Shown here: positions 1-64,000 of the stretch, one piece after another
How the letters are laid out: every line of letters starts with the position of its first letter
Position numbering within the stretch: the first letter of the stretch is position 1
Assembly: GCA_019752595.1 (NCBI GenBank)
Contig: JAIELV010000001.1
Span: 248,486-312,485, forward strand
Direction of reading: 5' to 3'
Source: Patescibacteria group bacterium
GTDB lineage: Bacteria > Patescibacteriota > Minisyncoccia > Phycocordibacterales > Phycocordibacteraceae
Length of the DNA stretch: 64,000 bases
The notes under the pieces: generated by a model
Told to the model about the DNA's origin: nothing
Seen by the model: the letters and a program-made list of their open reading frames with translations, nothing else
Databases searched by the model: none
Made by a program: the position numbers and the translations under genes

Positions 1-24
1 GTGTTCATAAAAGGTCGCTAAACC

Positions 25-3000
25 ATGAACGCTATCTGGAATTTCTTTCTTGAGCGACGTCAATTCACGATTCTGGTTATCGTGTCTTTGGTCATTGCTG
101 GGACTATTTCGGTTCTCGCAATGCCGAAGGAATCCACTCCTGAAGTAACTGTCCCTATTGCCGTTATTACGACCACTTTGCGTGGCGCTTCACCTGAAGA
201 CGTAGCGAAACTAGTTACGAAAGAGGTAGAAAAAGAAGTTGCAACCGTTTCTAACATCGACACACTTACTTCGTCATCACGCGAAGGGATTTCCTTTGTG
301 ACGGTACAGTTTGACGCGTCCGCAGATTTAGAAAAATCAATTCAGGACGTAAAAGATGCAGTGGACCGTGCGAAAGCATCACTCCCGCGAGATGCTGATG
401 ACCCTATGGTCGCTCAGGTCGACTTTGCAAATGAGCCTGTGTTGATGTTTTCACTCTCAGGCGGCCTTCCTCCTGCTGAATTTAACCGTCTCTCAAAAGA
501 AGTTACCGATGAGCTTGAAAAAATTCCAGGGATTTCTCGTGTTGAGGCATCGGGTGTTCGTGAGCGCGAAGCGCAAATTATCCTTCGCAAAGAAGCACTC
601 GCCTCATATGGCATAACAAGTGCGGAAGTGTTGGGTGCAATACAGTCGGCAAATGCCGCACTTCCTGTTGGCTCTATTAGTGTTGATGGAACGGAGTATT
701 CAATCAACTTCAAAGGCGGACTTGAGGATCCGAAGGACCTCTACCAGGTTATCGTCGGTTCTGCAGGTGGCAGGCCAGTGTATCTTTCTGACGTCTCGGA
801 TATTGTTGACGGTATTGAGCGCGCCCGAAGCTTTGCGCGTGTGTCTATAGACGCACAACCTGCGGAACCTGCCATCAACATGATGGTCTACAAACAAAGT
901 GGAGGAGACATTATTGCAGTTGTTGGGAAGGTTGAAAAAGAACTAGAAGAAATGCAAAAAACGGGCGGTACGTTGGACGGCATTGCAGTTCTCACCACCT
1001 ACTCCGCTGCGGAAGAAGTGACCGACAGTCTGACAGAACTCACGCGTGTAGGTATTGAGACGATGATTCTCGTGATGCTTGTTTTGTTTTTGACTATCGG
1101 TTGGCGTGAATCGGTTGTTGCAGGCCTTTCCGTTCCTCTTTCCTTCGTCATTGCATTCATTGGCCTCTACGCATCCGGAAATACTATTAACTTTGTTTCC
1201 CTCTTCTCTCTGATTCTTGCCATCGGTATTCTTGTTGACTCAGGCATCGTGGTGACGGAAGCAATTCATACGCGTTTCAAAAAATTCGGCGACCCGCTTT
1301 TGGCTGCCAAAGAAGCGATTCGCGAGTACGCATGGCCTCTGACCGCAGGAACCATGGCAACAGTGGCTTTCTTTATCCCTCTTTTCTTCATCTCGGGAAT
1401 CACTGGTGAATTCATTAAATCAATTCCCTTCACCATCATTTTCGTTCTGATTGCATCCCTTGTCGTCGCGCTTGGCTTTGTGCCGTTGATTGCGATTATG
1501 TTCACGAAATCTGAAATGAACGCCCTCGAAAAGAAACAAGAGGAGTTAAACGAGAAATTCAATCTCTGGTACCGCGGATGGCTCATGGGCATTCTCAAAG
1601 ACAAAAAATTCCAACGGCGATTTGTGTGGGGGGTTATGGGTGTTTTTCTCTTGTCCTTGGTGATGCCGATGACAGGCCTGGTAAAAACCATATTCTTCCC
1701 AGGCGATGACATGGATCTCATGTATGTTGAAATTGAAGCACTACAAGGGACACCGCTTGAACGCACCGACCTTGCAGCTCGTGCTGTAGAAGAAATACTC
1801 TACGAGAATCCAAACATTGAATCATTCGCGACCACTATTGGCGCATCGTCGGCTTTTAATCAAAATGGTTCTTCAGGCAACGGAAAACTGGCAAACATAA
1901 CGGTAAACCTCGTACCGAAAGAAAAACGAAAGAAAAGCTCATCAGAATTGCGCACGGAAATTGCAAAATCCTTAGAATCATTTCGAACATTTAAAGTATC
2001 TGTGTACGAACCTGAAGGTGGACCTCCATCAGGTGCACCTGTCGTCGTGAAATTTAAGGGGGAAAACCTAGATGACCTCACTCGCGCTGTTGATATAGGA
2101 GAGCGCATTATGACTTCTATTGAAGGCACGCGCGACGTCACTGCTTCAAACAGGGACAACGGTAGCGGGTTTACCCTTTCAATTGACCGAGCAAAGGCGG
2201 CGCAGGTTGGCCTTTCGCCTGCACAAGTAGCAGGAACACTGCGCACGGCTGTCTCGGGTTCTGTGGCGACAACCATCGTAAAAGATGACGGCGACATTGA
2301 TGTCTTAGTGCTCACGAATCTCAACGCTGACTGGAGAGAACCTTCAGAAACAAACGACACCACGATTGACGCAATACAAAATCTTTCTATCTCTACTCCT
2401 CGAGGCCAAATACTTCTTGGTTCGCTTTTGGTAAGTTCGTTAGATCAAGCAAATGCCTCAATCTCGCGCGAAGACCAAGAAAACGTTGCTTCTGTTTCGA
2501 GTTACCTGAAAGAGGGAGCCAACGCACTGACTATTACTCAGGAATTTAAACGACTGATTGCTGCAGAAACACTACCCGAAACGGTGACAGTGACGTTGGG
2601 TGGAGAAACTGAAAACGTAGATCAGTCGTTTGCAGAAATGGGGTACGCGCTTCTCGGTGGCATTGTATTGACGTTTGCGATTCTTGTACTTGCCTTTAAC
2701 TCGTTTCGCTTCTCGTGGTACTTGATTGTTCTGATTCCTTACTCACTGATAGGGGTGATGGCGGGGCTCTTCCTAACAGGATCTCCACTCTCCTTCCCCT
2801 CACTTCTTGGAGTGATTGCGCTTGCGGGCGTCATTATTAACCACGCAATCATTCTCGTCGACTCAATCATCATCCGCATGAAAGACGCAAAAGATCGAAG
2901 CCTTGAAGAAGTTATTGTTGACGCAGCTGCAAGTCGTTTGCGACCAATTGTTTTGACCACGCTTACCACCGTTATCGGTATGGTGCCGTTGTCCGCTGCT

Positions 3001-3123
3001 TCAGGACTTTGGGGGCCCCTCGCGTTCGCAATTATGTTCGGTCTTACGTTCGCGATGGTGCTCACACTCGTACTTACCCCTATCCTTGTGTTCAGAAATC
3101 CTGGCAAAGTGTATTGGAAGTAA
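25..3123 (+). CDS. RND-family efflux transporter permease (AcrB/HAE1-like), 1032 aa
   Basis: The length and 12-TM layout fit the family, with two large periplasmic loops. The N-terminus MNAIWNFFLERRQFTILVIVSLVIAG is typical of AcrB-type pumps, as are the conserved C-terminal TM segments. Confidence 0.85.
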   Translation: MNAIWNFFLERRQFTILVIVSLVIAGTISVLAMPKESTPEVTVPIAVITTTLRGASPEDVAKLVTKEVEKEVATVSNIDTLTSSSREGISFVTVQFDASADLEKSIQDVKDAVDRAKASLPRDADDPMVAQVDFANEPVLMFSLSGGLPPAEFNRLSKEVTDELEKIPGISRVEASGVREREAQIILRKEALASYGITSAEVLGAIQSANAALPVGSISVDGTEYSINFKGGLEDPKDLYQVIVGSAGGRPVYLSDVSDIVDGIERARSFARVSIDAQPAEPAINMMVYKQSGGDIIAVVGKVEKELEEMQKTGGTLDGIAVLTTYSAAEEVTDSLTELTRVGIETMILVMLVLFLTIGWRESVVAGLSVPLSFVIAFIGLYASGNTINFVSLFSLILAIGILVDSGIVVTEAIHTRFKKFGDPLLAAKEAIREYAWPLTAGTMATVAFFIPLFFISGITGEFIKSIPFTIIFVLIASLVVALGFVPLIAIMFTKSEMNALEKKQEELNEKFNLWYRGWLMGILKDKKFQRRFVWGVMGVFLLSLVMPMTGLVKTIFFPGDDMDLMYVEIEALQGTPLERTDLAARAVEEILYENPNIESFATTIGASSAFNQNGSSGNGKLANITVNLVPKEKRKKSSSELRTEIAKSLESFRTFKVSVYEPEGGPPSGAPVVVKFKGENLDDLTRAVDIGERIMTSIEGTRDVTASNRDNGSGFTLSIDRAKAAQVGLSPAQVAGTLRTAVSGSVATTIVKDDGDIDVLVLTNLNADWREPSETNDTTIDAIQNLSISTPRGQILLGSLLVSSLDQANASISREDQENVASVSSYLKEGANALTITQEFKRLIAAETLPETVTVTLGGETENVDQSFAEMGYALLGGIVLTFAILVLAFNSFRFSWYLIVLIPYSLIGVMAGLFLTGSPLSFPSLLGVIALAGVIINHAIILVDSIIIRMKDAKDRSLEEVIVDAAASRLRPIVLTTLTTVIGMVPLSAASGLWGPLAFAIMFGLTFAMVLTLVLTPILVFRNPGKVYWK

Positions 3124-3126
3124 AAT

Positions 3127-3155
3127 TTGACATTGGTTACTTATTAATGTAGAAA
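3127..3155 (+). promoter_or_regulatory. Possible sigma70-like promoter (TTGACA, 17-nt spacer, TAGAAA) for the downstream small gene
   Basis: A perfect -35 hexamer TTGACA sits at 3127-3132. A weak -10-like TAGAAA lies 17 nt downstream, about 30 nt before the ATG at 3187. Confidence 0.3.
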
Positions 3156-3186
3156 GTGGTATTACAGGTTTTTTGATTGCATAACT

Positions 3187-3609
3187 ATGTTTAGAGACGG
3201 ACGAAATATTTTGCTTGCAGGATTAGTAGCAACAGGAGCTGCGTGCACGGAGGCGCCTCGCCAAACTGGTGATCGCATCCTACGCATGGATATCGAATCA
3301 GCATGCAAACCAGGCCAAGAAGAAATTGACGGTCGTATGATTGCTGACGAACTTCGGCCTGTCCGAGAGTTTGGATACAGAATTCCTGGCGGATACGGTT
3401 TTGACAGTGAATTGGTACAGGGTTTTGCTGATTCATATCGAGACTGTACTCCAGGTGATTTTGATGTGGCTTCAACAATACTGCACGAAGAGAGCGACGG
3501 AGTTGAATATGTAGACCATGTGCTCTTGTACAACGTGAGAAATGCCGTTAGTGTTGGCCTTGGAAGACCGTATCGTGAAATTAACCTTGGCGAAAGCCGA
3601 GAAGATTAG
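3187..3609 (+). CDS. hypothetical small secreted or lipoprotein-like protein (140 aa)
   Basis: The ORF has a hydrophobic N-terminus (LLAGLVATGAAC) and is followed by a strong terminator. I recognise no family. Confidence 0.45.
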   Translation: MFRDGRNILLAGLVATGAACTEAPRQTGDRILRMDIESACKPGQEEIDGRMIADELRPVREFGYRIPGGYGFDSELVQGFADSYRDCTPGDFDVASTILHEESDGVEYVDHVLLYNVRNAVSVGLGRPYREINLGESRED

Positions 3610-3614
3610 ACAGC

Positions 3615-3641
3615 AAAAACGCCCTTTCTGGGGCGTTTTTT
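3615..3641 (+). terminator. Rho-independent terminator (ACGCCC / GGGCGT stem followed by a T-run)
   Basis: Sequence aaaaacgccctttctggggcgttttttg sits directly after the stop codon at 3609. Confidence 0.65.
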
Positions 3642-3710
3642 GTATTTAACTTTTAACGTATTTGGGTGTAGGCTAGTCTCAATAAATCATTAGGCGCAAA
3701 GACTGTTGCC

Positions 3711-4097
3711 ATGAACACTCACGAAAGCATCGAAAGAAAAAAGAAGAGGCACTTCGGCGCTACGGTATTTTTGACAGCTTTTCTTTCGGCGTGCGTGCCA
3801 CAACCATCTACCCCAACCCCTTCTGAGGCGGGCACGACAAACACCTCGCGAGGAGGTGTACCAGGAAGTGTCGCTGAACTTCAGGCACGCTATGAGGCAG
3901 CTGCAGCGGCCGAAGAGTTATACATTCAATGTATGGAGCGTTACTTCCCTACGTATCGTGCTGATGTAGAGACATACGGTTCCGTGTTTACTGGCGACCC
4001 TTTGGACGACACACCACACCCCTCAGTGGAAGGATGCCGCGCAGAAAGAGATGCACGGAATACTGCTGCGCGCACTATTGGACTTCCACCGATATAG
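3711..4097 (+). CDS. hypothetical lipoprotein or secreted protein (128 aa)
   Basis: Signal peptide with a lipobox-like LSAC, followed by a Thr/Pro-rich linker. I recognise no family. Confidence 0.5.
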   Translation: MNTHESIERKKKRHFGATVFLTAFLSACVPQPSTPTPSEAGTTNTSRGGVPGSVAELQARYEAAAAAEELYIQCMERYFPTYRADVETYGSVFTGDPLDDTPHPSVEGCRAERDARNTAARTIGLPPI

Positions 4098-4113
4098 TTG
4101 ATCTTTACTATTT

Positions 4114-4344
4114 TTAAAGCAGAATAGTTACCTGATTGTTCGACACTTCAAGTACTCCGCCTGGAACTTCAAAGTTTTGCGTTCCTTCCTTTGTTCTTAT
4201 CGTTACAACTCCTGGGAGAACATTTGATACAAATGCCTCGTGATTTGGCATGACGGTAATTTCACCCGCGCCAGTTTGCACAGTAACTGAAAGCGCTTCG
4301 CCTGAGAAAACGTTTTCGTGAACTTTTGTTATTGCAACGCGCAT
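4114..4344 (-). CDS. atpC: F1 ATP synthase epsilon subunit
   Basis: A 76-aa beta-sandwich-only epsilon (MRVAITKVHENVFSGEALSVTVQTGAGEITVMPNHEAF). It is the last gene of the atp operon. Confidence 0.85.
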   Translation of the reverse strand: MRVAITKVHENVFSGEALSVTVQTGAGEITVMPNHEAFVSNVLPGVVTIRTKEGTQNFEVPGGVLEVSNNQVTILL

Positions 4345-4363
4345 GCTTTTAGGAATACGAACC

Positions 4364-5734
<1,371 letters not shown>

Positions 5735-5756
5735 TTATGTATATATACCTTATTAA

Positions 5757-6677
5757 TTATTTTGCCGCCATGGCCTCAATGCCGCCGACAATCTCCGAAA
5801 CCTCCCTAGTAATCATCGCCTGTCGCGCCTTATTAAAGGTACGGGTCAGTGCTTTCGAGAGGTCACGTGATTTATCAGATGCATTCTTCATGGCAATCAT
5901 ACGAGCAGAATGTTCAGATGCTTTTGACTCGAGAAGTGAGTGGTAAAAAAGAACCCCCACAAGGCTCGATATCAAATCATTGACCACTGCTTCTGGTGAC
6001 GGTTCAACGGTATAAAAAACTGGCGCAGGACGCGTTGTTGCAGGTGCTGGTACCTTTCCTTTCTCAGGTGTGATTCCCTTTACAACAGCGCTCAGTGTCT
6101 CAAGAGAGAGTGGTAGAACCGTATGAGCGATTGCACTCTGCTCAAAGGTCGAGCGAAAGTTGGTGTAGATAATATCAACGCGATCGTAATCTTTTTCTGC
6201 AAACGCACGCGCGATGTCGTTTGAAACCTTCGAAAGATCACCTACGACGATATCGTCTGAAACGTTCTCAAAACGTTCAACAATGGTGTAACCACGACGT
6301 TCAAAAAACTCCGCACCTTTTCTGCCAAACGCGTAGATTGAAATCATCTCTGTCGGCAACCCAGAAGCTTGCACGCGCAGATATGCTTCTCGAATTACTG
6401 CTGCATTCAAAATACCGCAGAGGCCCTTGTCCGAGGTCACCACAACAAATGCCGCTTTTTTTACTTCTCTGCTCTCAGTAAGCGGGTGACGGACTGTTGA
6501 AAGAGAAACACTCATACGTTCAAGGATAGAAAGCGCAGAATTTGCATACGGACGAGCCGTAATGGCACGCACCTGCGACTTACGCATTTTGACTGCGGAA
6601 ACCGCTTCCATTGCCTTCGTCACCTTTCGGGTACGATCAACAGACTTTATTTTGTTTTTAATATCTTTGAGCGCCAT
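5757..6677 (-). CDS. atpG: F1 ATP synthase gamma subunit
   Basis: N-terminus MALKDIKNKIKSVDRTRKVTKAMEAVSAVKMRK and C-terminal helix ITREVSEIVGGIEA are gamma-like. Confidence 0.9.
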   Translation of the reverse strand: MALKDIKNKIKSVDRTRKVTKAMEAVSAVKMRKSQVRAITARPYANSALSILERMSVSLSTVRHPLTESREVKKAAFVVVTSDKGLCGILNAAVIREAYLRVQASGLPTEMISIYAFGRKGAEFFERRGYTIVERFENVSDDIVVGDLSKVSNDIARAFAEKDYDRVDIIYTNFRSTFEQSAIAHTVLPLSLETLSAVVKGITPEKGKVPAPATTRPAPVFYTVEPSPEAVVNDLISSLVGVLFYHSLLESKASEHSARMIAMKNASDKSRDLSKALTRTFNKARQAMITREVSEIVGGIEAMAAK

Positions 6678-6738
6678 TGTTTTGTTATGAGCGAAGCGAA
6701 TTAGAAAACATTAAGTACTCGTAGGGGTGCGTCATGTG

Positions 6739-8289
6739 TTATCCGAGGGACGATACGAAAGATTGAATAGCTGACTTCAAATCGGCTTCAGTCTTTTCTG
6801 AAATCGCTTTTTCAGTTTTTATTGCTTCAAGAACACCCTTAGCTTCACGATCTAAAAACGCAAGGAATTTTTCTTCTACATCGCTAATTTTTTCAGCTGA
6901 ATATGCGTCAAAGAAACCGTTTGTGACAGCGTATATGGCAACTACTTGTCGTTCAAAAGGAGCTGGGGCATTCTTTTTCTGATTCAACAACGCGGATAGT
7001 CGTCGTCCACCGTCAATGCGCTTCTTGGTGTCTGCATCCAAGTCCTGTGAGAACTGCATGAACGCTTCAAGTTCCCTGAACTGTGCGAGATCAAGTTTGA
7101 TGCGGCCCGACACTTTCTTCATTGCCTTTGTCTGAGCAGCTGAACCCACACGCGACACAGAGATACCAACGTTAATTGCAGGGCGCGTACCTTTGTTGAA
7201 CAAATCAGCTTCTAGAAAGAGTTGTCCGTCCGTAATTGAAATAACGTTCGTCGGAATGTAGGCGGATACGTCGCCGTCCTGCGTTTCAATAATCGGAAGC
7301 GCGGTAATAGAACCGCCACCCTTTTCTTTGGAGAGTTTCGCAGCGCGCTCCAGAAGGCGTGAGTGAAGGTAGAAAATGTCTCCTGGATACGCTTCTCGGC
7401 CTGGCGGACGACGAAGAAGGAGTGAGAGCTGACGATATGCAACGGCTTGCTTGGAGAGATCATCGTAAATAATCAATACATCTTTCCCTTTCTCCATGAA
7501 GTACTCTGCGATAGATACACCTCCGAACGGTGCCAAGAATTGGAATGCCGCAGGAGCGGATGCAGGGGCAGAAACGATAATTGAATATTCCATAGCGCCG
7601 CGTTCCTGGAGAAGTGTAGCGATGCGCGCGGTTTTTGACTCTTTCTGACCGATAGCGACGTAAATACAAATTGGTCTATTTTCTTTTGACTCATTCAGCT
7701 GGTTCAAAATTGCATCAATCGCCACAGTGGTCTTTCCTGTACCTCGGTCACCGATGATGAGTTCGCGCTGTCCACGTCCCAAAGGGTTCAAAGAGTCAAT
7801 TGCTTTAGTACCTGTATGCATCGGGGTATTCACCGGCGCTCTATCCATCACGCCGTATGCCACGCGTTCAATTGGCATGGTTTTGTCGGTCTTAATGGCG
7901 CCCTTGCCGTCAATTGGTTCGCCGATTGAGTCTACGATTCTACCGACGATTGCATCCCCTACTGGAATTGAAAGGAGGCGCTTCGTGCGCTTCACGAGCA
8001 TACCCTCGGTAATACGTGAAGAGTCGCCCAAGACAATTGCTTTTACGGAATCTTCTTCAAGGTTCAAAATCACGCCGTAGAGCGCACCGTCTTTTGAAAT
8101 TGCCGACTTTACGTCCGCCGTGCTTGATTCATCAAATGAAATCATCTCCGCCATCATGGCGCCCTCGAGTCCTTCGATTTCAACAATCCCGTCGCCCACC
8201 GTGCGTACGACACCAACTTCAGTCGCCTCCTTTGAATCGGAGAACGATTCTATTTCTTTCTTCAGTCTTTCAATGATTGATGCGTCCAT
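6739..8289 (-). CDS. atpA: F1 ATP synthase alpha subunit
   Basis: Walker A GDRGTGKT plus alpha-type N- and C-terminal domains. Confidence 0.97.
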   Translation of the reverse strand: MDASIIERLKKEIESFSDSKEATEVGVVRTVGDGIVEIEGLEGAMMAEMISFDESSTADVKSAISKDGALYGVILNLEEDSVKAIVLGDSSRITEGMLVKRTKRLLSIPVGDAIVGRIVDSIGEPIDGKGAIKTDKTMPIERVAYGVMDRAPVNTPMHTGTKAIDSLNPLGRGQRELIIGDRGTGKTTVAIDAILNQLNESKENRPICIYVAIGQKESKTARIATLLQERGAMEYSIIVSAPASAPAAFQFLAPFGGVSIAEYFMEKGKDVLIIYDDLSKQAVAYRQLSLLLRRPPGREAYPGDIFYLHSRLLERAAKLSKEKGGGSITALPIIETQDGDVSAYIPTNVISITDGQLFLEADLFNKGTRPAINVGISVSRVGSAAQTKAMKKVSGRIKLDLAQFRELEAFMQFSQDLDADTKKRIDGGRRLSALLNQKKNAPAPFERQVVAIYAVTNGFFDAYSAEKISDVEEKFLAFLDREAKGVLEAIKTEKAISEKTEADLKSAIQSFVSSLG

Positions 8290-8303
8290 ACTATTTTTTA
8301 TTA

Positions 8304-8681
8304 TTAAAAACGGGCGATGCTTCGGTAGAGGGATACCAAAGCGCTTCTAAAACTGTTATCGATTAACTTTCCCTTTGCACGAACTGTGTATCCACCCACC
8401 ATACGCTCATCCTCGATAACCACATGATGTGTGTCAGCTGAGAGAGACTTGAGGGCAGCGGAAATGCCTGCCTTATATTTATCAGTGTCGTTCTTCTTGG
8501 CTACCGTTACTGTCGTTATTCCTTTTTTTGAAGCGCGCGCAGTGAGTCTGAGAACTTGCGAGAGCAGCGAGAGATGGCCTTTCGCTTTCATGTACTTCAA
8601 GAGCTTCTCTGCAAACGGCTTACCGAGGTTATTCTCCTCAGCCTCCCGAATGACCGCAGCGTACGCGTGAGAAAAGGACAT
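8304..8681 (-). CDS. atpH: F1 ATP synthase delta (OSCP) subunit, unusually short (125 aa)
   Basis: It sits between atpF and atpA with OSCP-like helical sequence. The usual delta subunit is about 180 aa, so this one is short. Confidence 0.6.
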   Translation of the reverse strand: MSFSHAYAAVIREAEENNLGKPFAEKLLKYMKAKGHLSLLSQVLRLTARASKKGITTVTVAKKNDTDKYKAGISAALKSLSADTHHVVIEDERMVGGYTVRAKGKLIDNSFRSALVSLYRSIARF

Positions 8682-8684
8682 ATA

Positions 8685-9128
8685 TTATTTTGCGGAGAGA
8701 ATCTTCTCTGCGGCAAGAATCGCAGCGCGCGCGATTCCTTTTTCGCTCTCCTTCAGTGCTTTGCGTGAGAGTTCTGCAGCCTGAAGTTCCGCGTCCTTAA
8801 GGAGTGCTTCCGACTGTGCCTGTGCACGCTCCACTATCTTTGCGCGCTCTTCTTTACCAACCTCTACGGATTTCTGCACTCTGTCTTCCGCTTCACGCTC
8901 AGCAGCCGCAAGCACTTCTTTGCGCTGCTTTTCCGCTTCAAGAGCGTTTGATGAAGCTTGCTCAGCATCGCGAACCCCTTTCTCAATCAGTTCTTGTCGT
9001 TCCTTAAGAATTTTCAGAACTGGCTTGTAGAGGAAGAACGTCAAACCAGCAACCAAAAGGCCGAAGTTGACGGACTGCGCGAGGAGCAGTTTTCCGTTGA
9101 TGCCGAATGCTTCTATCAGTGCGTCCAT
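8685..9128 (-). CDS. atpF: Fo ATP synthase subunit b
   Basis: Single N-terminal TM helix followed by a long charged coiled coil. Position in the operon fits. Confidence 0.8.
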   Translation of the reverse strand: MDALIEAFGINGKLLLAQSVNFGLLVAGLTFFLYKPVLKILKERQELIEKGVRDAEQASSNALEAEKQRKEVLAAAEREAEDRVQKSVEVGKEERAKIVERAQAQSEALLKDAELQAAELSRKALKESEKGIARAAILAAEKILSAK

Positions 9129-9150
9129 GCGGTTTCGAAAATAAAATTAT

Positions 9151-9384
<234 letters not shown>

Positions 9385-9406
9385 TTATTATGACTAATGT
9401 TTATAA

Positions 9407-10177
9407 CTAAGCGTGTGCCTCAGCATGTTCTTCACCGTGCGGCTCGGTAACCGAGAGCTTGATGAAAAACAGGGTGAGCAAAGAAAAAATAGCCGCCTGG
9501 ATGAACGCCACGAATACCTCAAAGAAGAGGAACGGGAGCGGCAACAAATATGCCGCAAAGAACATCAAGACGACTATAAGCAAGTGCCCCGCAAGAATGT
9601 TACCGAACAATCGGAACGACAACGAAACAAGTCGGGCCAGGTTGCCTATGATTTCAAGGATGCCGACGAAAAAGTTCATCGGCGAGCTAAAATTAACAAA
9701 TTTTGAGGCGTACTTCAAGAAACCAAGGTGTACTATCCCCGCTATTTCGATAACCAAGAACGAAATAATGGCGAGCGCAAGTGGGGTGTTTAGATCGGCG
9801 TTGACTGGATAGAAGAGGGGCATGAAGTGACCTTCGTGATCGACAAAGCCTACCGACTCCATAATCGGCAAGAAACCGACAAGATTCATGAAAAGAACAA
9901 ATACGAAGATAGAGGCAATCAAGGGGAAATACCGTTCTGCAAGCTTTACGTCCTCAAGAGCGTTTTTCATGTAATCCATAACGCCTGCGACGAACGATTC
10001 CACTACTACCTGCCCTTTTCCAGGCACCAATTTGAGGTTCCTACCTATGAAAAAGGCGGCGGCGAGTATAAGAATAGTGGTAATCCAGCTCGTGAGGATT
10101 GAGGGGGTCAGTGGAAACCCGCCAATGTCGGCAATGTGTTCAGGAGCTAACGCAATATGAAGACCTTCTGCGGCCAT
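9407..10177 (-). CDS. atpB: Fo ATP synthase subunit a
   Basis: 5 to 6 TM helices with a conserved Arg in the penultimate helix (NLARLVSLSFRLFGN). It is the first gene of the operon. Confidence 0.9.
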   Translation of the reverse strand: MAAEGLHIALAPEHIADIGGFPLTPSILTSWITTILILAAAFFIGRNLKLVPGKGQVVVESFVAGVMDYMKNALEDVKLAERYFPLIASIFVFVLFMNLVGFLPIMESVGFVDHEGHFMPLFYPVNADLNTPLALAIISFLVIEIAGIVHLGFLKYASKFVNFSSPMNFFVGILEIIGNLARLVSLSFRLFGNILAGHLLIVVLMFFAAYLLPLPFLFFEVFVAFIQAAIFSLLTLFFIKLSVTEPHGEEHAEAHA

Positions 10178-10246
10178 ATAGGGGGTAGTGTACCGTGCCC
10201 GTGGAGAGCCCGCAATCGTTACGTAATCCGATTGTATAATTTGGAC

Positions 10247-10549
10247 ATGAAAAACTTTATTCAGTTTATACGCGAACAGGGCGTTGTAGGGTTGGCTATC
10301 GGTTTTATCCTGGGTGGCGCCGTTTCCGAGCTCGTAAAGTCTTTTATTAATGACATTATCAATCCGCTTTTGGGTCTTTTGCTTGGCTCAGTCTCGGGAC
10401 TCAAGACTGCGTCACTCAGCGTATTTGGTGCCACCGTGGTATGGGGTAGTTTTGTAAACGTCTTCATTAACTTCGTCATCATCGCGGCCGTCGTCTACTA
10501 CGGCTTTAAGATGCTGGGACTCGAAAAACTCGATAAGAAAAAGGAGTAA
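10247..10549 (+). CDS. mscL: large-conductance mechanosensitive channel MscL (start re-assigned to the internal ATG)
   Basis: MKNFIQFIREQGVVGLAIGFILGGA matches the MscL N-terminus, and the protein has two TM helices. The annotated ORF extends upstream into the atpB start region, so the true start is the ATG at 10247. A TATAAT box at 10235-10240 lies only 6 nt upstream, which suggests a leaderless mRNA. Confidence 0.85.
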   Translation: MKNFIQFIREQGVVGLAIGFILGGAVSELVKSFINDIINPLLGLLLGSVSGLKTASLSVFGATVVWGSFVNVFINFVIIAAVVYYGFKMLGLEKLDKKKE

Positions 10550-10574
10550 CGGCAGTGACGTTTCATTCCTACAA

Positions 10575-10610
10575 ACACCTTCTCGGAAATGCGTCGAGAG
10601 GGTGTTTTTT
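10575..10610 (+). terminator. Rho-independent terminator after mscL
   Basis: ACACCTTCTCG / CGAGAGGGTGT hairpin followed by TTTTTT. Confidence 0.55.
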
Positions 10611-10615
10611 GTTAC

Positions 10616-10643
10616 TTGATTAATTTTATATTTATGATATAAT
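10616..10643 (+). promoter_or_regulatory. sigma70-type promoter with extended -10 (TTGATT, 16-nt spacer, TGaTATAAT), ending 6 nt before the ATG, which implies a leaderless transcript
   Basis: -35 TTGATT at 10616-10621. Extended -10 TGATATAAT at 10635-10643. The ATG of the next gene is at 10650. Confidence 0.55.
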
Positions 10644-10649
10644 GCTTAT

Positions 10650-11030
10650 ATGAATCGGATTCGCTTTAATCCTGAGTTTTTCTTTTCTCCTACTAAACGT
10701 CCGCGCAATCCGAATAAACTCGCCGTGCCGAAATGGAAATTTCGTGACCCAGTTTTAAATACAGCATTTGCGCCTGCCCGAAGTGGAGAGTCTCTTTTTT
10801 CTAAGGGAGAATCTGCTCACCTACTTGCAGTGACACACAGAATAACTCTGGATAGACTTTCTAATCTAAAACAAAAGTACATGGGTTACCTACTGGCAGT
10901 CAGTGGTGGAGGTATGGCATTACTTGGACCCGCAACCTATATAATCGATAATTTTAAACCAGGTATTCCTTTTACAGCTGTTGGTATAGCGGCGTTAGCC
11001 GTTGGGTTGAAAGTTTTACAGAAAAAATAA
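10650..11030 (+). CDS. hypothetical membrane protein (126 aa)
   Basis: The ORF has a strong promoter. The C-terminal half carries two predicted TM helices. No family recognised. Confidence 0.45.
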   Translation: MNRIRFNPEFFFSPTKRPRNPNKLAVPKWKFRDPVLNTAFAPARSGESLFSKGESAHLLAVTHRITLDRLSNLKQKYMGYLLAVSGGGMALLGPATYIIDNFKPGIPFTAVGIAALAVGLKVLQKK

Positions 11031-11079
11031 CCGTAACTTAGGGAAGAAATGTTACGTAAATAAATAGAGAAGCAAATAT

Positions 11080-11559
11080 TTATTGCTTTTTTAAAGTTTC
11101 CAAATCTTTCAAAATACGCTGAATATCACTGGTGAGTTGCTCGAGCGAAACCATTTGTTTCTTTTTACGCTCCTCCTCACTTTCCTCGTCCTCAGTCAAC
11201 TCCTGAATGTCTTCTTGAATGTCCTCGACGTCATCCCCAAGACCTTCCACATCTTCTGAAATTTCTTGGATGTCCTCTTGGATGTCTTCGACATCTTCTG
11301 AGACTTCTTCAAGTTCCTTCTGGTGTCGATTTACTGTCATCTGGATAAAAATACCGATATAAATCGCTTCTAACGAAACGACCGTCGTAAGAATTAAAAG
11401 CATGCTGTCCCACTCTATATATCCAAACGCTGCGGCTCCGAAAGAAAGGATGAAAAAAATAGTGTGAACAACTAAAGAGGAAATGGAACCAATCCACGTT
11501 GTCAGACGTTCAAACACAGCGTAGGGATCCCGCTTTACCTCTGCCCCGTTTCCGTTCAT
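11080..11559 (-). CDS. hypothetical membrane protein with an acidic repeat tail
   Basis: Two N-terminal TM helices followed by the repeats EDVEDIQEDIQEISEDVEG and DDVEDIQEDIQELTEDEE. Confidence 0.5.
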   Translation of the reverse strand: MNGNGAEVKRDPYAVFERLTTWIGSISSLVVHTIFFILSFGAAAFGYIEWDSMLLILTTVVSLEAIYIGIFIQMTVNRHQKELEEVSEDVEDIQEDIQEISEDVEGLGDDVEDIQEDIQELTEDEESEEERKKKQMVSLEQLTSDIQRILKDLETLKKQ

Positions 11560-11571
11560 GCCATGAGAATA

Positions 11572-12141
11572 CTAGCCAAAGTACATATGGGCAAGGCTGA
11601 TGCATGCATAAGTCCAGGCGATTCCCGCCAATACATCGACTGCGAAATGCTGTTTGATGAGGACAGTTGAGACTGCAATCGTCACGCCAAAAAACCAAAT
11701 TGGAATCCCGAACACAGGAAAGACAAGTGCGAGGTAATAGGAAGTAATAAGCGAAGTAAAAACGTGTGAACTCGGGAACGCATTCGCGTGCGAATCCCCG
11801 TTATAAATTTTTGCAACGATTTTTTCAAACATATTTTTACCCTCCACACGAGGTCGTGCCATTTTTGACGGGAAGAAAAACCACACAACCGCTGCAGAGC
11901 ACATTGCGAGAGCCATGGAGGCGTAATATGAAACCGCGTATTCGGTGTTGAAAAGTACAATGCCTGCAAAAGCAATACAGGGGAACAACAAGAGATACGG
12001 AACAGAAAGCGCGGGGATAAAAGGAATGTATTTATCGAACGGGGTCAGAAAATTAAACCGCCCACCTCCCTTTTGATTCATGACGCCAAATAAGAGCACG
12101 CCTACAAAAAAACAACCTATAAAAACAAACTTTTCCGTCAT
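11572..12141 (-). CDS. PAP2-family phosphatase (phosphatidic acid or undecaprenyl-PP phosphatase-like)
   Basis: Carries the PAP2 motifs PSSH and H-x3-D (KQHFAVDVLAG) in a 6-TM protein. Confidence 0.65.
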   Translation of the reverse strand: MTEKFVFIGCFFVGVLLFGVMNQKGGGRFNFLTPFDKYIPFIPALSVPYLLLFPCIAFAGIVLFNTEYAVSYYASMALAMCSAAVVWFFFPSKMARPRVEGKNMFEKIVAKIYNGDSHANAFPSSHVFTSLITSYYLALVFPVFGIPIWFFGVTIAVSTVLIKQHFAVDVLAGIAWTYACISLAHMYFG

Positions 12142-12214
12142 TCTCCTATTGTAGTATCATAACGCCACGGCTAAAGACACAATCGCAGAAATCATACAGG
12201 GAGAGGCTGACGCT

Positions 12215-12769
12215 GTGCGCGCCATACCAAAAAACAATCCCTACGCAAAAGCAGTAGACGCCTTCCATAAAGCAGTCCGCGGAAACGGCACAGTGGTAGT
12301 ATCTGGCGTCGGAAAAGCTGGAGATATCGGGCGTAAAATTTCTTCTACACTCAATTCTATTGGTATGCGCTCAGTGTTTGTTCATCCCTTGGAAGCCGCA
12401 CATGGTGACTTGGGCGGCATACATAAAAACAGTGTGGCACTTTTGCTTTCAAACTCTGGAAAAACCCGTGAACTTTTGGAGTTCACTTCGCTGATAAAAA
12501 ACCTCTACCCCACCGCTAAGATTGCAGTCATTACGGGGCATCCGAAATCGCCAATTGGAAAAGTGGCGGACTTTGTACTTTCTACTGGAAATCCGAAAGA
12601 GGTTGAACCTATGAGTCTAGTGCCGACCACATCCTGCGTTGCGATGCTTGTTATTGGTGACATTTTGACTGTTCTTTCAATGAAGAAATTGAAGTTAACC
12701 CCTGTGAAATACCAGAAACATCACCACGGCGGATACATCGGCAAGCGAGCGAAGAAATTAGCGCGTTAA
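12215..12769 (+). CDS. SIS-domain sugar-phosphate isomerase (KdsD/GutQ/GmhA-like, no CBS domains)
   Basis: GVGKAGDIGRKISSTLNSIGMRSVFVHPLEAAHGDLG matches the SIS signature of KpsF/KdsD-type isomerases. Confidence 0.75.
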   Translation: MRAIPKNNPYAKAVDAFHKAVRGNGTVVVSGVGKAGDIGRKISSTLNSIGMRSVFVHPLEAAHGDLGGIHKNSVALLLSNSGKTRELLEFTSLIKNLYPTAKIAVITGHPKSPIGKVADFVLSTGNPKEVEPMSLVPTTSCVAMLVIGDILTVLSMKKLKLTPVKYQKHHHGGYIGKRAKKLAR

Positions 12770-13722
12770 GATTTTTTCTTTTTTATTTCCTGTACTTTAA
12801 TTAGTGGCTTTTTCTCAAATACAGGAGTGAGAGAATCCGCGCTTCCTGCCTGTCGTTCAATAATTATATTGGACGTCTGAATACTACGATGTGGCTTATG
12901 CACTTTAATCCCCCTACCTTTATCTGAATTGCGTATAGTGTCAGCAAATCTTCGAACAGGAAACTCTCCTGGCAGTTGAAGCATAAGTGCCCCGCCAGGT
13001 TCTAATTTTTCATACAGCCCGTTAATAAGTTCAGAAACCATATGCATTTGCTCAGGGCCAGAGCGAGACAACATCGGCTTCTCCATCTTGACGACTATGC
13101 AAGTAAATTTTCCGTCTTTCGAGCGTGGGTTTCTGATCGCGTTCATTCCCTGAAGAGATACGGGTTCTGTATGCTCTGGATTTTCAGAACCACCTATCCC
13201 TCCCGTGCCTGCATGGCCTTTCTTTGAAAACGCATCAGCAATAATTATCTCGTGGTTAGGCAGTGATGGAAACGGAGAATTTTTTCCAGCAGAAACTCCT
13301 TCAACTCGCGGATCCGTGAGTGAAGCCCCTACCACAAAAACTTTTTCCATTCCTGGCAGTGCGTGAATGTCTTTGGAAAGCTGTCCTGCTGTTCCGCCGA
13401 CCTCAAGAACACTGGCATTTTCTTTGCCTTTTACTATGGAGGAAATGTATCCCTGTACGGTATGGCTTTTTTCAGGAATAACCGAAGAAAACGCTCTGTT
13501 AAAAGCATCTAGCCCGCTCTCCCAAACACCCCACACTCTTTTTGAGTTTTGTCCCCAAGAAGAAGGGAGACTTTGTACACTATTCTTCCGTAAGTTCCAG
13601 AGTTCTGAAACTCTATTGTCGCGAGATCGCTGTTCCGCTTTTGCTCGCTCTTCAGCTAAAGCTTCGGGGGTAATGACGGGCGCTCTCTCGCCCAGGTTTT
13701 GTATAGCTTCCCAAACAGCCAT
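12766..13722 (-). CDS. putative class I SAM-dependent methyltransferase (uncertain)
   Basis: Motif I-like VLEVGGTAGQ, post-I VFVVGASLTD, motif III-like LEPGGALMLQ. Its 4-bp overlap with the upstream gene suggests operon membership. Confidence 0.4.
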   Translation of the reverse strand: MAVWEAIQNLGERAPVITPEALAEERAKAEQRSRDNRVSELWNLRKNSVQSLPSSWGQNSKRVWGVWESGLDAFNRAFSSVIPEKSHTVQGYISSIVKGKENASVLEVGGTAGQLSKDIHALPGMEKVFVVGASLTDPRVEGVSAGKNSPFPSLPNHEIIIADAFSKKGHAGTGGIGGSENPEHTEPVSLQGMNAIRNPRSKDGKFTCIVVKMEKPMLSRSGPEQMHMVSELINGLYEKLEPGGALMLQLPGEFPVRRFADTIRNSDKGRGIKVHKPHRSIQTSNIIIERQAGSADSLTPVFEKKPLIKVQEIKKKKS

Positions 13723-13727
13723 ATGAA

Positions 13728-14354
13728 TTAATTTGAAAAGAGTTTTTTAAGGTCTTCAGATTTTTTGGGATCGAGAAGCGCACGCAAAACCAAATTGTTC
13801 AAGCCTTCCTGACGAATTGAATCTGAGAGCACGAGCTGGATAAGTTCATCGTACGTAACGGGCATCAATTCTATCTTCTCCCCTGCATCCACTTTGGGTT
13901 CCTGTATTTTTTTGCAGTTTTTTCCGATAAACACATGGACGAACCAATCAATTTTTTCGTAAGGCTGTACCGTATAAAAAGGAACAACTGTTTCGGGTTT
14001 GTGACCTGTTTCCTCTAAAAGTTCTCTCAAAACTGCAGATTCAGGATGTTCCCCGTCTTCAAGGCGACCCGAAGGCGCAGTAATCACGGTCTCCCGCTGG
14101 GGTTGAGAGTCTTTGATAAGCAATATGCGTCCGTCCTCAAGGATGGGATATATCACTGCAGTATCCTGACGAGCAATTTTTTCGAAGGTATGCGTGGTGC
14201 CGTCATACAACGTTTGTTCCCACTGGTGAACATCAAATATCTTTCCTTCAAAGACAAGCTTTGCGGACTCTGGGACAGTTGTTTTTCTATACGGACGGTC
14301 CTTCTTCATCTGTGAAAGTATATACCAATCCGATATATCATTCATCCAACGCAT
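13728..14354 (-). CDS. NUDIX hydrolase (ADP-ribose pyrophosphatase-like)
   Basis: Nudix box LEDGEHPESAVLRELLEETG. The true start may be the internal MKKDRPYRK. Confidence 0.8.
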   Translation of the reverse strand: MRWMNDISDWYILSQMKKDRPYRKTTVPESAKLVFEGKIFDVHQWEQTLYDGTTHTFEKIARQDTAVIYPILEDGRILLIKDSQPQRETVITAPSGRLEDGEHPESAVLRELLEETGHKPETVVPFYTVQPYEKIDWFVHVFIGKNCKKIQEPKVDAGEKIELMPVTYDELIQLVLSDSIRQEGLNNLVLRALLDPKKSEDLKKLFSN

Positions 14355-14392
14355 TAATTACACTATGTTACCATGGTAACATAGTGTAATTA
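14355..14392. repeat. 38-bp perfect palindrome TAATTACACTATGTTACCATGGTAACATAGTGTAATTA that exactly fills the gap between the divergent NUDIX and DHFR-like start codons
   Basis: I checked the 19-nt arms base by base and they are perfect reverse complements around a CCATGG centre. Position suggests an operator or divergent-promoter element. Confidence 0.9.
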
Positions 14393-14973
14393 TGGTTATT
14401 GTAGAGGGTACTACGGTCGGGCATAAAAATCAGTACAATAGGTACGTGACGAGAAAACCTCACTACATCGCAATTGCTGCGGTCACACTCGATGGAAAAA
14501 TCGGAGCGAATGAGAAGCATTTTTCGAATTGGACCTCAAAAGAGGATAAGAAATTTATGCGTGCACTTTTAGATACGTGCGACGTCATCATTGTTGGCAA
14601 CAACACGTACAAAACCGCCCTGAAACCTCTCTCGAAACGAAATTGCATAGTACTCACCCGATCTATAAAAACTACGAAAAAAGTTTCTGAAAAACTGCTG
14701 TACCTTAATACCAGGTCTGCCAATCTTAAAAAAACTATACAAAAAACGGGGTACAAAAAAATTGCAGTCCTTGGCGGAGCACAAACGTATAGCTATTGCT
14801 TGGAACACGGGATGCTTGACGACCTTTACCTAACTATTGAGCCTGTTATTTTTGGCTCAGGAGTGCCGCTGTTTGCAGGAAAATTTAAACTTAGGAAGAC
14901 AAAGATTCTATCAGTGAAAAAACTTAACAAGACGGGCACGCTTTTGGTGCACAGCGTTTTTCGTCAAACCTAG
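14392..14973 (+). CDS. dihydrofolate reductase-like / RibD C-terminal-domain reductase
   Basis: YIAIAAVTLDGKIG, VIIVGNNTY, IAVLGGAQTY and LYLTIEPVIFGSGVPLF match the DHFR/RibD-C fold. The true start could instead be the GTG at 14446. Confidence 0.65.
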   Translation: MVIVEGTTVGHKNQYNRYVTRKPHYIAIAAVTLDGKIGANEKHFSNWTSKEDKKFMRALLDTCDVIIVGNNTYKTALKPLSKRNCIVLTRSIKTTKKVSEKLLYLNTRSANLKKTIQKTGYKKIAVLGGAQTYSYCLEHGMLDDLYLTIEPVIFGSGVPLFAGKFKLRKTKILSVKKLNKTGTLLVHSVFRQT

Positions 14974-15040
14974 AATATGCTAGCATCCTCAGTATTCCTT
15001 ATTGTGGGAATAGCATTAGGTGCGACATGAAGTCTTTAGT

Positions 15041-15111
15041 CGGGGCGTAGTATACCGGTAGTACATACGCTTCGGGTGCGTAGAGACCGAGTTCGATTCT
15101 CGGCGCCCCGA
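15041..15111 (+). tRNA. tRNA-Pro (anticodon CGG)
   Basis: Cloverleaf: acceptor CGGGGCG/CGCCCCG, anticodon stem TACGC/GCGTA, loop TTCGGGT (U33, G37), T-arm CCGAG-TTCGATT-CTCGG, discriminator A, no encoded CCA. Confidence 0.75.
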
Positions 15112-15231
15112 CTAAGGACTCCGCGAGAAATTCGGTTCGTAAAGTTCTTAGACAGATTTCGGGCCGTAAGTAAACTTTCGGCCCGTTCACTCGGACGGCA
15201 TGAAAATAAATTTTCGCGCCGCTCCTCGTTC

Positions 15232-15302
15232 CGGGCCGTAGTATACCGGTAGTACGCATGCATGGGGTGCATGTAGATCGGGTTCGATTCCCGACGGCCC
15301 GA
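15232..15302 (+). tRNA. tRNA-Pro (anticodon GGG)
   Basis: Acceptor CGGGCCG/CGGCCCG, anticodon loop ATGGGGT, T-loop TTCGATT. It is a paralog of the first tRNA-Pro and shares its D-arm. Confidence 0.75.
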
Positions 15303-15316
15303 CCCAGACGTCATTC

Positions 15317-15388
15317 GCTCTCATAGCTCAATGGATAGAGTGTATCCCTCCGAAGGATGAGATGCAGGTTCGATTCCTGCTGAGAGCA
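15317..15388 (+). tRNA. tRNA-Arg (anticodon CCG)
   Basis: Acceptor GCTCTCA/TGAGAGC, D-arm TAGCTCAATGGATAGAGT, anticodon loop CTCCGAA, T-arm GCAGG-TTCGATT-CCTGC. Confidence 0.8.
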
Positions 15389-15451
15389 CAAAACTGCTTT
15401 TGTGCGTGCAGAAATCGAAAGGGTTTGCGATGTTGAGTCCGCGAAACAGCA

Positions 15452-15486
15452 ACCCACCCGCGACGGTAGTCGAGATTCCAGGCTCG
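15452..15486 (+). repeat. Direct repeat copy 1 (GCGACGGTAGTCGAGATTCCAGGCTCGAGAGC[G/A]CA), 3' of the GGCT-like gene
   Basis: A 32-nt core identical to 16282-16313, then one mismatch, then CA. It contains a CTCGAG...CTCGAG hairpin. Confidence 0.85.
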
Positions 15487-15543
15487 AGAGCGCAGGTTAT
15501 TGCTAATTCAAGTGACCGAGTGGCGTGGTTAAAAGTTTCCTGT

Positions 15544-16257
15544 TCAGTCAGTGTTATCTTCAAGTATTAGGAGCGCCTTTTTACGCGTATCGCGGTTGAT
15601 GTCGTTATCTTCCGTATTTTTTTGTTTCTCGAGCGATGCTATGTATTCCTGCGGAAGTCCGTTCTGCTTAGCGCCTTTTATAATGAGAGCGAGATACCAG
15701 TCATAGGGAAGCAAGTCCTTCTTCTTTTCCTTCGTGAAATAGGTAACGACCCGTTCTTTGTGTTGTTTTGAGGGCATCCAGATCCAAATATGTTCCGACT
15801 CATAACCAGCACCTTCCGCTCTATCGAGTAAGACCCTTTCAGACTCATTAACTTCAAACACAGTTCCATAGGTGTGAGAGTGCCCTCTTTTTTCTATTGC
15901 TGCTTTCCCTGAGCCGTCTTTGCTCAGTTTTGTAAAAACTAGCAGATAGTTTTCTGCCATGCCTAGACCAACGGACCTGGCGCTCGGACACTTGTCTCGT
16001 AGCCATTTAGTGCACATGTTTGAACCATAAGCGAAATACAAAAAGGTTTGTTTTGGTTCTTGCTCTAATTTCAACTTGTCGGCAATATAAACTGCCAAAA
16101 ACATGGAGCCCAAAAACAAAAGCGCACCCAACCTGAGCCACGAAGGACCTGGATTGGTGAAATATTCAAATATAAAAATCAGAGTAACAAACAGTGCGAG
16201 AGCAAGAACTGTCGTTCTGAAATTATTCATCGTCCGTATACTATAAACCCGTAACAA
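15544..16257 (-). CDS. membrane-anchored gamma-glutamyl cyclotransferase-like (AIG2/GGCT family) protein
   Basis: Two N-terminal TM helices, then the GGCT signature YFAYGSNM. Confidence 0.6.
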   Translation of the reverse strand: MLRVYSIRTMNNFRTTVLALALFVTLIFIFEYFTNPGPSWLRLGALLFLGSMFLAVYIADKLKLEQEPKQTFLYFAYGSNMCTKWLRDKCPSARSVGLGMAENYLLVFTKLSKDGSGKAAIEKRGHSHTYGTVFEVNESERVLLDRAEGAGYESEHIWIWMPSKQHKERVVTYFTKEKKKDLLPYDWYLALIIKGAKQNGLPQEYIASLEKQKNTEDNDINRDTRKKALLILEDNTD

Positions 16258-16281
16258 GTCATTAGAGCGTTTGCCTCACAT

Positions 16282-16316
16282 GCGACGGTAGTCGAGATTC
16301 CAGGCTCGAGAGCACA
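16282..16316 (+). repeat. Direct repeat copy 2, 25 bp upstream of the GGCT-like start codon
   Basis: Same 32-nt core as 15452-15483. Confidence 0.85.
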
Positions 16317-16320
16317 TCTG

Positions 16321-16965
16321 CTATTCCCGCACCATTGTCACTAAGTGTTCTTCAGGATGAGAGGCATCGGGGCGGGGGGGAAAACCTAATTTTTGCGCGA
16401 GACCAATTGAACCTTCATTTTTGCTATTGAAAATCGCCCATAGTTTCGCATCAGGATAGGCTTTCAAATACGTATCAATACAAAACTGTACGAACCCACG
16501 CATATGACCTTTTCCGCGGAATGGATTGTAACTACGATATGAAATAGTATGCCAATTTTCTGCATCAATTTTTTTTCCCGCCTCGCGTTCTTCATCAGAC
16601 AAATATTTCATTGATTTTTGCCCCAAGGGTTTTGGTCCAAACCAACAAATAGCGGTTACTGAGTCCGATTCTTCGTGAATAAGTGCAAACGGCGTTCTGC
16701 CTTTTGAGTACCATTCTTCGTATGAACCTTCGCCAAATCGTTTTTTGTCAGACGTGTTTTCTTGCAAGTCAGCATCATTTTCATCAAGTGAATAATGCTT
16801 CACCTGCTCTGCCATGTGACGATCAAGCCCTGCAACCACTACAAAACGTTCTCCCGATTTTGACTGCGCATCGGCAATAGGCACGCTTTCAAAAAGAGCG
16901 AGCGGAAACTGCAATGTTCCTTCAAATGAATACGGGTATACATCCATATCGTCTGATGTCGTCAT
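16321..16965 (-). CDS. GNAT-family N-acetyltransferase (putative)
   Basis: Acetyl-CoA-binding motif A FRGKGHMRGFV and motif B GSIGLAQKLGF. It overlaps the aclA stop by 4 bp. Confidence 0.55.
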   Translation of the reverse strand: MTTSDDMDVYPYSFEGTLQFPLALFESVPIADAQSKSGERFVVVAGLDRHMAEQVKHYSLDENDADLQENTSDKKRFGEGSYEEWYSKGRTPFALIHEESDSVTAICWFGPKPLGQKSMKYLSDEEREAGKKIDAENWHTISYRSYNPFRGKGHMRGFVQFCIDTYLKAYPDAKLWAIFNSKNEGSIGLAQKLGFPPRPDASHPEEHLVTMVRE

Positions 16966-18764
16966 ACTATTCTACTATGCGAAGACGTGTCAGTTTCATG
17001 CAGGAGTTCGTCAGGAAGACGGAATAGCCCTTCGTCATTTTTCTTTTGTTCTAAGAAATGCGCCACAAAACCAACGCTTCGAGGCAGTATGAAAAAGGCA
17101 TTGAAAAATTCCGCGCGTACCAGGGTTTGAAGCTCGGCATTCGTAAGACCTTCTTTTTCCGAAAGTATGTCAAGAAAAAGTGCAGAAATGGCACCGTCAA
17201 TATTGAGTATCAGTGTCCCTTTTTTCCTTACCGTTATTTTTTCAATCGATTGTGCAAAATCAGAGTGAGGGTGCTTTTTGAGTACGTTCTTAAATTCCAT
17301 CAATGCAAGAACTCGGGGGTCTGGAATCCCAAGACGATATTTCTTATGACCGATGCCTGGAATCGGTTCTCGGCGCTTCCCCCACTCAGATACAAAATCG
17401 GCTGAAGATATATTTCGACTCACCCCCGAAAGCCACGCACCCGCCGCTGCGTTCACCGCACCACCGAAGCGCGAACCGATAGTCAAAAGGCCAGCTGAAA
17501 GCGAGGTTGCCATATCTCTTCCCGCGCGCGCGGTAATCATAGTGTTTACAGCGCCTGAGACGTGCCCTCCATGATCAATGAGTAACCGAAACACCGCATC
17601 GGTATATGCAACCGTCACGTTACTTTTGGGCGGTCTTCCAAGAAGTGCCTCAAGTAATGCGGGTACAAAAAGAGTGCCCCCGTGCGAAGTGATTTTTTTA
17701 CCAGAAACAAGTTTGGGTAATGCGCCGATTCCTGTTATTTTCCTAGTCGTTAGTATCGTCTTTTGGCGGCTCGTGCTCATCTCCTTCTTCTTCATTTTAC
17801 CATTCCCCCGCGGTACCGAAAGTTCGTCGATTGCCTTCAAAAACCCTGAGAATGTATCTGGTGCATGGACGCCTGCATCCCTCAAGGCACTGCGTTTCGC
17901 CCGCGCGCTTTCATCATTTTTACGCACCAGGGCTTTTGCGTGCCCAAACTGTACATGCTCTTCAAAAGCTTCATCTATAACCCCCGCTATGTACGCAACA
18001 AGCGGTTTGGTAAAGCGTTTTTCTTCAATAAGGGTAATAATTTCATATTCGTCGTCACCCCCAAGTTCGCCAAAATAGACTACTGCGTCTGTGTTTGGAT
18101 CTGATTCAGCGAGCGTAAAAGCATCTGTCAGCGAGAAAACGGGGAAACGATCACCGCCAACACACGCAGCGAACGATACACGGCGTCCTGAATCACTGAC
18201 TGCATGTATAAGTTCGTTTGTCATACCACCTGAAGTGGAGCACACGGCAATACTGCCTTTTTCTGTAATGTGAGAACGGTGTATCTGCTCGAGACTGACA
18301 CCCCCTATTGCCCCAAGTTTTAGGAAACCTGAAACCAGAAAACCGACACCAGACGGACCAAATATAGAATATGTTTTTAAAAATCGTTGTAGTAATTTCG
18401 TGGCGTGCACTTCAGGAACATTCTCTGCAAAAATGTGTGCACCAAGGGCGTGTGGTACCTGTTCAAAAAAGTGTGTTACTGAATCACATGCCCGTCTACC
18501 TGATTCTAGCGAGAGGAACCATGCGATATCCAAACGAAGTGAGGCGGGGATAGATTCAATAGATGAAAAACATGGAATAAGAACTTCGGAGGGACCAAAA
18601 AATAATTTGTATGCTGTTCTCGTGCCCGTCACAATTGCACGAATCGAGGGTCGTTTTTTCCCTGCCAGATAATCAAAATCTACTATTGATTGCAAGATCG
18701 GCTCGTGAATTCCACCGACCACTATTCCGTCCTGCCCGCGTCTGAGTTTTTGTAGTATGTTCAT
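16962..18764 (-). CDS. aclA: ATP-citrate lyase large subunit (CoA-binding/phosphohistidine domain fused to a citrate-synthase-like domain)
   Basis: [28 protein letters not shown] matches the ACLY phosphohistidine loop [66 protein letters not shown] and [18 protein letters not shown] match the ACLY citryl-CoA lyase domain. Confidence 0.85.
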   Translation of the reverse strand: [600 protein letters not shown]

Positions 18765-19918
18765 ACAGTTACATACGCGATTGCCTTCTCCACTGCGTCG
18801 GTAATACGTGCAGCACTGCCTGAAATAGAACCAAGAATACGGTGGTGCTTGAGAAACTGTTTCATCTGCAGAAGCCCTTCCGCTTCGCGGGGCCCACCAC
18901 GGCGGACGAATACTTTGACATTTGCTTTTGCAAGGTCACTCGCTCGCTCCGTAAGTGCATCAATAATGCCAGAGAAGGTAGTACTCACATCAGTAAAATT
19001 TGCTATCCCTCCTGCTATCACCAGTGCTCTTTTTTTACTTTTTGAGGAAAGCATGAGTCCGATAATTTCGCGTGCATACAGATACGTTTCTTCTCGTGTT
19101 GGCCCACCACTGTATTCGCCATAGTTTGCAATGAGAGAACCGGCTTTCTTACTGACTGCATGATCGCCTATGGTTATAGAACCACCCCCACCTGACAAGA
19201 GAAAAAAGAGCGAACCGTGCGGATTAAGTATAGTGAGTTTTAAAGATGCTGGTGTCGTCTTATCGAGCTCCGCCACCGTAGCTTCGCGACGATGTTTCTT
19301 TTTTGACTCTGTATAATCTGCCTCCGACCACGCTCCGTGTACTAACTGCTCTCCTGCATCATCAACGAGAAGCGCTGCATCAAGCGCCCACACCTTCGAA
19401 CCTATAACAACCAGAGGATTAATTTCCAAAAACGCCAAATGGTACGCATCGAATGCACTCAGTATCGTACGTACAAACTGTTCGGGGATGAGTGTTTTTT
19501 TTGAGACATATGCAGAGTCTTCGCTTCCTCGAATATCAAACGACTGAACCGAGGCGCTTGACTCTTCAATGTCTATCCCGCCCTTTGTAGAAAATAGAAC
19601 CCTTACTCCTGTTCGAATTCGGTCAAAAGAAAGATACTGCTCCGATTGCGGAGAATGTTCGACGTATTCTTCAACGAGGAAGCGAGTAAATCCTTTTTTA
19701 GACCACGCGCGAATATGTTTTCGAATTTCGGACGCAGGAATATTGATGACGACCAGCTTTTGCTTGAAACGTTTTTTTATACCCTGGTCAACCTTTACTA
19801 CATACCTCCCTTTTTGAGGGACAGAGAATTGTGTATCTTTCGTGACCGAAACACCTGTATACGAATCGCCCAATAACAATCGTTTTGCCCTGTACTCAGA
19901 AACTTTGACGCGCGCCAT
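18761..19918 (-). CDS. aclB: ATP-citrate lyase small subunit (ATP-grasp, SucC-like)
   Basis: LAFLEINPLVV, SLKLTILNPHGSLFFLLSGGGGSITI, ANYGEYSGGPTREETY, VIAGGIANFTDV and VFVRRGGP match the ACLY N-terminal region motif by motif. Confidence 0.85.
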   Translation of the reverse strand: MARVKVSEYRAKRLLLGDSYTGVSVTKDTQFSVPQKGRYVVKVDQGIKKRFKQKLVVINIPASEIRKHIRAWSKKGFTRFLVEEYVEHSPQSEQYLSFDRIRTGVRVLFSTKGGIDIEESSASVQSFDIRGSEDSAYVSKKTLIPEQFVRTILSAFDAYHLAFLEINPLVVIGSKVWALDAALLVDDAGEQLVHGAWSEADYTESKKKHRREATVAELDKTTPASLKLTILNPHGSLFFLLSGGGGSITIGDHAVSKKAGSLIANYGEYSGGPTREETYLYAREIIGLMLSSKSKKRALVIAGGIANFTDVSTTFSGIIDALTERASDLAKANVKVFVRRGGPREAEGLLQMKQFLKHHRILGSISGSAARITDAVEKAIAYVTV

Positions 19919-19929
19919 TTCGAGGCATT

Positions 19930-21117
19930 CTACCCTAAAGCACCGAATTTTTTACCCGCAACAGAAAATGCGAGCACTGCCTTCTGTATGTCCTCTTTTG
20001 TGTGCGCTGCTGAAATTTGCACTCTGATACGTGCCTTGCCCTTAGGAACAACGGGGAAACTGAAGCCAATAACGTATATACCCTCTCCCATGAGTTCCTT
20101 GGCCATATCAGCTGCTAGGCGGTCCTCAGGGAGCATAATTGGTGTAATTGGATGTTCTGCGTCAGATACGCTAAAACCTGCTTTTTTCATCTCTTCACGG
20201 AAGAATTTTGTATTCTCCCAGAGTTGCTCACGTATCTCGGGGTGTTTCTGAATATGTTCTAAAACGAACAATGAAACCCCTGCAATTCCTGTATCAAGTG
20301 CGTTTGAGAAAAGGTACGTACGGGAACGTTGACGCAGATATTCAGCAACCTCTTTTCTGGTGGCAGTAAACGCACCACCTGCGCCACCGAGAGCCTTGCC
20401 ATAAGTACCCGTAATGAAATCAACGCGACCCATAACTCCTGCATGTTCATGTGTTCCTCTTCCAGTTTTTCCCATCACCCCCGTTGCGTGCGCGTCATCC
20501 ACAAACACCAAAGCGTTATATTGATCTGCTAAATCGCAAATTTCTTTGAGTGGGGCTACATGTCCATCCATTGAAAATACTCCGTCGGTTACGATAACTT
20601 TCAAACGCTTTCCCGTGACTGTTTTTAATTTTTCTTCCAAATCTGCCATGTCCATGTGCTTATAAATCAATCGTTCGGACTTTGTCAGGCGAATGGCATC
20701 GATAATCGAGGCGTGGTTTAACTCATCGGTAATTATTGCGTCTTCATCAGTAAAAAACGTCTGAAACAGGCCGACGTTTGCCATGAAGCAAGAAGAATAC
20801 AGAACTGCATCTTCTGTCCCTAAAAATTCTGCAGTCTTTTTCTCAAGCTCTTTATGTATTGTTTGAGTCCCGCAAATAAAACGCACAGACGCCAGTCCGA
20901 ACCCCCACCTTTTTATTGCAGCGTCTGATGCTAACCCTAACTCTTCTGTGCCCGAGAGGCCTAAATAATTGTTCGCACAAAAGTTGAGAAGTTTTTTACC
21001 ATCGACGACAATCTCCCTCCCCTGGGGAGAATCAATAACCCGCTCTTCTTTCCAAATCCCAGCATCACGAATTGCCTTGAGCTCTTTCTCTAAAATCGGT
21101 TTCAATGCGTCGTACAT
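19930..21117 (-). CDS. kbl: 2-amino-3-ketobutyrate CoA ligase (glycine C-acetyltransferase)
   Basis: Class II PLP aminotransferase of the AONS/KBL subfamily (NNYLGLSG, SMDGHVAPL with the PLP lysine context). Adjacent to tdh. Confidence 0.85.
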   Translation of the reverse strand: MYDALKPILEKELKAIRDAGIWKEERVIDSPQGREIVVDGKKLLNFCANNYLGLSGTEELGLASDAAIKRWGFGLASVRFICGTQTIHKELEKKTAEFLGTEDAVLYSSCFMANVGLFQTFFTDEDAIITDELNHASIIDAIRLTKSERLIYKHMDMADLEEKLKTVTGKRLKVIVTDGVFSMDGHVAPLKEICDLADQYNALVFVDDAHATGVMGKTGRGTHEHAGVMGRVDFITGTYGKALGGAGGAFTATRKEVAEYLRQRSRTYLFSNALDTGIAGVSLFVLEHIQKHPEIREQLWENTKFFREEMKKAGFSVSDAEHPITPIMLPEDRLAADMAKELMGEGIYVIGFSFPVVPKGKARIRVQISAAHTKEDIQKAVLAFSVAGKKFGALG

Positions 21118-21119
21118 GG

Positions 21120-22313
21120 TTATCCGTTTATTTTGAAGAGGATCTTGGGATTTTCACTCATCGCCTTTTCAAAACTCTCAGGAGTAAAAGACTTAAAATC
21201 AAGAATTGTCGCTCTGCCCTCTTTAAGAATCGTTTTCCAAATAGCATCTTGTATACCGTTTGTTTTATCTTGTAAGACGCGCTGAGCAATCTGCCAGGTA
21301 CGAAAAATCTGACGTCCGATGATGTTGTGAATCGTTAATCCTCGAACCACAACTCTAGAGAATTTAGGAATTACCAAATCGCCGTCCTTAATGCCGAAGA
21401 AGATAACATTCCCCCCTCTTCTGGTTGCATCTATGCAGTTGTTAACGGAGGAAAACGGGCCTGCCATTTCCATTGAAACGTCCACACCCTTACCATACGT
21501 AAGTTCCATAATCCGTGAAATTACTTCAGGATCGGAATCCCACTCATTCGTCTTTTCTTTCTTTTGAATTTGAATAGTTTCGTGTGCGCCCAACTCTTTG
21601 GCAATGCGTAGATTTTCTGGATTCACGTCAACGGCTATCACTTTCGCAGCACCAAAGTTTCGCGCCAAAAGAACAGAAAAAAGTCCCACGGGCCCACAGC
21701 CGAATACGGCGACACGCTGACCGCGCAAATCAACCGCGGTAGCTGAATGAACGGCATTCCCGAACGGATCGTAAATTGCTGCAATTTCAGGACGAACGCG
21801 AGTTGTGTCCACTGGCCACAAATTCTTTGCTGGCACTTTCACATATTCAGCAAAAATACCGTCGATAGAAATGCCGAGGATTGCTTCGTTCAAGCACACC
21901 TCTCCTTCGCCTAACCGACACTGGTAACAACGCCCGCAGGTGATATGGGAATCGCCAGATACCACGCTCCCTACTTCTACTTTCGCTTTATTTTGTGGGT
22001 CAGGATCGTGATACAACCGATGAACCATCGAGCCGACTTGGATTATCTCTCCAACAAATTCGTGGCCTGTGATGCGCACTTTCTTACCCTCTTTTGCGAG
22101 AGAGTCATGCACCATGTCTTTAAATGCTGTTCGATGCCACAATCCGCGATCTGAGCCACACACTCCTGCGTATTTGATTTTGAGTATGACTGAAAGCGCA
22201 TCTTCGGGATTTTTCGTCTCATCCAAAACAGGCATTGGCACTTCTTCCATCTGAAAACCCTTCTTCTCCCAACCGTTCTCAAGGTTAAGCGTCAGTGCTT
22301 TGACGGTATTCAT
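21120..22313 (-). CDS. tdh: L-threonine 3-dehydrogenase (Zn-dependent MDR family)
   Basis: Zn-ADH motifs GVCGSDRGLWH and GHEFVGEI, plus the Rossmann fold VAVFGCGPVGL. It sits directly upstream of kbl. Confidence 0.85.
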   Translation of the reverse strand: MNTVKALTLNLENGWEKKGFQMEEVPMPVLDETKNPEDALSVILKIKYAGVCGSDRGLWHRTAFKDMVHDSLAKEGKKVRITGHEFVGEIIQVGSMVHRLYHDPDPQNKAKVEVGSVVSGDSHITCGRCYQCRLGEGEVCLNEAILGISIDGIFAEYVKVPAKNLWPVDTTRVRPEIAAIYDPFGNAVHSATAVDLRGQRVAVFGCGPVGLFSVLLARNFGAAKVIAVDVNPENLRIAKELGAHETIQIQKKEKTNEWDSDPEVISRIMELTYGKGVDVSMEMAGPFSSVNNCIDATRRGGNVIFFGIKDGDLVIPKFSRVVVRGLTIHNIIGRQIFRTWQIAQRVLQDKTNGIQDAIWKTILKEGRATILDFKSFTPESFEKAMSENPKILFKING

Positions 22314-22395
22314 TGCTCTATTCTATACCAGAGCGAGAGAGAAAAGTAACAAAACCCCGCCTTGCTGGCGAAACATCACTCCGCCCGTCCACAAA

Positions 22396-22421
22396 GCAAA
22401 AAACCTGTCGCAGGACAGGTG
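22396..22421 (-). terminator. Rho-independent terminator downstream of tRNA-Ala
   Basis: On the minus strand: ACCTGTC-CTGC-GACAGGT hairpin followed by TTTTTT. Confidence 0.5.
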
Positions 22422-22433
22422 TTTTGGTCTTTG

Positions 22434-22506
22434 TGGACCCTATCGGATTCGAACCGATGACCTCCTCATTGCAAATGAGGCGCTCTACCAACTAAGCTAA
22501 GGGCCC
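22434..22506 (-). tRNA. tRNA-Ala (anticodon UGC), with the G3:U70 identity pair
   Basis: Reverse complement gives a 73-nt cloverleaf: acceptor GGGCCCT/AGGGTCC with G3:U70, anticodon loop TTTGCAA, T-loop TTCGAAT. Confidence 0.85.
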
Positions 22507-22515
22507 TTTTCAGGG

Positions 22516-22848
22516 CTATGTGATTCTATCAACTTTTGCAGCTAAAATAAAGTCGTTTTCCGATAGACCATTAATTGCATCTGTGGTCAAAAATACACTC
22601 ACTTTCCCCCACTGAACCGTCAACACAGGGTGGTGACCCTCCTCTTCTGCAAGTTCTCCCACTTTGTCAGCAAACGTAATGGCTTCTTTAAAATTTTTGA
22701 AGATGAATTTTCTAGAAATTGAAAGTCCATCATCCGAAACGTTCCATTCAGGCACTTCAGGTTGATACGTTGCTATCTGCTCACGTGTCAGCGGTGGAAT
22801 ACCGCCTTCACATGCAACACATTTTTTATCTGTTAGATGAATGTTCAT
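22516..22848 (-). CDS. pterin-4a-carbinolamine dehydratase (PCD/DCoH)
   Basis: EEGHHPVLTVQWGKVSVFLTTDAINGLS matches the PCD signature. Confidence 0.8.
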   Translation of the reverse strand: MNIHLTDKKCVACEGGIPPLTREQIATYQPEVPEWNVSDDGLSISRKFIFKNFKEAITFADKVGELAEEEGHHPVLTVQWGKVSVFLTTDAINGLSENDFILAAKVDRIT

Positions 22849-22868
22849 TGTGCAAGTCTGCCGTGCTG

Positions 22869-22898
22869 ATAACTGATATGATATATCATATCAGTGAT
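22869..22898. repeat. Palindromic element copy A (ATAACTGATATGATATATCATATCAGtGAT, 29 of 30 identical to copies B and C), 25 bp upstream of the PCD start
   Basis: The core CTGATATGATATATCATATCAG (22873-22894) is a perfect 22-bp palindrome. Confidence 0.9.
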
Positions 22899-22900
22899 TA

Positions 22901-23878
22901 TTATGTACGGCGTTTATTCTCTATAGCGTATTTAATAATATGGTCCAAAAACTCTTCATAAGAAATGCCCACCGCAGCGAGTGATTTGGGCAACAAAGAC
23001 TCTTTTGTAAGACCCACACCTGCCGCGCTGTTTGTTTCCAAAAAATATACTCCACGCGGACTCACCATAAAATCGGATCGAGAATAGCCACTCTGACCAA
23101 GCGCTTCATGCGCAAGCTTCGCGAGTCGTTGAATTTCTGCAGTTTCTTCTTTAGAAAAATTTCCAGGAACTCGCTCCACTGTTTCTCCGTTGTATTTTAC
23201 TTCACGGTCAAAAAAGGCGGCTTTCGGCGGAGGAACAATTTCAATAGGAAGTAGGCTGTAAATCTTCTCGCCTCGTAACCCCTCCACAACCCCTGCGGTC
23301 GCTTCTTTCCCTTTTATATACTCTTCTACCAACACCGAAGAGGAGTGTTCAAAAGCCTTTCGAACACCTTCCATAAATTCTTCAAAGGTTTTTGCCAAAG
23401 TCATACCAACGGAAGAGCCTGCAGATGCTGGCTTCACGATGACAGGCGGAGAGAACGAGCGGAATGCGTCGCGAGCTTCTTTTTCGAGATCTGGGCTCAC
23501 CTTCAAAACTTTGTGGCGAGGCATGCGCACACCCTCTTTCGCAAGCACTTCCTTCGAGAGTGGTTTATTCAAAGAAAGTGCTGCGGCGTAAGCTCCTGCG
23601 CCTGTATACGGAATACCAATGCGGTCTAAAATCCTCTGGACGCTCCCATCCTCTCCGTATTGCCCGTGAAGCACGTTAATTGCCACATCTGCGTCCAAAA
23701 GTGCTCTATCGGGCGAGAGAGGAATACCGCGCGCATGCCACACTCCTTCTTTGTCGATAAATATGTCAAGTGGTCGGTACGGCTCCCGTTGCAGTTTTTC
23801 CAAAATATTAGCCCCCGTTAAAAGCGAAATATCATGCTCACTAGAAGGACCTCCGCGAAGTACTGCAACTTTTATCAT
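22901..23878 (-). CDS. ddl: D-alanine--D-alanine ligase
   Basis: ATP-grasp Ddl family. MIKVAVLRGGPSSEHDISLLTG is Ddl-like at the N-terminus, and the C-terminal ATP-grasp motifs are present. Confidence 0.9.
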   Translation of the reverse strand: MIKVAVLRGGPSSEHDISLLTGANILEKLQREPYRPLDIFIDKEGVWHARGIPLSPDRALLDADVAINVLHGQYGEDGSVQRILDRIGIPYTGAGAYAAALSLNKPLSKEVLAKEGVRMPRHKVLKVSPDLEKEARDAFRSFSPPVIVKPASAGSSVGMTLAKTFEEFMEGVRKAFEHSSSVLVEEYIKGKEATAGVVEGLRGEKIYSLLPIEIVPPPKAAFFDREVKYNGETVERVPGNFSKEETAEIQRLAKLAHEALGQSGYSRSDFMVSPRGVYFLETNSAAGVGLTKESLLPKSLAAVGISYEEFLDHIIKYAIENKRRT

Positions 23879-23922
23879 CTCAGTATTCTAACCCACGCAA
23901 AAACCAATCGGTTTCTGAAACT

Positions 23923-25152
23923 CTACATCCTTTTCCTCAGTGCCCTGCGATGCCGATTAATTGCAAATCGGTGCGCTTCAGCATTTGCTAAAAGTATCGA
24001 TGATTCATGCACATTTCTCACTGTAGGCGCACCCAAGATATTTTTTGGCTTATGGCGTTCGTCTTTCACCACAGAAACAACCTCCGCGTCCCCCATTCCA
24101 GCAAGTTTTAAAAAGGCTTTCGCGTGCTTTAAATGCGTTGCCCCGCCGTCAATTACTACTACCTGCGGATACTGCCATTCACGATGTTTAGCTCTACGCT
24201 CAATCACTTCAGAAAGTGCGGCAATATCATCTCCCGCTTTCGCCTTGCGTATCGTAAACGTTCTGTATTCTTTTGATTCAAGTTCGCCATCAATAACAAC
24301 AGTCATAACCCCCCGAGTTGCATCACCACGTATATGGGCTATGTCGTATGCCTCAATCCTGAAAGATGCCGTCTCAGGAGTTCGGTACTCTTCTTTGATG
24401 AGCGTGACATCACGTATGTGCTCAAGCGCGAACACTTGGCGCTTCAGAATCTCAGCCTCTTCAAACCTTTCACCTTTTGCCGCGTGTGCCATTGCACGCT
24501 TCAATGACTGTACGAGAGAGCGTTTTTTGCCATCGAAAAGTTCACACACGTATTTCACTGTTTTGACGTATGCGTTTTCGTCCATGTCGGACGGATACAA
24601 TCCTATTGATTGATTGAATGTTACATGTTTCGCCTGTGCGGGAGTGAGAGAGGAAGTTATAGGAAACGGAGTATCGAAAAATGGGAATATTTTCCTTACT
24701 ATTTTTAATGCTTCGCGTAATTGAGCGGCGCTCAGGAACGGCCCAAAAAGTTTTTTAATTTTTGATGGGGGGAATGTTGCGGAGAGTTCCCGTTCTCTGA
24801 CTACCAGGAAACGCGGGTAGCGCTCTTTGGTTACCACCAAATATGCAAAACTTTTGTTGTCCTTTTGGTCGGTGTTTCCAGGGGGAAGAAGTTTTTTGAT
24901 GAGTTTTGCTTCAAGAATAAGCGCCTCTAACACGGAGTCGGTTTCTTCTACTGAAACAGAAAACGCATCACGAACGACTTTTTCAATCAGCGGACTCCGC
25001 ACGTCAGCAATGTCATTCGCAAAATAACTTTTTATCCTATCTCGAAGTGACGTGGCTTTGCCGACATAGAGCGCCTTCCCTTCTTCGGTTTTAAACTGAT
25101 ATACACCAGGAGCGTCAGGAACTTCTTTCCAATTAATATCGGCTTTCTTCAT
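23923..25152 (-). CDS. uvrC: UvrC-like excinuclease, short form (GIY-YIG, UVR and RNaseH-like endonuclease domains, no C-terminal HhH2)
   Basis: GIY-YIG GVYQFKTEEGKALYVGKATSLRDR, UVR motif ERFEEAEILKRQVFALE, endonuclease EAYDIAHIRGDATRGVMTVV. Ends at 409 aa. Confidence 0.75.
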   Translation of the reverse strand: MKKADINWKEVPDAPGVYQFKTEEGKALYVGKATSLRDRIKSYFANDIADVRSPLIEKVVRDAFSVSVEETDSVLEALILEAKLIKKLLPPGNTDQKDNKSFAYLVVTKERYPRFLVVRERELSATFPPSKIKKLFGPFLSAAQLREALKIVRKIFPFFDTPFPITSSLTPAQAKHVTFNQSIGLYPSDMDENAYVKTVKYVCELFDGKKRSLVQSLKRAMAHAAKGERFEEAEILKRQVFALEHIRDVTLIKEEYRTPETASFRIEAYDIAHIRGDATRGVMTVVIDGELESKEYRTFTIRKAKAGDDIAALSEVIERRAKHREWQYPQVVVIDGGATHLKHAKAFLKLAGMGDAEVVSVVKDERHKPKNILGAPTVRNVHESSILLANAEAHRFAINRHRRALRKRM

Positions 25153-25203
25153 TCACGAGAATAGTACACTATTCCGCTCTTCTTAAAACTGGCGCTCGAA
25201 TAC

Positions 25204-26622
25204 TTATATTTCTTCGAACGTTGGCAATATTTTGATAGTAGCGGAGCGAGTGACAGGTAAACCTCCAAGATCGGTACATGAAAGCCTATACGTTACTTCG
25301 CTGTTGATAGCGCTCGTTGTCTTTGTTCCTGACGCTCCCGAAAGTGTCCATGAATCACCGTTTCCTGAAAGTGTGCACGAACCCGCCTGCACATCGACAA
25401 CGCTCCAGGTAAGAACCGTGGTCGTTCCTGGACGCACTGAGCGCGCAGTAGGCACAAGTGTCAGTTGTGCGTCAGCCGATGATTCGCTGTCATCAGCAAG
25501 AGAGCTACACTGCGGATCAAAACCTGCTCCAATGCCATAATCTTCAAAAGTATCACCGTCGTTGTCGATGCCGTCTTCGCACTCTTTCGGATTGTACTCA
25601 TCATTGTCAGAAGAGCTGGTGCATCCGCGATCGCCAGGAGGAACGGGATAATCGAGCTTGCCGTCACCGTCGTTGTCGATGCCGTCTTCACATTGTGCTG
25701 GATTTGCTTCGCTAGTATCGGCAAGCGATACACAACCAGAATCGTTGTTGACACCAAAACCAAAGTCTATTTTTGTATCTCCGTCATTGTCATTCCCATC
25801 AGAACATGCGGGATTTGCAGGATCGGTTTCATTATCGTCGGATGCGTTAATACAACCTGGGTCGGGATTACCACCACCAAAGTCTACTTTCCCGTCTCCG
25901 TCGTTGTCGACACTGTCTGCACATTGCGCAACGGTAGATGTTGTCTCGGAATCGTCCTGCGCGTTTATACAACCTGGATCTCCTCCAGAAAAATCAGTTA
26001 GACCGTCGCTGTCGTTGTCGATGCCGTCCGCGCATTGCGCAGGTGTTTCTCGACAGGCAACGCCAGAGCCAACAACGCCGTACGTAGGACCCTTGAACGA
26101 AAGCCAGCCGACAGTAGAGGTGTCAGCATCTGAACCGCCTCCCCATGCGTATCCTTCCCACGAACATCCAACCGCTTTTACCTGGTGCCCAGTTCCTGCA
26201 AGATGGAGCCACCCGCCCCACCCACCGATTTCTTGCGATGCTCCAGCACCCGCAATCGCGCGTGCCCATCCAGATGCTAAACCTGTTGTTTTATTAAAAC
26301 GCGCTTCGCATGGAGAGGTAGGGCAACCCGCAAGATCTGCAGAATTAAAAGATACCCAGCCAGCGTTTGAAGACCATGCGTAGCCTGACATTAAGCCACT
26401 CGTGTCAACTTTTACTCCGTAGTTTGTGGAGGCGCACGATCCTGCGGTGGTGCAGTTCATCGAAACCCACCCAATTGTTGAAGACCAGCCGTATCCTGAG
26501 AGATTATCTGTTGATGCTGCACGCACCATATGCACCGCGCCCCACACCGAAACAGCGAACAACGCGAAAAGAAAAAGTCCGAGGAGAAAACGGCCACGTG
26601 CTATTTGAAAAATATTTTGCAT
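25204..26622 (-). CDS. secreted repeat protein: N-terminal G(Y/W)AWSxxxGW(V/L)SF repeats followed by at least six Cys/Asp-rich C-x-DG-x-DND-x-DG calcium-binding-like repeats
   Basis: Signal peptide, then repeats such as CADGIDNDSDG, CADSVDNDGDGKVD, CSDGNDNDGDTKID, CEDGIDNDGDGKLD and CEDGIDNDGDTFED. These resemble thrombospondin-type-3 or MopE-like metal-binding motifs. The coding DNA shows matching tandem periodicity. Confidence 0.6.
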   Translation of the reverse strand: MQNIFQIARGRFLLGLFLFALFAVSVWGAVHMVRAASTDNLSGYGWSSTIGWVSMNCTTAGSCASTNYGVKVDTSGLMSGYAWSSNAGWVSFNSADLAGCPTSPCEARFNKTTGLASGWARAIAGAGASQEIGGWGGWLHLAGTGHQVKAVGCSWEGYAWGGGSDADTSTVGWLSFKGPTYGVVGSGVACRETPAQCADGIDNDSDGLTDFSGGDPGCINAQDDSETTSTVAQCADSVDNDGDGKVDFGGGNPDPGCINASDDNETDPANPACSDGNDNDGDTKIDFGFGVNNDSGCVSLADTSEANPAQCEDGIDNDGDGKLDYPVPPGDRGCTSSSDNDEYNPKECEDGIDNDGDTFEDYGIGAGFDPQCSSLADDSESSADAQLTLVPTARSVRPGTTTVLTWSVVDVQAGSCTLSGNGDSWTLSGASGTKTTSAINSEVTYRLSCTDLGGLPVTRSATIKILPTFEEI

Positions 26623-26631
26623 ATACCTGAT

Positions 26632-27234
26632 TTATTGCATTAAAACGCTGCCACCATACCCTGATTCGTAGGCTCCTTCGTACCCTGCTTGATAATTCCC
26701 TTGAGAATAGGCAGGGGCAAAAGGACTTGTTCTCCATATTGTTCCTGGAGAAACGACAACAGAACCTGTGCATGAAAGTCTGGAATAGGTACAGTATTTC
26801 CAACCCGCACAGTCAGCGCTCGAGACCCACGAGCAGTGTGCCCAACTCATAGGAATCCACCCTGCGCTTATTTCTGCTGCTGAAAGAACACATCCGACGC
26901 CAACAGGAGTTCTATCCCCAGGATCTTGATTCTGTTTCACCATGATGTTCAAGGAGCATGTTGCAGGTTGTGCAATCCACGACCACTCAGTAATACAACT
27001 CTCACCAATACAAAAACCGTCTGTTGCTCCTATCGCGTCGGCCCAAAAACTGCCTTTCTTCTCTTGGTACGTGAGACTCGAATCAATAAGTGCTGGTGGA
27101 TTCCCTCCAGGAGGAAGCGCGAGAGAGTTTGAATAGTTTGCAGCGAACGCCGAGGTACCCAAAACCAAAAGGCTCAAAAAAACAGTGAGTGTGTTTCTCA
27201 GAATGCTTCCAGTTTTTTGTGAAGTCTGTTGCAT
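26632..27234 (-). CDS. secreted Cys-rich protein, paralog 1 of a tandem triplet
   Basis: Sec signal peptide with an AFA|AN cleavage site. Shared blocks: FWADAIGATDGFCIGESCI, GVGC, AGW, SW-HC-WVS-DC, YC-Y-LSCTGSV. C-terminal Gly/Tyr-rich tail. Confidence 0.55.
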   Translation of the reverse strand: MQQTSQKTGSILRNTLTVFLSLLVLGTSAFAANYSNSLALPPGGNPPALIDSSLTYQEKKGSFWADAIGATDGFCIGESCITEWSWIAQPATCSLNIMVKQNQDPGDRTPVGVGCVLSAAEISAGWIPMSWAHCSWVSSADCAGWKYCTYSRLSCTGSVVVSPGTIWRTSPFAPAYSQGNYQAGYEGAYESGYGGSVLMQ

Positions 27235-27240
27235 AGGTTT

Positions 27241-27756
27241 TTATCGAGTTACCGTGCCAGGTGCAATGGTGACAGACCCCCCACACACCAAGCGTGTAAA
27301 GGAACAGTATTGAGGACCAGAACAGTCACGACTACGAACGCTTGTACAGTGGTCCCAGCTTCCAACAATCCATCCTGCAGCTGCATCAGCACTCGAAACT
27401 GTGCATCCGATACCTACCGTGTAACTGCTTTGCGGATCTTGGTTTTGGATTTTCTTTGTTTCAAGGTGACACGGTGAGCCTGTGGAACCTGCGGGCCAGG
27501 AGTTTATACAACTCTCACCAATACAATATCCATCGTTTGAACCTATTGAATCAGCCCAAAAATCTCCTGTTTTTGTTTGGTCAGTACTGCCTACGTTCAA
27601 CGGTGCATTCACGTTGCCCACAGGTGGGTTTGAGCCAGGTTCGGAAAAATTCGCCGCAGAAACGATACCAAACACCAACAAAAAACCGAATAGAGCAACA
27701 ACTACGTCTTTCACGAGTGAGACTGCGGCAACTTTGATGGTGTTATTTTGAATCAT
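27241..27756 (-). CDS. secreted Cys-rich protein, paralog 2 (start re-assigned to the internal ATG at 27756)
   Basis: MIQNNTIKVAAVSLV, then signal peptide VSA|ANFSEPGSNPPVGNV and FWADSIGSNDGYCIGESCI. The longer ORF runs antisense into paralog 3's Gly-rich tail, which is an artefact. Confidence 0.55.
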   Translation of the reverse strand: MIQNNTIKVAAVSLVKDVVVALFGFLLVFGIVSAANFSEPGSNPPVGNVNAPLNVGSTDQTKTGDFWADSIGSNDGYCIGESCINSWPAGSTGSPCHLETKKIQNQDPQSSYTVGIGCTVSSADAAAGWIVGSWDHCTSVRSRDCSGPQYCSFTRLVCGGSVTIAPGTVTR

Positions 27757-27760
27757 ATGT

Positions 27761-28357
27761 TTATTGAGTAGTGTCGGAGAATCCACCACCACCGTCTCCT
27801 CCTCCGCCACCGCCACCGCCACCATAAGAACCTTGCGAGTACTGTGGTACGTAATTCTCCTGTGTCACAATTCCTGGCTCAATAACCACATTGCCCGTGC
27901 ATGAAACCTGCTGGTATACGCAGTAATATGGCCACGCGCAGTCTGAACTTCGGACCGACGTGCAGTAGTCCCAACTCACCAATGTCCATCCTGCGGCGGT
28001 TTCTTGTGCGGAAGGAATACATCCGACACCCATTGCGCCAGGGTTATGGTCTTCACGAATCATAGTGTTTAGCTGACATGAAGAACCTGCCGCGCCTGCA
28101 GGCCATGCGGTAATACAACTTGCGCCGATACAGAAGCCGTCTGTTGCGCCTATTGAATCAGCCCAAAAATCTCCTGTCTTTTCCTGGTATTCAACGCCCG
28201 CATTCACTGGTGGTGCCACATTCCCCGCGGGTGGGTTGGTCGAGGGTTCAGTCATATTTGCCGCATACGCCACACCCGCAATGACGGATGCACAGACAAG
28301 AACTCCGAGTACTAGACGAAGACTTTCTCTAAAAAAACTTTTTAAAAATGCCGACAT
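27761..28357 (-). CDS. secreted Cys-rich protein, paralog 3
   Basis: Signal AYA|ANMTEPSTNPPAGNV and FWADSIGATDGFCIGASCI. C-terminal poly-Gly tail GGGGGGGGGDGGGG. Confidence 0.55.
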   Translation of the reverse strand: MSAFLKSFFRESLRLVLGVLVCASVIAGVAYAANMTEPSTNPPAGNVAPPVNAGVEYQEKTGDFWADSIGATDGFCIGASCITAWPAGAAGSSCQLNTMIREDHNPGAMGVGCIPSAQETAAGWTLVSWDYCTSVRSSDCAWPYYCVYQQVSCTGNVVIEPGIVTQENYVPQYSQGSYGGGGGGGGGDGGGGFSDTTQ

Positions 28358-28371
28358 GCAAAACGTGCAGT

Positions 28372-28632
28372 CTATTGACCTAACTCATTAAGAAGACTTG
28401 CTCTGTCTTGCGACGTAAGTCCATCTGAATCAGGATTATCGGGGAGCGTATCGAGAATGGCCTGCGCCTCCTGCGGTTCTATTACCTTCTCTTCCAAACT
28501 TTTCGTATACAAACCCTGGTATCCGATAAAACACAAAAGCACGATAACCACGAAGAACAGAAAAGCGAGGAAGGCTTTTTGCGAATCAGGAGAATACTGG
28601 GATAAGTTCATACGTACATGATACCCCCGCAC
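28372..28632 (-). CDS. hypothetical small single-pass membrane protein
   Basis: Hydrophobic helix FLAFLFFVVIVLLCFIGY followed by an acidic tail. It is the first ORF of the secreted-protein cluster. Confidence 0.35.
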   Translation of the reverse strand: MRGYHVRMNLSQYSPDSQKAFLAFLFFVVIVLLCFIGYQGLYTKSLEEKVIEPQEAQAILDTLPDNPDSDGLTSQDRASLLNELGQ

Positions 28633-28699
28633 ACTATCTGCGCGAAAAGGCGTGTGGAAAAGAAACAGACATAATGTTGAGTAGGAAAAATTTCAAGGA

Positions 28700-31312
28700 C
28701 TACAACATCTTCTTCAAATACTGCCCTGTATAGGACCCTTTTGTTCGCGCTACTTCCTCAGGGGTTCCTGTGGCAACAACATTGCCGCCGTGTACACCAC
28801 CATCAGGTCCGACATCTATCACGTAATCTGCGCATTTAATTAAATCCATGTTGTGTTCAATCACCACAACCGTATTACCTTTGTCGACTAAGGTCTGAAG
28901 AATTTCTATTAATTTTTTCACGTCTTCGTAATGCAGACCGATGGTGGGCTCATCCAAAAGATATATTGTTTTTTCTGTGTGTCTTCTATAGAGTTCTGAT
29001 GATATCTTCACGCGTTGTGCTTCTCCGCCTGAGAGTGTCGTTGCAGACTGCCCCAGTTCCAAATACCCCAGCCCCACATCCATCAGTGATTGAAGGCGGT
29101 CCGAAATTGCAGGAATATCTTTAAAGAAATCTAACGATTCCTCCACGGTCATCCGCAGTACATCGTGTATAGTCTTTTTTTTGTAGGTGACCTCGAGCGT
29201 TTCTTTCATAAAGCGCATTCCGTTACAGACATCGCACGTGACATACACAGTCGGCAAAAAGTGCATTTCAACTGCCACCGTGCCATTACCCTGGCATGCT
29301 TCACAACGTCCGCCTTTAACGTTGAAGGAGAAACGCCCGCCTTTCCATCCCCGTGCGCGCGCTTCGGGTGTCGCCGCAAACAAATCACGGATGTGTCCAA
29401 AAGCTCCTGTATAGGTAGCAGGATTCGAGCGCGGTGTTCTGCCGATTGGTGATTGATCTATCAACACAACGCGAGAGAGATACTCGGAACCAGAAAAGCT
29501 GGCACAGTTATAAATCTTCGTTGTGCGGTAATTTCTTTCAAGACGCGCACGCAAATTTTTGTGTAAAATTTCGTACATAAACGAAGATTTTCCCGAACCT
29601 GAAACGCCCGTGATGATATTCAATCTCCCCAAAGGCACATCAACATCCATATTTTTAATATTGAAAATGTTTCCCTGACGGACCTTGAGCGCGCCTTTTT
29701 GCTCTTCGCGACGCGATTTTGGAATTTCGATTTTTTTCTCGCCTCGTAAATACGAAAGTGTTACAGAATTTGTGTCATTTTTCTTTGCGGTCAGCAGATT
29801 CTCCAACCATCCTGCTGCAATAATGTTTCCGCCATGTACACCCGCGCCAGGACCGATATCAACTATGAAGTCAGAAGCATATATAGTGTCTTCGTCATGC
29901 TCGACCACAATGATGGTATTTCCCAAATCACGAAGACGTAAGAGCGTTTGAATTAAACGGTCGTTGTCTTTTTGGTGAAGGCCGATAGTAGGCTCATCAA
30001 GGACGTACAACGCTCCCACCAAACCACTTCCCAGCTGCGACGCAAGCCTGATTCGTTGTGCTTCTCCTCCTGAAAGGGTGTTTGCAGTTCTGTCTAACGT
30101 CAGATACCCAATCCCTACGTTAATCATGAATTGCAGCCGAGCCAAGATTTCTTTGACAACAACCTTTGAAATCTCTTCCTGTTTTTTGCTCAAACTAAGG
30201 CTTTCAATAAAATCTTTTGCATCGATAATCGAAAGTCTTGTTAAATCCACAACGTTTTTGCCAAGCTTCTTTTCAGTTGAACCAAGGTACACGCGGAGCG
30301 CTTCGGGACGTAAGCGCATTCCCTTACACACGGGGCATTCATCGAGATTGAAAAAGCCTACGGTCCCCAACCCATGGCACTCGGGACACGCGCCGTAGGG
30401 GCTGTTGAACGAAAAGAGGCGTGGTTCAACCTCAGGAAATGATGAGCCGTCGACGGGGCATATAAATTTTGCCGAAAGAATGCGCGGTTCGCCTTTCGGA
30501 TTTACAATTTTTACCAACCCATTTGATTCCTTGAGTGCGAGCTCCACCGCTTCCGATAAACGCTCTTTTGCATCCGTTTTTGATTTTTCGAGTTCAGAAA
30601 CAAAAATTTCGTCTACGACAATATCAATATCGTGCACTTTGGTTTTCTCAAGATTGATGCGCTCCCTGAGTGAATGTTCTTTTACGTCGACAATTACTTT
30701 TTCAAACCCTTTACCCAATAGGTCATACAACATCTGGTAGTACTCACCTTTTCTCCCGAGAACAACGGGCGCCAAAATGCGTATCTTCAAATCATTGTAG
30801 GCGACACCCATAACACTCTTTGCGGTCTGTTTGATGTCGACCTCCTCTATCGTACGCAAAATAATTTTTAGAATTTCTTCTTTAGAAAGTTTTTGAATCG
30901 GTACGTCGTGATTCAAGCAGTAGGGCTGACCTACGCGCGCATACAAAATACGCATGTAGTCATAAATCTCAGTGATGGTGGCGACCGTCGAACGCGGGTT
31001 ATTGGAACGTGATTTCTGGTCGATAGAAATTGCAGGCGACAAACCAGTGATTTCCTCAACATCTGGCTTCGACATCTGATTTAAAAACTGCCGCGCATAC
31101 GCGGAGAGAGATTCAACATAGCGACGCTGACCTTCGGCAAAAATGGTATCAAACGCCAATGATGATTTCCCTGAGCCTGAAAGGCCCGTAAATACCACCA
31201 TCTTGTTTCTCGGCATTTCTACCGTAACGTTCTTGAGGTTGTGTGTTTTTGCTCCTTTAACAACAATTTTTCCTGCGTCAAAGTTTTGTTCGTCTTTTTT
31301 TACCATATGCAA
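28700..31312 (-). CDS. uvrA: excinuclease ABC subunit A
   Basis: Two ABC ATPase modules ([15 protein letters not shown] and [15 protein letters not shown]), Zn-finger cysteines, and LSGGEAQR signatures. Confidence 0.95.
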
Positions 31313-31366
31313 GTTACCGCCTTGTCGGCGGTGTGCTTATACTATCACTCTTCATCCAACTCCCCC

Positions 31367-31391
31367 AAGTGCTATACTTAGTATAGCACTT
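31367..31391. repeat. 25-bp palindrome AAGTGCTATACTTAGTATAGCACTT, immediately after the uvrB stop and about 55 bp upstream of the uvrA start (copy 1 of 2)
   Basis: Arms of 12 nt around a single-base centre. A second copy with a complementary centre base lies at 35080-35104. Confidence 0.85.
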
Positions 31392-33457
31392 TAGTCGTCG
31401 AGGTAGATTCGGCCAGGCTTTCTCGGTTTCTTAGGCGGAGCAGGTAATTTCTCTTCAAGTTTATGTATTTCGTCTCTGATAAGAGCCGCCGTTTCGAAAT
31501 CTAATATAGAAACAGCCTCTTCCATCGCGTCACGCCGTTCTGCAATCAATTTTTTCAGCTCCTTGGGGTCCTTCGCACGCTCTACGTCTACCGCCATCAA
31601 AAGCCCCACGGCCCTCTCGCGCTCAGCCTGCAAGGACTCCGTTATATCTTTAATGTTTTTCTTAATCGTCATCGGCGTAATATTGTGCTCTTTGTTGTAC
31701 GCAAGCTGAATTCCTCTGCGACGGTTTGTTTCTGAAATTGCTTTTTCCATTGAGCCCGTCATTTCATCTGCGTACAGAATCACACGACCGTTTATATTTC
31801 GTGCAGCTCTGCCGATAGTCTGAATTAACGCTGTTTCTGAACGCAAAAATCCTTCCTTGTCCGCGTCCAATATTCCCACTAATTCAACTTCGGGAAGGTC
31901 TAGTCCTTCGCGAAGAAGGTTCACGCCCACAATGCAATCAAAATCTCCTTTTCTAAATTGCGTCAGAATCGTAATGCGGTCTATGGTTTTCACATCTGAG
32001 TGCAGGTATTCGGCTTTTACTTTTTTTGCTTTCAAAAATTCCGCTAAATCTTCCGCCATTTTCTTAGTGAGTGTCGTGACCAGGACACGCCCACCATTTT
32101 TTACCGTTTTCTCTGTCTCTTCTATAAAATCTTTCACCTGCCCTGCATAACTCGCGGTCCCCGTGACAGGCTTCACAACGATTTCTGGATCAATGAGGCC
32201 CGTGGGACGAATAACTTGCTCCACGATTTTTGAAGAGCGCTCTAATTCAAATTTCGCTGGTGTTGCGGTTGTATAAATAGTCGAACCCAGTCGCTCTTCA
32301 ATTTCATCAAACTTTAACGGACGATTATCAGCTGCAGACGGAAGGCGAAACCCGTAGTCAATCAGCGTTTTTTTTCGTGACTGATCCCCCGCATACATAC
32401 CGCCAAGCTGAGGTACTGTCACGTGCGACTCATCAATTACTGTGAGGAAATCAGGCTTACCATCTTTCGTGTGCGGAAAATAAGAAAGGAGTGTGTATGC
32501 AGGCTCTCCTGGATGTCTGCCGTCAAAATGCATTGAATAGTTTTCAATGCCATTGCAGTAGCCAATTTCGCGAATGAGTGCAATGTCGTAACGCGTCCTT
32601 CTTTTCAAGCGTTCCGCCTCCAAAAGTTTTCCTTCATCATTCAATTCTTTGAGACGTTTTTCCAATTCCGCTTCAATATCTTTGAGCGCTCGCTCACGCT
32701 CAGATTCAGGTGTGACGTAGTGCTTCGCAGGGAACAAAAAGAATTCACTTGGCTCATCAATAAGCGCTCGCGAGACAGCATTCAAACGGGAAATGTGTGC
32801 AATTTTTCCATTTTCAGGATACACACGATACACCACTGTTTCATTCACAGGCATCACTTCAACAGCGGGTCCTACTGCGCGAAATTCGCCAGGCTTTAAA
32901 TCTGCGTTTGTGCGTTCAAACTGTAATCCGACCATGAAACGTACAAATTCTGAGCGTTCAAATGGATCCCCGACTGCAATTTTTCTGTGTATTTTTTTAT
33001 ATTCGTCAGGAGAGCCTAATCCGTAAATCGCAGATACGGAGGCAACAATGATGACGTCGTTTCTCGTTAAAAGCGCTTGCGTGGTGGCGTGGCGCAAGCG
33101 ATCAATTTCTGCATTAATCTGCGCTTCTTTCTCTATATACGTATCAGAGTGCGCAACGTATGCCTCTGGCTGGTAGTAGTCGTAATACGATACGAAATAG
33201 TGAACCGCGTTTTCAGGAAAAAATTCGCGATACTCCTGTGTTAATTGCGCGGCTAGTGTTTTGTTGTGAGCAATAACCAGGGTAGGCTTCTGTGTCTGCT
33301 GTATGACGTTTGCAATTGTAAATGTTTTCCCTGAGCCAGTGACACCAAGAAGTGTTTGATGGCGCTCGCCTTTTTTCACACCAGTGACCAATGCCTCAAT
33401 CGCTTTCGGCTGATCTCCTGCAGGCTGATATTCAGAATGAAGTTTGAAGCCACTCAC
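31391..33457 (-). CDS. uvrB: excinuclease ABC subunit B
   Basis: Helicase motifs GVTGSGKT and DESH, a UvrB-specific beta-hairpin region, and a C-terminal UVR domain. Confidence 0.95.
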
Positions 33458-33478
33458 AGTCGGGCAGTATACCGCGCA

Positions 33479-33994
33479 CTACCCGTTTTTTGAACGAATC
33501 TTTTGAATCAATTCCGTAGTCGAGAAAATCTTTTTTGGAACCCAGTGTCCGTAGGCACCTACGTCGTTCATTGCTTCATACTCGGGCCAAGATTCTGGCG
33601 GACCATAGTCAGGTCCACCCACGTGCACATTCGGCTTTACCGCGCGCACCAGTGCACTTGCCACCCCTCCATGATACGGCGCATGAATCACCACAACGTA
33701 ATCAACGCATATCATTGCAGCCAAAAGAGCCGCACGCATGCCTTCGGGTAAATACGGCCTTTCGTCCCCCTTTCCTTCTTTGACAGTCGCGTCGGCGTTT
33801 ATTCCAACAAACAACACATCACCCTGCTTCTTTGCTTCTTCGAGAAGATCCAAGTGCCCGCTGTGAATGATGTCAAAGGTGCCGTATGCCGTCACTACTT
33901 TTTTACCTTGTTTTTTCAATTCCTCGGCGCGCGCAGAAGCTTCTTCAAGAGTCAAAATTTTTTCAATGCGCCAGTTTGCTGTTTCTACATCCAT
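33479..33994 (-). CDS. cytidylyltransferase-like nucleotidyltransferase (RfaE domain II / heptose-1-P adenylyltransferase-like)
   Basis: HxGH motif TAYGTFDIIHSGHLDLLEEAKK. Its size fits the RfaE-II/TagD family. Confidence 0.65.
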   Translation of the reverse strand: MDVETANWRIEKILTLEEASARAEELKKQGKKVVTAYGTFDIIHSGHLDLLEEAKKQGDVLFVGINADATVKEGKGDERPYLPEGMRAALLAAMICVDYVVVIHAPYHGGVASALVRAVKPNVHVGGPDYGPPESWPEYEAMNDVGAYGHWVPKKIFSTTELIQKIRSKNG

Positions 33995-34011
33995 GTACTG
34001 AATTGTATACG

Positions 34012-34038
34012 AAAAAACCCACCTAAAGGTGGGTTTTT
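34012..34038 (-). terminator. Bidirectional Rho-independent terminator (AAAAACCCACC-TAAA-GGTGGGTTTTT)
   Basis: Perfect 11-bp stem flanked by A and T runs, downstream of the minus-strand ORF 34056..34313. Confidence 0.65.
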
Positions 34039-34055
34039 AAATTCTTTAATTTCCA

Positions 34056-34313
34056 TTAATCGGCTCTTGCAAGACGCGGGGCCGTGTCCGCTCGGACGTA
34101 TTCTTCACATGTTGCACGATCTTGTTCATTTCTCATCCACGCACACGAATCAGTAACTCTTTGTTCAAAACGAGCCTGCGCCAAAGCTTCGCGTTCAGCC
34201 ACAGCTCTCGTACCAGCAACACCACCTGCAGCAACTGCAAGCCCAGTTACAACAAAAGCCAAAATTCCTCTTGCTGATATCCGTTTTCTTTCCATATATG
34301 TGCATAGTAGCAC
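34056..34313 (-). CDS. hypothetical small membrane protein
   Basis: One TM helix (ILAFVVTGLAVAAGGVAG) and its own terminator. Confidence 0.35.
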   Translation of the reverse strand: MLLCTYMERKRISARGILAFVVTGLAVAAGGVAGTRAVAEREALAQARFEQRVTDSCAWMRNEQDRATCEEYVRADTAPRLARAD

Positions 34314-34340
34314 ATTACATGCTATTTGTCAAATACAGCA

Positions 34341-35051
34341 TTACGCGAGTACGCTTTGCAAAAATTGCACCGTTCCCGCAGGATTTTCAATCGCCTGAAT
34401 GTCGATAACGCCAATTACTGTTTCGTCATTTCCTCCTGGGTACAATGCGTCCCCTACGTATATGCACTCTTCTTTTTTCCACCCGCGCTCTGCGATAAGT
34501 TTTGCAACGTTTCTTCCTTTATGAAATCCTTTCTTGATATAGTCAAAACAGGTCGTGCCACCAATCACTACCTGCATGCTGTCTGAAACAAACGGATATT
34601 TTGCCAAGAGTTCTTGGCGAATCTTGCCACCTGGATCAAACGCGGACTTCATTGCTTTGTCCGCATGATGTCCCAAAAGGCTATACGAAATTTGTGAATT
34701 GCGATCCTCAACTAAATCGTTTTCATCAGGCACTTCCCATGTTCTGGGTATTGAACGGATATGTGCAAAAACTTCTTCTTTTTCAGAATCGGTTAAATAC
34801 TCACGCCATAAATCTTGCTTCTGTTTTTCGTCGTATGCATGGTTACCATTTTGCCCAAGATACACAAACGGCATCCCACCTGTTTGATAGAGCGCTTGCT
34901 TTACTTCCGCACCTGAAACAATAATTACATCGCGGCCAGACTCCAAAATCTTTTTCATACTTTCCACCATCGGTACTTCAATTAATGAACGGGAAGGTGT
35001 GACCGTGCCGTCGAGGTCAAAAAACAAATGCCGATACTGCGAGGGCTGCAT
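34341..35051 (-). CDS. eukaryotic-type phosphomannomutase (HAD-IIB, PMM family)
   Basis: FFDLDGTVTPSR (HAD motif I) and C-terminal YVGDALYPGGNDETV. These align to eukaryotic PMM2 (FFGDKTMPGGNDHEIF). Confidence 0.7.
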   Translation of the reverse strand: MQPSQYRHLFFDLDGTVTPSRSLIEVPMVESMKKILESGRDVIIVSGAEVKQALYQTGGMPFVYLGQNGNHAYDEKQKQDLWREYLTDSEKEEVFAHIRSIPRTWEVPDENDLVEDRNSQISYSLLGHHADKAMKSAFDPGGKIRQELLAKYPFVSDSMQVVIGGTTCFDYIKKGFHKGRNVAKLIAERGWKKEECIYVGDALYPGGNDETVIGVIDIQAIENPAGTVQFLQSVLA

Positions 35052-35079
35052 ACGGGTACTATATCAAACGATTTCCAAA

Positions 35080-35104
35080 AAGTGCTATACTAAGTATAGC
35101 ACTT
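35080..35104. repeat. 25-bp palindrome AAGTGCTATACTAAGTATAGCACTT, immediately after the rarA stop and 28 bp upstream of the PMM start (copy 2 of 2)
   Basis: Same arms as 31367-31391. Both copies are followed by TAG. Confidence 0.85.
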
Positions 35105-36228
35105 TAGAGGTATTTTTTATTCTTGAGTTTTTCGGGAAGATACGACTCTTCATCGTACATTTTGTAGTCTTTGCCGTATCCTTCGTCTTTCATTAGTTTT
35201 GAAGGCGCGTTTCGCACCTTCAAAGGTATTGGCAGGTTTCCATACTTTTTCACGTCTTCTTGTGCGGCGCGAAGTGCGTCATATGCAGAACGGTCTTTTT
35301 TTGACTGCGAGAGATAGGCAACGCCGTGTGCCAAATTAATCCCTGCTTCTGGCATGCCCACAGAACGCACGGCGTCAAATACAGCATTCGCGACCACAAG
35401 CGCGGTCGGCTGTGCAAGGCCGATGTCTTCGGAGGCGAATATCACCATACGCCTGGCAACAAATACTGGATCTTCTCCGCCCTCTAGCATTCTCGCGAGG
35501 TAATACATCGCGGCGTCAGCTTGCCCAGCACGCATACTTTTTATAAACGCCGAGATGGTGTCGTAGTGTTCCTCTCCCTTCTTGTCATAGCGAAGTTTAT
35601 TTTCTTGCAAGGATTCCGCCAAACTCTCTGCAGTGACCGCGCCATACAACTTCTCGGCATTTTCGATAATGGTAATTGCGGATCGTGCGTCACCGTTTGC
35701 GTATGAAACAATCCAGTCTTCCGCTGCTATTCCTAGTTTCACACCTGTGCGTTGCAGAATTGCTCGCATATCAACATCCTCAATCTGTTTCAGCGTAAAT
35801 ACTCGGCAACGCGAGAGAAGTGCAGGGATGACTTCAAAGCTTGGGTTCTCGGTTGTGGCGCCAACGAGCGTTATCTCGCCCTTCTCTACAAACGGTAACA
35901 GAAAATCTTGTTGTGCTTTGTTGAATCGGTGTATCTCATCAAGAAAGAGTACTTTTCTTCTCCCGCCTACTTCAGTTTCTGCCACAGTTTGAATATCTTT
36001 TTTACCAGAAGCAACAGCAGAGAGCTCATAAAATTCTGCATCAACGGCGTCGGCATAGATACGCGCTAACGTAGTTTTTCCAACTCCAGGCGGACCCCAC
36101 AAAATAAAAGAGAAGAGGTGCTTTGTTTCTACGGCGACGCGAAGCGGCTTCCCAACACCCACTAAGTGTTCTTGCCCAATAAATTCATCAAGGGTTTTCG
36201 GTCGAATGCGCACTGCGAGGGGCTGCAT
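35104..36228 (-). CDS. rarA: replication-associated recombination protein A (AAA+ ATPase)
   Basis: Walker A GPPGVGKTT, and N-terminus QPLAVRIRPKTLDEFIGQ typical of MgsA/RarA. Confidence 0.85.
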   Translation of the reverse strand: MQPLAVRIRPKTLDEFIGQEHLVGVGKPLRVAVETKHLFSFILWGPPGVGKTTLARIYADAVDAEFYELSAVASGKKDIQTVAETEVGGRRKVLFLDEIHRFNKAQQDFLLPFVEKGEITLVGATTENPSFEVIPALLSRCRVFTLKQIEDVDMRAILQRTGVKLGIAAEDWIVSYANGDARSAITIIENAEKLYGAVTAESLAESLQENKLRYDKKGEEHYDTISAFIKSMRAGQADAAMYYLARMLEGGEDPVFVARRMVIFASEDIGLAQPTALVVANAVFDAVRSVGMPEAGINLAHGVAYLSQSKKDRSAYDALRAAQEDVKKYGNLPIPLKVRNAPSKLMKDEGYGKDYKMYDEESYLPEKLKNKKYL

Positions 36229-36562
36229 CCTCTAATGGTACCTGGAAAGTTGGTGTTTGTTTAAGACGACGCAGAGGCACAACTTTACCCTTTCCTTCAC
36301 GAGTTGCATTTTTACGCATAATTTCATGCTCGAGTGAAACTACCCTTACTGAGCTTCTCCCATAGGAAACTTCTTCGGTACGATTTTCTGAACTGTACCG
36401 CCCTTCCAAACTTGCCGTAGGCGAGCGAAGTATTTTCACAAAATCTTTATCAAAAGAGAGGAGATACCCTATATCAACACACTGTCCTGGAGGAGCATCG
36501 CGCTCGCTTACTGCCATAACCACCTTGTAGATCAGAGTCCTTTTGGGCTCCCGCTCTGCCAT
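36188..36562 (-). CDS. hypothetical protein (overlaps the rarA start by about 40 bp; may be spurious)
   Basis: ORF only. No recognisable motifs. Confidence 0.25.
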   Translation of the reverse strand: MAEREPKRTLIYKVVMAVSERDAPPGQCVDIGYLLSFDKDFVKILRSPTASLEGRYSSENRTEEVSYGRSSVRVVSLEHEIMRKNATREGKGKVVPLRRLKQTPTFQVPLEDAAPRSAHSTENP

Positions 36563-36623
36563 ACGGACAGTATGCGCACCGAATCAAGAAACACCAAAGT
36601 CCCCTTTCTGTGGATAAGGATAT

Positions 36624-37844
36624 TTAGTGTGCCACGTATCGAGCCAAAAACTCTTCTCGAAACACATCAAACTTATCTTCTAGTATTGAATTTCGTATGT
36701 CTTTCAAAAGCTTAGTAAAAAAGTACAGGTTGTGAAGTGTTGCAATTTGCCCGCCCAGCATTTCTTTTGCGCGGAAAAGGTGGGCAAGATAGCCCTTTGT
36801 AAAGGTTTCTGACGCATACCCACCCGTCTCGGGATCCAAAGGCGAAAAATCGCGGATGTATTTTTCGTTCAGTATGTTTACCTTCCCCCGTGCAGTATAG
36901 ATAACACCCGTACGCCCTAAGCGGGTGGGAATCGTACAGTCAAAGGAATCCATACCATGAGCGACGCCTTCAAAAATATCTTCTGGCTCTCCGATACCAA
37001 GAAGGTGTCTGGGTTTTTCTGGCGGGAGCGGTAGTGTGGCAGCGGAAAGCGCGTCGCCCAAATCCGCCTTTGAAAAAGTTCCGCCAATGCCATATCCATC
37101 AAATGCTAAATCGCCTATTTCTTTTGCACTTTTGGTTCGTAAATCAGTGTATCGTCCGCCTTGTACGATTCCGAAAATCGCCTGCTTCATTCCCGCCGCC
37201 ACATTCTGCCGATGTGCGGAGAGAGAACGCTGAGCCCACTCATACGTTCTTCTCATTGCCTCAATTTGTTCGGCGCGAGGATCATCAGGTTTTCTAAATT
37301 CATCAAACGCAAAAAATATATCAGCGCCAAGCTTGTGTTGAATCTCAACTGAGCGTTCGGGTGTAAAACGAAACAGTGTGCCGTCCAAGTGCGATGTAAA
37401 AGAAACGCCGTCATCGTCTACGATTGCCAATTTTCCATGCTGTGTGGCAAGCTCGGGGTCAAAGACCGCGGGCGCGTCGGATTCAGGAAAAACGGTTGAG
37501 GCGGAAAACTTTGAAACACTTTTGCCATATCCCACACCAAGCGAGAAGACCTGGTATCCTCCTGAATCGGTAAACAACGGGCCGTCCCATCCCATAAATG
37601 AATGCAGGCCTCCTGCCTCAGCGACGACGTCTTCTCCTGGCTGTAAAAATAAATGATACGTGTTTCCGAGTGCCACTTCCGCACCTGCTAAATCTTTCAA
37701 GTCTTTTGGTAAAACGCCCTTCACCGTTGCTTTTGTGCCGACAGGCACAAACGCGGGAGTTTTGAATGTTCCGTGAGGCGTAAAGACTTCGCCCGCGCGA
37801 GGGCCTATTGCCCCCCCTTTTTCTATAGAAAACGAAAATGCCAT
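36624..37844 (-). CDS. tgt: queuine tRNA-ribosyltransferase
   Basis: FETPHGTFKTPAFVPVGTKATVKGV-type N-terminus, the (beta/alpha)8 barrel and Zn-site region are typical of Tgt. Confidence 0.9.
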   Translation of the reverse strand: MAFSFSIEKGGAIGPRAGEVFTPHGTFKTPAFVPVGTKATVKGVLPKDLKDLAGAEVALGNTYHLFLQPGEDVVAEAGGLHSFMGWDGPLFTDSGGYQVFSLGVGYGKSVSKFSASTVFPESDAPAVFDPELATQHGKLAIVDDDGVSFTSHLDGTLFRFTPERSVEIQHKLGADIFFAFDEFRKPDDPRAEQIEAMRRTYEWAQRSLSAHRQNVAAGMKQAIFGIVQGGRYTDLRTKSAKEIGDLAFDGYGIGGTFSKADLGDALSAATLPLPPEKPRHLLGIGEPEDIFEGVAHGMDSFDCTIPTRLGRTGVIYTARGKVNILNEKYIRDFSPLDPETGGYASETFTKGYLAHLFRAKEMLGGQIATLHNLYFFTKLLKDIRNSILEDKFDVFREEFLARYVAH

Positions 37845-37883
37845 TCCAGCTACTGTAGCATTCAGACCCGAGCCATGAAATGA

Positions 37884-38078
37884 CTACTCTCCTCTCTCTA
37901 CATCTCGTGTTTCTGTGTGCGGTGCACGTGACATCATGTGTGCATTTTCGAATAGATTCAGCGCGGTTCTTCCACTCCAAAAATCAAACCAGCGTTGCCA
38001 TTCCCGAAAATAACTTTTCATTAACGTCTGTTGTACGTACTCCCAATCAGGTGGGCGATTAAAATCTTCTACACTCAT
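37884..38078 (-). CDS. hypothetical Trp-rich small protein (64 aa)
   Basis: 4-bp ATGA overlap with the upstream 79-aa ORF, which suggests translational coupling. No family recognised. Confidence 0.35.
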   Translation of the reverse strand: MSVEDFNRPPDWEYVQQTLMKSYFREWQRWFDFWSGRTALNLFENAHMMSRAPHTETRDVERGE

Positions 38079-38314
38079 GAGGACTGACGCCGAGGGCGCT
38101 CATAGTACGAGGCGAATTCAGAAATTGGCACTACGACTCCTTTTTCTTCTTTTGAAGGCGACGCCACACCCCACAGTGACGCATACACTTTCATCAACTC
38201 GAGATTAAATCGAATATGAAAAAAGGCCGCTGAAGCGACCTTTTTCCCAAATTCATGACTATCAATTCGAGATTGAAGAGAGAAATCAGCGACCCGATAA
38301 CTCTCTGTACTCAT
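38075..38314 (-). CDS. hypothetical small protein (79 aa)
   Basis: Sits 5 bp after the FKBP gene and overlaps the next ORF by 4 bp. Confidence 0.35.
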   Translation of the reverse strand: MSTESYRVADFSLQSRIDSHEFGKKVASAAFFHIRFNLELMKVYASLWGVASPSKEEKGVVVPISEFASYYERPRRQSS

Positions 38315-38319
38315 GCTTT

Positions 38320-38862
38320 CTACTGTGAAATCTTTTTGACGATTTCAACCTCAAACAGGAGTGTGGAATTTGGAGGAATTGCGCCGACTGAGTTTGCACC
38401 GTATCCAAGCTCCGAGGGGATGGCAAGTAGTCTGCGTCCTCCTTCCTTCATGCCCATCATACCCATGCTCCATCCTTGAATAAGTCCGCCACCGTTTTCT
38501 TTGAGTACCAGACGATTATCTGCCGTCACCAAAAGCGAGAGCGGGGTTCGCCCTTCAGCTTGTGACGTATCAAACACTGTACCGTTTGGCAAAAGACCCG
38601 TGTAGGCAACTTCAATCGTGTCTCCAGGTGCAATCGGCATTCCTGTGCCCTCAACAAGATCAACGTAGCGAAGCTCGCTTACTTTTCCTGTTGCTTGGAT
38701 TTCATCCAAAATTACTTGCGCGCTCGCATTTGGATCATTCTGAGGCGCTGCTGCTGGCTGACCAAAATTTATTCCTGGGAAACCCATAAAGCCGAGTGAA
38801 ATAAAGATAATAATGACGACGATCGAAAGGATAACGATGAGATTGATTGTTTTTCTATTCAT
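38320..38862 (-). CDS. FKBP-type peptidyl-prolyl cis-trans isomerase (membrane-anchored or secreted)
   Basis: FKBP motifs GDTIEVAYTGLLPNGTVFDTS and LIQGWSMGMMGMKEGGRRLLAIPSELGYG. Confidence 0.85.
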   Translation of the reverse strand: MNRKTINLIVILSIVVIIIFISLGFMGFPGINFGQPAAAPQNDPNASAQVILDEIQATGKVSELRYVDLVEGTGMPIAPGDTIEVAYTGLLPNGTVFDTSQAEGRTPLSLLVTADNRLVLKENGGGLIQGWSMGMMGMKEGGRRLLAIPSELGYGANSVGAIPPNSTLLFEVEIVKKISQ

Positions 38863-38913
38863 ACGCGAATCCTGGCTGATTAATGCTTTTAGGATACCAC
38901 GCCTAAGCTAGAC

Positions 38914-40371
38914 TTACTGACCCTCAGGGGATACCTCACTTCGTCTAACTTCAGAGCCTGTTTTTGTATCAAATACGTCATATCCTGCCTCGGCAATGCG
39001 CGCACGAAGGGCGTCTGCCTTTCCCCAATCCCCCGCTGTGCGAGCTTCTTCGCGGTCGTGCAAAAGTGCCTGTACTGCTTCGGGCAATTCCGTTTCTGAA
39101 ATCACTGAGAGTTTTTCCACTTCGTTTCTATCTGCTTGTGAGCCAAAACCTAACCCCAACACTGTATCGAACAGTTGTACTGTTTCGCGCTTATCTCCGT
39201 CCGAGAGTGAATCATCTTTAAGTACATCCCACATGACGGCAATCGCTTCGGGCGTGTTTAAATCGTCTTTTATTGCTCGCTCAAAACGGTCGCGCGCTTC
39301 AGAGATTATTTTTCCCTCCCCTTTCAAATCTGCAACAATACGAAGCGCGCGAAAGAGCGCTGTTTGCGCGCCGAGAAGCGCTTCCCACGTAAAATTCATC
39401 GGCGAGCGATAGTGTGTCATCAAAACTAAATACCGATACGCGAGCGGATTCACACCGCGTTCTTTCAATTGGTACAAGCGAATAGTGTTACCTTCTGATT
39501 TACCAATGCGTTTTCCTTCGACGGTGATAAATGCACCGTGCATCCAGTACGACACATACCGCTTCCCAGAAGCAGCTTCCGCCTGTGCGATTTCGTTGTT
39601 GTGGTGAATCGGCGCGAGATCAATCCCACCTGTATGAATGTCGAATGATTTACCGAGGTATTTCCCTGCCATAGCAGTACATTCAATGTGCCAACCAGGA
39701 AAACCTTTGCCCCATTTCGTCTCCCAACCGAGCTTGCTATCAAATTTCCAAAGACTGAAATCCTGCGGGTGACGCTTTTCATGGTTTGCCGCAACGCGCG
39801 CGTGATCTTCTGAAGTTGAGGTGCCACCCAGAGCACCGTATTTTGGAAATCGCCCTGTATCGAAATACACACCATCAGAAGTCGTGTACGCATAGCCCTT
39901 TGCAAACAATGACTCAATGTAGGCAATCTGTTCAGGAATATGTTCCGACGCTCGAGGAAACGTAAACGGGAGCTGAATATTTAAATCTTTTATGTCAGCG
40001 ATAAACGCGTCCATGTATTTCGTGGAAAGAATTTTCATGTTCTCGAGCGAAAATTCCATTCCTTCGCGTTTCAAACCAGACGACATTTTGTCCTCACCAG
40101 CATCTCCATCTCCCACCAAGTGGCCCACATCGGTGATGTTGATGACTTGTTTCACCTCATAGCCCACGTATTCAAGTGTACGACGTGCAATATCGGGAAA
40201 TATAAAACTCCGCAAGTTGCCGATAGTAACGTAGTCATAGACCGTGGGACCGCAGGTGTACATCTTCACGTACCGACCCACAAGCGGTTTAAACTCCTGC
40301 TTCTCACGCCCTAGAGTGTTGTAAAGAACTAGCGCTGCACGCTTATCTTTTTTCTCTCCTATGCCAAACAT
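38914..40371 (-). CDS. cysS: cysteinyl-tRNA synthetase (start re-assigned to MFGIGEKK)
   Basis: Class I HIGH region (CGPTVYDYVTIGNLRSF), KMSKS-like KMSSGLK, and a Zn-binding cysteine. Confidence 0.9.
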   Translation of the reverse strand: MFGIGEKKDKRAALVLYNTLGREKQEFKPLVGRYVKMYTCGPTVYDYVTIGNLRSFIFPDIARRTLEYVGYEVKQVINITDVGHLVGDGDAGEDKMSSGLKREGMEFSLENMKILSTKYMDAFIADIKDLNIQLPFTFPRASEHIPEQIAYIESLFAKGYAYTTSDGVYFDTGRFPKYGALGGTSTSEDHARVAANHEKRHPQDFSLWKFDSKLGWETKWGKGFPGWHIECTAMAGKYLGKSFDIHTGGIDLAPIHHNNEIAQAEAASGKRYVSYWMHGAFITVEGKRIGKSEGNTIRLYQLKERGVNPLAYRYLVLMTHYRSPMNFTWEALLGAQTALFRALRIVADLKGEGKIISEARDRFERAIKDDLNTPEAIAVMWDVLKDDSLSDGDKRETVQLFDTVLGLGFGSQADRNEVEKLSVISETELPEAVQALLHDREEARTAGDWGKADALRARIAEAGYDVFDTKTGSEVRRSEVSPEGQ

Positions 40372-40428
40372 TTCTCTAGTATGCCATGAAGCTGGATAGA
40401 GCCTATTACATGTCTTATTATATGAGCT

Positions 40429-41115
40429 ATGGGAGAAAAAAGTGCACAAGAATCAGTCGCTACTCTATTTGGCTTTACCACGGGCGACTTGAATTTAATT
40501 CGACTCCACGAAAACGCGCTTAAAAGCAAGGCTAACGTGCAAGCCACCATTGATACAGTAGCAAAATCGCTTTTTGAATCTTACGTTGCCCTAGATGCTG
40601 ACGGGAAGTCGAGATACATTTCCGAGGGTGCAAAAACTTTAGTCCAAGCTGAACGGTTCGGATTCGACAAATCAACTGCCTACGTAACCGCTCTAGCAAA
40701 GCTTGATGCAGAATTTGCTCGTGCGTTTGGTACTGCTCTCAAAAAAGCTCGCGCTGAGGCAAAAAAAGCAAGAGCAAATACACCATTGGGACCGAATGAT
40801 ACTGACGACCCAAACTTAATCGCGTTTGCGCTGGACAGAGAAGAAAACGCCAGAGCAGACCGTGATCTTCAACGTGCGATAGAAGAGAATGCTGAATCGA
40901 CTGTCAATCTTTGGAACATTCTCCAAGAACGGGGACCCGAAGAAAGAGAACAGTCGCTCGCACAATGGACTGAGAGCTTAGTCCGAGACAAAGCTCTGAA
41001 AAGTTCGTGGATGGAAAAAATCGCTGCAATCAAACGAATTAATCCCGAACTTGGAGGAATTCTTGAGAAAAGAGTAAAGAAAGCGCTAGACGAGCAGAAG
41101 AGAAAAGCGAACTAA
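40429..41115 (+). CDS. hypothetical alpha-helical protein
   Basis: ORF with a charged coiled-coil-like C-terminus. No family recognised. Confidence 0.45.
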   Translation: MGEKSAQESVATLFGFTTGDLNLIRLHENALKSKANVQATIDTVAKSLFESYVALDADGKSRYISEGAKTLVQAERFGFDKSTAYVTALAKLDAEFARAFGTALKKARAEAKKARANTPLGPNDTDDPNLIAFALDREENARADRDLQRAIEENAESTVNLWNILQERGPEEREQSLAQWTESLVRDKALKSSWMEKIAAIKRINPELGGILEKRVKKALDEQKRKAN

Positions 41116-41217
41116 CACAGTATAGAAAAGAAGTGTCTCAATGACGCTCTTGGCATTGCGCGTTTATTTTTTTGAGAGCTGTTGACAAAATAAAATTTCA
41201 GTCTTTAAATATAGAAC

Positions 41218-41619
41218 ATGTCGGATTCGAGAAAGGAGCAACCTGACCCATATGCGCAGTTTACAGGTATCGGCGCTGAGACTTGGCAAGAACTGAATCG
41301 TCTTATAGAAGAAGGTGACCAAGAGGCACAGAGAGGTGCAGAGCGAATCCTTGCACAGTTAGATAGAGCAAAACTTGCACTCATAGAGGCAATACTCGTG
41401 CTTGAAAAAGATTCTGAAATTCAAAAGAAAACACTCGACATAGCACTGCATTTGATGCATGAAGCACTACGTACTCAACTCGACAAGGGGCGCGCATTAT
41501 TTGCTCAACGTTTGTCGGATGTAGAGACTGAGCGTGGTCTGAATACAATTGCAGCTGAGGCGGAGGCAAAGATGGTGCATGCGCTCGATGTAGCACTCGA
41601 ACAAGCACGACGAGGTTAA
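41218..41619 (+). CDS. hypothetical coiled-coil protein
   Basis: ORF followed by a terminator hairpin cluster. Confidence 0.45.
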   Translation: MSDSRKEQPDPYAQFTGIGAETWQELNRLIEEGDQEAQRGAERILAQLDRAKLALIEAILVLEKDSEIQKKTLDIALHLMHEALRTQLDKGRALFAQRLSDVETERGLNTIAAEAEAKMVHALDVALEQARRG

Positions 41620-41740
41620 TTGCTCACCAGTTCAAAGTACCGCCAGCGACGTTTTCTGAAACGGCGAGGTGTGGGGTCGGGAGAGGCGGATTACTGCCTC
41701 TCCCGTGGAGGAAATAATATAGAACCGTGGGTTCTATAAA

Positions 41741-41790
41741 GGCGGAGCTTTAAACAAGCTCCTACCAGTTTAAAGCTCCGCCTGTTTTGT
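41741..41790. terminator. Long hairpin (15-bp stem GGCGGAGCTTTAAAC / GTTTAAAGCTCCGCC) followed by a T-rich tract; it overlaps the nrdB stop and serves as a convergent terminator
   Basis: Seen directly. Two further hairpins precede it, at 41668-41697 and 41717-41735. Confidence 0.5.
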
Positions 41791-42796
41791 ATTCAGTCAC
41801 ACGAGTCTCAAAGAAGTTTTTCTTCTTAGAGAGGTCAATTGCTTCTGACATCCATGGGAATGGGTTGGTGACATTGTACTGAGCTGGAAGTCCCACTCGC
41901 TGCAAGCGGCGGTCTGCAATGTGTTCGATGTACTGCTTGAAACCGTCGGCGTTCAATCCGAAGATTCCTGTCGGGAATACTTCCTGCGCGAATGTGTACT
42001 CAAGTACCGTTGCCTTTCGCACCAAGTTCACAATTCGGTCTTGGAAGTCTTTGGTCCATAAATCAGGATTCTCTTCTTTAATTGCGTTGATGATTTCGAG
42101 ACCGAAGTTCAAGTGCATGGATTCATCGCGCATGATGTACTGAATCTGCTCAGCTGAACCTGTGAGTTTGTTTTGACGCTGAAGCCCAAAGACAACTGCA
42201 AATGATGAGTAGAAGAAGATACCTTCTAGAATCAAAGAGAACACGCACCAGTTTTCAAGGAATTTCTGATCTGCCTCAAACGTCCCTGTCTTAAAACTCT
42301 TATCGAAAATTCCTTCGTTGAATCCTAAGATAAATTCCTGTTTATCGTAAATTGAATCCACTTCGCGGTACATGTTGAATATCTTTGCTTCGTCCATGCC
42401 GAGAGATTCAACGATGTACTGGTATGCATGCGTGTGAATCGCCTCTTCGTATGCTTGGCGGAGTAGGTACATGCGCACCTCAGGGGATGTAACGTGGCCG
42501 TAAAAACCCATCACAATGTTGTTAGCTGCAATGGAGTCTGCCGTTGTGAAGAAACCAAGAACCGTCTCAAACGCGCTTCGTTCATCTGCCGTGAGCGCTG
42601 TTGGTGATTTCCACTGCTCGATGTCGAGCTGCATGGAAATTTCTGTCGGTAGCCAGTGGTTTGAGTTTGCGGCGTTGTAATACTCCCAGGCAAATTTGTG
42701 TTTAATAGGATAGAGCTGAATCACGTCCGCCTCAAGGCCGTTGATGATACGGCGCTGGTTAATGTCGACGGCTTTAGCTCCTTTCTGGATTGCCAT
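41762..42796 (-). CDS. nrdB: ribonucleotide reductase class Ia beta subunit
   Basis: Di-iron ligand motifs (EAIH and E..H contexts) and the tyrosyl radical region. Adjacent to nrdA. Confidence 0.9.
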   Translation of the reverse strand: MAIQKGAKAVDINQRRIINGLEADVIQLYPIKHKFAWEYYNAANSNHWLPTEISMQLDIEQWKSPTALTADERSAFETVLGFFTTADSIAANNIVMGFYGHVTSPEVRMYLLRQAYEEAIHTHAYQYIVESLGMDEAKIFNMYREVDSIYDKQEFILGFNEGIFDKSFKTGTFEADQKFLENWCVFSLILEGIFFYSSFAVVFGLQRQNKLTGSAEQIQYIMRDESMHLNFGLEIINAIKEENPDLWTKDFQDRIVNLVRKATVLEYTFAQEVFPTGIFGLNADGFKQYIEHIADRRLQRVGLPAQYNVTNPFPWMSEAIDLSKKKNFFETRVTEYKTGGALNW

Positions 42797-42837
42797 ATGT
42801 TGTAGAGATTAGTGAATAGTGTTTAGAATCGGAACGA

Positions 42838-45792
42838 TTACTCGCAGGATTCGCACGCTGCTTCAGGCTTTCTGTGAAGAACGTACGTGCGGGCCTTCGG
42901 TGCATTTGATGCGTCTGCAACGGCTACAGGTGCCGACATCGGTGCCGAGATGGGTGCCGATACAGGCATGGATACAGGTATAGATTGAACCGCTACAGGG
43001 CTTGGTATTGGTTGAACAGGTGCCGAGGCGGGTGCAGTAGGCGCTACAGGCTGGCTCATTTGCGGACCTTCTGCCTGATCACGCTTATGTGTTGAACCGA
43101 ATTCTGCAGTTGAGACGGTTGATTTTTCAACCTGCGTTGCTGCCAAAGAGCGGAGATAGTACGTCGTCTTCAACCCCATCGCCCATGCGTACTGGTAAAT
43201 CTCCGAAAGTTCTTTACCGCTCGAGCCCTTGAAGAAGATGTTCAACGACTGCGACTGATCAATCCATTTTCCACGATATGCGGCACCCTTAATGAGCCAG
43301 CGCATATCAATCTCAAACGTCTCTTTATATTTATCCTTCAGAGCCTGCGGGAGACCAGCGATTTTTGCGACGGAACCGTCGTGATACTTGAGCTCGTTTA
43401 ACATTGCATCATTCCAGAGAGAAAGTTTCTTCAAGTCTTCCACCAAATACGGATTCACCACAGTGAAATCTCCGCTGATGTTTGCCTCGACATAAATGTT
43501 TTTATAGACGGGTTCGATTGAAGGGACGACGGAAACAATGTTTGACGTTGACGCTGTCGGGGCAACCGCCATGCAGTTACTGTTTCTCATTCCGTACTTC
43601 TTGATTGAATCGCGTACCACATTCCAATCAAGGCGTGTTTCTCGATTTACATCAATTGATTCTCCTCGTTCGCGTTCGAGAAGCGCAACAGTGTCGAGGG
43701 GAAGAATTCCCCTGTCCCACTTCGAACCTTTGTATGACTCGTATGCACCGCGTTCTTTCGCAAGCTCAGACGAGGCGAGGATTGAGTAGTAGGAAATACC
43801 CTCCATACTCTCGTCTGCAAATTTCACACACTCCTCTGAAGCGAAATTAATGTTCAACTGATACAGAGCATCCTGGAAACCGCCTGCACCAAAACCAACG
43901 GGGCGATGACGCATGTTTGAATTTCTTCCTTCAATGGTCGGATAGAAGTTGAGATCAATCACATTGTCGAGCATGCGCATGCCAACGGTCACTGTTTCTT
44001 TTACTTTCTCGACGTCCCAACGACCGTTCGTGACGTGCACTGCGTAGTTCAGCCAACCCAAGTTACAGACTGCGGTTTCATCTTTTGAGTTGTTCAGTGT
44101 AATTTCAGTACACAGGTTTGAATTGTGCACGACACCAACGTGATCCTGCGGGCTTCGCACGTTGCATGGGTCTTTAAACGTAATCCACGGGTGCCCCGTC
44201 TCGTAGAGCATCGCAAGCATCTTCTTCCACAAATCCCCTGCCTTCATTCTCTTGAAAAGTTTGATTTTTCCTTCATCGGCCATTTTTTCATACTTCACAT
44301 ATGCCTCTTCGAATTTGCTTCCGTAGATGTGGTGCAAGTCAGACACTTCGTCAGGCGAGAACAGTGTCCACTGCCCGTCTTCCCTCACCCGCTTCATAAA
44401 GAGGTCAGGAATCCAGTTTGCGGTGTTCATGTCGTGCGTACGACGGCGCTCATCCCCTGTGTTTTTACGAAGTTCAAGGAAGTCCTCGACGTCGTAGTGC
44501 CAGGTCTCAAGATAGACCGCCGTGGCTCCACGGCGACGACCTGAACGGTTGATAGCGACCGTGACGTCGTTTGCAATCTTCAGAAACGGAATAACGCCCT
44601 GAGAAGTAATACCTGCCTTCTTTATATATGCACCCGTACCGCGAATGTTGGTCCAATCAGTACCAATGCCTCCCGCCCACTTCGACATCTGTGCGTTGTC
44701 GCCGTACACCTTGAAGATGTTGTCCAAATCATCATCAACGGTATTCAAGTAACAGCTCGAAAGCTGTGCACGCACCATACCTGAGTGGAACAGTGTCGGC
44801 GTTGAAGGTACGAAGCGGTGAGTGGAAAGGATTTCGTAGAAGCGGATTGCCCATGCTTCGCGATTTTCTTTTTCATTAAGACCAAGCCCCATCGCAACAC
44901 GCATGTAGAGCATCTGTGGAGTTTCAAGAAGTTTCTTTGACTTTGAATCACTTCTGTCAGCAATAAAGTAGCGATCTGAAAGAGTAGCAACGCCCATGTA
45001 TTTCAAAAGACGATCACGCTCAGGGCGAAGTGCTGCTGCAAGTTTCGCAAGATCATATCCCAGCATGCGCTCGTCGAGAATTTTCAATTCCACTTCACGC
45101 TTCACGTTATCGACGAATGCAGTGCGATACACGGGATCAAAATCAGGAGAGACAATCGTAATATTTTCCTGATGTAATACTTTTCCATACAGAGAATTCA
45201 AAAGAAGTTGTGCTGCGAGCTGATTGTATGCAGGATCACGTTCAATCATCGAACGTGCAACCATGATCATAGTGCGCTCCACTTCTGTGGTCGTGATGCC
45301 GTCATATACTTCGCGCTGCACCTGCTCGATGAATGCATCAATCTGAATCGCGTTTCGATATTCAGGAAGAATACTGAACTCGAGTGTCTTTTTTATTTTA
45401 TCAATTGAAAATATTTCGCGCGTGCCGTCAGCTTTTTGAATCAGTAGTTCGCGCTTCTCAATTTTCTCAACCACTTCTTCCTGCTTCTCCTGGCGGACTT
45501 TTGCGTGCTCGTAGCGATAGATGATGTACGACTTTGCAACGTCATAATATCCACGCTCCATCAGCGCGTGCTCTACCAAATCCTGCACTTCCTCTACTGT
45601 AGGCAAGGCTGCCGTGCCTCCGTAGCGAAGCTTTGTGGCACTCACCACCAAATCCCCTATTGCCTGTGAATCTTCCGCGTGCGGATCGTTCAAAACTTCG
45701 AGAAATGCCTTTGATACTGCAGAAACGATCTTTCCGTGATTGAAATCTACTATTGCCCCGTTTCGTTTCTTTATTTTCTGCAGTGTTGTCAT
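42838..45792 (-). CDS. nrdA: ribonucleotide reductase class I alpha subunit, with an N-terminal ATP-cone and a Pro/Ala/Ser/Val low-complexity C-terminal linker before the CxxC tail
   Basis: ATP-cone VIKRNGAIVDF. Active-site NLCTE. C-terminal ...SAPVQPIPSPVAVQSIPVSMPVSAPISAPMSAPVAVA...ACESCE. Confidence 0.9.
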   Translation of the reverse strand: MTTLQKIKKRNGAIVDFNHGKIVSAVSKAFLEVLNDPHAEDSQAIGDLVVSATKLRYGGTAALPTVEEVQDLVEHALMERGYYDVAKSYIIYRYEHAKVRQEKQEEVVEKIEKRELLIQKADGTREIFSIDKIKKTLEFSILPEYRNAIQIDAFIEQVQREVYDGITTTEVERTMIMVARSMIERDPAYNQLAAQLLLNSLYGKVLHQENITIVSPDFDPVYRTAFVDNVKREVELKILDERMLGYDLAKLAAALRPERDRLLKYMGVATLSDRYFIADRSDSKSKKLLETPQMLYMRVAMGLGLNEKENREAWAIRFYEILSTHRFVPSTPTLFHSGMVRAQLSSCYLNTVDDDLDNIFKVYGDNAQMSKWAGGIGTDWTNIRGTGAYIKKAGITSQGVIPFLKIANDVTVAINRSGRRRGATAVYLETWHYDVEDFLELRKNTGDERRRTHDMNTANWIPDLFMKRVREDGQWTLFSPDEVSDLHHIYGSKFEEAYVKYEKMADEGKIKLFKRMKAGDLWKKMLAMLYETGHPWITFKDPCNVRSPQDHVGVVHNSNLCTEITLNNSKDETAVCNLGWLNYAVHVTNGRWDVEKVKETVTVGMRMLDNVIDLNFYPTIEGRNSNMRHRPVGFGAGGFQDALYQLNINFASEECVKFADESMEGISYYSILASSELAKERGAYESYKGSKWDRGILPLDTVALLERERGESIDVNRETRLDWNVVRDSIKKYGMRNSNCMAVAPTASTSNIVSVVPSIEPVYKNIYVEANISGDFTVVNPYLVEDLKKLSLWNDAMLNELKYHDGSVAKIAGLPQALKDKYKETFEIDMRWLIKGAAYRGKWIDQSQSLNIFFKGSSGKELSEIYQYAWAMGLKTTYYLRSLAATQVEKSTVSTAEFGSTHKRDQAEGPQMSQPVAPTAPASAPVQPIPSPVAVQSIPVSMPVSAPISAPMSAPVAVADASNAPKARTYVLHRKPEAACESCE

Positions 45793-46201
45793 GGTCGGTC
45801 GTATGAATCGCCTTGTGCGACTTGATAATTATTTATAATTTTTTAATTTTGGAATGAAACTCTCGTCTCATTCCCAGGCGCGGTATGGAAATTGTTTTCG
45901 TACTCGTGCCGTCGTTGAGGTAATCCTGAGTCGGACAGTTATTCTACCTCTTTTGTTGGAACTGCAAAGGAAAAAACACGAAATGGACCCTGTGGAAAAG
46001 AGAGAACGTCATAAAAAGGGAGGCTGTCAAACACGCTCGGGAACGAGCCTGCAATTGAACCACCCTCTGTGAACGCCTGCGTGGGTTTTATAAAAAATTG
46101 AGTCTTGCGAGCCCCGTTTTTTTGTTCCTTTTTTCTGTTTCGCGGTTCTCAGCGAAAAAAAGCGGTCTTTTCAAAACGACAGGGGCCGTGCAACTTATTT
46201 T

Positions 46202-47230
46202 TTAGAGCTTCCCTAGTTGAGATTCTTCCATTCCGTCTGAATATCCCCCGCTGTCTGCTATTTGCGCAAGTGATAGCCGTTCAATAAGAGCCGATTGTGC
46301 CTCTGCTCTGTTTTCCTCAAGCCCTTTCCATCGAGATAGCGCAGGAAGAAGCAACGCATTCGTATACGAGAAAGCAATAGGCCACGAAAAAGGCTCCATA
46401 CGCGCTATCCAATTTAAATTTTTCGCGCTCTCCTCAGGCGTTTGAGAGCCCGAGAGAAAAACTACTCCTCCTAGTTCTTTCGGCAAAGACACGGTGACCG
46501 CGCGAACAGTGCGTTCGGCAACTTCGCGGGCATCTGCACGCGCACTCTGGGTTGTACCCGAAACAGCCATTGCCGTTTTCACTACAACGCCTTTCAAATC
46601 AAGTCCACTGGATTCTAAAAGATCTGAAAGAAGTGAAAGTGTTTCTGTAATAGTATCTTCCGCCTGCGCTGCACTGTGAGTACCATCCATCAAGACATCA
46701 GTTTCAATCACAGGAACAATAGTTTCACTCTGGCACATTTTTGCAAACTCAATACGTGCACGCAGTTGTTCTTTTGTTTCTTGTGACGCGGGAGAGCTGA
46801 GGACAGACACTGACATACGCCATTCCGCAAACGAAACTTCGCGGGAACGAAATTGCGCAAGGCGCGCGGGTAGCGCAGAAACAATTTCAGAGTCGCTCTG
46901 AGCGTTTCCTACTTCAACGCCGACAAGTATTTTTTTTGAAATGAGGTATTCAGAAAATAATCCGAACGACGGGTGAGCGTCAGTAAGTCCTTCTTCAGAC
47001 AGTGTTACTCCAGAAACGTAGTGTTCAAAATTTTCAGTCGTGAAGACGAGTTCACGAAATGCTCTTCGTGTTTCTTCGGATGACGCTATGCCTTCGCGTA
47101 TAAAACTGGCACTAAGTTCTTCATTCGATTGGTCAAAGGAAAGAATTCCTTTTCTATTTTCAAGAAGTGTGCGCGTGATTTCTGGTAGATTCATTTCTTC
47201 ACTATACCAACTTTTAACCTCACAAAACAA
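46202..47230 (-). CDS. class I fructose-bisphosphate aldolase (eukaryotic-type fold)
   Basis: KGILSFDQSNEELSASF aligns to class I FBA KGILAADESTGS. The true start may be the internal MNLPEITRTLLEN. Confidence 0.75.
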   Translation of the reverse strand: MFCEVKSWYSEEMNLPEITRTLLENRKGILSFDQSNEELSASFIREGIASSEETRRAFRELVFTTENFEHYVSGVTLSEEGLTDAHPSFGLFSEYLISKKILVGVEVGNAQSDSEIVSALPARLAQFRSREVSFAEWRMSVSVLSSPASQETKEQLRARIEFAKMCQSETIVPVIETDVLMDGTHSAAQAEDTITETLSLLSDLLESSGLDLKGVVVKTAMAVSGTTQSARADAREVAERTVRAVTVSLPKELGGVVFLSGSQTPEESAKNLNWIARMEPFSWPIAFSYTNALLLPALSRWKGLEENRAEAQSALIERLSLAQIADSGGYSDGMEESQLGKL

Positions 47231-47231
47231 A

Positions 47232-47287
47232 AAACGCCCTTGCGGCGTTTCCTCTTCCCCTGTGGTATGCCCCGAAGGGGCATACCG
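47232..47287 (-). terminator. Tandem hairpins (GGTATGCCCC-TTC-GGGGCATACC, then ACGCC-GCAAG-GGCGT followed by a T-run) downstream of the 69-aa minus-strand ORF
   Basis: Seen directly. A T-run follows the second hairpin on the minus strand. Confidence 0.5.
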
Positions 47288-47304
47288 TTAAACTCATGTT
47301 GGTC

Positions 47305-47514
47305 TTACTGACCTCTTGTGAAGAAAGTTCTCAACATAGTCCCCATATCTATTTTATCTTCAGAGACTGAGCGTTGGGGCGCAACAGGCGTAGCTACCGA
47401 TTCAAGACCCATCGAAGCCCGAAGCGCTTTAACGGCTCTCGCGCTTTCTGCATTTGCCCACATCGCTTCCAATGCTCGGCCTCGCTCTTGGAAGGCATCA
47501 AATGGCATTGACAT
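47305..47514 (-). CDS. hypothetical small protein (69 aa)
   Basis: I prefer it over the fully overlapping plus-strand ORF because the terminators are oriented for the minus strand. Confidence 0.3.
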   Translation of the reverse strand: MSMPFDAFQERGRALEAMWANAESARAVKALRASMGLESVATPVAPQRSVSEDKIDMGTMLRTFFTRGQ

Positions 47515-47597
47515 ACCGTTTGTATGATTAGATTAATAATGACGGAAACAATACTACTTTTATAGTCAGAGTCAATAGGAAATCCACCCCTAACGGA

Positions 47598-48083
47598 CTA
47601 GCTGTTGAGAGCCCAAATGCTGTAGTTGAGGTAGGAAGCAAACAACACCCATATAAGGTATGGGGCGAGAAGCCATCCTGCGACTTTTGAAACACGGAAA
47701 AAGAAATACATCGTCACTAGTATGGACACCGCGAGGAGCGCTATGGTCACCAGACCATAGAGTGGATTCTGAAGGCCAAAGAACATGATGCTCCAAAGGG
47801 CATTAATTACGAGGTGAAAAAAGAACACTCGAACACCCCATTTCACGTCCACGAGCCAATTCCCCTTCCTCCATACGAGAAACAGCGCGATACCCATGAG
47901 CGTGTACAACGTGAGCCACACGGGGCCAAAAATCCAGTTTGGCGGAGCAAAAGACGGGAGAGTGAGCAGTGCATACCAGTTGGGAATCGCTTCAATGGTA
48001 AACAGCGAGCCGACAACGCCAGCGGCATGCGAAATCGCAACCGAATACAGAAGAAGCATCCACTCAAGAAAATTCTTAGGCAT
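47598..48083 (-). CDS. TspO/MBR family tryptophan-rich sensory protein
   Basis: 5-TM protein with the motifs WYALLTLPSFAPPNWIFGPVWLTLYTLMG. Confidence 0.8.
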   Translation of the reverse strand: MPKNFLEWMLLLYSVAISHAAGVVGSLFTIEAIPNWYALLTLPSFAPPNWIFGPVWLTLYTLMGIALFLVWRKGNWLVDVKWGVRVFFFHLVINALWSIMFFGLQNPLYGLVTIALLAVSILVTMYFFFRVSKVAGWLLAPYLIWVLFASYLNYSIWALNS

Positions 48084-48095
48084 ACAAAAATAGTA

Positions 48096-48476
48096 TCACG
48101 CAAGTTTACTACTCTTGTATACGTGCGGCTCGTGCGGCTCGATAAAGTCAAAACGCACTTTCATTTTTTTCAACTCGTCAGCAATAGCTGTTTGGTCGTA
48201 TCCTAAAAATACGATGTCGGGCTGTGCGTTTTTTAAAACACTCCAGCTCCCCTGCTCATCATCCCCCTGTATCGTGCGTATGCGATTATCAAAATCAGAA
48301 ACTGCACGAGCGCGTTCGACAAACAAAACGCGGGGACTTTTCCCTTTTAAGATTTCAACCGCGATGTCTGATGCGACAACGACTAACAGTTCATCAGTTC
48401 GCTTTAAAGCCTCCTTTAAAAAGAATTTATGTCCTTCATGAAAGCCGTCAAAAACTCCAAAGACGAGCGCCACCAT
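48096..48476 (-). CDS. small HxGH nucleotidyltransferase (cytidylyltransferase superfamily; FAD synthetase/RibL-like)
   Basis: VALVFGVFDGFHEGHKFFL, which is an (H/T)xGH nucleotidyltransferase motif. Confidence 0.55.
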   Translation of the reverse strand: MVALVFGVFDGFHEGHKFFLKEALKRTDELLVVVASDIAVEILKGKSPRVLFVERARAVSDFDNRIRTIQGDDEQGSWSVLKNAQPDIVFLGYDQTAIADELKKMKVRFDFIEPHEPHVYKSSKLA

Positions 48477-48478
48477 AT

Positions 48479-49588
48479 TTACAAAGAAAGATACGGAGCG
48501 GGGGTTAAATTACGCGCGCCTTTTTTTGTGATGAGCACGTCATCTTCAATTCGTACTCCGCCGAGATTGGGAATGTAAATTCCAGGCTCATTACTCATCA
48601 CTGTTCCTGGGAGGAACGCATCGTGCGCGTAATTATAGGGATCGTGCGTTTCAAGTCCCACGCTATGCCCAAGCCCGTGCGTAAAATACGCGCCGTACCC
48701 TTTCTCTGTTATGTACTCGCGCGCCACTGCGTCGTACTCTTTCCATGTCATTCCTGAAGTAAGCGCACGAAATGCTTTCGCATTTGCCTCGCGCACAATG
48801 GTGTATATGCGCATAAGCTTTGCATGTGGTTTTTTCCCAGGGACAAATATCGTTCGCGTTATGTCTGAGCAGTATCCACCATCAAATACCCCACCGAAAT
48901 CTAAAACAACTGGATCACCCGCTTTGAGGCGACGATTACCTGTCTCATGGTGTGGAATAGCAGAGTTCGCGCCCGAAGCGACAATGGTATCGAAGCTATT
49001 TTTAAGCGCCCCCTGTTTTCGTAGCTCACTATCAATGATCTGCGCTACTTCTCGCTCCGTCTGTCCTGCCCGTATACGCTTCTCTACAGCCATAAAAGCT
49101 TGGACGGTCATTTTCCCCGCACGAGAAAGGAGGCGAATTTCCTCTGCATCTTTCACCTGGCGTTCTTGTTCCACCATTCCCTTTGTAGGAACAAGCTTGC
49201 AGGAAAGCTCCTTTTTCCATACTCCTGCCATCGCATAAGAAACTCGATTGCTTTCAAAGCCGATACGTGACTTTTTAGAAATATGTAACTCCTGCAGAGC
49301 CGACGCCGTATACGATATAAAATCCGCTTTCTTTTTTAAATCTTTTTTAATCTCTGCTACACGCACGCCGAGCGCTTCACGCTCTGCTCGAAGGGTATAC
49401 CGCGGGTCAACAACAAGCACTGCTTCTTTTCGAGTAATCAGGAGCGCGCCCGTGGTACCGCCAAATCCGGTGAGGTAGCGAACGTTTTTGCTGCTGTCTT
49501 CAATAGTAACAACAAGGAGGCCGTCAATTTTTTCTTTCTGCAATCGGGCGCGAAGTGCATGTATTCTTTTTCGGTGTATGTTTTTCAT
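48479..49588 (-). CDS. Xaa-Pro aminopeptidase / M24B metallopeptidase
   Basis: Pita-bread metal ligands: DFGGVFDGGYCSDITRT, HGLGHSVGLETHD, NEPGIYIPNLGGVRIEDD. Confidence 0.85.
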   Translation of the reverse strand: MKNIHRKRIHALRARLQKEKIDGLLVVTIEDSSKNVRYLTGFGGTTGALLITRKEAVLVVDPRYTLRAEREALGVRVAEIKKDLKKKADFISYTASALQELHISKKSRIGFESNRVSYAMAGVWKKELSCKLVPTKGMVEQERQVKDAEEIRLLSRAGKMTVQAFMAVEKRIRAGQTEREVAQIIDSELRKQGALKNSFDTIVASGANSAIPHHETGNRRLKAGDPVVLDFGGVFDGGYCSDITRTIFVPGKKPHAKLMRIYTIVREANAKAFRALTSGMTWKEYDAVAREYITEKGYGAYFTHGLGHSVGLETHDPYNYAHDAFLPGTVMSNEPGIYIPNLGGVRIEDDVLITKKGARNLTPAPYLSL

Positions 49589-50157
49589 CTCTTGTGCGCT
49601 TGTGGTACCAAGACATCACGAAGTACATATGCAACAGCGGTTGCAAGAATGACAGCACCCACATAGACAGCGAGAATTGCTTCGTATTCGTACGGTATAG
49701 ATTTAAACGCGCCAAGAATAATAGCCGAAACCCACGATACCGCTGAGAGCACACCACTTCCGATGAGTGCTAATTTCCAGAATTTTGACCGATGCGCGGT
49801 TAATGATTCATTCAAGCGCTTTTTCATTCTTGGGATATGCACCGCATGCAAAAGGAAACCGTTTGCAATCAAAATCGTAACCACAGTCATCTTTACTAAA
49901 AATTTTGACGACGCCAAATACTTCTCAGGGTCAAGGGAGAAAAGGAATGCGCCTGAGACGACAAGAACCACAAGACCTATGGTGACGCAGTATCCGCCAA
50001 TCTCGATAAAACCCATTTCTGTTTTTGTGATTTTGTTATCCCGCACTGCTTTTAGAAACAAAAGGTCAGACACAAAAGCTCCACCCGCGCCAAACGCGAT
50101 GCCTAAGAGGTGGCCGATAAGATACACCGTTCTTGGGTCAATGAATGAAAAATCCAT
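49585..50157 (-). CDS. hypothetical membrane protein (5 predicted TM helices)
   Basis: Hydrophobic ORF that overlaps the pepP-like start by 4 bp. Confidence 0.5.
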   Translation of the reverse strand: MDFSFIDPRTVYLIGHLLGIAFGAGGAFVSDLLFLKAVRDNKITKTEMGFIEIGGYCVTIGLVVLVVSGAFLFSLDPEKYLASSKFLVKMTVVTILIANGFLLHAVHIPRMKKRLNESLTAHRSKFWKLALIGSGVLSAVSWVSAIILGAFKSIPYEYEAILAVYVGAVILATAVAYVLRDVLVPQAHKR

Positions 50158-50160
50158 AGG

Positions 50161-50316
50161 CTACCACTCTCTACGTACAAAAAGATACACCGATAAACAC
50201 AGTAAAAAAACAAGAGAAATGATAAATGCCGTCTGGAGAGAAAGGAGCGAGGTTGCAAGAACGACGATGAGCGCGAGTAGTGGAATCGCGCCTTCAACCT
50301 GATTCTGCGGTTTCAT
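50161..50316 (-). CDS. unannotated small hydrophobic ORF (51 aa, MKPQNQVEGAIPLLALIVVLATSLLSLQTAFIISLVFLLCLSVYLFVRREW)
   Basis: Translated by hand. It ends 3 bp before the downstream membrane protein and lies below the 60-aa cutoff of the ORF track. Confidence 0.25.
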   Translation of the reverse strand: MKPQNQVEGAIPLLALIVVLATSLLSLQTAFIISLVFLLCLSVYLFVRREW

Positions 50317-50334
50317 CCTGAAACTATACCAAAG

Positions 50335-50586
50335 TTACTGAGGTTCGGCAGGCACAAAACGCGGATGAGTGATTCCATCTTGCCACAAAACAGGCTCTAA
50401 AAATTCATCTGTATTCCGCACATAGACTGCCCCATCTTTCTCCGCGCGGTACACCACAACACTCACCCCATCAGCAGCATTGGTCGCATTTTTTGCAACA
50501 GCAACAACGGTATACATGCCCCCTTTGTAGTGTTGATACCGTGCGCCTTCCTGTATATCTGTGACGTCACTCATATACTCACGCAC
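50335..50586 (-). CDS. DUF1653-like small protein
   Basis: YQHYKGGMYTVVAVAKNATNAADGVSVVVYRA resembles the DUF1653 core. Confidence 0.45.
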   Translation of the reverse strand: MREYMSDVTDIQEGARYQHYKGGMYTVVAVAKNATNAADGVSVVVYRAEKDGAVYVRNTDEFLEPVLWQDGITHPRFVPAEPQ

Positions 50587-50624
50587 TTGCAGAATCAGGG
50601 TATTTCCAAACTTTTGCTCGGATG

Positions 50625-50990
50625 CTAACTCGCTGCTTCATCTACAACAGAAACGCGACAACCAGGATGTGTTTCAATACCGTTTTCGACCACGAAACCG
50701 CTAAAGTCTTTTATAGAGAACGAAACGCCTACATCATTTGCAAACGTAATACCTGAATCGTCGGCTGATATTTGCTTCAGTGTAATGACTCGATTATCCG
50801 AAAGTGAAATGCGTGCCACGTTGTCTCCGAATTCAGCCACAAGATTTTTACCGTTCGCGCACACGTACTCAATCGGTGCTCGATATTTATTATTGTCCAA
50901 AAGCGTGTTCCCTCCGAGGAAATACACAACGGCCAGTGCACCGAGGAGAACAAGTATCAGAACCCCGACAATGATGCTTATTGTTTTCAT
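50625..50990 (-). CDS. membrane-anchored protein with an MliC/PliC-like (lysozyme-inhibitor-like) domain (start re-assigned to MKTISIIV)
   Basis: TM anchor followed by a Cys...Cys beta-domain (YVCANG ... HPGC). The family assignment is tentative. Confidence 0.4.
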   Translation of the reverse strand: MKTISIIVGVLILVLLGALAVVYFLGGNTLLDNNKYRAPIEYVCANGKNLVAEFGDNVARISLSDNRVITLKQISADDSGITFANDVGVSFSIKDFSGFVVENGIETHPGCRVSVVDEAAS

Positions 50991-51024
50991 ATCTTTTAAG
51001 TATAAACGATTACCATTCGCGCTC

Positions 51025-52152
51025 TTATTTTTTCCAAATAGCTTGTGTTGCCTTCCATCCGTATTTGACAATCACTACCAAAAGAAGGAAGTAAAGAATG
51101 TACTGAAGTGCCCAAAGCGCAAGCGCCAGTAGCGTGATGGTGACCCCCTGTACAGCACGGTTTGCGTCGTAGAAGAATTGCTGAACCGCAGCTTTCCATG
51201 AATCGCCTATCGCGTTGCCGTCGACATATTCATTTTTATACACAGACACATTGAAGAACGCATAATTCAACTTATCCGCAGCCTGCACCTTTGCGCGTGC
51301 AAGATATTCAAGTTGTTGATTGATAGAAATGCGCTCTTGGGTAAGGCGCTCAATCGTCATCACTTTACTGTTAATGATTGATGCGAGCGCTTCAGCATCT
51401 CCTGTCTGGGTTGCAAGACGAGCCACTTCGTCGTACGACGCAAGAGCCTTGGTGAGCGTGCTTTCTATTGCTTCTAATTTCTTCTCAAGTATTTCTGTTT
51501 CGGACGTAAAGTCGTCTAACTGTTGTTTGATGGTATAGGTGTTTTCAGAAAGATCGCGCGGGTTCAGATCTTTCAAGGCGTCAAGAACCGCTGAAACGGA
51601 ACCGAGCTCTACTTTGAACGAATAGAAACATCCTGAGTCAGAGATCGACGCATTTTCAAAAATAACTTCTTTCTTTTTTTTCAGATCGGCAATCTGTGCA
51701 CACGTGCCTTCGAGGTTTGTTGTTTCAATCGATGCGCTGTAATCAGAAACCTCATATAGTTCGGCTGTATTTCCTACACTCATCCCAGGACGGGGCGGAT
51801 ATATAGTGGAAGCGTTCCGTGCGGAAAATGCAGGTGCGCCCATACCTCCGCCGTACCCTGAGTCAACAACTGCATACTCTGCACTTCCTTGCATTTTCAT
51901 CATCTCTTCGCTGTACACATTCCCATCACGCTCCCACATCGGCATACCTCCTGGCAGAGAAGGGGCAGAAACACCAGACATTGCACCGCTGTAGGCGACT
52001 TTCTCGAATGAATTCTTCAGATACCCGATTGCCAAAAACGACAGCAGAAGACCTACAACGATAATAATCGCGGTCTTGGTGCCTTCAGAGAGATGTATAT
52101 TAAATTTGGAGAGGAACGCATCAAATGGATTCATATAAATGAATTTTATCAC
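51025..52152 (-). CDS. hypothetical membrane-anchored coiled-coil protein (N- and C-terminal TM helices)
   Basis: ORF only. Long coiled coil in the centre. Confidence 0.5.
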   Translation of the reverse strand: MIKFIYMNPFDAFLSKFNIHLSEGTKTAIIIVVGLLLSFLAIGYLKNSFEKVAYSGAMSGVSAPSLPGGMPMWERDGNVYSEEMMKMQGSAEYAVVDSGYGGGMGAPAFSARNASTIYPPRPGMSVGNTAELYEVSDYSASIETTNLEGTCAQIADLKKKKEVIFENASISDSGCFYSFKVELGSVSAVLDALKDLNPRDLSENTYTIKQQLDDFTSETEILEKKLEAIESTLTKALASYDEVARLATQTGDAEALASIINSKVMTIERLTQERISINQQLEYLARAKVQAADKLNYAFFNVSVYKNEYVDGNAIGDSWKAAVQQFFYDANRAVQGVTITLLALALWALQYILYFLLLVVIVKYGWKATQAIWKK

Positions 52153-53859
52153 GTAATGAAACCGCTGTATGATAAAGGCTTCATGAACGTCCTACACCAT
52201 ATGACGAAGCAGGTACCGTTGTTCTTACTGGCACTTATTGCTTTTCTCCCTTTTACGACAAGCGCCGCAGGAATTGAATACGCATCCGTAACGGAAAATA
52301 CAGAAACTGAAGTACTTATTAAGAAATCTACATTTTCAGATACCCTCTTCTATCGTTGCCAGATAGCAGATGGGGCATGCTCTGAGGTTCCTGCAGACAC
52401 AAAAATTCTGGCGCCTGGCGCAAACGCCCAGCCAGCCTACATGACCGCATACCGAAACATCCTGCCCGCAGGTTCAACGCGCTTACTGCAATTTCCTGAC
52501 GTGCGCTACATAGCTTTTTATATTCCTGGTACACAATCACGAGGCAAACGCACGTTCGGCGTGTTAGACACCACCGACCTCTCCGTGTATACGAAAGATG
52601 AAAAACTTGGATATTGGGATTTGCTTTCTGAAGGCATTCGCGTTTTTGCGGTTTCGCCTGATTCAAAAACATTGGTCTACATAGGCGACGCAAAAAATCA
52701 CCCCACGTTGTATAAGGCAGATCTTACAAAGCTCGGCACCAACGGAAAGGAACTGCCGACCGCGAAAATGTTTGCGAAGGACTACACCGTCGCTGACGTG
52801 CAATTTGCAGACAACGATACACTACTCTTCATTGCAAACCGCGAAAGCCCACACGTCTGGAATTTGTATCGCTACACTATTTCAACTGGCGCTCTCAAGA
52901 AAGTTGCTGATAACGCATCTTACGGGGTAAACATTACAAAAGCGGGTTCGGTGTTTCTTTTTGCTGAAGCGGGAGAATTTGGTATTCGGCCTAAAATATA
53001 CGATCCAAAAACTGACACCGTTTCTCAGTTCTCCCACCCCTTCGGAAACGCAGACGCCACGAAAGGAAAAGAAGTAATCAAACTCTCAAACGGTCTCTCT
53101 GGTGTTTTCCTCTTGGAGCCCTCAGGAAAATCGGACACGCTTCTCGTGTGGCTTCACGGTGGTCCCTACCGCCAAACGTCCCTTTTTTATCACCCCTACA
53201 TGAGCTACGGCGGGTATGACTGGATTTTGGAGAAAGTGCGAGATAGCGACGTTGGAGTTTTGAAGCTTGATTACCCTGGCTCATATGGATACGGGCGCAC
53301 ATTCGCAGAATCTCTCATTGGTAAAGTAGGCGTGAAGGATGTAACTGATTCGCATGCGGCGATTACTGATTTTGCCAAAAGAAACGGTTATAAAAATGTA
53401 TACCTCATGGGTAATTCCTACGGCGGTTACCTGGCGCCAAAACTTTTGGTCGACAAACCAAAATCGTACAGAGGCGCATTTGCCATTAACGGCGTAATGG
53501 ATTGGACCACCATGCTGACTGCGCTCGATACTTCTATATTCAACGTGCTGTTCAAGGGCACCGTCGGCGCGGAAAATAACAACTACGATGAGTACAACAA
53601 AGCGTCTATCTACAACAACATTCAAAACCTCACTGGCCAAAAAATGATTCTGATGCACGGCGAGAAAGACATGACTATCGGCAAGCGTCAATCAGAAGGA
53701 CTGGCGACATACATGAACTCAGTGAATGAGCCTGTGGAGCTTATCATCATGCCAGGCGAGGACCACGTGTATAAAAAACCACAAAGTTTCGTACTTCTCT
53801 GCGAGAAAGCTCTTGCGTTTGTAGGTCGTGCAGGGAAAACTGATTGCGACATAATTTAA
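52093..53859 (+). CDS. secreted S9-family serine peptidase (prolyl oligopeptidase/acylaminoacyl-peptidase-like: beta-propeller plus alpha/beta hydrolase)
   Basis: Nucleophile elbow GNSYGG. Downstream Asp and His regions LMHGEKDMTI and PGEDHVY. Signal peptide MTKQVPLFLLALIAFLPFTTSAAG. Confidence 0.8.
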   Translation: MYIKFGEERIKWIHINEFYHVMKPLYDKGFMNVLHHMTKQVPLFLLALIAFLPFTTSAAGIEYASVTENTETEVLIKKSTFSDTLFYRCQIADGACSEVPADTKILAPGANAQPAYMTAYRNILPAGSTRLLQFPDVRYIAFYIPGTQSRGKRTFGVLDTTDLSVYTKDEKLGYWDLLSEGIRVFAVSPDSKTLVYIGDAKNHPTLYKADLTKLGTNGKELPTAKMFAKDYTVADVQFADNDTLLFIANRESPHVWNLYRYTISTGALKKVADNASYGVNITKAGSVFLFAEAGEFGIRPKIYDPKTDTVSQFSHPFGNADATKGKEVIKLSNGLSGVFLLEPSGKSDTLLVWLHGGPYRQTSLFYHPYMSYGGYDWILEKVRDSDVGVLKLDYPGSYGYGRTFAESLIGKVGVKDVTDSHAAITDFAKRNGYKNVYLMGNSYGGYLAPKLLVDKPKSYRGAFAINGVMDWTTMLTALDTSIFNVLFKGTVGAENNNYDEYNKASIYNNIQNLTGQKMILMHGEKDMTIGKRQSEGLATYMNSVNEPVELIIMPGEDHVYKKPQSFVLLCEKALAFVGRAGKTDCDII

Positions 53860-53908
53860 TTAGGCTGAAAGCCTTAGTACATTAGAAGTACTCTACGTGG
53901 TGCGCTAT

Positions 53909-54250
53909 CTAGAGCCTGGTACCGAACGCTTCACCTCCGAATGCGAGGGTGAAAAGAAGTATGGAGGCAACGATGAGTGCGAGGAGGAGTACAGTGCAGA
54001 GCGCGAGCATGAGCGCTTCTTTCTTTTTACCTTCCAAAAACCATAAGATAGGTCTTCCAAAAAGAGTGAGGCCCATAACAGCCGCTGAGAGAACAAAGAG
54101 CGTCAGAAATAGAATTGGCGGCAAAAGACTTCCTTCAAACGCATTCACCAGATCCTCCCCTCTCGTCATCACGACGGCAACCAGTGCGATATACGCAACA
54201 GCGCCAAACGCATGTAAAAATCCAAGTTCTATAATTCGTGTTATTTTCAC
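53909..54250 (-). CDS. hypothetical membrane protein (3 to 4 TM helices)
   Basis: Hydrophobic ORF. Confidence 0.45.
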   Translation of the reverse strand: MKITRIIELGFLHAFGAVAYIALVAVVMTRGEDLVNAFEGSLLPPILFLTLFVLSAAVMGLTLFGRPILWFLEGKKKEALMLALCTVLLLALIVASILLFTLAFGGEAFGTRL

Positions 54251-54253
54251 TTA

Positions 54254-55750
54254 TTATATAGTACTCTCCGCATCCTTCGGGAGTTTCACCGAAACTCCTA
54301 CAGATTCTAGGTCTTTTCTGAACTGTCCCGTGTCAGTAAACACGAAGGAACGTATGCCGAGCTTTCGCGCAGCGGCTACATTCACCACATTATCGTCAAA
54401 AAAGAGAGCCTCCGAAGCATCAACAGTAAGGCGCGACAGCACAAGCTTGAATATCTTCGGATCTGGCTTTACTAGTCGCACCTGACTTGAAACGACAATC
54501 TCATCAAACAATGCTGGAACACCATTGGCGGTGCTAATATCCTCGAATAACTTCGGCTGAGAATTACTACAGAGTGCGAGTTTAAAGTTTCTTCTTAATA
54601 TCTTTGTCAGTTCTGCAAGTTCTTCGTTGAAAGTACCTGATGCAATCCATGTTGACCTCACTTCAGGACCCGTTTTCCCCTGTAAAGCGCCAAGAGCAGC
54701 GAAGAAGTCGTCTTCGTTTATTTCCCCTTTATCCGACGGTTCGCAATATCTAGCTTTCATGGCATCTGCCTGCGCTACATCAGGAAATACGGATCGAAAC
54801 CACGGTACGGCGACTTCTGTAAAAAACACTCCGTAGAAGTCGAAAATAATCGCACGCACTGGCCGAGTCCCAGGGACAGCAAGTTTTATACCGCCTGTTG
54901 CGAACACTTTTGCAGCATCGGGGAGATTTGCCACACAAGCAACATAAGAAGCTTCGAGCGCTTTTGATTCAGCCCTGAGCCCATCGCGTTTTCCGCGAAG
55001 CATCTCCACAACCTCTTTGGTCTTCTGAATTTTTTTCTGTATATCCTCATACGTGTCAATTGCTTTCTCCGCAGTATCAAATACAGTGCGCGCATCAGAA
55101 TCATTCTTCTTACCAAGAAGCACATCTTTTGCTACGCCCTCTACTTTTTTAACGACTTTATTTTTTTCTGCTTCAGCCTTCTCTTGTGCCTTTTCTTCTA
55201 AAACTCTAAGTGCTTCTTCGTAAAAAGAAACTTCGTTTTCAGCAAGCGAAAGTTCATACTTTTTTTGGTCAATTGATTCTTGTATGGCATCACAGGTGTT
55301 TCCAGATTGTGCTTCTTTTGGCTGACTTGCTTTCATATACGAATACGCGCCATATATACCTCCGCCTGCAATCGAAAGAAGTCCCAAAAGCCACACCCAG
55401 GGCGCCATGCCTGTTTCTTGAGAGGTTGTTGAAACACTTACTGGCGCTGGTGCAGATTCAGTTTCTGTTACAGGAAGTACGGGTACTACAGGCAAAGGCT
55501 TTGCAGGCTCTGCGGTCGGAACGGGCCGAGGATTTGAAGAACCAGCTGCGCTTGAGGTGGCCAATTCCGCAACAGGCATGCTTTCTGCCTGGGGTTCTGG
55601 TTTGATTTCAGCGGGCGCGCTTTGCGAGCCTGCATCGGCAGGTACTGGTGCGCCCCCTGTGCCCGCATCTGCGGGAACATCAGCGGCAAACGCAGAAGCA
55701 CCAGAAGTTACTAGAAGTACGATTGCAAAGAAAAAAATAAAACGATTCAT
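54254..55750 (-). CDS. secreted or membrane-anchored protein with a Pro/Ala-rich N-terminal region, a coiled coil and a C-terminal HAD-IA hydrolase domain
   Basis: Signal peptide. HAD motif I AIIFDFYGV, motif III K context and motif IV FFDDNVVNV. Confidence 0.6.
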   Translation of the reverse strand: MNRFIFFFAIVLLVTSGASAFAADVPADAGTGGAPVPADAGSQSAPAEIKPEPQAESMPVAELATSSAAGSSNPRPVPTAEPAKPLPVVPVLPVTETESAPAPVSVSTTSQETGMAPWVWLLGLLSIAGGGIYGAYSYMKASQPKEAQSGNTCDAIQESIDQKKYELSLAENEVSFYEEALRVLEEKAQEKAEAEKNKVVKKVEGVAKDVLLGKKNDSDARTVFDTAEKAIDTYEDIQKKIQKTKEVVEMLRGKRDGLRAESKALEASYVACVANLPDAAKVFATGGIKLAVPGTRPVRAIIFDFYGVFFTEVAVPWFRSVFPDVAQADAMKARYCEPSDKGEINEDDFFAALGALQGKTGPEVRSTWIASGTFNEELAELTKILRRNFKLALCSNSQPKLFEDISTANGVPALFDEIVVSSQVRLVKPDPKIFKLVLSRLTVDASEALFFDDNVVNVAAARKLGIRSFVFTDTGQFRKDLESVGVSVKLPKDAESTI

Positions 55751-56412
55751 GGGCGACGCACTAAATATCGTATTGAAATCGGAAGAATGCCGCCACAGAA
55801 AATCACAATACCCCCGAAGAGCACAACCACATCAAAGCCAAAGTTGTCACCTACCAAGCCACCCAGTGCGAGTGCGATACCTTGGCAGAGGAACACCATC
55901 GTTTGATACGTACCTACGGTTTCCGTATATTCGTCTTTGCTTATCGTATTAAAGAAAAGTGTGCGCCACGACAAGAGGTTCACTGTGCTCATACAGCCGA
56001 GCACAAACATCACTGCATACAACTGCCACAACTCTGTAGCAAAACTGAGATAGATGTAGCCTGAGCCATATACAAAATTTGCAATCGCCAGTCCCCATAC
56101 TTCGTCCAAATGTCCACGATGTTTATCAAAAAATCTTCCAATAGGAATAGAGATCAGCGCGGCAACGCCTTTGTACATGAGGTAGCCTAGACCAACGTGC
56201 GTTGCACTTCCACCCTCTATGTGTCCAATAACAAAGAGTGCGAGAACAACAGCGATGAACGCATCTGTAGCCCAGAACGTGACATCGTTTAAGGTCAACG
56301 CGCGAAGCATCTTCCCTTTCTTCGAGTCCTGATAAAAATCAAGCCTGTCGGGAGTTTCAAAACTTGCCATTTCAGGAATTGTACCGTACTTAGAAAAGCT
56401 CGGGTATGACAA
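55747..56412 (-). CDS. MFS-transporter-like half protein (6 TM helices, motif-A-like GRFFDKHRG)
   Basis: Resembles the C-terminal 6-TM half of an MFS permease. Possibly a truncated gene. Confidence 0.45.
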   Translation of the reverse strand: MSYPSFSKYGTIPEMASFETPDRLDFYQDSKKGKMLRALTLNDVTFWATDAFIAVVLALFVIGHIEGGSATHVGLGYLMYKGVAALISIPIGRFFDKHRGHLDEVWGLAIANFVYGSGYIYLSFATELWQLYAVMFVLGCMSTVNLLSWRTLFFNTISKDEYTETVGTYQTMVFLCQGIALALGGLVGDNFGFDVVVLFGGIVIFCGGILPISIRYLVRRP

Positions 56413-56899
56413 ACGGACCGTTGGTTTCTATCTTTACAAAGCGAACTTTTAGATTGTCTGCAAATTGCCTGTCGGTGTCCCTATCGCCAAACATAAGTGA
56501 GTTCTGAAAATCCACACCTTCCTCAACTGTACCCATATATGGATACAGTCCACCTATTGCTGGTTTTCTGCAAGTGCATCCGTCATCGGGACCATGCGGA
56601 CAGACCATGATGAAATCAAAACTAAGACCGTGCATCGCAAGTTCGTTTTTTATTTTATTCATAACAGCGTCAAAAACATCCTGTGGGTGTTTTTCCGTTC
56701 CAAGAAACGTTTGATTTGTTGCCATCACAAGCGTGTAACCTGCCTCGCGAAGCTTTTTCATTCCTTCAATTGCACCTGGAAGAAACTGAACTTCCTCTGC
56801 GCCTTTCAACGGAAATGTTTCGCGGGGATCAACGCCTTCAGGTTTTTCAGGTTCCCAAATGAATGTCCCGTCGCGATCTAAAATTGCTAGTTTTTTCAT
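56390..56899 (-). CDS. gmhB: D,D-heptose 1,7-bisphosphate phosphatase-like HAD-IIIA phosphatase
   Basis: LAILDRDGTFIWEP (motif I) and the Zn-binding CPHGPDDGCTCRKP, which is characteristic of GmhB and histidinol-phosphatase-like HAD. Confidence 0.75.
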   Translation of the reverse strand: MKKLAILDRDGTFIWEPEKPEGVDPRETFPLKGAEEVQFLPGAIEGMKKLREAGYTLVMATNQTFLGTEKHPQDVFDAVMNKIKNELAMHGLSFDFIMVCPHGPDDGCTCRKPAIGGLYPYMGTVEEGVDFQNSLMFGDRDTDRQFADNLKVRFVKIETNGPFVIPELF

Positions 56900-56930
56900 T
56901 TTTTATTTCTACACTCCATCACGCTCATTG

Positions 56931-56960
56931 ATAACTGATATGATATATCATATCAGTTAT
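56931..56960. repeat. Palindromic element copy B: perfect 30-bp palindrome ATAACTGATATGATATATCATATCAGTTAT, 32 bp upstream of the gmhB start
   Basis: I checked the 15-nt arms and they are exact reverse complements. Confidence 0.9.
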
Positions 56961-57001
56961 CTTCAGGGGTTTTTCTACTCTACGTACTAGTAAAGTAACT
57001 T

Positions 57002-57751
57002 TTATTTTAGGGCGCTTGGGTGGTGCACGCTCCACGCATACATAGCAACAGCGGCTGCGGATGCAACATTCAAAGATTCGCAATCAGGATGCATGGGGAT
57101 AGAAAGAAATTGATCACACACTGCTTTTGCGTACCCTGGAATTCCTTCCCCTTCGTTTCCAAGAACAAGTATGGTAGGTGTATCAAATTTTTCAGCAGTT
57201 ACAGGCTTTTTCCCGTCACCTGAAAGTCCGTGAACTTTCATACCTTTTTCTTTAAGTTCTGAAATCGCTTGCTGAGTATTTTCAAGAATCACGAACGGAA
57301 CGCGAAATGCCATACCAGCGGAAGCGCGTATCGCGGCGGGCGTCAGATGCGCCTGTTTTTTTTGTGGTGCCAAAACCGCCGCTGCTCCAAATGCAGCCGC
57401 CGAACGCACGATAGCGCCCACATTGTGCGGATCGGTAACTTCGCCCATGAGTACAAGAAGTGTATCCGTATTCGGTTTGAAATCTCTTACAAACACGCCA
57501 AACGGCATGCCTAAGGATGAAACGGAAATTTGTGCGATAACGCCCTGGTGTGGCGCATTGCCCTCGACTTGCGAAGTAACTTTTCGAAGATCCAGGCGTT
57601 CCGTGGGTACACCTGAATCACGAATGAGTGTCCGTAATTTCGTGTCATCCATCGTAGCCGCGACAAAAATTTTCTTCACAATCTCGGGCATTGAAATCAA
57701 CGCCTCTGCGACCGAGTGCCTTCCGTATATGAATGTTTTTGATTGCGCCAT
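57002..57751 (-). CDS. SpoU/TrmH-family RNA 2'-O-methyltransferase (RlmB-like)
   Basis: SPOUT motifs VTDPHNVGAIVRSAAAFGA, LVLGNEGEGI and SLNVASAAAVAMY. Confidence 0.8.
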   Translation of the reverse strand: MAQSKTFIYGRHSVAEALISMPEIVKKIFVAATMDDTKLRTLIRDSGVPTERLDLRKVTSQVEGNAPHQGVIAQISVSSLGMPFGVFVRDFKPNTDTLLVLMGEVTDPHNVGAIVRSAAAFGAAAVLAPQKKQAHLTPAAIRASAGMAFRVPFVILENTQQAISELKEKGMKVHGLSGDGKKPVTAEKFDTPTILVLGNEGEGIPGYAKAVCDQFLSIPMHPDCESLNVASAAAVAMYAWSVHHPSALK

Positions 57752-57758
57752 AATTTTG

Positions 57759-58379
57759 TTAGTGTGCGTTTTTTGAACCGAAAATTGTCTTCCCGCATAC
57801 TACCCCATCCTCTCCGAATTCATAGCAATAGACTTCACCTGTTGCTATTTCGAGTTTGGGTATTTCTTCATCGCTTATATCCTCCAAATGCTTTACGAGG
57901 GCGCGAAGCGAATTGCCGTGCGCGACCAAGAGCACATTCTTGCCAGAGGCTACTTCAGGGAAGATAGACTCCTGGTAATACGGAACTGCACGCTCATAGA
58001 CGTCTTTTAAGGTCTCGCCTTCTGGGAGTGGGTAATTCCAGCTTCGACGAATACGATGAAACTCTTCATCTCCAACTTCCTTCTGCATGTCCCACTTATT
58101 TTTTCCTGTGTAAATACCATAGTGACGCTCATTCAAGGCGGGGTGAACCACGGCGTCATGAGCGAGCCCAAGTGTTTCCTTTATTGCGTCAAATGTCTGT
58201 TGCGCGCGTTTTAATCCCGAAGTGAAGGTCTTATGAATATCAAATCCGCGAATTGATTCACCTGCCTTCTTTGCCTCCTCAACGCCCTGTTCAGTAAGAC
58301 CTACATCGACATACCCTGTCCACTTACCAAGCTTATTCCACTCCGATTGACCGTGACGAACCAAAATTAGTTTAGCCAT
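57759..58379 (-). CDS. gpmA: 2,3-bisphosphoglycerate-dependent phosphoglycerate mutase (start re-assigned to MAKLILVRHG)
   Basis: LILVRHGQSEWNKLGKWTGYVDVGLTEQG and the C-terminal dPGM motifs. Confidence 0.85.
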   Translation of the reverse strand: MAKLILVRHGQSEWNKLGKWTGYVDVGLTEQGVEEAKKAGESIRGFDIHKTFTSGLKRAQQTFDAIKETLGLAHDAVVHPALNERHYGIYTGKNKWDMQKEVGDEEFHRIRRSWNYPLPEGETLKDVYERAVPYYQESIFPEVASGKNVLLVAHGNSLRALVKHLEDISDEEIPKLEIATGEVYCYEFGEDGVVCGKTIFGSKNAH

Positions 58380-58380
58380 A

Positions 58381-58917
58381 TTAAAAATCGATACTAAATT
58401 CGTGTATTGAACCGTTGCGTATAAATTCGTGAACCTCATTACCGTGAATGTGATGCAAAAGACGTATCACTCCACCGTGTGCAACAATCAAAACTGATTT
58501 TCCATTCTCTTTTTGCGCGATGTCTTTAAACGCAGCGAATACTCTATCTCTTACATCTTCTGCCGATTCACCTCCATACGGACGGTAGTCATATTCCTGC
58601 TGAGTATCTTTTTCGTGCAATGAACCATCTGGGTCAAAAGCAGACCATTCCTGTCCGTCTAAAGACCCAAAGCTCCGTTCTCTCAGTCGCGCATCATACG
58701 TTACAGGTAAATTCCGCTCTCTATTTAAAATATCGGTCGTCTGCTTTGTCCTCAGTAAGTCTGAGGAATAAATCCCGACGATGTCATTAGGAAGCTCTTT
58801 TATTGCTGTCTCAACTTGCCCTCTACCTTCTTCCGTAATTGGTATGTCCAGCTGACCCGTTGTACGACCTGAGCCATTTAACTCGGTTTTGCCGTGACGA
58901 ATGATGTAAAACTTCAT
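58381..58917 (-). CDS. histidine phosphatase superfamily protein (phosphoglycerate-mutase-like)
   Basis: MKFYIIRHGKTELNGSGRTTG carries the RHG motif. Confidence 0.7.
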   Translation of the reverse strand: MKFYIIRHGKTELNGSGRTTGQLDIPITEEGRGQVETAIKELPNDIVGIYSSDLLRTKQTTDILNRERNLPVTYDARLRERSFGSLDGQEWSAFDPDGSLHEKDTQQEYDYRPYGGESAEDVRDRVFAAFKDIAQKENGKSVLIVAHGGVIRLLHHIHGNEVHEFIRNGSIHEFSIDF

Positions 58918-58926
58918 TCGTTCAGT

Positions 58927-60210
58927 CTAACGGTGGAATTGATTTCCCGCAAAAACTGCCTGCGCACCCAGTGATTCCTCAATGCGCAGAAGTTCGTTAT
59001 ATTTTGCCGTGCGATCAGTTCGGCTCGTCGAGCCTGTTTTTATTTGACCTGCAGCCAAGCCCACCGCAAGGTGTGTAATCGTAGTGTCCTCGGTTTCTCC
59101 CGAACGATGAGAAACGATTGTTTTCCAACCCGCATCTTTTGCGCGCTCAATAACATCAATAGTTTCCGTAAGTGTACCAATCTGATTCGGTTTTATTAAA
59201 ATCGCATTCGCCGCCTTTTCAGAAATCCCTCGTTCTAAAAATTCTTTATTGGTGACCAAGAGGTCGTCGCCCACAAGTTGAGTACTGCTTCCCATTTTTT
59301 CCGTAAGCTTCTTCCAGCCATTCCAGTCGTTCTCAGAAAGCCCATCTTCAATCGACACAATCGGAAATTCTTTTACTAAAGATTCGTACATCGCAATCAT
59401 ACCCGAGGCATCTAATTTCTTGTCTTCTGTTTGAAGTGAGTATGTGCCGCCTGCAAAAAGTTCTGTTCCTGCAACATCAAGCGCGATGACAAAATCTTTT
59501 TCAAGCGCGTACCCTGCACCTGATACTGCTTCTGCAACCAATTCAAGTGCTTCACGATTTCCTCTACGAACAGTGGGAGCGAAACCACCTTCATCCCCAA
59601 CGGTTGTTCCATACCCCCTCTGGGTTAACACTTTCTTCAGTGAATGAAAGACTTCCGCGGTCATACGAATACCTTCGGAGAACGTTGGGGCGCCGACAGG
59701 CATAATCATAAATTCCTGAATGTCAGTCGAGCCTGCGGCGTGCTTACCGCCATTAATGATGTTTGCCATCGGAAGCGGCAATACTGGTTCGGGTTTCGTC
59801 TGTGAAATGCTTCTCAGATGTTCGTATAACGGGACACGCTTTTCGTTCGCTGCGGCATGAGCAACCGCGAGCGACACCGCAAGTAGTGCGTTTGCACCGA
59901 GCCTGCTTTTGTTTTTTGTGCCATCGAGCGCGATTAATTTCTCATCAAGTACGTGTTGGTGATCGGCGTACATCCCGATAACTGCTGGGCGCACCTCTCC
60001 AAGCACATTGTGAATCGCCTTCTGCACACCTTTCCCGCCGTAGCGCACTCCACCATCCCTCAATTCGTGCGCCTCATGGCTTCCTGTTGAAGCACCTGAA
60101 GGAGACGCCGCACGGCCCGTTGTGCCACTTTCCAAAACAACATCCACCTCAACGGTTGGGTTCCCGCGGGAATCAAGAATTTCCCTCGCACGAACGTTAG
60201 CAATTTTCAT
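58927..60210 (-). CDS. eno: enolase
   Basis: N-terminus [14 protein letters not shown] and signature [15 protein letters not shown]-like [15 protein letters not shown]. Confidence 0.97.
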
Positions 60211-60229
60211 GTTCGTATCCTACGGCTGA

Positions 60230-61147
60230 TTATCTGAATACGGAAGTGCCACTATCAAACTTCAGGGCAAGAATCAGCTCGCCTTTTGACGTGAAGCTGT
60301 AGCCTGCAACATTTTGGAGCATCTGTGAAAATTCAGTTTCCTGGGAGCCCTCGCAGTACATCTTTGTTGAGAATATTTTACTAAACGTCAATTTTTCACC
60401 TTCAACAGAATAGCTCCCACCCATTTGATTGCAGTCGGTCTTGAGTGAAAACGTGCCGTCAGTGTTAAACGTCAGTACAAACGCTGAAGGAGTGTTTGGT
60501 AGCGTCTGTTTTCCATTCTCATACTGAGATGAGATCCATTCCCACGGTTTCATGGTGAGAGACATTTTTTTAGGATCTGCCTCACCTTCAAAATTCTGCA
60601 CGACTTCGCCGAAGCTGTTTGATGTAGCGTCATACTTTAGATACAAACTTTTCCCTTCTGTAGGCTCATTGGTCATCGGTTCTCCAGGCTTTCTGTCCGC
60701 GTAATTTACAACTATCACTCCATTCTTGAATTCAGTTGTCTGAGGAGCGATTCGGTCACCAATGAAAACAGCGTTTGTACTGCGGTACCCGCCGTCTTCC
60801 TTTAAAGCGCTCACGAGATAGAAGAACGCCCCCGAGCCACCAGAATTTTGAGTAATCAAAAACGAAATGTCTTCGTTTCCGTCACCGTTTACATCACCGC
60901 GGACTTCGTTTCCAAAGTACTGCGTTACCACCTGTGCTGCAGAGCCTGGCACTATAGCGACCTCCGACTTCCCGTCTACAAACTCCACCTCCGTGCCACC
61001 AACGGTATACGTGCCATTTTTGTAGTCTGCAAAAAGACCATTTCCAGTGTCAGCAGTACTACTTGTTCTCTGGTAGTAACTAAATCCATACACGCCTGCT
61101 GAGACCAAAACTCCGAGGACGATAACCCAAATTAAAATATGCTTCAT
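60230..61147 (-). CDS. secreted or membrane-anchored protein with a C-terminal META/HslJ-like domain
   Basis: Signal/TM segment, then the C-terminus KPWEWIS...LTFNTDGTFSLKTDCNQMGGSYSVEGEKLTF, which is typical of META (DUF306). Confidence 0.5.
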   Translation of the reverse strand: MKHILIWVIVLGVLVSAGVYGFSYYQRTSSTADTGNGLFADYKNGTYTVGGTEVEFVDGKSEVAIVPGSAAQVVTQYFGNEVRGDVNGDGNEDISFLITQNSGGSGAFFYLVSALKEDGGYRSTNAVFIGDRIAPQTTEFKNGVIVVNYADRKPGEPMTNEPTEGKSLYLKYDATSNSFGEVVQNFEGEADPKKMSLTMKPWEWISSQYENGKQTLPNTPSAFVLTFNTDGTFSLKTDCNQMGGSYSVEGEKLTFSKIFSTKMYCEGSQETEFSQMLQNVAGYSFTSKGELILALKFDSGTSVFR

Positions 61148-61262
61148 AGCTGTAGTGTACCAATAAGGACGAGACTCCTAGCCATTTCTTTCACCAGGAA
61201 CAAACACGATACCCACAGGGGCCTTTGGGTACGAGGCGAGCCTCAGTCTATCTAGTATCCTT

Positions 61263-61730
61263 ATGGGTGAGACATATTACTTAGTAATTTTTATATTTAT
61301 GATGAAACTGCTTTATATGAAGTGCTCGGAGAAATGGGCTGATTTTGCCCCCCTCGTTCTCCGTCTTGCACTCGGTGCTGTGTTCTTCCTGCACGGATAT
61401 GACAAAGTGTTCGTGAAGGGAATCCCAGCAATTACGGGATTTATGGCGAGCCTCAGCCTCCCTGCTCCTGAATTGATGGCGTACATCCTTTCTTACGGAG
61501 AACTCATCGGCGGTGCTCTTATTATCCTTGGCGCTCTCACCTACTGGGCGACACTCTTTGGTATCGTGGTTGCCGTAGTGGCTTGGGTAACCGTGCATTT
61601 GCCGAACGGTTTCTTCGTGGGTGATGGCGGATACGAATTCATCATGCTTATCCTTGCAGCATCAGTGTCGCTCATGATTTCGGGTGCCGGAAAATATTCC
61701 GTCGACGGAATGATGACAAAAAAGATGTAG
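61263..61730 (+). CDS. DoxX-family membrane protein
   Basis: FAPLVLRLALGAVFFLHGYDKVF and 4 TM helices. Confidence 0.75.
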   Translation: MGETYYLVIFIFMMKLLYMKCSEKWADFAPLVLRLALGAVFFLHGYDKVFVKGIPAITGFMASLSLPAPELMAYILSYGELIGGALIILGALTYWATLFGIVVAVVAWVTVHLPNGFFVGDGGYEFIMLILAASVSLMISGAGKYSVDGMMTKKM

Positions 61731-61756
61731 CATCTACAGATTTCACTTCAACTTAA

Positions 61757-61795
61757 AAACGCCCAGCCCTCTCAGAGAGAGGCTGGGCGTTTTTA
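61757..61795. terminator. Bidirectional Rho-independent terminator (14-bp GC-rich stem ACGCCCAGCC-CTCTC / GAGAGGCTGGGCGT flanked by A and T runs)
   Basis: Seen directly, between convergent genes. Confidence 0.7.
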
Positions 61796-61824
61796 TTTTG
61801 CATTTCTATTTTTGTTTTACGTCC

Positions 61825-62202
61825 CTATCCAACAATAACGTTAAATCCCGCGAAGGCTGTTCGCTTCATATCAAACGGCATGTCGCTCATTTTTGCATCC
61901 TTATACTTTTCTGACATGTGTGCATCAATTTTTTTATTGACTGCGTTGCGATGTTTTTTGTTTCGATACGTTATGTACGAAAACCACACATCTTCATTCT
62001 TTTTTACTTTAGTCATTTTCGCAAAGGTGAACGTTATGTGTTTCGGTTTTGCATCATCAATGAGGCATTCTTTGTAATCAAGAGCCCCGTACGAAAGCCA
62101 AATACCTTTGGCCTCAGTCGCCATTTTCTTGTACGCAGTACGATTCTTCTTCGGAACAACGAGGACGAATCCGTCTACGTATTGAGTTTTAGATTTAGCC
62201 AT
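61825..62202 (-). CDS. hypothetical protein (possibly DUF1428-like)
   Basis: A 125-aa ORF. The family call rests on weak recollection only. Confidence 0.45.
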   Translation of the reverse strand: MAKSKTQYVDGFVLVVPKKNRTAYKKMATEAKGIWLSYGALDYKECLIDDAKPKHITFTFAKMTKVKKNEDVWFSYITYRNKKHRNAVNKKIDAHMSEKYKDAKMSDMPFDMKRTAFAGFNVIVG

Positions 62203-62220
62203 ACAAATGTATTAGAATGA

Positions 62221-62250
62221 ATAACTGATATGATATATCATATCAGTTAT
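62221..62250. repeat. Palindromic element copy C: perfect 30-bp palindrome identical to copy B, 19 bp upstream of the start of the 125-aa gene
   Basis: Identical to 56931-56960. Confidence 0.9.
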
Positions 62251-62942
62251 TGAGCGAAACAATAAAACAGACCGCCGCCGCCAGTTGACTTCAGGTTTTC
62301 TAAACTACATCCACGGCTTGCGTGGGAAGCATTCCAAGATTTCATTGGAGCCGAATCATCAATACCTACGCGATCATGGTGCCCTACAACTGCTGAACCG
62401 TCGGTGCTTGATGTCCAGTTATCGCACGTTGTGTCTTTACCCGAAGAATCGACAGCAAGCATGCCTTCCATAGTTGAACCTGTCAGAATATCGTGGACAT
62501 TTACCTCATCGCCGCGTCCTGAAACAACCTCGCCTTTTTCGGTAAGCGCAGTGTTTTTGTTCAAATTATTTTGGTCGCTATGAAGACGAAATACATTTTC
62601 TGCAATGAGTTTGCCTTTTGCGTTATACCAAGGACCATTACCGATTCTATCTTTCGCATTCACTGCGGGATTTTCGTCCGTAAAGTATGAACTCAAATAT
62701 GCGCGCCACGTTTTCCCCGTCACACCTACTGCTTCCGCAAGCTGTGCGCAGTACGCATCCGCGCCTTTTATTCCGCCTAGGTCACCGCCCTTCCCAGGAT
62801 TCGCGCTCGTTATGAAAAACGACATTGAAGTGTCTTCCGCAGGAAGTTCTGGGGCTTCTGCGGGTTTTGGATTCATAAAGAAGTAAACACCCGCGCCGAT
62901 AATGACGAGTGCGAGAACTATAAGAGGAATGCTGTATTTCAT
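62247..62942 (-). CDS. hypothetical secreted protein (signal peptide, Gly/Asp-rich)
   Basis: N-terminal signal MKYSIPLIVLALVIIGAGVYF. No family recognised. Confidence 0.5.
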   Translation of the reverse strand: MKYSIPLIVLALVIIGAGVYFFMNPKPAEAPELPAEDTSMSFFITSANPGKGGDLGGIKGADAYCAQLAEAVGVTGKTWRAYLSSYFTDENPAVNAKDRIGNGPWYNAKGKLIAENVFRLHSDQNNLNKNTALTEKGEVVSGRGDEVNVHDILTGSTMEGMLAVDSSGKDTTCDNWTSSTDGSAVVGHHDRVGIDDSAPMKSWNASHASRGCSLENLKSTGGGGLFYCFAQ

Positions 62943-62965
62943 ATACGTGTATTATAAACCACCCG

Positions 62966-63877
62966 TTATTGCCCTCGGTCGTCCGTCCTTCGTTCTACAC
63001 CGCAGTGTTCTGCGACCTCAGTGCGCCACTCTTGCCAGTACCTAAGGGTGTCTTGCATTGCCTGAAGTACCTCGGCACGTCTTTCTTTCGGAATTCCTTT
63101 CAAAATCATACTCCACGCCGCCTTGCGGTGAGAACCAACGGCGCTATCTAGCTCATGGTGCGCTTCAATAAGGCCAAGAGAACGGAGCTGTACCTTTTTG
63201 TGAACATGAAGAGGGTGCTGTTCTAAGGGCAGTCCAAGCCACGGTTTAATTCCAAACTCTTTATGGAACACACTTCGCTCTCGCTTGTTTCCTTCGAGAA
63301 AAAGCGTGGAAACGGCGGCGCCCACTTCCCAACCGCGATTATGTGTCGCGTCCTCAAGAAAACTTCTGTACGCCTCTGCACGCGGCCCTAGAACCGCGGT
63401 ATCAAAGTCACGCACATCAAACCCAAATGCGGGATCCCGAGGAATGTCGAGGAACAAATCGGCATGGGAACGCGCGGGTACAGGATGCCCATATTTCTCT
63501 GACAAAATTCTTTGCGCAATATGCCCATACTCTTCTTCTTCAATGTTTTCTTTCAAATCCTTGCGGATTTTTCTGAATTTGTCTTGCGTGCCTTTTATTT
63601 TCGGTGGTAACTGCCCTAAAACTCCTTGCAGATAATGCGGAAACGGTTTTACAAAGACCGCATATTCGTCGCGGAAGTGATATCGCATCTTTGCGGTTTC
63701 AACGAATTCAGGAAATGCAAAATCTGCCCAGTGGGTTTTTTGCTCCATGATGCCGATTAGGGCATCGCGGAATTCCTTTTTGTTCATCGGTTTTTTCTCT
63801 CTCCTTTCTCCTCTGTAGATAAACTGCAGATCTCCAAGCCCTCGTAAACCCTGCATTTTTTCTCTCTCACGTCTCAT
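62966..63877 (-). CDS. putative heme-oxygenase-fold di-iron protein (PqqC/CADD/TenA-like; tentative)
   Basis: Two E-x-x-H-like segments (EEEEYGHIAQRIL and IEAHHELDSAVGSH) in a roughly 270-aa helical protein. Probable true start MNKKEFRDAL. Confidence 0.4.
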   Translation of the reverse strand: MRREREKMQGLRGLGDLQFIYRGERREKKPMNKKEFRDALIGIMEQKTHWADFAFPEFVETAKMRYHFRDEYAVFVKPFPHYLQGVLGQLPPKIKGTQDKFRKIRKDLKENIEEEEYGHIAQRILSEKYGHPVPARSHADLFLDIPRDPAFGFDVRDFDTAVLGPRAEAYRSFLEDATHNRGWEVGAAVSTLFLEGNKRERSVFHKEFGIKPWLGLPLEQHPLHVHKKVQLRSLGLIEAHHELDSAVGSHRKAAWSMILKGIPKERRAEVLQAMQDTLRYWQEWRTEVAEHCGVERRTDDRGQ

Positions 63878-64000
63878 CTTTTTCTAGTCTATCACCACTC
63901 AACATATACGCACTGTGGGGCATTTTCATCCGTTTTTGAGAGGTATATGATGAAAACATATGAATACTCATACACAGGCGATAGCGGGTGGTGCGGTCGC

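Follow-up and report, generated by a model that had tools for sequence, protein, structure and literature searches.

A threonine catabolic pair, a two-subunit ATP-citrate lyase and a GNAT acetyltransferase in one gene cluster of a Patescibacteria bacterium: a possible modular unit of acetyl-CoA supply

ATP-citrate lyase (ACL) is known as a single chain, human ACLY, and as the two-subunit AclAB of Chlorobium limicola (6HXJ) and Methanothrix/Methanosaeta concilii (6HXI), and it is routinely taken as a marker gene for carbon fixation by the reductive TCA (rTCA) cycle in metagenome surveys (e.g. PMC12930757). The enzyme works near equilibrium, and for Desulfobacter postgatei an ATP-forming direction has been reported (Moller et al. 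1987, cited in PMC8085960), with ACL making citrate and ATP from acetyl-CoA and oxaloacetate within an oxidative citric acid cycle. Two other described systems bear on the locus considered here: the kbl-tdh operon of Escherichia coli, which turns threonine into glycine and acetyl-CoA, and the acetyltransferases Pat, PatZ and AcuA, which are GNATs encoded beside an acetyl-CoA-forming enzyme and acting upon it. The acquisition and use of acetyl-CoA are an open point in reconstructions of the minimal metabolism of the CPR/Patescibacteria, a phylum generally without the TCA cycle and often without PFOR or PDH.

The locus lies in a window of 64 kb read out of an 831-kb genome. An earlier reading of this window (the sequence-only reading) had expected a reduced-genome organism, which agrees with the host being a CPR (Patescibacteria) bacterium. 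It had also described five close-packed minus-strand genes, and the ORFs are exactly there, at 22313-16321, in the order tdh, kbl, aclB, aclA, GNAT; domain, family and structure matches bear out the five names, with Tdh scoring below its family cut-off. tdh and kbl are separated by 2 nt and kbl and aclB by 11 nt, and aclB overlaps aclA by 4 nt. The 4-nt overlap of aclA with the GNAT gene is valid only with the first GNAT ATG as the start; relatives start at the equivalent of M7, which lies at 16947 in the window, may be the true start and gives a short gap with no overlap.

On its 5' side the unit is clearly delimited by a tRNA-Ala(UGC) gene (22433..22506, minus strand, identified by ARAGORN), located between an upstream pterin-4a-carbinolamine dehydratase gene and the operon, and by two terminator-like hairpins followed by T-runs (22354..22420, minus strand) 3' of this tRNA and 5' of tdh; the hairpins come from nothing more than a consensus scan, in which the region had no more such sites than shuffled sequences. 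A TAGAAT -10-like box (22320..22325, minus strand), 6 nt before the tdh ATG, probably serves as the promoter of a transcript with little or no leader; the pattern TANAAT occurs at -20..-9 of 9 of the 72 window genes, with 0.6 expected. A second TAGAAT -10-like box (19927..19932, minus strand), 8 nt ahead of the aclB ATG and overlapping the stop codon of kbl, is kept in the relatives L082 and L084 and might possibly serve as an internal promoter for aclB-aclA, and a third is found near the GNAT start (16969-16974). The five-gene operon probably has sub-promoters before tdh, aclB and GNAT. The next gene, 63 nt downstream of GNAT, encodes an AIG2/GGACT-like protein that has a hydrophobic segment at its N-terminus (15544..16257, minus strand; PF13772, PF06094) and may be co-transcribed with the operon; in relatives it is not kept beside the operon, and other genes occupy its position. 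Adjacency of genes says less in very compact genomes than in large ones.

The product of aclB (18761..19918, minus strand), the beta subunit, carries the citrate-binding domain PF16114 Citrate_bind (171 bits) and the ATP-citrate synthase ATP-grasp domain, with PF24948 at 95 bits, and scores 182 bits against the N-terminal part of human ACLY and 49 bits against the CCS large subunit. It has kept the citrate loop IANFT, the motif RRGG, the G-rich loop GGGG and the residues of the ATP-grasp domain, and its K42, K48, R50, E93, E165, N167 and D180 align with human ACLY residues. In the alpha subunit, encoded by aclA (16962..18764, minus strand), a CoA-binding and phosphohistidine domain (Ligase_CoA) is fused to a C-terminal citryl-CoA lyase domain of the citrate-synthase type (PF00285, 63 bits). 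It scores 294 bits against human ACLY, 289 against the M. concilii and 217 against the C. limicola protein, compared with at most 82 for SCS alpha, 74 for CCL, 66 for the CCS small subunit and 21 for AcCoA-syn alpha; the comparison with SCS and CCS, which the sequence-only reading had proposed, thus came out on the side of ACL for both subunits. The phosphohistidine loop QFGHAKA (H275), named in that reading, is present and, like E114, invariant in 23 relatives. E114, H275, H398 and H473 correspond to human E599, H760, H900 and H975, and R484, D523, R562 and R582 to R986, D1026, R1065 and R1085, so that the catalytic His (H275) and the citryl-CoA-lyase residues (H398, H473, D523, R484, R562, R582) are in place; the position of human R976 is taken by Lys in the window protein and by Arg in most relatives. 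Judged by their sequences, AclA and AclB are genuine ACL subunits, with all the catalytic and citrate-binding residues checked being conserved. Identity as SCS, CCS/CCL or an ADP-forming acyl-CoA synthetase was rejected, given scores far below those for ACL and the presence of PF16114 and a fused lyase domain.

The glycine C-acetyltransferase Kbl (19930..21117, minus strand) passes the equivalog cut-offs of NF005394 (581 bits, cut-off 460) and TIGR01822 (569 bits, cut-off 493), and homologues 73-94% identical to it are widespread in Kaiserbacteria and other Paceibacteria. The 397-aa Zn-dependent L-threonine 3-dehydrogenase Tdh (21120..22313, minus strand), assigned from its best families and structures, motifs and kbl adjacency, is a CPR variant with insertions and a C-terminal extension. 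Its best NCBIfam matches are L-threonine 3-dehydrogenases, but they reach 254 and 240 bits where 380 and 458 are required, and its five best PDB matches are all Tdh (140-170 bits, with the next family at 94). It carries the Zn-ligand motifs CGSD, GHE and CGRCYQC...C, and orthologues 73-92% identical adjoin kbl in relatives.

The acetyltransferase (16321..16965, minus strand) belongs to a Paceibacteria-restricted family of about 205 aa, designated G4, and consists of a single GNAT domain in 214 aa. Its fold is that of a GNAT, and it has motif A, which binds the pyrophosphate of acetyl-CoA (R/Q-x-x-G-x-G/A), as well as invariant motifs (SLDE.D.ELQENTSDRKRFGEGSYEEWY, WFGPKPLGRKS and WHT..YRSY.PFRGKG). 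The GNAT domain of Pat is its best structural neighbour, RimJ/RimL-type N-terminal acetyltransferases score just as well, and NCBIfam gave no match and no equivalog; the protein resembles protein acetyltransferases, with a fold closest to protein N-acetyltransferases. Membership in the Pat/AcuA type was rejected, as there is no family match and only one domain, the likeness to Pat being structural only.

ACL proved to be widespread in Patescibacteria, with at least 236 species genomes carrying it, and its rarity in a reduced genome, implied by the sequence-only reading, was overstated; enrichment of ACL in some CPR has been mentioned in passing (PMC12577380). The same reading had proposed an AclA phylogeny as a test for horizontal acquisition; ACL is common and apparently vertically inherited in the phylum, its genes lie among housekeeping genes and match the host in base composition, and the CPR sequences form their own clade, with 35-38% identity to the nearest non-CPR representatives. 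aclB and aclA are adjacent in all of 80 species-level genomes, and more than 70 of these 80 ACL loci have no tdh/kbl nearby. The conserved partner of ACL is a GNAT, not Tdh/Kbl: of 53 Paceibacteria-type loci, 51 have a GNAT next to aclBA, for the most part 3-60 nt upstream. This GNAT belongs to G4 or to G3, a small GNAT unrelated to G4, and the interleaving of G3 and G4 on the AclA tree suggests that the two are equivalent in function.

G4 occurs in three layouts. The first is GNAT-aclB-aclA; the second, tdh-kbl followed directly by G4 without ACL, was found in five loci with differing genomic surroundings (L085, L086, L087, L090, L091); the third, the fused five-gene form, is shared by the window and three relatives (L081, L082, L084), in which pairwise identities are congruent over all five genes, the four AclA are monophyletic, and the order is kept down to 62-69% AclA identity. 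ACL has been repeatedly and cleanly lost in close relatives. It is missing at the otherwise syntenic position in L085 and L086, which have the closest Tdh/Kbl (92% identity), and in L087, and is therefore probably dispensable where another source exists; on the contig with P0307 (IleRS-RecO-GNAT-[no aclBA]-GlyRS...) the GNAT stays with no tdh/kbl adjacent. The linkage of tdh/kbl with aclBA arose twice independently, in the window clade and in Levybacteria L078, a member of a different class, where a tdh-x-kbl-aclB-aclA operon with 4-nt overlaps has Tdh and Kbl of another lineage (29% and 41% identity to the window proteins) and no adjoining GNAT.

The locus may well be a modular acetyl-CoA supply unit, with two interchangeable sources arranged around one acetyl-CoA-using GNAT. 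Tdh and Kbl would convert threonine to glycine, acetyl-CoA and NADH, and AclAB would cleave citrate with ATP and CoA to acetyl-CoA and oxaloacetate, threonine and citrate presumably coming from the host or its surroundings. The two sources would then be redundant, and the GNAT would either spend acetyl-CoA on an acceptor or sense it and acetylate the producing enzymes as feedback. The five-gene operon would be a fusion of two older three-gene modules, GNAT-aclB-aclA and tdh-kbl-GNAT, through the GNAT they share. An acetyl-CoA hub feeding the co-transcribed GNAT had been one proposal of the sequence-only reading, and comparative genomics supports it, with G4 as the constant partner of aclBA or tdh-kbl. 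The feedback version, in which the GNAT would be an acetyl-CoA-sensing protein lysine acetyltransferase that turns off the co-encoded ACL and/or Kbl/Tdh, by analogy with Pat or AcuA acting on acetyl-CoA synthetase, is a variant that differs only in the role of the GNAT. Its position beside two unrelated acetyl-CoA-producing systems would suit such a role; the version is nevertheless unlikely, given the absence of the large regulatory domains of Pat-type enzymes and of an NCBIfam equivalog, the equal scores of RimJ/RimL-type enzymes, no target lysine having been identified, and the persistence of the GNAT on the P0307 contig.

Both the ACL and the tdh-kbl modules are found near a UvrABC-Ddl-PCD housekeeping block in many relatives, and the genes might have become neighbours merely through compaction or rearrangement within it, with no functional coupling. 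The likely separate -10 boxes and the ease with which ACL is lost would agree with this. Against it stand the retention of the five-gene order at the AclA identities given above, the independent operon of L078 and the near-universal adjacency of the GNAT, and such a chance origin appears very unlikely.

In the modular supply unit ACL probably runs in the cleavage direction, which is favoured because citrate formation is about +9 kJ/mol uphill at 1 mM (PMC8085960). The sequence-only reading had also offered the reverse, an energy-conserving formation of citrate and ATP from threonine-derived acetyl-CoA and oxaloacetate by substrate-level phosphorylation; the citrate would then be exported. The near-equilibrium of ACL and the D. 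postgatei report would permit it, and the two independent linkages of tdh-kbl with aclBA point in its favour, as does the reported absence of Pta from Paceibacteria and Saccharimonadia (PMC9166423), because of which the usual route from acetyl-CoA to ATP looks incomplete. Apart from the energetic cost, it would depend on stoichiometric oxaloacetate and on a sink for citrate, genes for which were found neither in the window nor among conserved neighbours; the recurrent ACL neighbours include neither a citrate transporter nor an enzyme that consumes oxaloacetate (Mdh, PEPCK, transaminase). With most ACL loci having no tdh/kbl, the closest relatives retaining tdh-kbl-GNAT without ACL, and the GNAT left unexplained, the reversal is distinctly unlikely. 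A further form of the idea, in which ACL of these TCA-less and Pta-less Patescibacteria would be an ATP-yielding citrate synthase fed by threonine acetyl-CoA and host oxaloacetate, the citrate being returned to the host, we regard as very improbable; if true, these cells would have a fermentative energy module of a new kind and would exchange metabolites with their host.

Acetyl-CoA, the link common to all four enzyme genes, might also flow the other way through Kbl and Tdh. CPR are generally without amino-acid biosynthesis, and for such an auxotroph ACL, cleaving host citrate with ATP, could push acetyl-CoA into the two reversed enzymes, giving a two-step route from glycine, acetyl-CoA and NADH to threonine. 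The Kbl/Tdh pair is reportedly reversible in vitro (Marcus and Dekker 1993), and ACL, powered by ATP and placed just before the pair in the pathway, would provide the driving force. This scheme, however, has no role for the GNAT, and with tdh-kbl-GNAT occurring without ACL in five loci and ACL-GNAT modules without tdh/kbl in dozens, both the proposed push by ACL and the resulting threonine synthesis are highly unlikely. rTCA partners (2-oxoglutarate:ferredoxin oxidoreductase, fumarate reductase, PFOR, aconitase, IDH) were detected by Pfam in none of about 30 ORFs scanned, which make up part of the 64-kb window, and none of them is among the recurrent neighbours at the 80 ACL loci. The Patescibacteria species genomes with bona fide ACL and no rTCA context, at least 236 in number, would be false positives for autotrophy in surveys that use this marker. 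The recurrent pairing of acetyl-CoA-producing enzymes with a lineage-specific GNAT offers a biochemical handle, as the acceptor of the GNAT would reveal what these cells need acetyl-CoA for, and the way in which ACL and Tdh/Kbl have been gained, fused and lost around it illustrates cleanly how pathways are shuffled in streamlined genomes.

Compared with known systems, the window ACL shares domain order and subunit split with AclAB of C. limicola and M. concilii, and the 4-nt overlap of aclB and aclA is a further likeness to the two-subunit type; its scores place it nearer the human and M. concilii enzymes than that of Chlorobium, and it keeps all the catalytic and citrate-binding residues checked. 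It differs in a shorter N-terminus of AclB, in having a GNAT as conserved partner, and in a host with no sign of rTCA in the part of the genome read. CCS/CCL and SCS have homologous domains (49-66 bits for CCS, 74 for CCL and at most 82 for SCS, against 294 for ACLY), but the window lyase domain is fused and accompanied by the ACL-specific PF16114. In D. postgatei a complete cycle, coupled to sulfate reduction, removes the citrate, whereas no such sink is evident in the window host. As in E. coli, tdh and kbl are adjacent and presumably co-transcribed; their order is the reverse, Tdh is longer than the E. coli type, CPR-specific and below the NCBIfam cut-off, and downstream of the pair comes a GNAT, accompanied in this clade by ACL. 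Like Pat, PatZ and AcuA, the GNAT is encoded beside producers of acetyl-CoA, but it shows no sequence-level membership among them, is about 205 aa long and has invariant motifs of its own. The parts are already known, and what is new is their combination, with the GNAT as the constant partner and the two routes to acetyl-CoA as interchangeable add-ons.

On the minus strand of the window, five consecutive ORFs encode tdh (21120-22313), kbl (19930-21117), aclB (18761-19918), aclA (16962-18764) and a GNAT acetyltransferase (16321-16965), exactly where the sequence-only reading had placed them, with one 2-nt gap, one 11-nt gap and two 4-nt overlaps at their junctions. The unit begins at tdh, since a tRNA-Ala gene (22433-22506) and two terminator-like hairpins are located 5' of this gene; within the cluster, the frequency of terminator-like sites did not exceed that of shuffled sequence. 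An AIG2/GGACT-like gene with the gamma-glutamyl cyclotransferase fold (15544-16257, minus strand) lies 63 nt 3' of the GNAT gene, starts with TTG and encodes an N-terminal hydrophobic stretch; in relatives this slot holds different genes, e.g. peptidase M20 in contig L087. Beyond it, a plus-strand cluster of tRNA genes for Pro(CGG), Pro(GGG) and Arg(CCG) (15041-15389) is convergent with the operon and is overlapped by spurious minus-strand ORFs. Elsewhere, the window carries unannotated ORFs (25204-27234) and an F-type ATP synthase operon (4364-10177, minus strand), of which subunits a, alpha, gamma and beta were identified. It also encodes a full-length AcrB-type RND transporter (25-3123, plus strand), an unusual feature in a bacterium presumed to have no outer membrane.

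AclB contains the citrate-binding domain specific to ATP-citrate lyase (ACL) (PF16114, 171 bits) together with the ACL ATP-grasp domain. Among solved structures it matched best the N-terminal portion of human ACLY (182 bits) and the ACL of M. concilii (171 bits), against just 49 bits for the large subunit of CCS. AclA, in which a CoA-ligase domain is followed by a citrate-synthase-type domain, scored against solved structures 294 bits with human ACLY, 289 bits with M. concilii ACL and 217 bits with C. limicola AclA, compared with at most 82 bits for SCS alpha, 74 bits for citryl-CoA lyase and 66 bits for the small subunit of CCS. When the alignments were transferred to human ACLY numbering, AclA was found to keep the equivalents of E599, H760 (within QFGHAKA), H900, H975, R986, D1026, R1065 and R1085, and AclB the citrate loop I344-T348, R378/R379 and the ATP-grasp residues. 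The checked catalytic and citrate-binding positions were invariant among 23 homologues; the sole altered position checked was R976, a Lys in the window and an Arg in most relatives. An identity of AclAB as SCS, CCS/CCL or acyl-CoA synthetase is ruled out by the scores and domain content, and every sequence feature of ACL that was looked for was found. Since the residues are intact and the scores favour ACL, AclAB is, as far as sequence can tell, a genuine ATP-citrate lyase, as had been claimed from the first reading. With 581 and 569 bits, Kbl exceeded the cut-offs of both NCBIfam equivalogs. Tdh is a longer variant (397 aa) that does not reach the Tdh cut-offs; the families and the five solved structures that match it best are all L-threonine 3-dehydrogenases, and its gene adjoins kbl.

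More than 2,300 AclA homologues were scored, and the best 120 were 56-68% identical to the window protein, all named entries among them being Patescibacteria (Paceibacterota, Kaiserbacteria, Liptonbacteria). With one genome per GTDB species scanned, at least 236 genomes encode an ACL relative, a lower bound because two peptide patterns were used to find them. Of these 236, the best 80 were either Paceibacteria-type (54-63% identity) or Saccharimonadia/Levybacteria-type (47-50%). A few were titled Gammaproteobacteria or Gemmatimonadetes, and their sequences and neighbourhoods cluster with CPR loci. For these nine MAGs (L033, L051, L058, L060, L062, L065, L067, L071 and L074), the taxonomic labels are probably wrong, because the ACL genes and their surroundings go with Levybacteria, Saccharimonadia and Paceibacteria. 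Clustering at 50% gave 118 family representatives (E <= 1e-30), and the nearest clusters beyond the CPR-like set were 35-38% identical. A horizontal origin of aclBA had also been raised in the sequence-only reading. A recent acquisition is ruled out: GC and GC3 of all five genes fall inside the spread of the window, AclA identity tracks class boundaries, the flanks of aclBA are housekeeping genes syntenic between species, and the five genes diverge congruently. The distribution, the identity pattern and the GC/GC3 values indicate that ACL is an old, vertically inherited and patchy trait of Patescibacteria, with no recent import here.

The same five-gene order was found in L081, L082 and L084, contigs of the closest AclA homologues (65-68% identity); in L081, pdxS-pdxT lie upstream, and tdh and kbl are separated by an additional ORF of 185 aa. 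Pairwise identities were congruent over the five genes, with L082 and L084 the closest pair throughout and the window about equidistant from L081 and from this pair, and the four AclA sequences of the five-gene form were monophyletic in a neighbour-joining tree without support values. Because of this congruence and monophyly, the fused operon is considered to have arisen once and then to have been inherited. Kbl, strongly conserved at 73-94%, is common among Kaiserbacteria and Paceibacteria. Among contigs of its closest homologues, five (L085, L086, L087, L090 and L091) carry tdh-kbl followed by a GNAT of the window's own family (G4, ~205 aa) with ACL absent, in L090 and L091 within unrelated genomic surroundings; in the complete Kaiserbacteria genome L088 the site holds tdh and kbl only. 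In L087, tdh appears to be divided between two ORFs (8846-9999; query residues 1-124 and 145-396), either as a pseudogene or through an assembly frameshift. Tdh and Kbl of L085 and L086 are 92% identical to those of the window and the GNAT 84%. L085 is the nearest relative of the window by Tdh/Kbl, and the absence of aclBA at its site is most simply explained by loss. An ORF with a Hint/intein domain (2775-3968) lies within its syntenic block. A second clean absence was seen on the contig that carries P0307, where the order IleRS-RecO-GNAT-[nothing]-cluster 2-GlyRS-AI-2E-MetRS-TatD corresponds to the common Paceibacteria ACL neighbourhood without aclBA. No deletion scar was seen at the kbl/GNAT junction of the ACL-less relatives. 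In the Levybacteria locus L078, a Tdh of canonical length and an enzyme of the BioF/Kbl subfamily (29% and 41% identical to the window proteins) are linked to aclB-aclA through 4-nt overlaps; by sequence, the threonine pair and ACL came together here independently. Uncharacterised ORFs of 185-202 aa between tdh and kbl, absent from the window, occur in both the Paceibacteria contig L081 (3292-3849) and L078 (6980-7588); they had no Pfam or NCBIfam match and were weakly similar to each other (23% over 129 aa, pairwise E 2e-4).

The hexamer TAGAAT occurs on the minus strand 6 nt ahead of the tdh ATG (22320-22325), 8 nt ahead of that of aclB (19927-19932, overlapping the stop codon of kbl), and 3 nt ahead of the annotated GNAT ATG (16969-16974); translation of the GNAT may in fact begin at M7, as it does in relatives without ACL. 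TANAAT, often TAGAAT, was present at this start-proximal position in 9 of 72 window genes against 0.6 expected, 3-8 nt before the start codon, or ~12 nt upstream for ddl (start 23878). At the corresponding position many other window genes have the near-variants TATACT, TACACT or TAGACT, and few Shine-Dalgarno-like sequences are present. TANAAT is probably a promoter of leaderless or short-leader mRNAs, and these observations together suggest that such mRNAs are widespread in this genome. Since TAGAAT precedes tdh, aclB and GNAT, transcription of the cluster is likely to be modular (tdh-kbl, then aclB-aclA, then GNAT, with read-through), which matches its evolutionary assembly.

Neighbourhoods were compared in the 80 best loci, using ORFs from a simple caller of our own, BLASTP clustering and tblastn for homologues of window genes. 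aclB and aclA adjoin in all loci not interrupted by a contig end. Tdh/Kbl was next to aclBA in a single locus (L078), and a GNAT in 51 of 53 Paceibacteria-type and 5 of 22 more distant-type loci, mostly 3-60 nt upstream of aclB on the same strand. The GNAT slot is filled either by G4 or by G3 (Acetyltransf_1, 142-155 aa), which have no more than the GNAT core in common (hhalign, 52 aligned columns) and are interleaved on the AclA neighbour-joining tree, a rough one carrying no support values. The nearest structures to G4 were protein acetyltransferases (the Pat GNAT domain with acetyl-CoA synthetase; RimJ, RimL, NAT9; PatZ, Rv0998), with a small lead over other GNATs, and the best single-sequence PDB match of G3 was 3fb3/3i3g. 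Recurrent neighbours, most identified by eye from cluster representatives and some backed by precomputed Pfam matches, belong to housekeeping or cell-wall functions: aminoacyl-tRNA synthetases, UvrABC, Ddl, MurB, MltG, Prs, PdxST, RecO, EF-G/Tu and ribosomal proteins. GlmS and a YvcK/CofD-like gene precede GNAT-aclBA in L003, L026 and L033. GlmS lies downstream of aclBA in L064, L068 and L075, and MurB, Ddl and MltG recur close by. It is possible that ACL-derived acetyl-CoA is linked to amino-sugar or cell-wall synthesis, the likeness of G3 to GNA1 being weak and non-specific. A GNA1-like role (GlcN-6-P N-acetyltransferase) was rejected as an explanation and retained as no more than a lead, as the profile search placed generic small GNATs level with or above GNA1 for G3, and G4 has no GNA1 resemblance.

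Acetyl-CoA is common to Tdh/Kbl and ACL, and the genes of both recur beside one for an acetyl-CoA-dependent transferase. Most economically, Tdh/Kbl and ACL would be alternative suppliers of acetyl-CoA, the former using threonine and the latter citrate and ATP, in cells without a TCA cycle, with the GNAT as a putative user or sensor of the pool. Routes to and from acetyl-CoA are often unclear in published reconstructions, and Pta was reported absent in the classes Paceibacteria and Saccharimonadia (PMC9166423). This absence would suit an ACL yielding ATP in the citrate-forming direction, for which a precedent in Desulfobacter postgatei is cited in PMC8085960. Such a reversal seems unlikely here: citrate formation with ATP gain costs +9 kJ/mol at 1 mM (PMC8085960), many ACL-GNAT modules lack threonine genes, and no citrate sink was visible in the 8% of the genome that was inspected. 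Among the recurrent neighbours of the 80 loci there was likewise no Mdh, PEPCK, transaminase, other TCA or oxaloacetate-using enzyme, or citrate carrier. On these thermodynamic and genomic grounds, ACL probably works in the direction of cleavage. It is also possible that Kbl and Tdh run in reverse, driven by ACL, for threonine synthesis, a reading that leaves the ACL-less and the Tdh/Kbl-less modules unexplained.

All four enzyme types are already known, and aclAB in CPR has appeared in an enrichment statistic (PMC12577380) and in the trees of one preprint. The literature searched contained only passing mentions with no explanation of the role of ACL in CPR, and no description of the partnership of aclBA with a GNAT. 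Compared with these records, three things are new: ACL is widespread in Patescibacteria independently of the rTCA cycle, it is paired almost obligately with a GNAT, and in one clade aclBA is fused with tdh-kbl. ACL used as the sole marker of the rTCA cycle will mislabel these organisms.

Follow-up and report, generated by a model that had tools for sequence, protein, structure and literature searches.

Three palindromes in a Patescibacteria genome as probable solo copies of the predicted site of a TrpR-like protein

The 30-bp palindrome ATAACTGATATGATATATCATATCAGTTAT stands between genes at three places in a 64-kb stretch of a Patescibacteria genome (the window, that is, the whole 64,000 nucleotides analysed), and raises the question of whether it is a regulatory site shared by the genes that follow it or a repeat scattered among them. 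The initial annotation counted two exact copies and one matching at 29 of 30 positions, regarded conservation over 30 bp as beyond chance and noted TGATATGAT on both strands, and all of this was borne out: searching the whole window at up to three mismatches returned exactly three matches, the chance expectation from 100 shuffles of the window was 0.00, and TGATATGAT does occur on both strands of the palindrome. Searches for weaker or half-site copies in the window (20-mer, 16-mer arm, 10-mer half-site, 12-mer centre) gave nothing else above chance, so that the palindrome family is all-or-none there.

The window has about 46% G+C and predominantly minus-strand genes, and all three copies lie between co-directional minus-strand ORFs. 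Copy 1 (22869-22898, 29/30, with T to G at 22896; 20-bp core at 22874-22893) is found in the 52-bp spacer 22849-22900, in which unrelated stretches of about 8 and 20 nt accompany the palindrome, between the upstream D-Ala-D-Ala ligase gene ddl (22901-23878, minus strand, identified by Pfam) and the downstream pterin-4a-carbinolamine dehydratase gene (22516-22848, minus strand; PF01329, 99 bits). The nearest homologues of the window Ddl are Patescibacteria/Kaiserbacteria proteins. Copy 2 (56931-56960, 30/30, within a perfect 32-bp palindrome at 56930-56961; core at 56936-56955) is contained in the 102-bp spacer 56900-57001, between a SpoU/TrmH-family RNA methyltransferase gene (57002-57751, minus strand, Pfam) and a HAD/PNK3P-type phosphatase gene (56390-56899, minus strand, 29 bits). 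Copy 3 (62221-62250, 30/30, within a perfect 32-bp palindrome at 62220-62251; core at 62226-62245) is contained in the 44-bp spacer 62203-62246, between an endostatin/DUF1554-like gene (62247-62942, minus strand, Pfam) and a DUF1428 gene (61825-62202, minus strand, 98 bits). The palindrome is separated from the downstream start codon by 20, 31 and 18 nt in copies 1, 2 and 3, and from the upstream stop codon by 2 nt in copy 1 and 41 nt in copy 2; copy 3 overlaps it, including the TAA stop of ORF 62247-62942.

The position of all three copies 18-31 nt before a start codon is what a classical regulon would lead one to expect, with the palindrome as extended -10 promoter plus operator governing the three downstream genes; TGATATGAT also fits TGnTATnAT on both strands. 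The shared promoter proposed in the initial annotation was not supported, in that no sigma-70 -35/-10 pair (16-18 bp spacing) was found around any of the three copies and the two extended -10-like elements TGnTATGAT, one per strand, face each other. Also speaking against a regulon are the lack of graded weaker sites and a sequence identity that reaches past operator length.

The comparison with relatives showed the same junctions without the palindrome. Copy 1 is absent from L136, L138, L139 and L141, whose Ddl proteins are 79-88% identical and whose ddl and dehydratase genes overlap by 4 bp (ATGA); it is present in the 97% identical strain L135 as in the window, as 56 extra bases including the palindrome (an alignment gap of 56 columns). 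Copy 2 is absent from L143 (enolase 85% identical), where the SpoU-HAD gap is 3 bp compared with 102 bp in the window, and copy 3 is absent from L142, where the endostatin-like/DUF1428 gap is 18 bp compared with 44 bp in the window and the TAA stop keeps its position. The core was found nowhere at up to four mismatches in the approximately 75 kb scanned from L136-L141 (of approximately 115 kb fetched). The palindrome is the sole common part of the three inserted segments (+56, +99 and +26 bp), and the three comparisons of filled with empty sites gave no clear or consistent target duplication; AAATAAAA, present at both junctions of the copy 2 spacer, may be a direct repeat. These alignments indicate that the three window copies are recent insertions into operon junctions. 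The copies are alike over 30 bp, more than the 20-24 bp of the family (in a pair of sites bracketing one gene, agreement is limited to the central 20-24 bp), and are therefore copies of each other. The absence of the sites from relatives with 79-88% identical flanking proteins, where the flanking genes overlap or abut and are translationally coupled, speaks against a shared promoter or regulon.

Outside the window the conserved unit is TGATATGATATATCATATCA, a core of 20 bp with the structure (TGATA)2(TATCA)2. An exact scan of 185,579 genomes, one per species, placed the central 24-mer at 15 loci, all of them in Patescibacteria MAGs (including two labelled Saccharibacteria and one Kaiserbacteria MAG); a single Paceibacterota MAG carries 11 exact 24-mer copies, or 13 with two near-copies, and the central 20-mer was present in 119 metagenome stretches. 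Core density is about 1 per 20-50 kb, with 1-2 to a dozen or more copies per genome. According to the flank analysis, only the 20-mer and a weak AC/GT on each side are common to all lineages, and flank positions beyond -3 hold almost no information. The core is bordered by shoulders that depend on the lineage (ATAAC/GTTAT for the window; ACTAAC/GTTAGT and ACGCCC/GGGCGT for others), and these in turn by perfect palindromic extensions particular to each site: among about 150 sites, 44% have a palindrome that continues for 3 bp or more on each side (1.6% expected), and the longest reaches 56 bp. Copies differ by substitutions and indels made symmetrically on both arms, as in CAATCCACTAAC...GTTAGTGGATTG versus CAATCACTAAC...GTTAGTGATTG. 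Such flank symmetry could plausibly arise by intrastrand template switching at palindromes.

On the basis of crude long-ORF calls, the core lies inside an ORF at 27 of about 150 sites although the loci are 84% coding, and the 83 intergenic sites comprise 54 co-directional, 20 convergent and 9 divergent gaps, against a background in the same loci of 532, 137 and 134, respectively. That several ORFs end in the core follows from its initial TGA and from its leaving only one frame of three open in either direction. In co-directional gaps the distance from the core to the upstream stop is mostly the shorter one, and the intergenic sites lean, if anything, to gene ends and not to starts. Copies lying without positional bias had been named beforehand as the outcome that would favour a selfish repeat, and the counts gave this outcome, with no promoter-side bias and more convergent than divergent sites; the small regulon of the initial annotation is not supported, and no functional theme common to the genes downstream of the palindrome was found either. 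The genes beside the core are heterogeneous: uvrB, ogt, purD, tsaD, metK, udg, a toxin-like protein gene and genes for aminoacyl-tRNA synthetases. The presence of uvrB, ogt and udg beside some copies, together with the likeness of CTG-N-CAG to the E. coli box, raised a LexA/SOS box as a candidate, which was dropped given that the LexA motif of Patescibacteria is cited as of direct-repeat type and that the adjacent genes are heterogeneous. A resemblance of the core to a Fur box was set aside, since the half-site spacing differs. In a few genomes only (L003, L006, L008, L012, L015, L018, L019 and L079), a one-sided CGCAC motif accompanies the core at a distance of 5-15 nt; of 254 half-flanks, 15 have it and 6 have its reverse complement (about 2.5-fold).

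The ORFs of 134 core-bearing loci were clustered, and the top cluster is a protein of about 140 aa, encoded next to the core in 11 loci (12 with L070). This protein matches PF01371 Trp_repressor with 48.8 bits (cut-off 27), has weak matches to the NCBIfam TrpR and YerC/YecD models, and finds its best PDB sequence and fold matches in TrpR and TrpR-like (HisR-type) proteins; it carries an extra conserved C-terminal segment of about 45 aa with a KRKYPLHFLLF motif, and the profile search gave no Y1_Tnp match and no recognisable nuclease domain. The core or a one-mismatch variant lies 6-38 nt upstream of the trpR-like start in 12 loci (with the exception of L025, which has another palindrome type), and a perfect, variant or "split" copy of the core lies directly past the stop in the same loci. 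Counting all palindrome types, 16 of 16 trpR-like genes have an upstream palindrome, and a downstream one accompanies all 15 that have sequence past the stop. About 11% of core sites touch a trpR-like gene, although any one gene amounts to only about 0.1-0.25% of a CPR genome. On two contigs, a bracketed gene and a solo copy are found 12-39 kb apart (L103 with L022, L075 with L097). At 90% identity the family falls into at least 1,611 clusters; its source names are Kaiserbacteria, Paceibacterota and Parcubacteria, and its annotation reads only "YerC / Trp family regulator". The split sites downstream of the gene in L070, L071 and L075 read ACTGATATGATATATCAATAC-GGGT-GTATTGATATATCATATCAGT, with the centre expanded, the outer arms retained and the 10-bp TGATATATCA duplicated.

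The pairing of gene and palindrome was examined blind, by picking three family members by contig extent alone; L145 held a second gene, giving four genes (two in L145, one each in L146 and L147). Each of these four, and the L025 gene, is bracketed on both sides by a non-core palindrome of its own; the alternative palindromes are TATACGATATATCGTATA, TTATCTTATAAGATAA, TACTATGATATATCATAGTA and GGTATGATATATCATACC, and TTATCTTATAAGATAA also brackets the L025 gene. The residues aligned to the DNA-contacting positions of TrpR change with site type (VG(L/P)DT, VGHDT, VGYDT, LSYKT, ISPST), in a sample of four non-type-1 site types represented by one or two genes each and with residues that vary within type 1. 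L145 8395-10506 holds two TrpR-like paralogues 1.1 kb apart, whose palindromes are centred on CGATATATCG and TCTTATAAGA, respectively.

The TrpR-family operators (TrpR, HisR) are 20-bp palindromes, often autoregulatory, and about half of hisR genes have the operator in front of them (PMC9413887). Because of the bracketing of the gene, the covariation and this operator size of 20 bp (PMC9413887), we infer that the 20-bp core is the predicted cognate site of the TrpR-like protein. The part of the initial annotation that saw in the palindrome an operator for a dimeric regulator thereby gains support: the candidate regulator would be this Patescibacteria-specific TrpR-family HTH protein, whose gene the palindrome brackets in other genomes, whose paralogues are bracketed by different palindromes, and whose predicted core site has the length of a TrpR-family operator. 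The probable existence of a cognate TrpR-like regulator, and the overlap of the site with the likely promoter at the trpR-like gene itself, also fit a classical regulon; in view of the empty junctions and the gene context described above, we nevertheless consider it unlikely that the three window genes form one.

The palindromes would also fold as RNA, into hairpins of -11.4 to -18.5 kcal/mol (z -4.2 to -6.7), with -18.5 kcal/mol (z -6.4) for copy 2 and -15.6 kcal/mol for copy 3. Such stability, the family-wide position nearer to the upstream stop with some enrichment at convergent junctions, and the perfect covariation of the outer stems are consistent with an element acting at the RNA level only, the mRNA hairpin serving between cistrons, like REP hairpins, as a 3'-end stabiliser, a processing site or an attenuator and the DNA-binding protein being irrelevant. 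The search for intrinsic terminators at the copies found an A+T-rich stem with no T-run on the minus strand (that is, no U-tract on the gene strand) and a single match, at copy 1 on the plus strand. Structure alone leaves the 20/20 conservation across classes unexplained, and the RNA-level account does not explain the link to the trpR-like gene, the covariation of site and protein or the copies upstream of the gene, making it distinctly improbable.

The insertion polymorphism among relatives, the identical 30-mers, the lineage-specific bursts and the patchy distribution across classes would also fit an autonomous selfish palindromic repeat, MITE-like or REP-like, that an unseen transposase mobilises, with the trpR-like gene as a mere frequent neighbour or target. 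Against this stand the lack of a recurrent transposase family in the ORF clusters of the 134 core-bearing loci, the lack of a target duplication, a length of 30 bp, far below MITE size, and the fact that every paralogue has palindromes of its own at either end, which argues for a cognate pair and against a chance neighbour; we rate it as the least probable of the explanations considered. Unlike a MITE, which has terminal inverted repeats and a target-site duplication and measures 50-500 bp, the element shows no consistent direct repeat.

The likeness to REP/REPIN-RAYT systems is closer: cognate palindromes stand on both sides of a single-copy gene, and further copies of them are scattered, for the most part outside genes and in many cases at 3' gene ends or where genes converge; different gene/palindrome pairs occur together, and relatives differ widely in copy number. 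Unlike RAYT, the partner is a TrpR-family HTH protein and not a HUH Y1 transposase; unlike REP, the palindromes are perfect and without a GTAG-type 5' tetranucleotide, number tens of copies and not hundreds (3 per 64 kb), and lie inside ORFs in about 20% of core sites. In the related loci the element shares with TrpR/HisR (YerC) systems a 20-bp palindrome before the regulator's own gene, and the partner protein scores above the PF01371 threshold. The element differs from these systems by the extra C-terminal segment of the partner protein, by the second site past the stop in the genes examined, by exact, recently inserted solo sites that show no promoter bias and in some cases lie in genes, and by the absence of an evident amino-acid pathway regulon. 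The stem-loop arrays of TIGR-Tas, considered as another candidate, have the reverse architecture, conserved stems around variable spacers. No description of a dispersed TrpR-type operator element was found in the searchable literature: no paper was found containing the 16-nt central stretch of the core, and none on TrpR-like proteins in CPR.

The occupancy of individual junctions was followed in a conserved block of genes (alaS, M13 peptidase, udg, ogt, PD-(D/E)XK, mrr, mnmA). The M13 peptidase-udg junction holds a bracketed trpR-like gene in L145 and a solo core in L025 (peptidase 94% identical) and in L006; the ogt-PD-(D/E)XK junction holds an antisense bracketed gene of another type in L145 and L025 and a solo core in L011, and in L006 is empty, with overlapping genes. 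Junction occupancy thus varies by genome, which means that these compact genomes gain and lose both genes and solo sites at their few tolerant junctions.

Other origins of the copies were considered and rejected. A pre-existing hairpin or terminator as insertion target is at odds with the empty sites of L143 and L136-L141, which have no palindrome, and with the rarity of T-runs among the copies. A TA or CTAG target duplication fits the window and the bin.228 lineages and fails in the ACGCCC/GGGCGT lineage. The copies as remnants of a deleted cassette were discarded because no trpR-like fragment lies near the window copies (the gene itself was not found in the 64-kb window) and because the solo core at the M13-udg junction of L025 differs in type from the cassette of its close relative L145. 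A phage origin was discarded after a 10-kb megablast against phage genomes gave no match; the core was found in only 2 viral contigs, and no relatives of the TrpR-like protein were found in viral contigs.

The copies inside genes behave differently from simple insertions. The core is read in frame 2, as the peptide DMIYHI, inside real miaA, murD, argS, sua5, comEC and PGA_cap genes. This is the only open frame of the core; in miaA, murD, argS and sua5 there are no indels, and the solved MiaA and Sua5/YrdC homologues align through the core segment without gaps. In miaA and murD the core is 20/20 between species with 65-78% identity in the coding DNA around it, for which the chance is about 0.001 per pair. 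As these alignments indicate, the in-gene copies originated where they now lie, and their DNA sequence is kept unchanged; the 20/20 identity points to selection or conversion acting on the DNA itself and not to simple insertion, and is the main reason against dismissing the element as junk.

The sites known as parS also occur inside genes. The in-gene copies of the core, held in its only open frame and conserved at the DNA level between species, resemble them, and the exact, all-or-none consensus at about 1 copy per 20-50 kb likewise suits a chromosome-organising site (of parS, matS or Noc type) that the TrpR-like protein would bind for segregation, compaction or division control. Such a role is very unlikely, considering that all three sites are missing in close relatives, with none in the approximately 75 kb scanned, that genomes have anywhere from 1-2 to a dozen or more copies, and that paralogous gene/site pairs of different specificity coexist 1 kb apart. 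On the side of such a role, the canonical parS (16-bp TGTTNCACGTGAAACA-type) was not found in the window at up to three mismatches; the core differs from it in sequence. The Neisseria DUS and Pasteurellaceae USS are exact motifs across species, found in genes in tolerated frames and in hairpins at gene ends; the core is similarly exact across species, lies in genes without indels in a tolerated frame and forms intergenic hairpins. It differs from DUS/USS by its density (about 1 per 20-50 kb versus about 1 per kb), by being a 20-bp palindrome, by being missing in close relatives and by being tied to the gene of a DNA-binding protein.

The window contains further palindromes. A second family, AAGTGCTATACT-N-AGTATAGCACTT, was observed at 31367-31391 and 35079-35105, one copy lying between the uvrB stop and the uvrA start and the other between rarA/mgsA and a HAD hydrolase gene. 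The copy upstream of uvrA recurs exactly in the 88% relative L136 (1052-1074), and the family is likely to be the conserved operator of a regulon for DNA repair; its conservation upstream of uvrA is the behaviour of a real operator and makes it an internal contrast to the 30-bp element. A 38-bp perfect palindrome, TAATTACACTATGTTACCATGGTAACATAGTGTAATTA, exactly fills the gap of the divergent NUDIX and DHFR/RibD_C genes (14355-14392) and is likely the operator of another regulator. At 34013-34038, AAAAACCCACCTAAAGGTGGGTTTTT forms a bidirectional terminator-like hairpin, which shows that canonical A/T-flanked terminators are in use here, unlike the 30-bp element.

Other features of the window were recorded in passing. 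Among known RNA families (Rfam 15, gathering score) only four tRNAs were found in the window: a plus-strand cluster of Pro-CGG, Pro-GGG and Arg-CCG (15041-15389), and tRNA-Ala-TGC (22433-22506), just past the end of the dehydratase gene downstream of copy 1. Hint/intein-like ORFs lie between uvrA and uvrC in relatives (L136 4278-6762, L138 5181-6137); the corresponding variable uvrA-uvrC region of the window is 25204-28632, whose ORF 25204-26622, the only one scanned, had no Pfam match. Gene orientation and GC skew both change sign at about 4100-4360 of the window, where the genes converge, marking either a terminus-like region or a local effect.

Taken as a whole, the element works most like a TrpR-family operator turned dispersed repeat, which formally parallels REP/RAYT and parts from it on the HUH transposase. 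The window palindromes are probably solo dispersed copies of the 20-bp site of the TrpR-like protein, spread in a REP/RAYT-like manner. In the corresponding mechanism, a dimer of the TrpR-like protein would bind the 20-mer; the upstream site would overlap the promoter of the trpR-like gene and lead to autorepression; a dimer at the solo sites would act as a roadblock or local repressor; and read-through transcripts would carry a hairpin of 10-14 bp between cistrons, which could affect mRNA decay or translational coupling. A more far-reaching version, to which we give only tentative credence, is a self-propagating repressor/operator module, REP/RAYT-like with a pure DNA binder as partner, in which the bracketed trpR-like gene would be a cassette that can be gained and lost and that seeds exact solo operators, including in-frame ones in essential genes, their symmetry being kept by hairpin-templated repair.

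The Patescibacteria account for much of bacterial diversity and encode very few regulators, and their transcription factors and binding sites are almost unstudied. The present finding links a widespread protein family to a predicted exact site and a testable specificity code, with sites that turn over fast, have been inserted in formerly coupled operons and in some cases stay constant inside essential genes. The exact 20-mer is, in addition, a practical marker for such modules in metagenomes. If the spread is active, the REP/RAYT idea would extend to a non-nuclease partner, and if the module reading is true, CPR bacteria would harbour a class of domesticated or selfish element that has not been described before; if the spread is not active, the protein and its sites would still be the first candidate global DNA-binding system for Patescibacteria.

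Follow-up and report, generated by a model that had tools for sequence, protein, structure and literature searches.

C-terminal Hint autoprocessing domains of the A-type BIL and Hog types have been described by Amitai et al. 2003 and Dassa et al. 2004 (summarised in PMC7765530), and the warthog and groundhog families of C. elegans comprise N-domains both with and without a Hint (PMC1636047). The locus described here lies on the minus strand (28632..25204) of a 64-kb stretch of DNA from an ultra-small patescibacterium, hereafter the window, in which five ORFs of one direction, flanked by uvrA and uvrC, encode a small membrane protein, three paralogs (A, B and C) and a 472-aa protein. We put at about an even chance the reading that this cassette encodes an extracellular, disulfide-stabilised assembly, fibre- or adhesin-like, which is the lineage's version of a two-part system common across Patescibacteria. 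This reading is drawn from the conserved gene order, the gaps of 4-14 nt, the hydrophobic N-termini, the occurrence of the paralogs' N-terminal module in fibre proteins, the pairing with GYAWS-domain proteins, core-repeat fusions, tandem triplets, purifying selection and the Hint data. The original prediction for the locus was confirmed in part as to its observations and supported in part as to its interpretation.

Table 1. Coordinates of the cassette genes and their features in the window
Feature	Position	Strand	Basis
Small single-pass membrane protein	28372..28632	-	ORF + hydropathy
Paralog A, 198 aa	27761..28357	-	ORF; identical to NCBI K2P56_01600
N-terminal module of paralog A, ANMTEPSTNPPAGNVAPPVNAGVEYQEKTGDFWADSIGATDGFCIGASCITAWP	28088..28261	-	Module HMM
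Paralog B, 171 aa	27241..27756	-	ORF; start from orthologs
Paralog C, 200 aa	26632..27234	-	ORF; identical to NCBI K2P56_01590
472-aa exported protein (export predicted)	25204..26622	-	ORF
GYAWS-repeat domain, residues ~38-190	26053..26511	-	AF2 model, domain HMM
Five tandem acidic double-disulfide repeats	25483..26040	-	NF033662, regex count
Ig-like beta-sandwich domain, C-terminal, residues ~385-465	25228..25470	-	AF2 + Foldseek
C-terminal motif P-T-F-E-E-I	25207..25224	-	Homolog alignment

The gaps between the five genes are 14, 4, 6 and 9 nt, the last separating the stop of paralog C from the 472-aa gene on the same strand; 67 nt separate uvrA from the cassette and 51 nt separate the cassette from uvrC, and no terminator-like site was found between the cassette genes. 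The five co-directional genes expected are thus present, and the layout is consistent with a single cassette of putatively exported proteins. The order uvrA, membrane protein, A, B, C, 472-aa protein, uvrC is kept in L001, L002 and L015-L018. In the more distant L032 and L061, whose uvrA is ~70% identical, a core-family triplet and a GYAWS protein are retained, but their position is downstream of uvrA-uvrC. The first gene encodes 86 aa from a GTG start or 79 aa from an internal ATG at 28611, the latter matching the length in orthologs; its product has one transmembrane helix (LAFLFFVVIVLLCFI) between a short N-terminal segment and an acidic tail at the C-terminus. Hydropathy finds this single hydrophobic helix, as had been predicted, and the weak matches to Pfam, NCBIfam and PHROG families are caused by it. 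Orthologs of 79-89 aa with 48-77% identity occupy the same position in L001, L002 and L015-L018.

The three paralogs fall in the predicted range of about 170 to 200 aa. Paralog A comprises a predicted signal peptide (residues 1-32, ending ...VAYA↓AN by heuristic call), an N-terminal module (~33-90), a 6-Cys core (~92-166) and a Gly-rich tail, GGGGGGGGGDGGGGFSDTTQ. Paralog C has the same predicted signal peptide, module (residues 32-88) and core, followed by a Tyr/Gly-rich tail, YSQGNYQAGYEGAYESGYGGSVLMQ, whereas B (module at residues 39-95) ends right at the core, at ...PGTVTR, so that Gly-rich tails, attributed to all three, are confined to A and C. The start of B at 27756 is backed by orthologs, and the mechanical ORF list arrives at 194 aa by starting at an ATG further upstream, which overlaps A; the mature region of P0009 is nearly identical to B. 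Full-length identity to A is 47-49%, pairwise identity among the three is about 45-54% (47-54% over trimmed columns) and eight Cys are invariant or near-invariant. Family HMMs match only the A, B and C ORFs in the 64-kb window, with E from 1e-27 to 1e-43, which places the similarity far above chance. All the core motifs listed in the original prediction are present, but A reads CIGASCI and not CIGESCI, C reads FWADAIG and B reads GIGC.

An N-terminal hydrophobic segment is present in 5/5 cassette products, with mean Kyte-Doolittle values of 2.1-3.1 over the hydrophobic cores, and the paralogs show an n-region, a hydrophobic core and the anticipated AxA↓AN candidate site by heuristic call. The candidate cleavage sites are AYA↓AN, VSA↓AN, AFA↓AN and VRA↓AS by the same heuristic, and an uncleaved signal anchor may stand in place of a cleaved signal peptide. 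The cassette proteins carry no LPXTG or similar cell-anchoring motif. The paralogs have no match in Pfam, NCBIfam, PHROGs or PADLOC, nor in PDB by sequence or in PDB and BFVD by fold, in line with the earlier placement of the family outside characterised groups; the structure model is of moderate confidence (mean pLDDT 60, core ~80), and fold searches of PDB and BFVD give it no neighbour, which leaves the 6-Cys 'head' without an assigned fold. The family is very rare: a search of 5.8 billion sequences yielded about 28, and clustering at 50% identity gives about 7 clusters. A type IV pilin or pseudopilin was rejected, given the lack of a class III signal peptide with its G-F-T-L-I-E motif and the polar Pro-rich segment after AxA↓AN, as was a known bacteriocin, toxin, immunity or defence protein, given the lack of a match in Pfam, NCBIfam or PADLOC; the sole toxin-type match, to Atracotoxin (E 0.82), is noise. 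Membership of a pilin or known bacteriocin family had been named as the finding that would overturn the original prediction, and as A, B and C match neither, it stands on this point.

The N-terminal module spans the first ~55 mature residues and consists of PPxGNVxAPxNxGxxxQxKxG followed by a (F/Y)CIGxSCIxxWP disulfide hairpin; its HMM matches A, B and C with E from 1e-27 to 1e-30. The same module starts the mature N-terminus of proteins at 56 other loci, nearly all in Patescibacteria. That A, B and C share it with other Patescibacterial proteins had been missed by the earlier analysis. Among 48 module-bearing proteins, Peptidase_S74 occurs in 7, Gp34_trimer in 2, Gp10_C in 2, Collagen in 2 and Shufflon_N in 3, and in the proteins examined these domains are placed C-terminal to the module. 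Module genes are likewise arranged as tandem triplets, with differing head domains, in the other lineages L020, L050 and L034, and L041 has three more widely spaced module genes whose heads likewise differ. The co-occurrence with S74, Gp34 and Gp10 phage domains, and the presence of the CIGxSCIxxWP hairpin alone in four viral contigs, could be taken to mean that the cassette is a domesticated or remnant set of phage tail-fibre genes, derived from a prophage fragment or kept as a phage receptor decoy. We regard this as extremely unlikely: the full module is found almost exclusively on Patescibacterial chromosomes, neither the paralogs nor the 472-aa protein match a PHROG, no phage genes lie beside the cassette, whose neighbours are uvrA and uvrC, chromosomal synteny is stable across the clade, and every protein has a predicted Sec-type signal peptide, a feature absent from virion proteins. 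Fibre families of PHROG and Pfam were found only in other module-bearing proteins and in none of the window.

Behind its predicted signal, the 472-aa protein begins with a GYAWS domain, continues with acidic Cys repeats and an Ig-like domain, and closes on the motif PTFEEI at its C-terminus. The GYAWS domain consists of four units of ~38 aa (SGYAWS..GW.SFN...YGV) plus conserved Cys; the N-terminal GYAWSxxxGWxSF repeats noted previously are therefore present, but only two units are canonical and the other two are degenerate. The AF2 model of the domain is all-beta, with pLDDT 85-92 over most of the region, and no Pfam family matches it; a Beta-prism_lec match (E 0.013) was not reproduced in 6 homologs and was rejected. 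The acidic repeats follow the pattern C-x-D-G-x-D-N-D-x-D-G-x-x-D...C with a period of 37-39 aa and two Cys each (197/218, 234/257, 273/297, 311/334 and 348/372), and 26% of the residues in the region are D or E. At least six repeats had been counted, whereas the regex finds exactly five, starting at Cys197, 234, 273, 311 and 348, and NCBIfam NF033662 also finds five stretches (70.2 bits, cutoff 41, E 8.6e-20). The likeness to thrombospondin type 3 or MopE motifs that had been drawn gives way to NF033662, since TSP_3 and Cu-binding_MopE show no match at E <= 1. This repeat is common to >1,100 proteins, and the AF2 model over it is of low confidence (pLDDT ~55). The Ig-like domain is modelled with pLDDT >90, and its best Foldseek PDB matches are Ig-like/MG folds (2p9r, 1rhf, titin; E 2e-3 to 1e-2, probability 1.0). 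PTFEEI is kept as P-x-F-x-E-(F/I), at the C-terminus or within 3 residues of it, in most homologs, with no transmembrane segment after it. The NCBI name of the protein, SdrC, is an artefact of composition.

A domain HMM places a GYAWS-domain gene in the flank of 32 of the 56 module loci; it lies on the same strand within 1 kb in 29/56 and within 300 nt in 21. The other 24/56 have none in the flank examined, some of the contigs being short, and the background density of GYAWS genes is taken from one 64-kb window, which has one such gene. Module and GYAWS genes are paired recurrently across the phylum, an association that was previously undescribed. It had also escaped the original prediction. 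Tight packing of unrelated genes is normal in compact genomes, and the five genes might on that account be merely adjacent, encoding functionally unrelated exported proteins that form no system. This is quite improbable, as same-strand adjacency within 1 kb recurs in those 29/56 independent loci and survives rearrangement relative to uvrA and uvrC, and fusions of the 6-Cys core with the acidic repeat exist: in P0260 the core is joined to a single acidic Cys repeat of the 472-aa type, as it is in the second member of the triplet in L032 and L061.

Paralogs A, B and C form separate orthologous groups, all of which are retained in every related genome, and their mature cores are 71-88% identical to those of their orthologs. 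Their dN is close to the value for the neighbouring uvrC and ω is about 0.05-0.15, given only where dS could be estimated. The paralogs are under purifying selection, contrary to the diversifying pressure proposed earlier, and the triplication is older than the clade, which gives no support to a recent tandem duplication. A neighbour-joining tree, which carries no support values, suggests that the two core-family triplets either arose independently or were homogenised. A conserved, housekeeping-adjacent cassette under purifying selection might also encode a structural component of the envelope, that is, an S-layer- or wall-associated scaffold with no specific binding, whose acidic repeats bind Ca2+ and stabilise the envelope. 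DxDxDG Ca-binding-type repeats and Ig-like domains are common among envelope proteins and the 472-aa protein has both, and the phylum-wide GYAWS/module pairing fits as well. We nevertheless consider a scaffold unlikely, because in other proteins the module is combined with phage fibre domains of receptor-binding type and with highly variable heads, which is typical of recognition proteins and not of a uniform scaffold, and because the paralog family is so rare.

Some orthologs of the paralogs differ from them by a Hint domain, a polymorphism that the earlier analysis did not report. In A orthologs P0008, P0010, P0013 and P0024 it lies between the Gly run and a short tail, and in C orthologs P0004, P0006, P0007 and P0020 and in the L018 copy it is C-terminal; no recovered B-type sequence has one, and all four combinations of presence and absence in A and C occur across genomes. 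Pfam PT-HINT is above gathering in P0010, P0004 and P0024 (in P0010 and P0024 the score is 49-50 bits, the cutoff being 27.7). The domain is ~131 aa, with Cys1 after Gly, a TxxH block, an F-block-like VYNLTTVPSHTYFA and a terminal VLVHN; its junctions are GGG↓CFSPETL at the start and VLVHN↓V/I/A/K at the end, with a non-nucleophilic +1 residue. Among solved structures, the domain comes closest to an intein C-terminal splicing protein and to 2LWY, a 'bacterial intein-like domain' (E 1.4e-5 for 2LWY). The HMM, Cys, TxxH, His-Asn, +1 residue and predicted secreted, variable host together identify these domains, as judged from sequence, as putative A-type BILs. In L016 the A and C genes share a 403-nt block that is 100% identical. 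In the window paralogs Pfam finds no Hint, and tblastn with nine ortholog Hints gives chance-level matches (best E 0.057). In sister genomes A and/or C would thus end in a Gly-linker and a Hint predicted to self-cleave at G↓C, and splicing would have no obvious purpose, as only 3-15 residues follow. The Hint would be dispensable, repeatedly gained and lost, and the window genome would either have lost its two copies or have lacked them from the start.

Because the best Pfam match of the ortholog Hint is PT-HINT, a polymorphic-toxin module, and the domain resembles the Hint of an ADP-ribosyltransferase toxin in PDB, the paralogs could be diffusible antimicrobials or effectors released by the Hint, as in polymorphic toxins, with the small membrane protein as immunity factor; small, exported, disulfide-rich tandem proteins beside a small membrane protein would suit such an arrangement. 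However, a polymorphic-toxin Hint precedes a variable C-terminal toxin, whereas here 3-15 residues follow His-Asn. The fixed chromosomal site between housekeeping genes, purifying selection, retention of all three paralogs in every genome, lack of a match to PADLOC, Pfam or NCBIfam toxin and immunity families and the sharing of the N-module with fibre-type proteins also make a secreted toxin or bacteriocin very unlikely, and it would leave the pairing with the GYAWS protein unexplained.

Under the favoured reading of a fibre- or adhesin-like assembly, one part of the system would be proteins with the N-terminal module, here the short A, B and C, each with a lineage-specific 6-Cys 'head', and the other would be the GYAWS beta-domain protein, here the 472-aa protein with its five Ca-binding-type repeats and Ig-like domain. 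All five products would be exported by Sec, and the N-module and GYAWS domain would interact, by docking or in assembly. The three non-redundant paralogs would co-assemble, most simply and possibly as an A/B/C heterotrimer, as suggested by the gene number and by analogy with trimeric fibre proteins that have the same module. The head would attach to a target carried by a host cell or a surface; the surface or adhesin role proposed originally agrees with the direction of the new evidence, the function itself being our interpretation.

Compared with A-type BILs, the ortholog Hints are alike in the Cys1 after Gly (GGG↓CF), TxxH, F-block-like motif, VLVHN and non-nucleophilic residue after Asn, and in residing in a non-conserved host protein that is predicted to be secreted. 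The order of signal peptide, N-domain and Hint resembles that of Hedgehog/Hog proteins, and N-domains with and without Hint recall warthog and groundhog (PMC1636047). Unlike BIL and Hog proteins, those encoded in the window lack a Hint altogether, and the ortholog Hints have a C-flank of 3-15 residues and no sterol-recognition region. The five repeats of the 472-aa protein are above the curated cutoff of NF033662 (DxDxDG-type, thrombospondin-type-3-like Ca-binding repeats), each with two Cys and a DNDxDGxxD loop; that family is defined as the repeat only, whereas this protein adds the GYAWS domain, the Ig-like domain and a PxFxE(F/I) C-terminus, and is not matched by the Pfam TSP_3 and MopE models. 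The 472-aa protein shares with the MSCRAMM SdrC a repetitive, Asp-rich sequence and could plausibly act as an adhesin, but it has neither Ser-Asp dipeptide repeats nor an LPXTG sorting signal, and Pfam finds neither an MSCRAMM A-domain nor an SdrD B-repeat. The paralogs are most like phage-derived trimeric S74 fibres in their module, which also starts Patescibacterial S74, Gp34-trimerisation, Gp10_C and collagen proteins. They differ in being short (about 135-165 mature residues), with no shaft, S74 domain or PHROG match, in having predicted Sec signal peptides and a novel 6-Cys domain at the end, and in being three distinct paralogs in place of a single homotrimer gene.

The cassette is best read as encoding an exported, disulfide-stabilised assembly resembling a fibre or an adhesin, a function that we infer. 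Its five ORFs (25204-28632) all lie on the minus strand between uvrA and a uvrC-like gene, on a contig of 831 kb that NCBI labels 'Patescibacteria group bacterium', and encode a small membrane protein, three paralogs (A, B and C) and a 472-aa protein. Paralog B appears in the ORF list as a 194-aa form that begins within A; the start that matches its orthologs is an ATG four bases past the stop of A. The intergenic gaps of the cassette are, in order, 14, 4, 6 and 9 nt, no terminator-like site was found between its genes, and a consensus promoter scan of the cassette performed no better than on shuffled sequence. Across the window (1-64000), cumulative GC skew falls near-monotonically to -2.19, and the minus strand carries almost every long ORF, which is consistent with a single replichore with a strong gene-strand bias. 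Besides tRNAs, an Rfam scan of the window returned no family at gathering score.

Features of the cassette, its surroundings and related loci
Sequence	Feature	Coordinates	Strand	Remarks
Window	uvrA	31312..28700	minus	upstream neighbour of the cassette in the direction of transcription
Window	small membrane protein	28632..28372	minus	ORF; single hydrophobic helix
Window	paralog A	28357..27761	minus	ORF, 198 aa; locus tag K2P56_01600
Window	paralog B	27756..27241	minus	ORF, 171 aa
Window	paralog C	27234..26632	minus	ORF, 200 aa; locus tag K2P56_01590
Window	472-aa protein	26622..25204	minus	ORF
Window	P-x-F-x-E-(F/I) motif	25207-25224	minus	C-terminus of the 472-aa protein
Window	uvrC-like gene	25152..23923	minus	downstream neighbour of the cassette; ddl comes next
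Window	three clustered tRNA genes	15041-15388	plus	
Window	further tRNA gene	22434-22506	minus	
L016	identical block, first copy	3780-4182		Gly codons and whole Hint; flanks unrelated at that offset
L016	identical block, second copy	5299-5701		as above
L018	C-type protein	5000-6190	plus	
L023	N-module protein	3908-4513		
L054	N-module protein	32-664		
L032	uvrA, uvrC, triplet, GYAWS gene	1-8171		uvrA and uvrC directly adjacent; triplet and GYAWS gene downstream of uvrC
L061	uvrA, uvrC, triplet, GYAWS gene	1-7421		as for L032

Paralogs A, B and C can be aligned over their entire length, with B and C 47-49% identical to A and pairwise identities of 47-54% on trimmed columns. The motifs quoted for them in the original prediction are present with minor deviations; the variable Gly-rich tails that it also described do not extend to paralog B, which has none. 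Eight cysteines are invariant or nearly so in an alignment of the three with 24 further family members (C76, C81, C94, C113, C132, C140, C146 and C153 in paralog A numbering). A basic stretch, a hydrophobic core and an AxA|AN site open each paralog, a candidate cleavage site (...VRA|AS) is present in the 472-aa protein and the first gene product has its one helix; on these heuristics, the cassette products are predicted to be exported. Weak matches of the small membrane protein, among them one to a holin-like PHROG (E 0.003), were driven by its transmembrane helix and dismissed.

The paralog family is rare (a profile run against 5.8 billion clustered proteins recovered 28 sequences), and its members sort into three groups of orthologs, one each for A, B and C. 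The profile of an exhaustive HMMER search against 1.84 billion representatives had retained columns of the Hint, an intein-like, putatively self-cleaving domain of some orthologs; the 33,264 matches are therefore mostly Hint proteins and inform only on the number of clusters carrying the N-domain, about seven among the top matches. A word-indexed protein search with the 60-aa module gave only short fragments, and family HMMs run on the 64-kb window matched only the ORFs of A, B and C. The paralogs had no match in Pfam, NCBIfam, PHROGs or PADLOC, nor in the PDB by sequence or among solved structures and viral models by fold. The AlphaFold model of A is moderate (mean pLDDT 60, near 80 for core residues 90-160) and suggests a small beta-rich domain that includes one short helix. 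A toxin-immunity system is a further reading of such a cassette and fits it less well than an exported assembly.

The mature paralogs start with a module of ~55 residues (N-module), in which the pattern (A/W)-x-x-x-P...PPxGNVxAPxNxGxxxQxKxG is followed by a hairpin, (F/Y)CIGxSCIxxWP. The same module starts many other mature proteins, almost all from Patescibacteria, in lineages that include Paceibacteria, Kaiserbacteria, Adlerbacteria, Nomurabacteria, Wolfebacteria, Giovannonibacteria and Moranbacteria. Pfam matches among 48 N-module proteins were to the Peptidase_S74 intramolecular chaperone (seven proteins), Shufflon_N (three; central in the sole case inspected), the T4 Gp34 trimerisation domain, Gp10_C and Collagen (two each), and Hint (one), and other N-module proteins bear unrelated small Cys-rich heads or sequences resembling phage tail-collar domains. 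Because of these distal domains, the N-module would mark exported proteins of fibre or adhesin type with interchangeable distal parts; a purely structural role in the envelope fits less well. In two N-module proteins (from loci L023 and L054), the C-terminal halves (…SQIPSHTHS…GGGQAHENRPPYVAVLYC) resemble by eye phage tail-collar or microcystin-dependent-protein domains, a domain that is not in the Pfam matches. The hairpin alone (L040, L057, L062, L086 and the viral contigs L088-L091) recurs every ~150 residues within very long fibre-like ORFs; MAGs of Acidobacteriota, Halobacteriovorax and Gammaproteobacteria and four viral contigs of IMG/VR have it too, and it looks like a general 'node' motif of fibres. 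With phage-type domains and viral contigs in view, the cassette could be taken for a phage remnant, and this too fits less well than an exported assembly of the cell.

The 472-aa protein had been described as holding at least six acidic Cys repeats resembling those of thrombospondin-3 or MopE. Exactly five were counted, and the Pfam thrombospondin-3 and MopE models do not match them; NCBIfam NF033662, 'acidic double-disulfide repeat', does so instead, well over its cutoff. Each repeat contains a DNDxDGxxD loop, which we take to be a form of the DxDxDG calcium-binding loop, making it a putative binding site. Repeats of the NF033662 type occur in over 1,100 proteins, to which Myxococcota and Patescibacteria contribute many, and full-length orthologs of the 472-aa protein (68-79% identity) are present only within the same small clade. 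The NCBI product name, 'MSCRAMM family adhesin SdrC', is unsupported by any LPXTG, SD repeats or MSCRAMM domains and is probably a compositional artefact of an Asp-rich sequence. An AlphaFold model (30 homologs, mean pLDDT 72.6) has a confident all-beta N-domain (residues ~40-190) with four GYAWS...GW.SF units of ~38 aa and a confident C-terminal beta-sandwich, matched best in the PDB by Ig-like domains; confidence is low in the acidic repeat region. The N-domain (GYAWS domain) had no match in Pfam; a sub-threshold match to a beta-prism lectin (E 0.013-0.075) was not reproduced by six homologous domains, and a PDB match of the protein to phi92 gp138 (E 0.004) spans the low-complexity acidic region and was judged compositional. 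Most homologs of the 472-aa protein carry P-x-F-x-E-(F/I) at the C-terminus or at most three residues from it (alignment A5), as in ILPTFEEI, PKFQEIAP, IPNFTEF and LPGFQEF. This motif is not followed by a transmembrane segment and so does not resemble a signal for sortase or exosortase; it may serve as a docking peptide.

In 32 of 56 N-module loci, a GYAWS-domain HMM located a GYAWS gene in the flanking sequence, which extends up to 4 kb on either side. It lies on the same strand within 1 kb in 29 of these 32 and within 300 nt in 21, and is downstream of the module gene in 19 and upstream in 13. The loci were fetched by a hairpin-only pattern, so their choice was blind to the GYAWS domain, and the chance expectation is ~2 adjacencies at the density of the one 64-kb window, in which the GYAWS gene of the cassette is the only one. 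The pairing is independent of which head the module protein bears. At two loci with uvrA ~70% identical (L032 and L061), the order is uvrA-uvrC-triplet-GYAWS protein, and the pairing is kept despite rearrangement; the window clade thus has its cassette elsewhere, as an insertion between uvrA and uvrC. One member of each of these triplets, and also the protein P0260, has the 6-Cys core that follows the N-module fused to one acidic Cys repeat like those of the 472-aa protein. Because the adjacencies exceed expectation and survive rearrangement, and because such fusions occur, the paralogs and the 472-aa protein are tied into what would be one functional unit; mere adjacency with no shared function fits less well.

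Three tandem module genes of the same core family are present in the window clade and in L032 and L061, where one member has no tail, one an acidic repeat and one a Gly/Ser tail. Tandem triplets in L020, L050 and L034 have C-terminal regions unlike the paralog core, the heads of the L020 triplet differ among themselves, and L041 has three module genes at wider spacing. A neighbour-joining tree (no support values) clusters A, B and C apart from members 1, 2 and 3 of L032 and L061, which argues against member-for-member orthology between triplets and suggests either that triplication arose twice or that the copies were homogenised by concerted evolution. Under either origin, three distinct copies are maintained. 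A heterotrimer of A, B and C would be the simplest hypothesis, since the N-module is also found on proteins with trimerisation and S74 domains. Of the diversifying selection originally suggested for the paralogs, no sign is seen at this resolution: dS is above 1.3 or undefined (saturated) in almost all pairs, which gives only a rough bound on ω, and ω is 0.05-0.15 wherever dS is computable. Between the window and L001, dN is 0.035 for uvrA, 0.085 for ddl, 0.115 for uvrC, 0.123 for paralog B, 0.154 for the 472-aa protein, 0.169 for paralog A and 0.235 for paralog C, and signal peptides diverge faster than mature cores.

Many A-type and C-type orthologs are ~325 aa long, as against ~200 aa, and carry a ~131-aa Hint after a Gly-rich linker; in the window, neither a Hint nor a Hint remnant was found. 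Pfam PT-HINT scored above its gathering threshold in three of four orthologs tested, and the nearest solved chains are an 'intein C-terminal splicing domain' protein and a bacterial intein-like domain (2LWY). The Hint opens at GGG|CFSPETL and closes at VLVHN|; V, I, A or K comes directly after the Asn, with 3-15 residues beyond it, and the domain also has a TxxH block and an intein F-block-like VYNLTTVPSHTYFA. These features agree with the criteria for A-type bacterial intein-like domains (PMC7765530).

Among syntenic genomes with uvrA 88-96% identical to that of the window, all four combinations of Hint presence and absence in A and C occur in near-identical contexts: neither in the window, both in L001 and in L015/L016/L017 (for C, seen in L016 and L017, as the L015 contig stops before the C Hint), A only in L002, and C only in L018/L003 (seen in L018). 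Paralog B has a Hint in no syntenic locus. In L016, the A and C genes, although only 49% identical in their N-domains, share a 403-nt block at 100% identity, which extends from the Gly codons as far as the His of His-Asn and indicates that the Hint module was recently copied or spread by gene conversion; L017, a sister contig, stops 39 nt into the second copy. Because states vary, this block is identical and Hint-less A alleles retain the short C-terminal tail, the Hint appears to be a dispensable module that was gained, lost and converted repeatedly, plausibly by recombination in the flanking runs of GGN codons. The C-type protein of L018 has a long Tyr-rich low-complexity linker (YYQSSYYAQSYYQSS...) between core and Hint and only three residues (VKQ) beyond His-Asn. 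In the representative search, P0162 (488 aa, with a TadE-like N-terminus) has two tandem Hints of GGG|CF...VHN|K type, and many top matches, which reach ~4,000 aa in length, contain 2-8 Hints; secreted proteins with several Gly-linked Hints seem to be common.

In the exported assembly favoured here, A, B and C would be subunits, with the N-module as stalk or dock and the 6-Cys core as head, and would have the 472-aa GYAWS/acidic-repeat/Ig protein as partner; the small membrane protein may be an anchor or may act in assembly, and the Hint of relatives would be an optional, self-removing C-terminal module. Nothing was found in curated models (Pfam and NCBIfam) or the literature for the 6-Cys core, the N-module, the GYAWS domain, the module-GYAWS pairing or the recurrent triplets, and a literature search found no paper on the motifs or on Hint domains in Patescibacteria; the acidic repeat and the Hint are of already known kinds. 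The chance that the cassette belongs to a distinct phylum-wide system is moderate. A fuller proposal, which we put forward tentatively and think rather unlikely to hold as a whole, is that the N-module and GYAWS domain define an undescribed phylum-wide surface-appendage system of Patescibacteria, in which fibres with exchangeable heads are plugged into a GYAWS partner or assembled by it, three paralogs form a heterotrimer in several lineages, a Hedgehog-like reaction of the C-terminal Hint matures some subunits and, beyond hydrolysis, may ligate their Gly-rich C-terminus to an envelope acceptor, and the whole is a main determinant of host recognition and holding by these ultra-small episymbionts. 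An attached life on other microbes is assumed for most Patescibacteria, and to our knowledge their recognition and attachment molecules are largely unknown, except for type IV pili in Saccharibacteria. The conserved pair of a fibre-like module protein with swappable heads and a GYAWS protein would offer concrete candidates for host recognition and could help to predict host range from genomes. The Hint polymorphism of A and C is likewise a natural experiment on the role of bacterial intein-like domains in secreted proteins, a question that has stood since their first description. The layout of the Hint-bearing orthologs, a signal peptide followed by an N-domain and a Hint, is like that of Hedgehog/Hog proteins.
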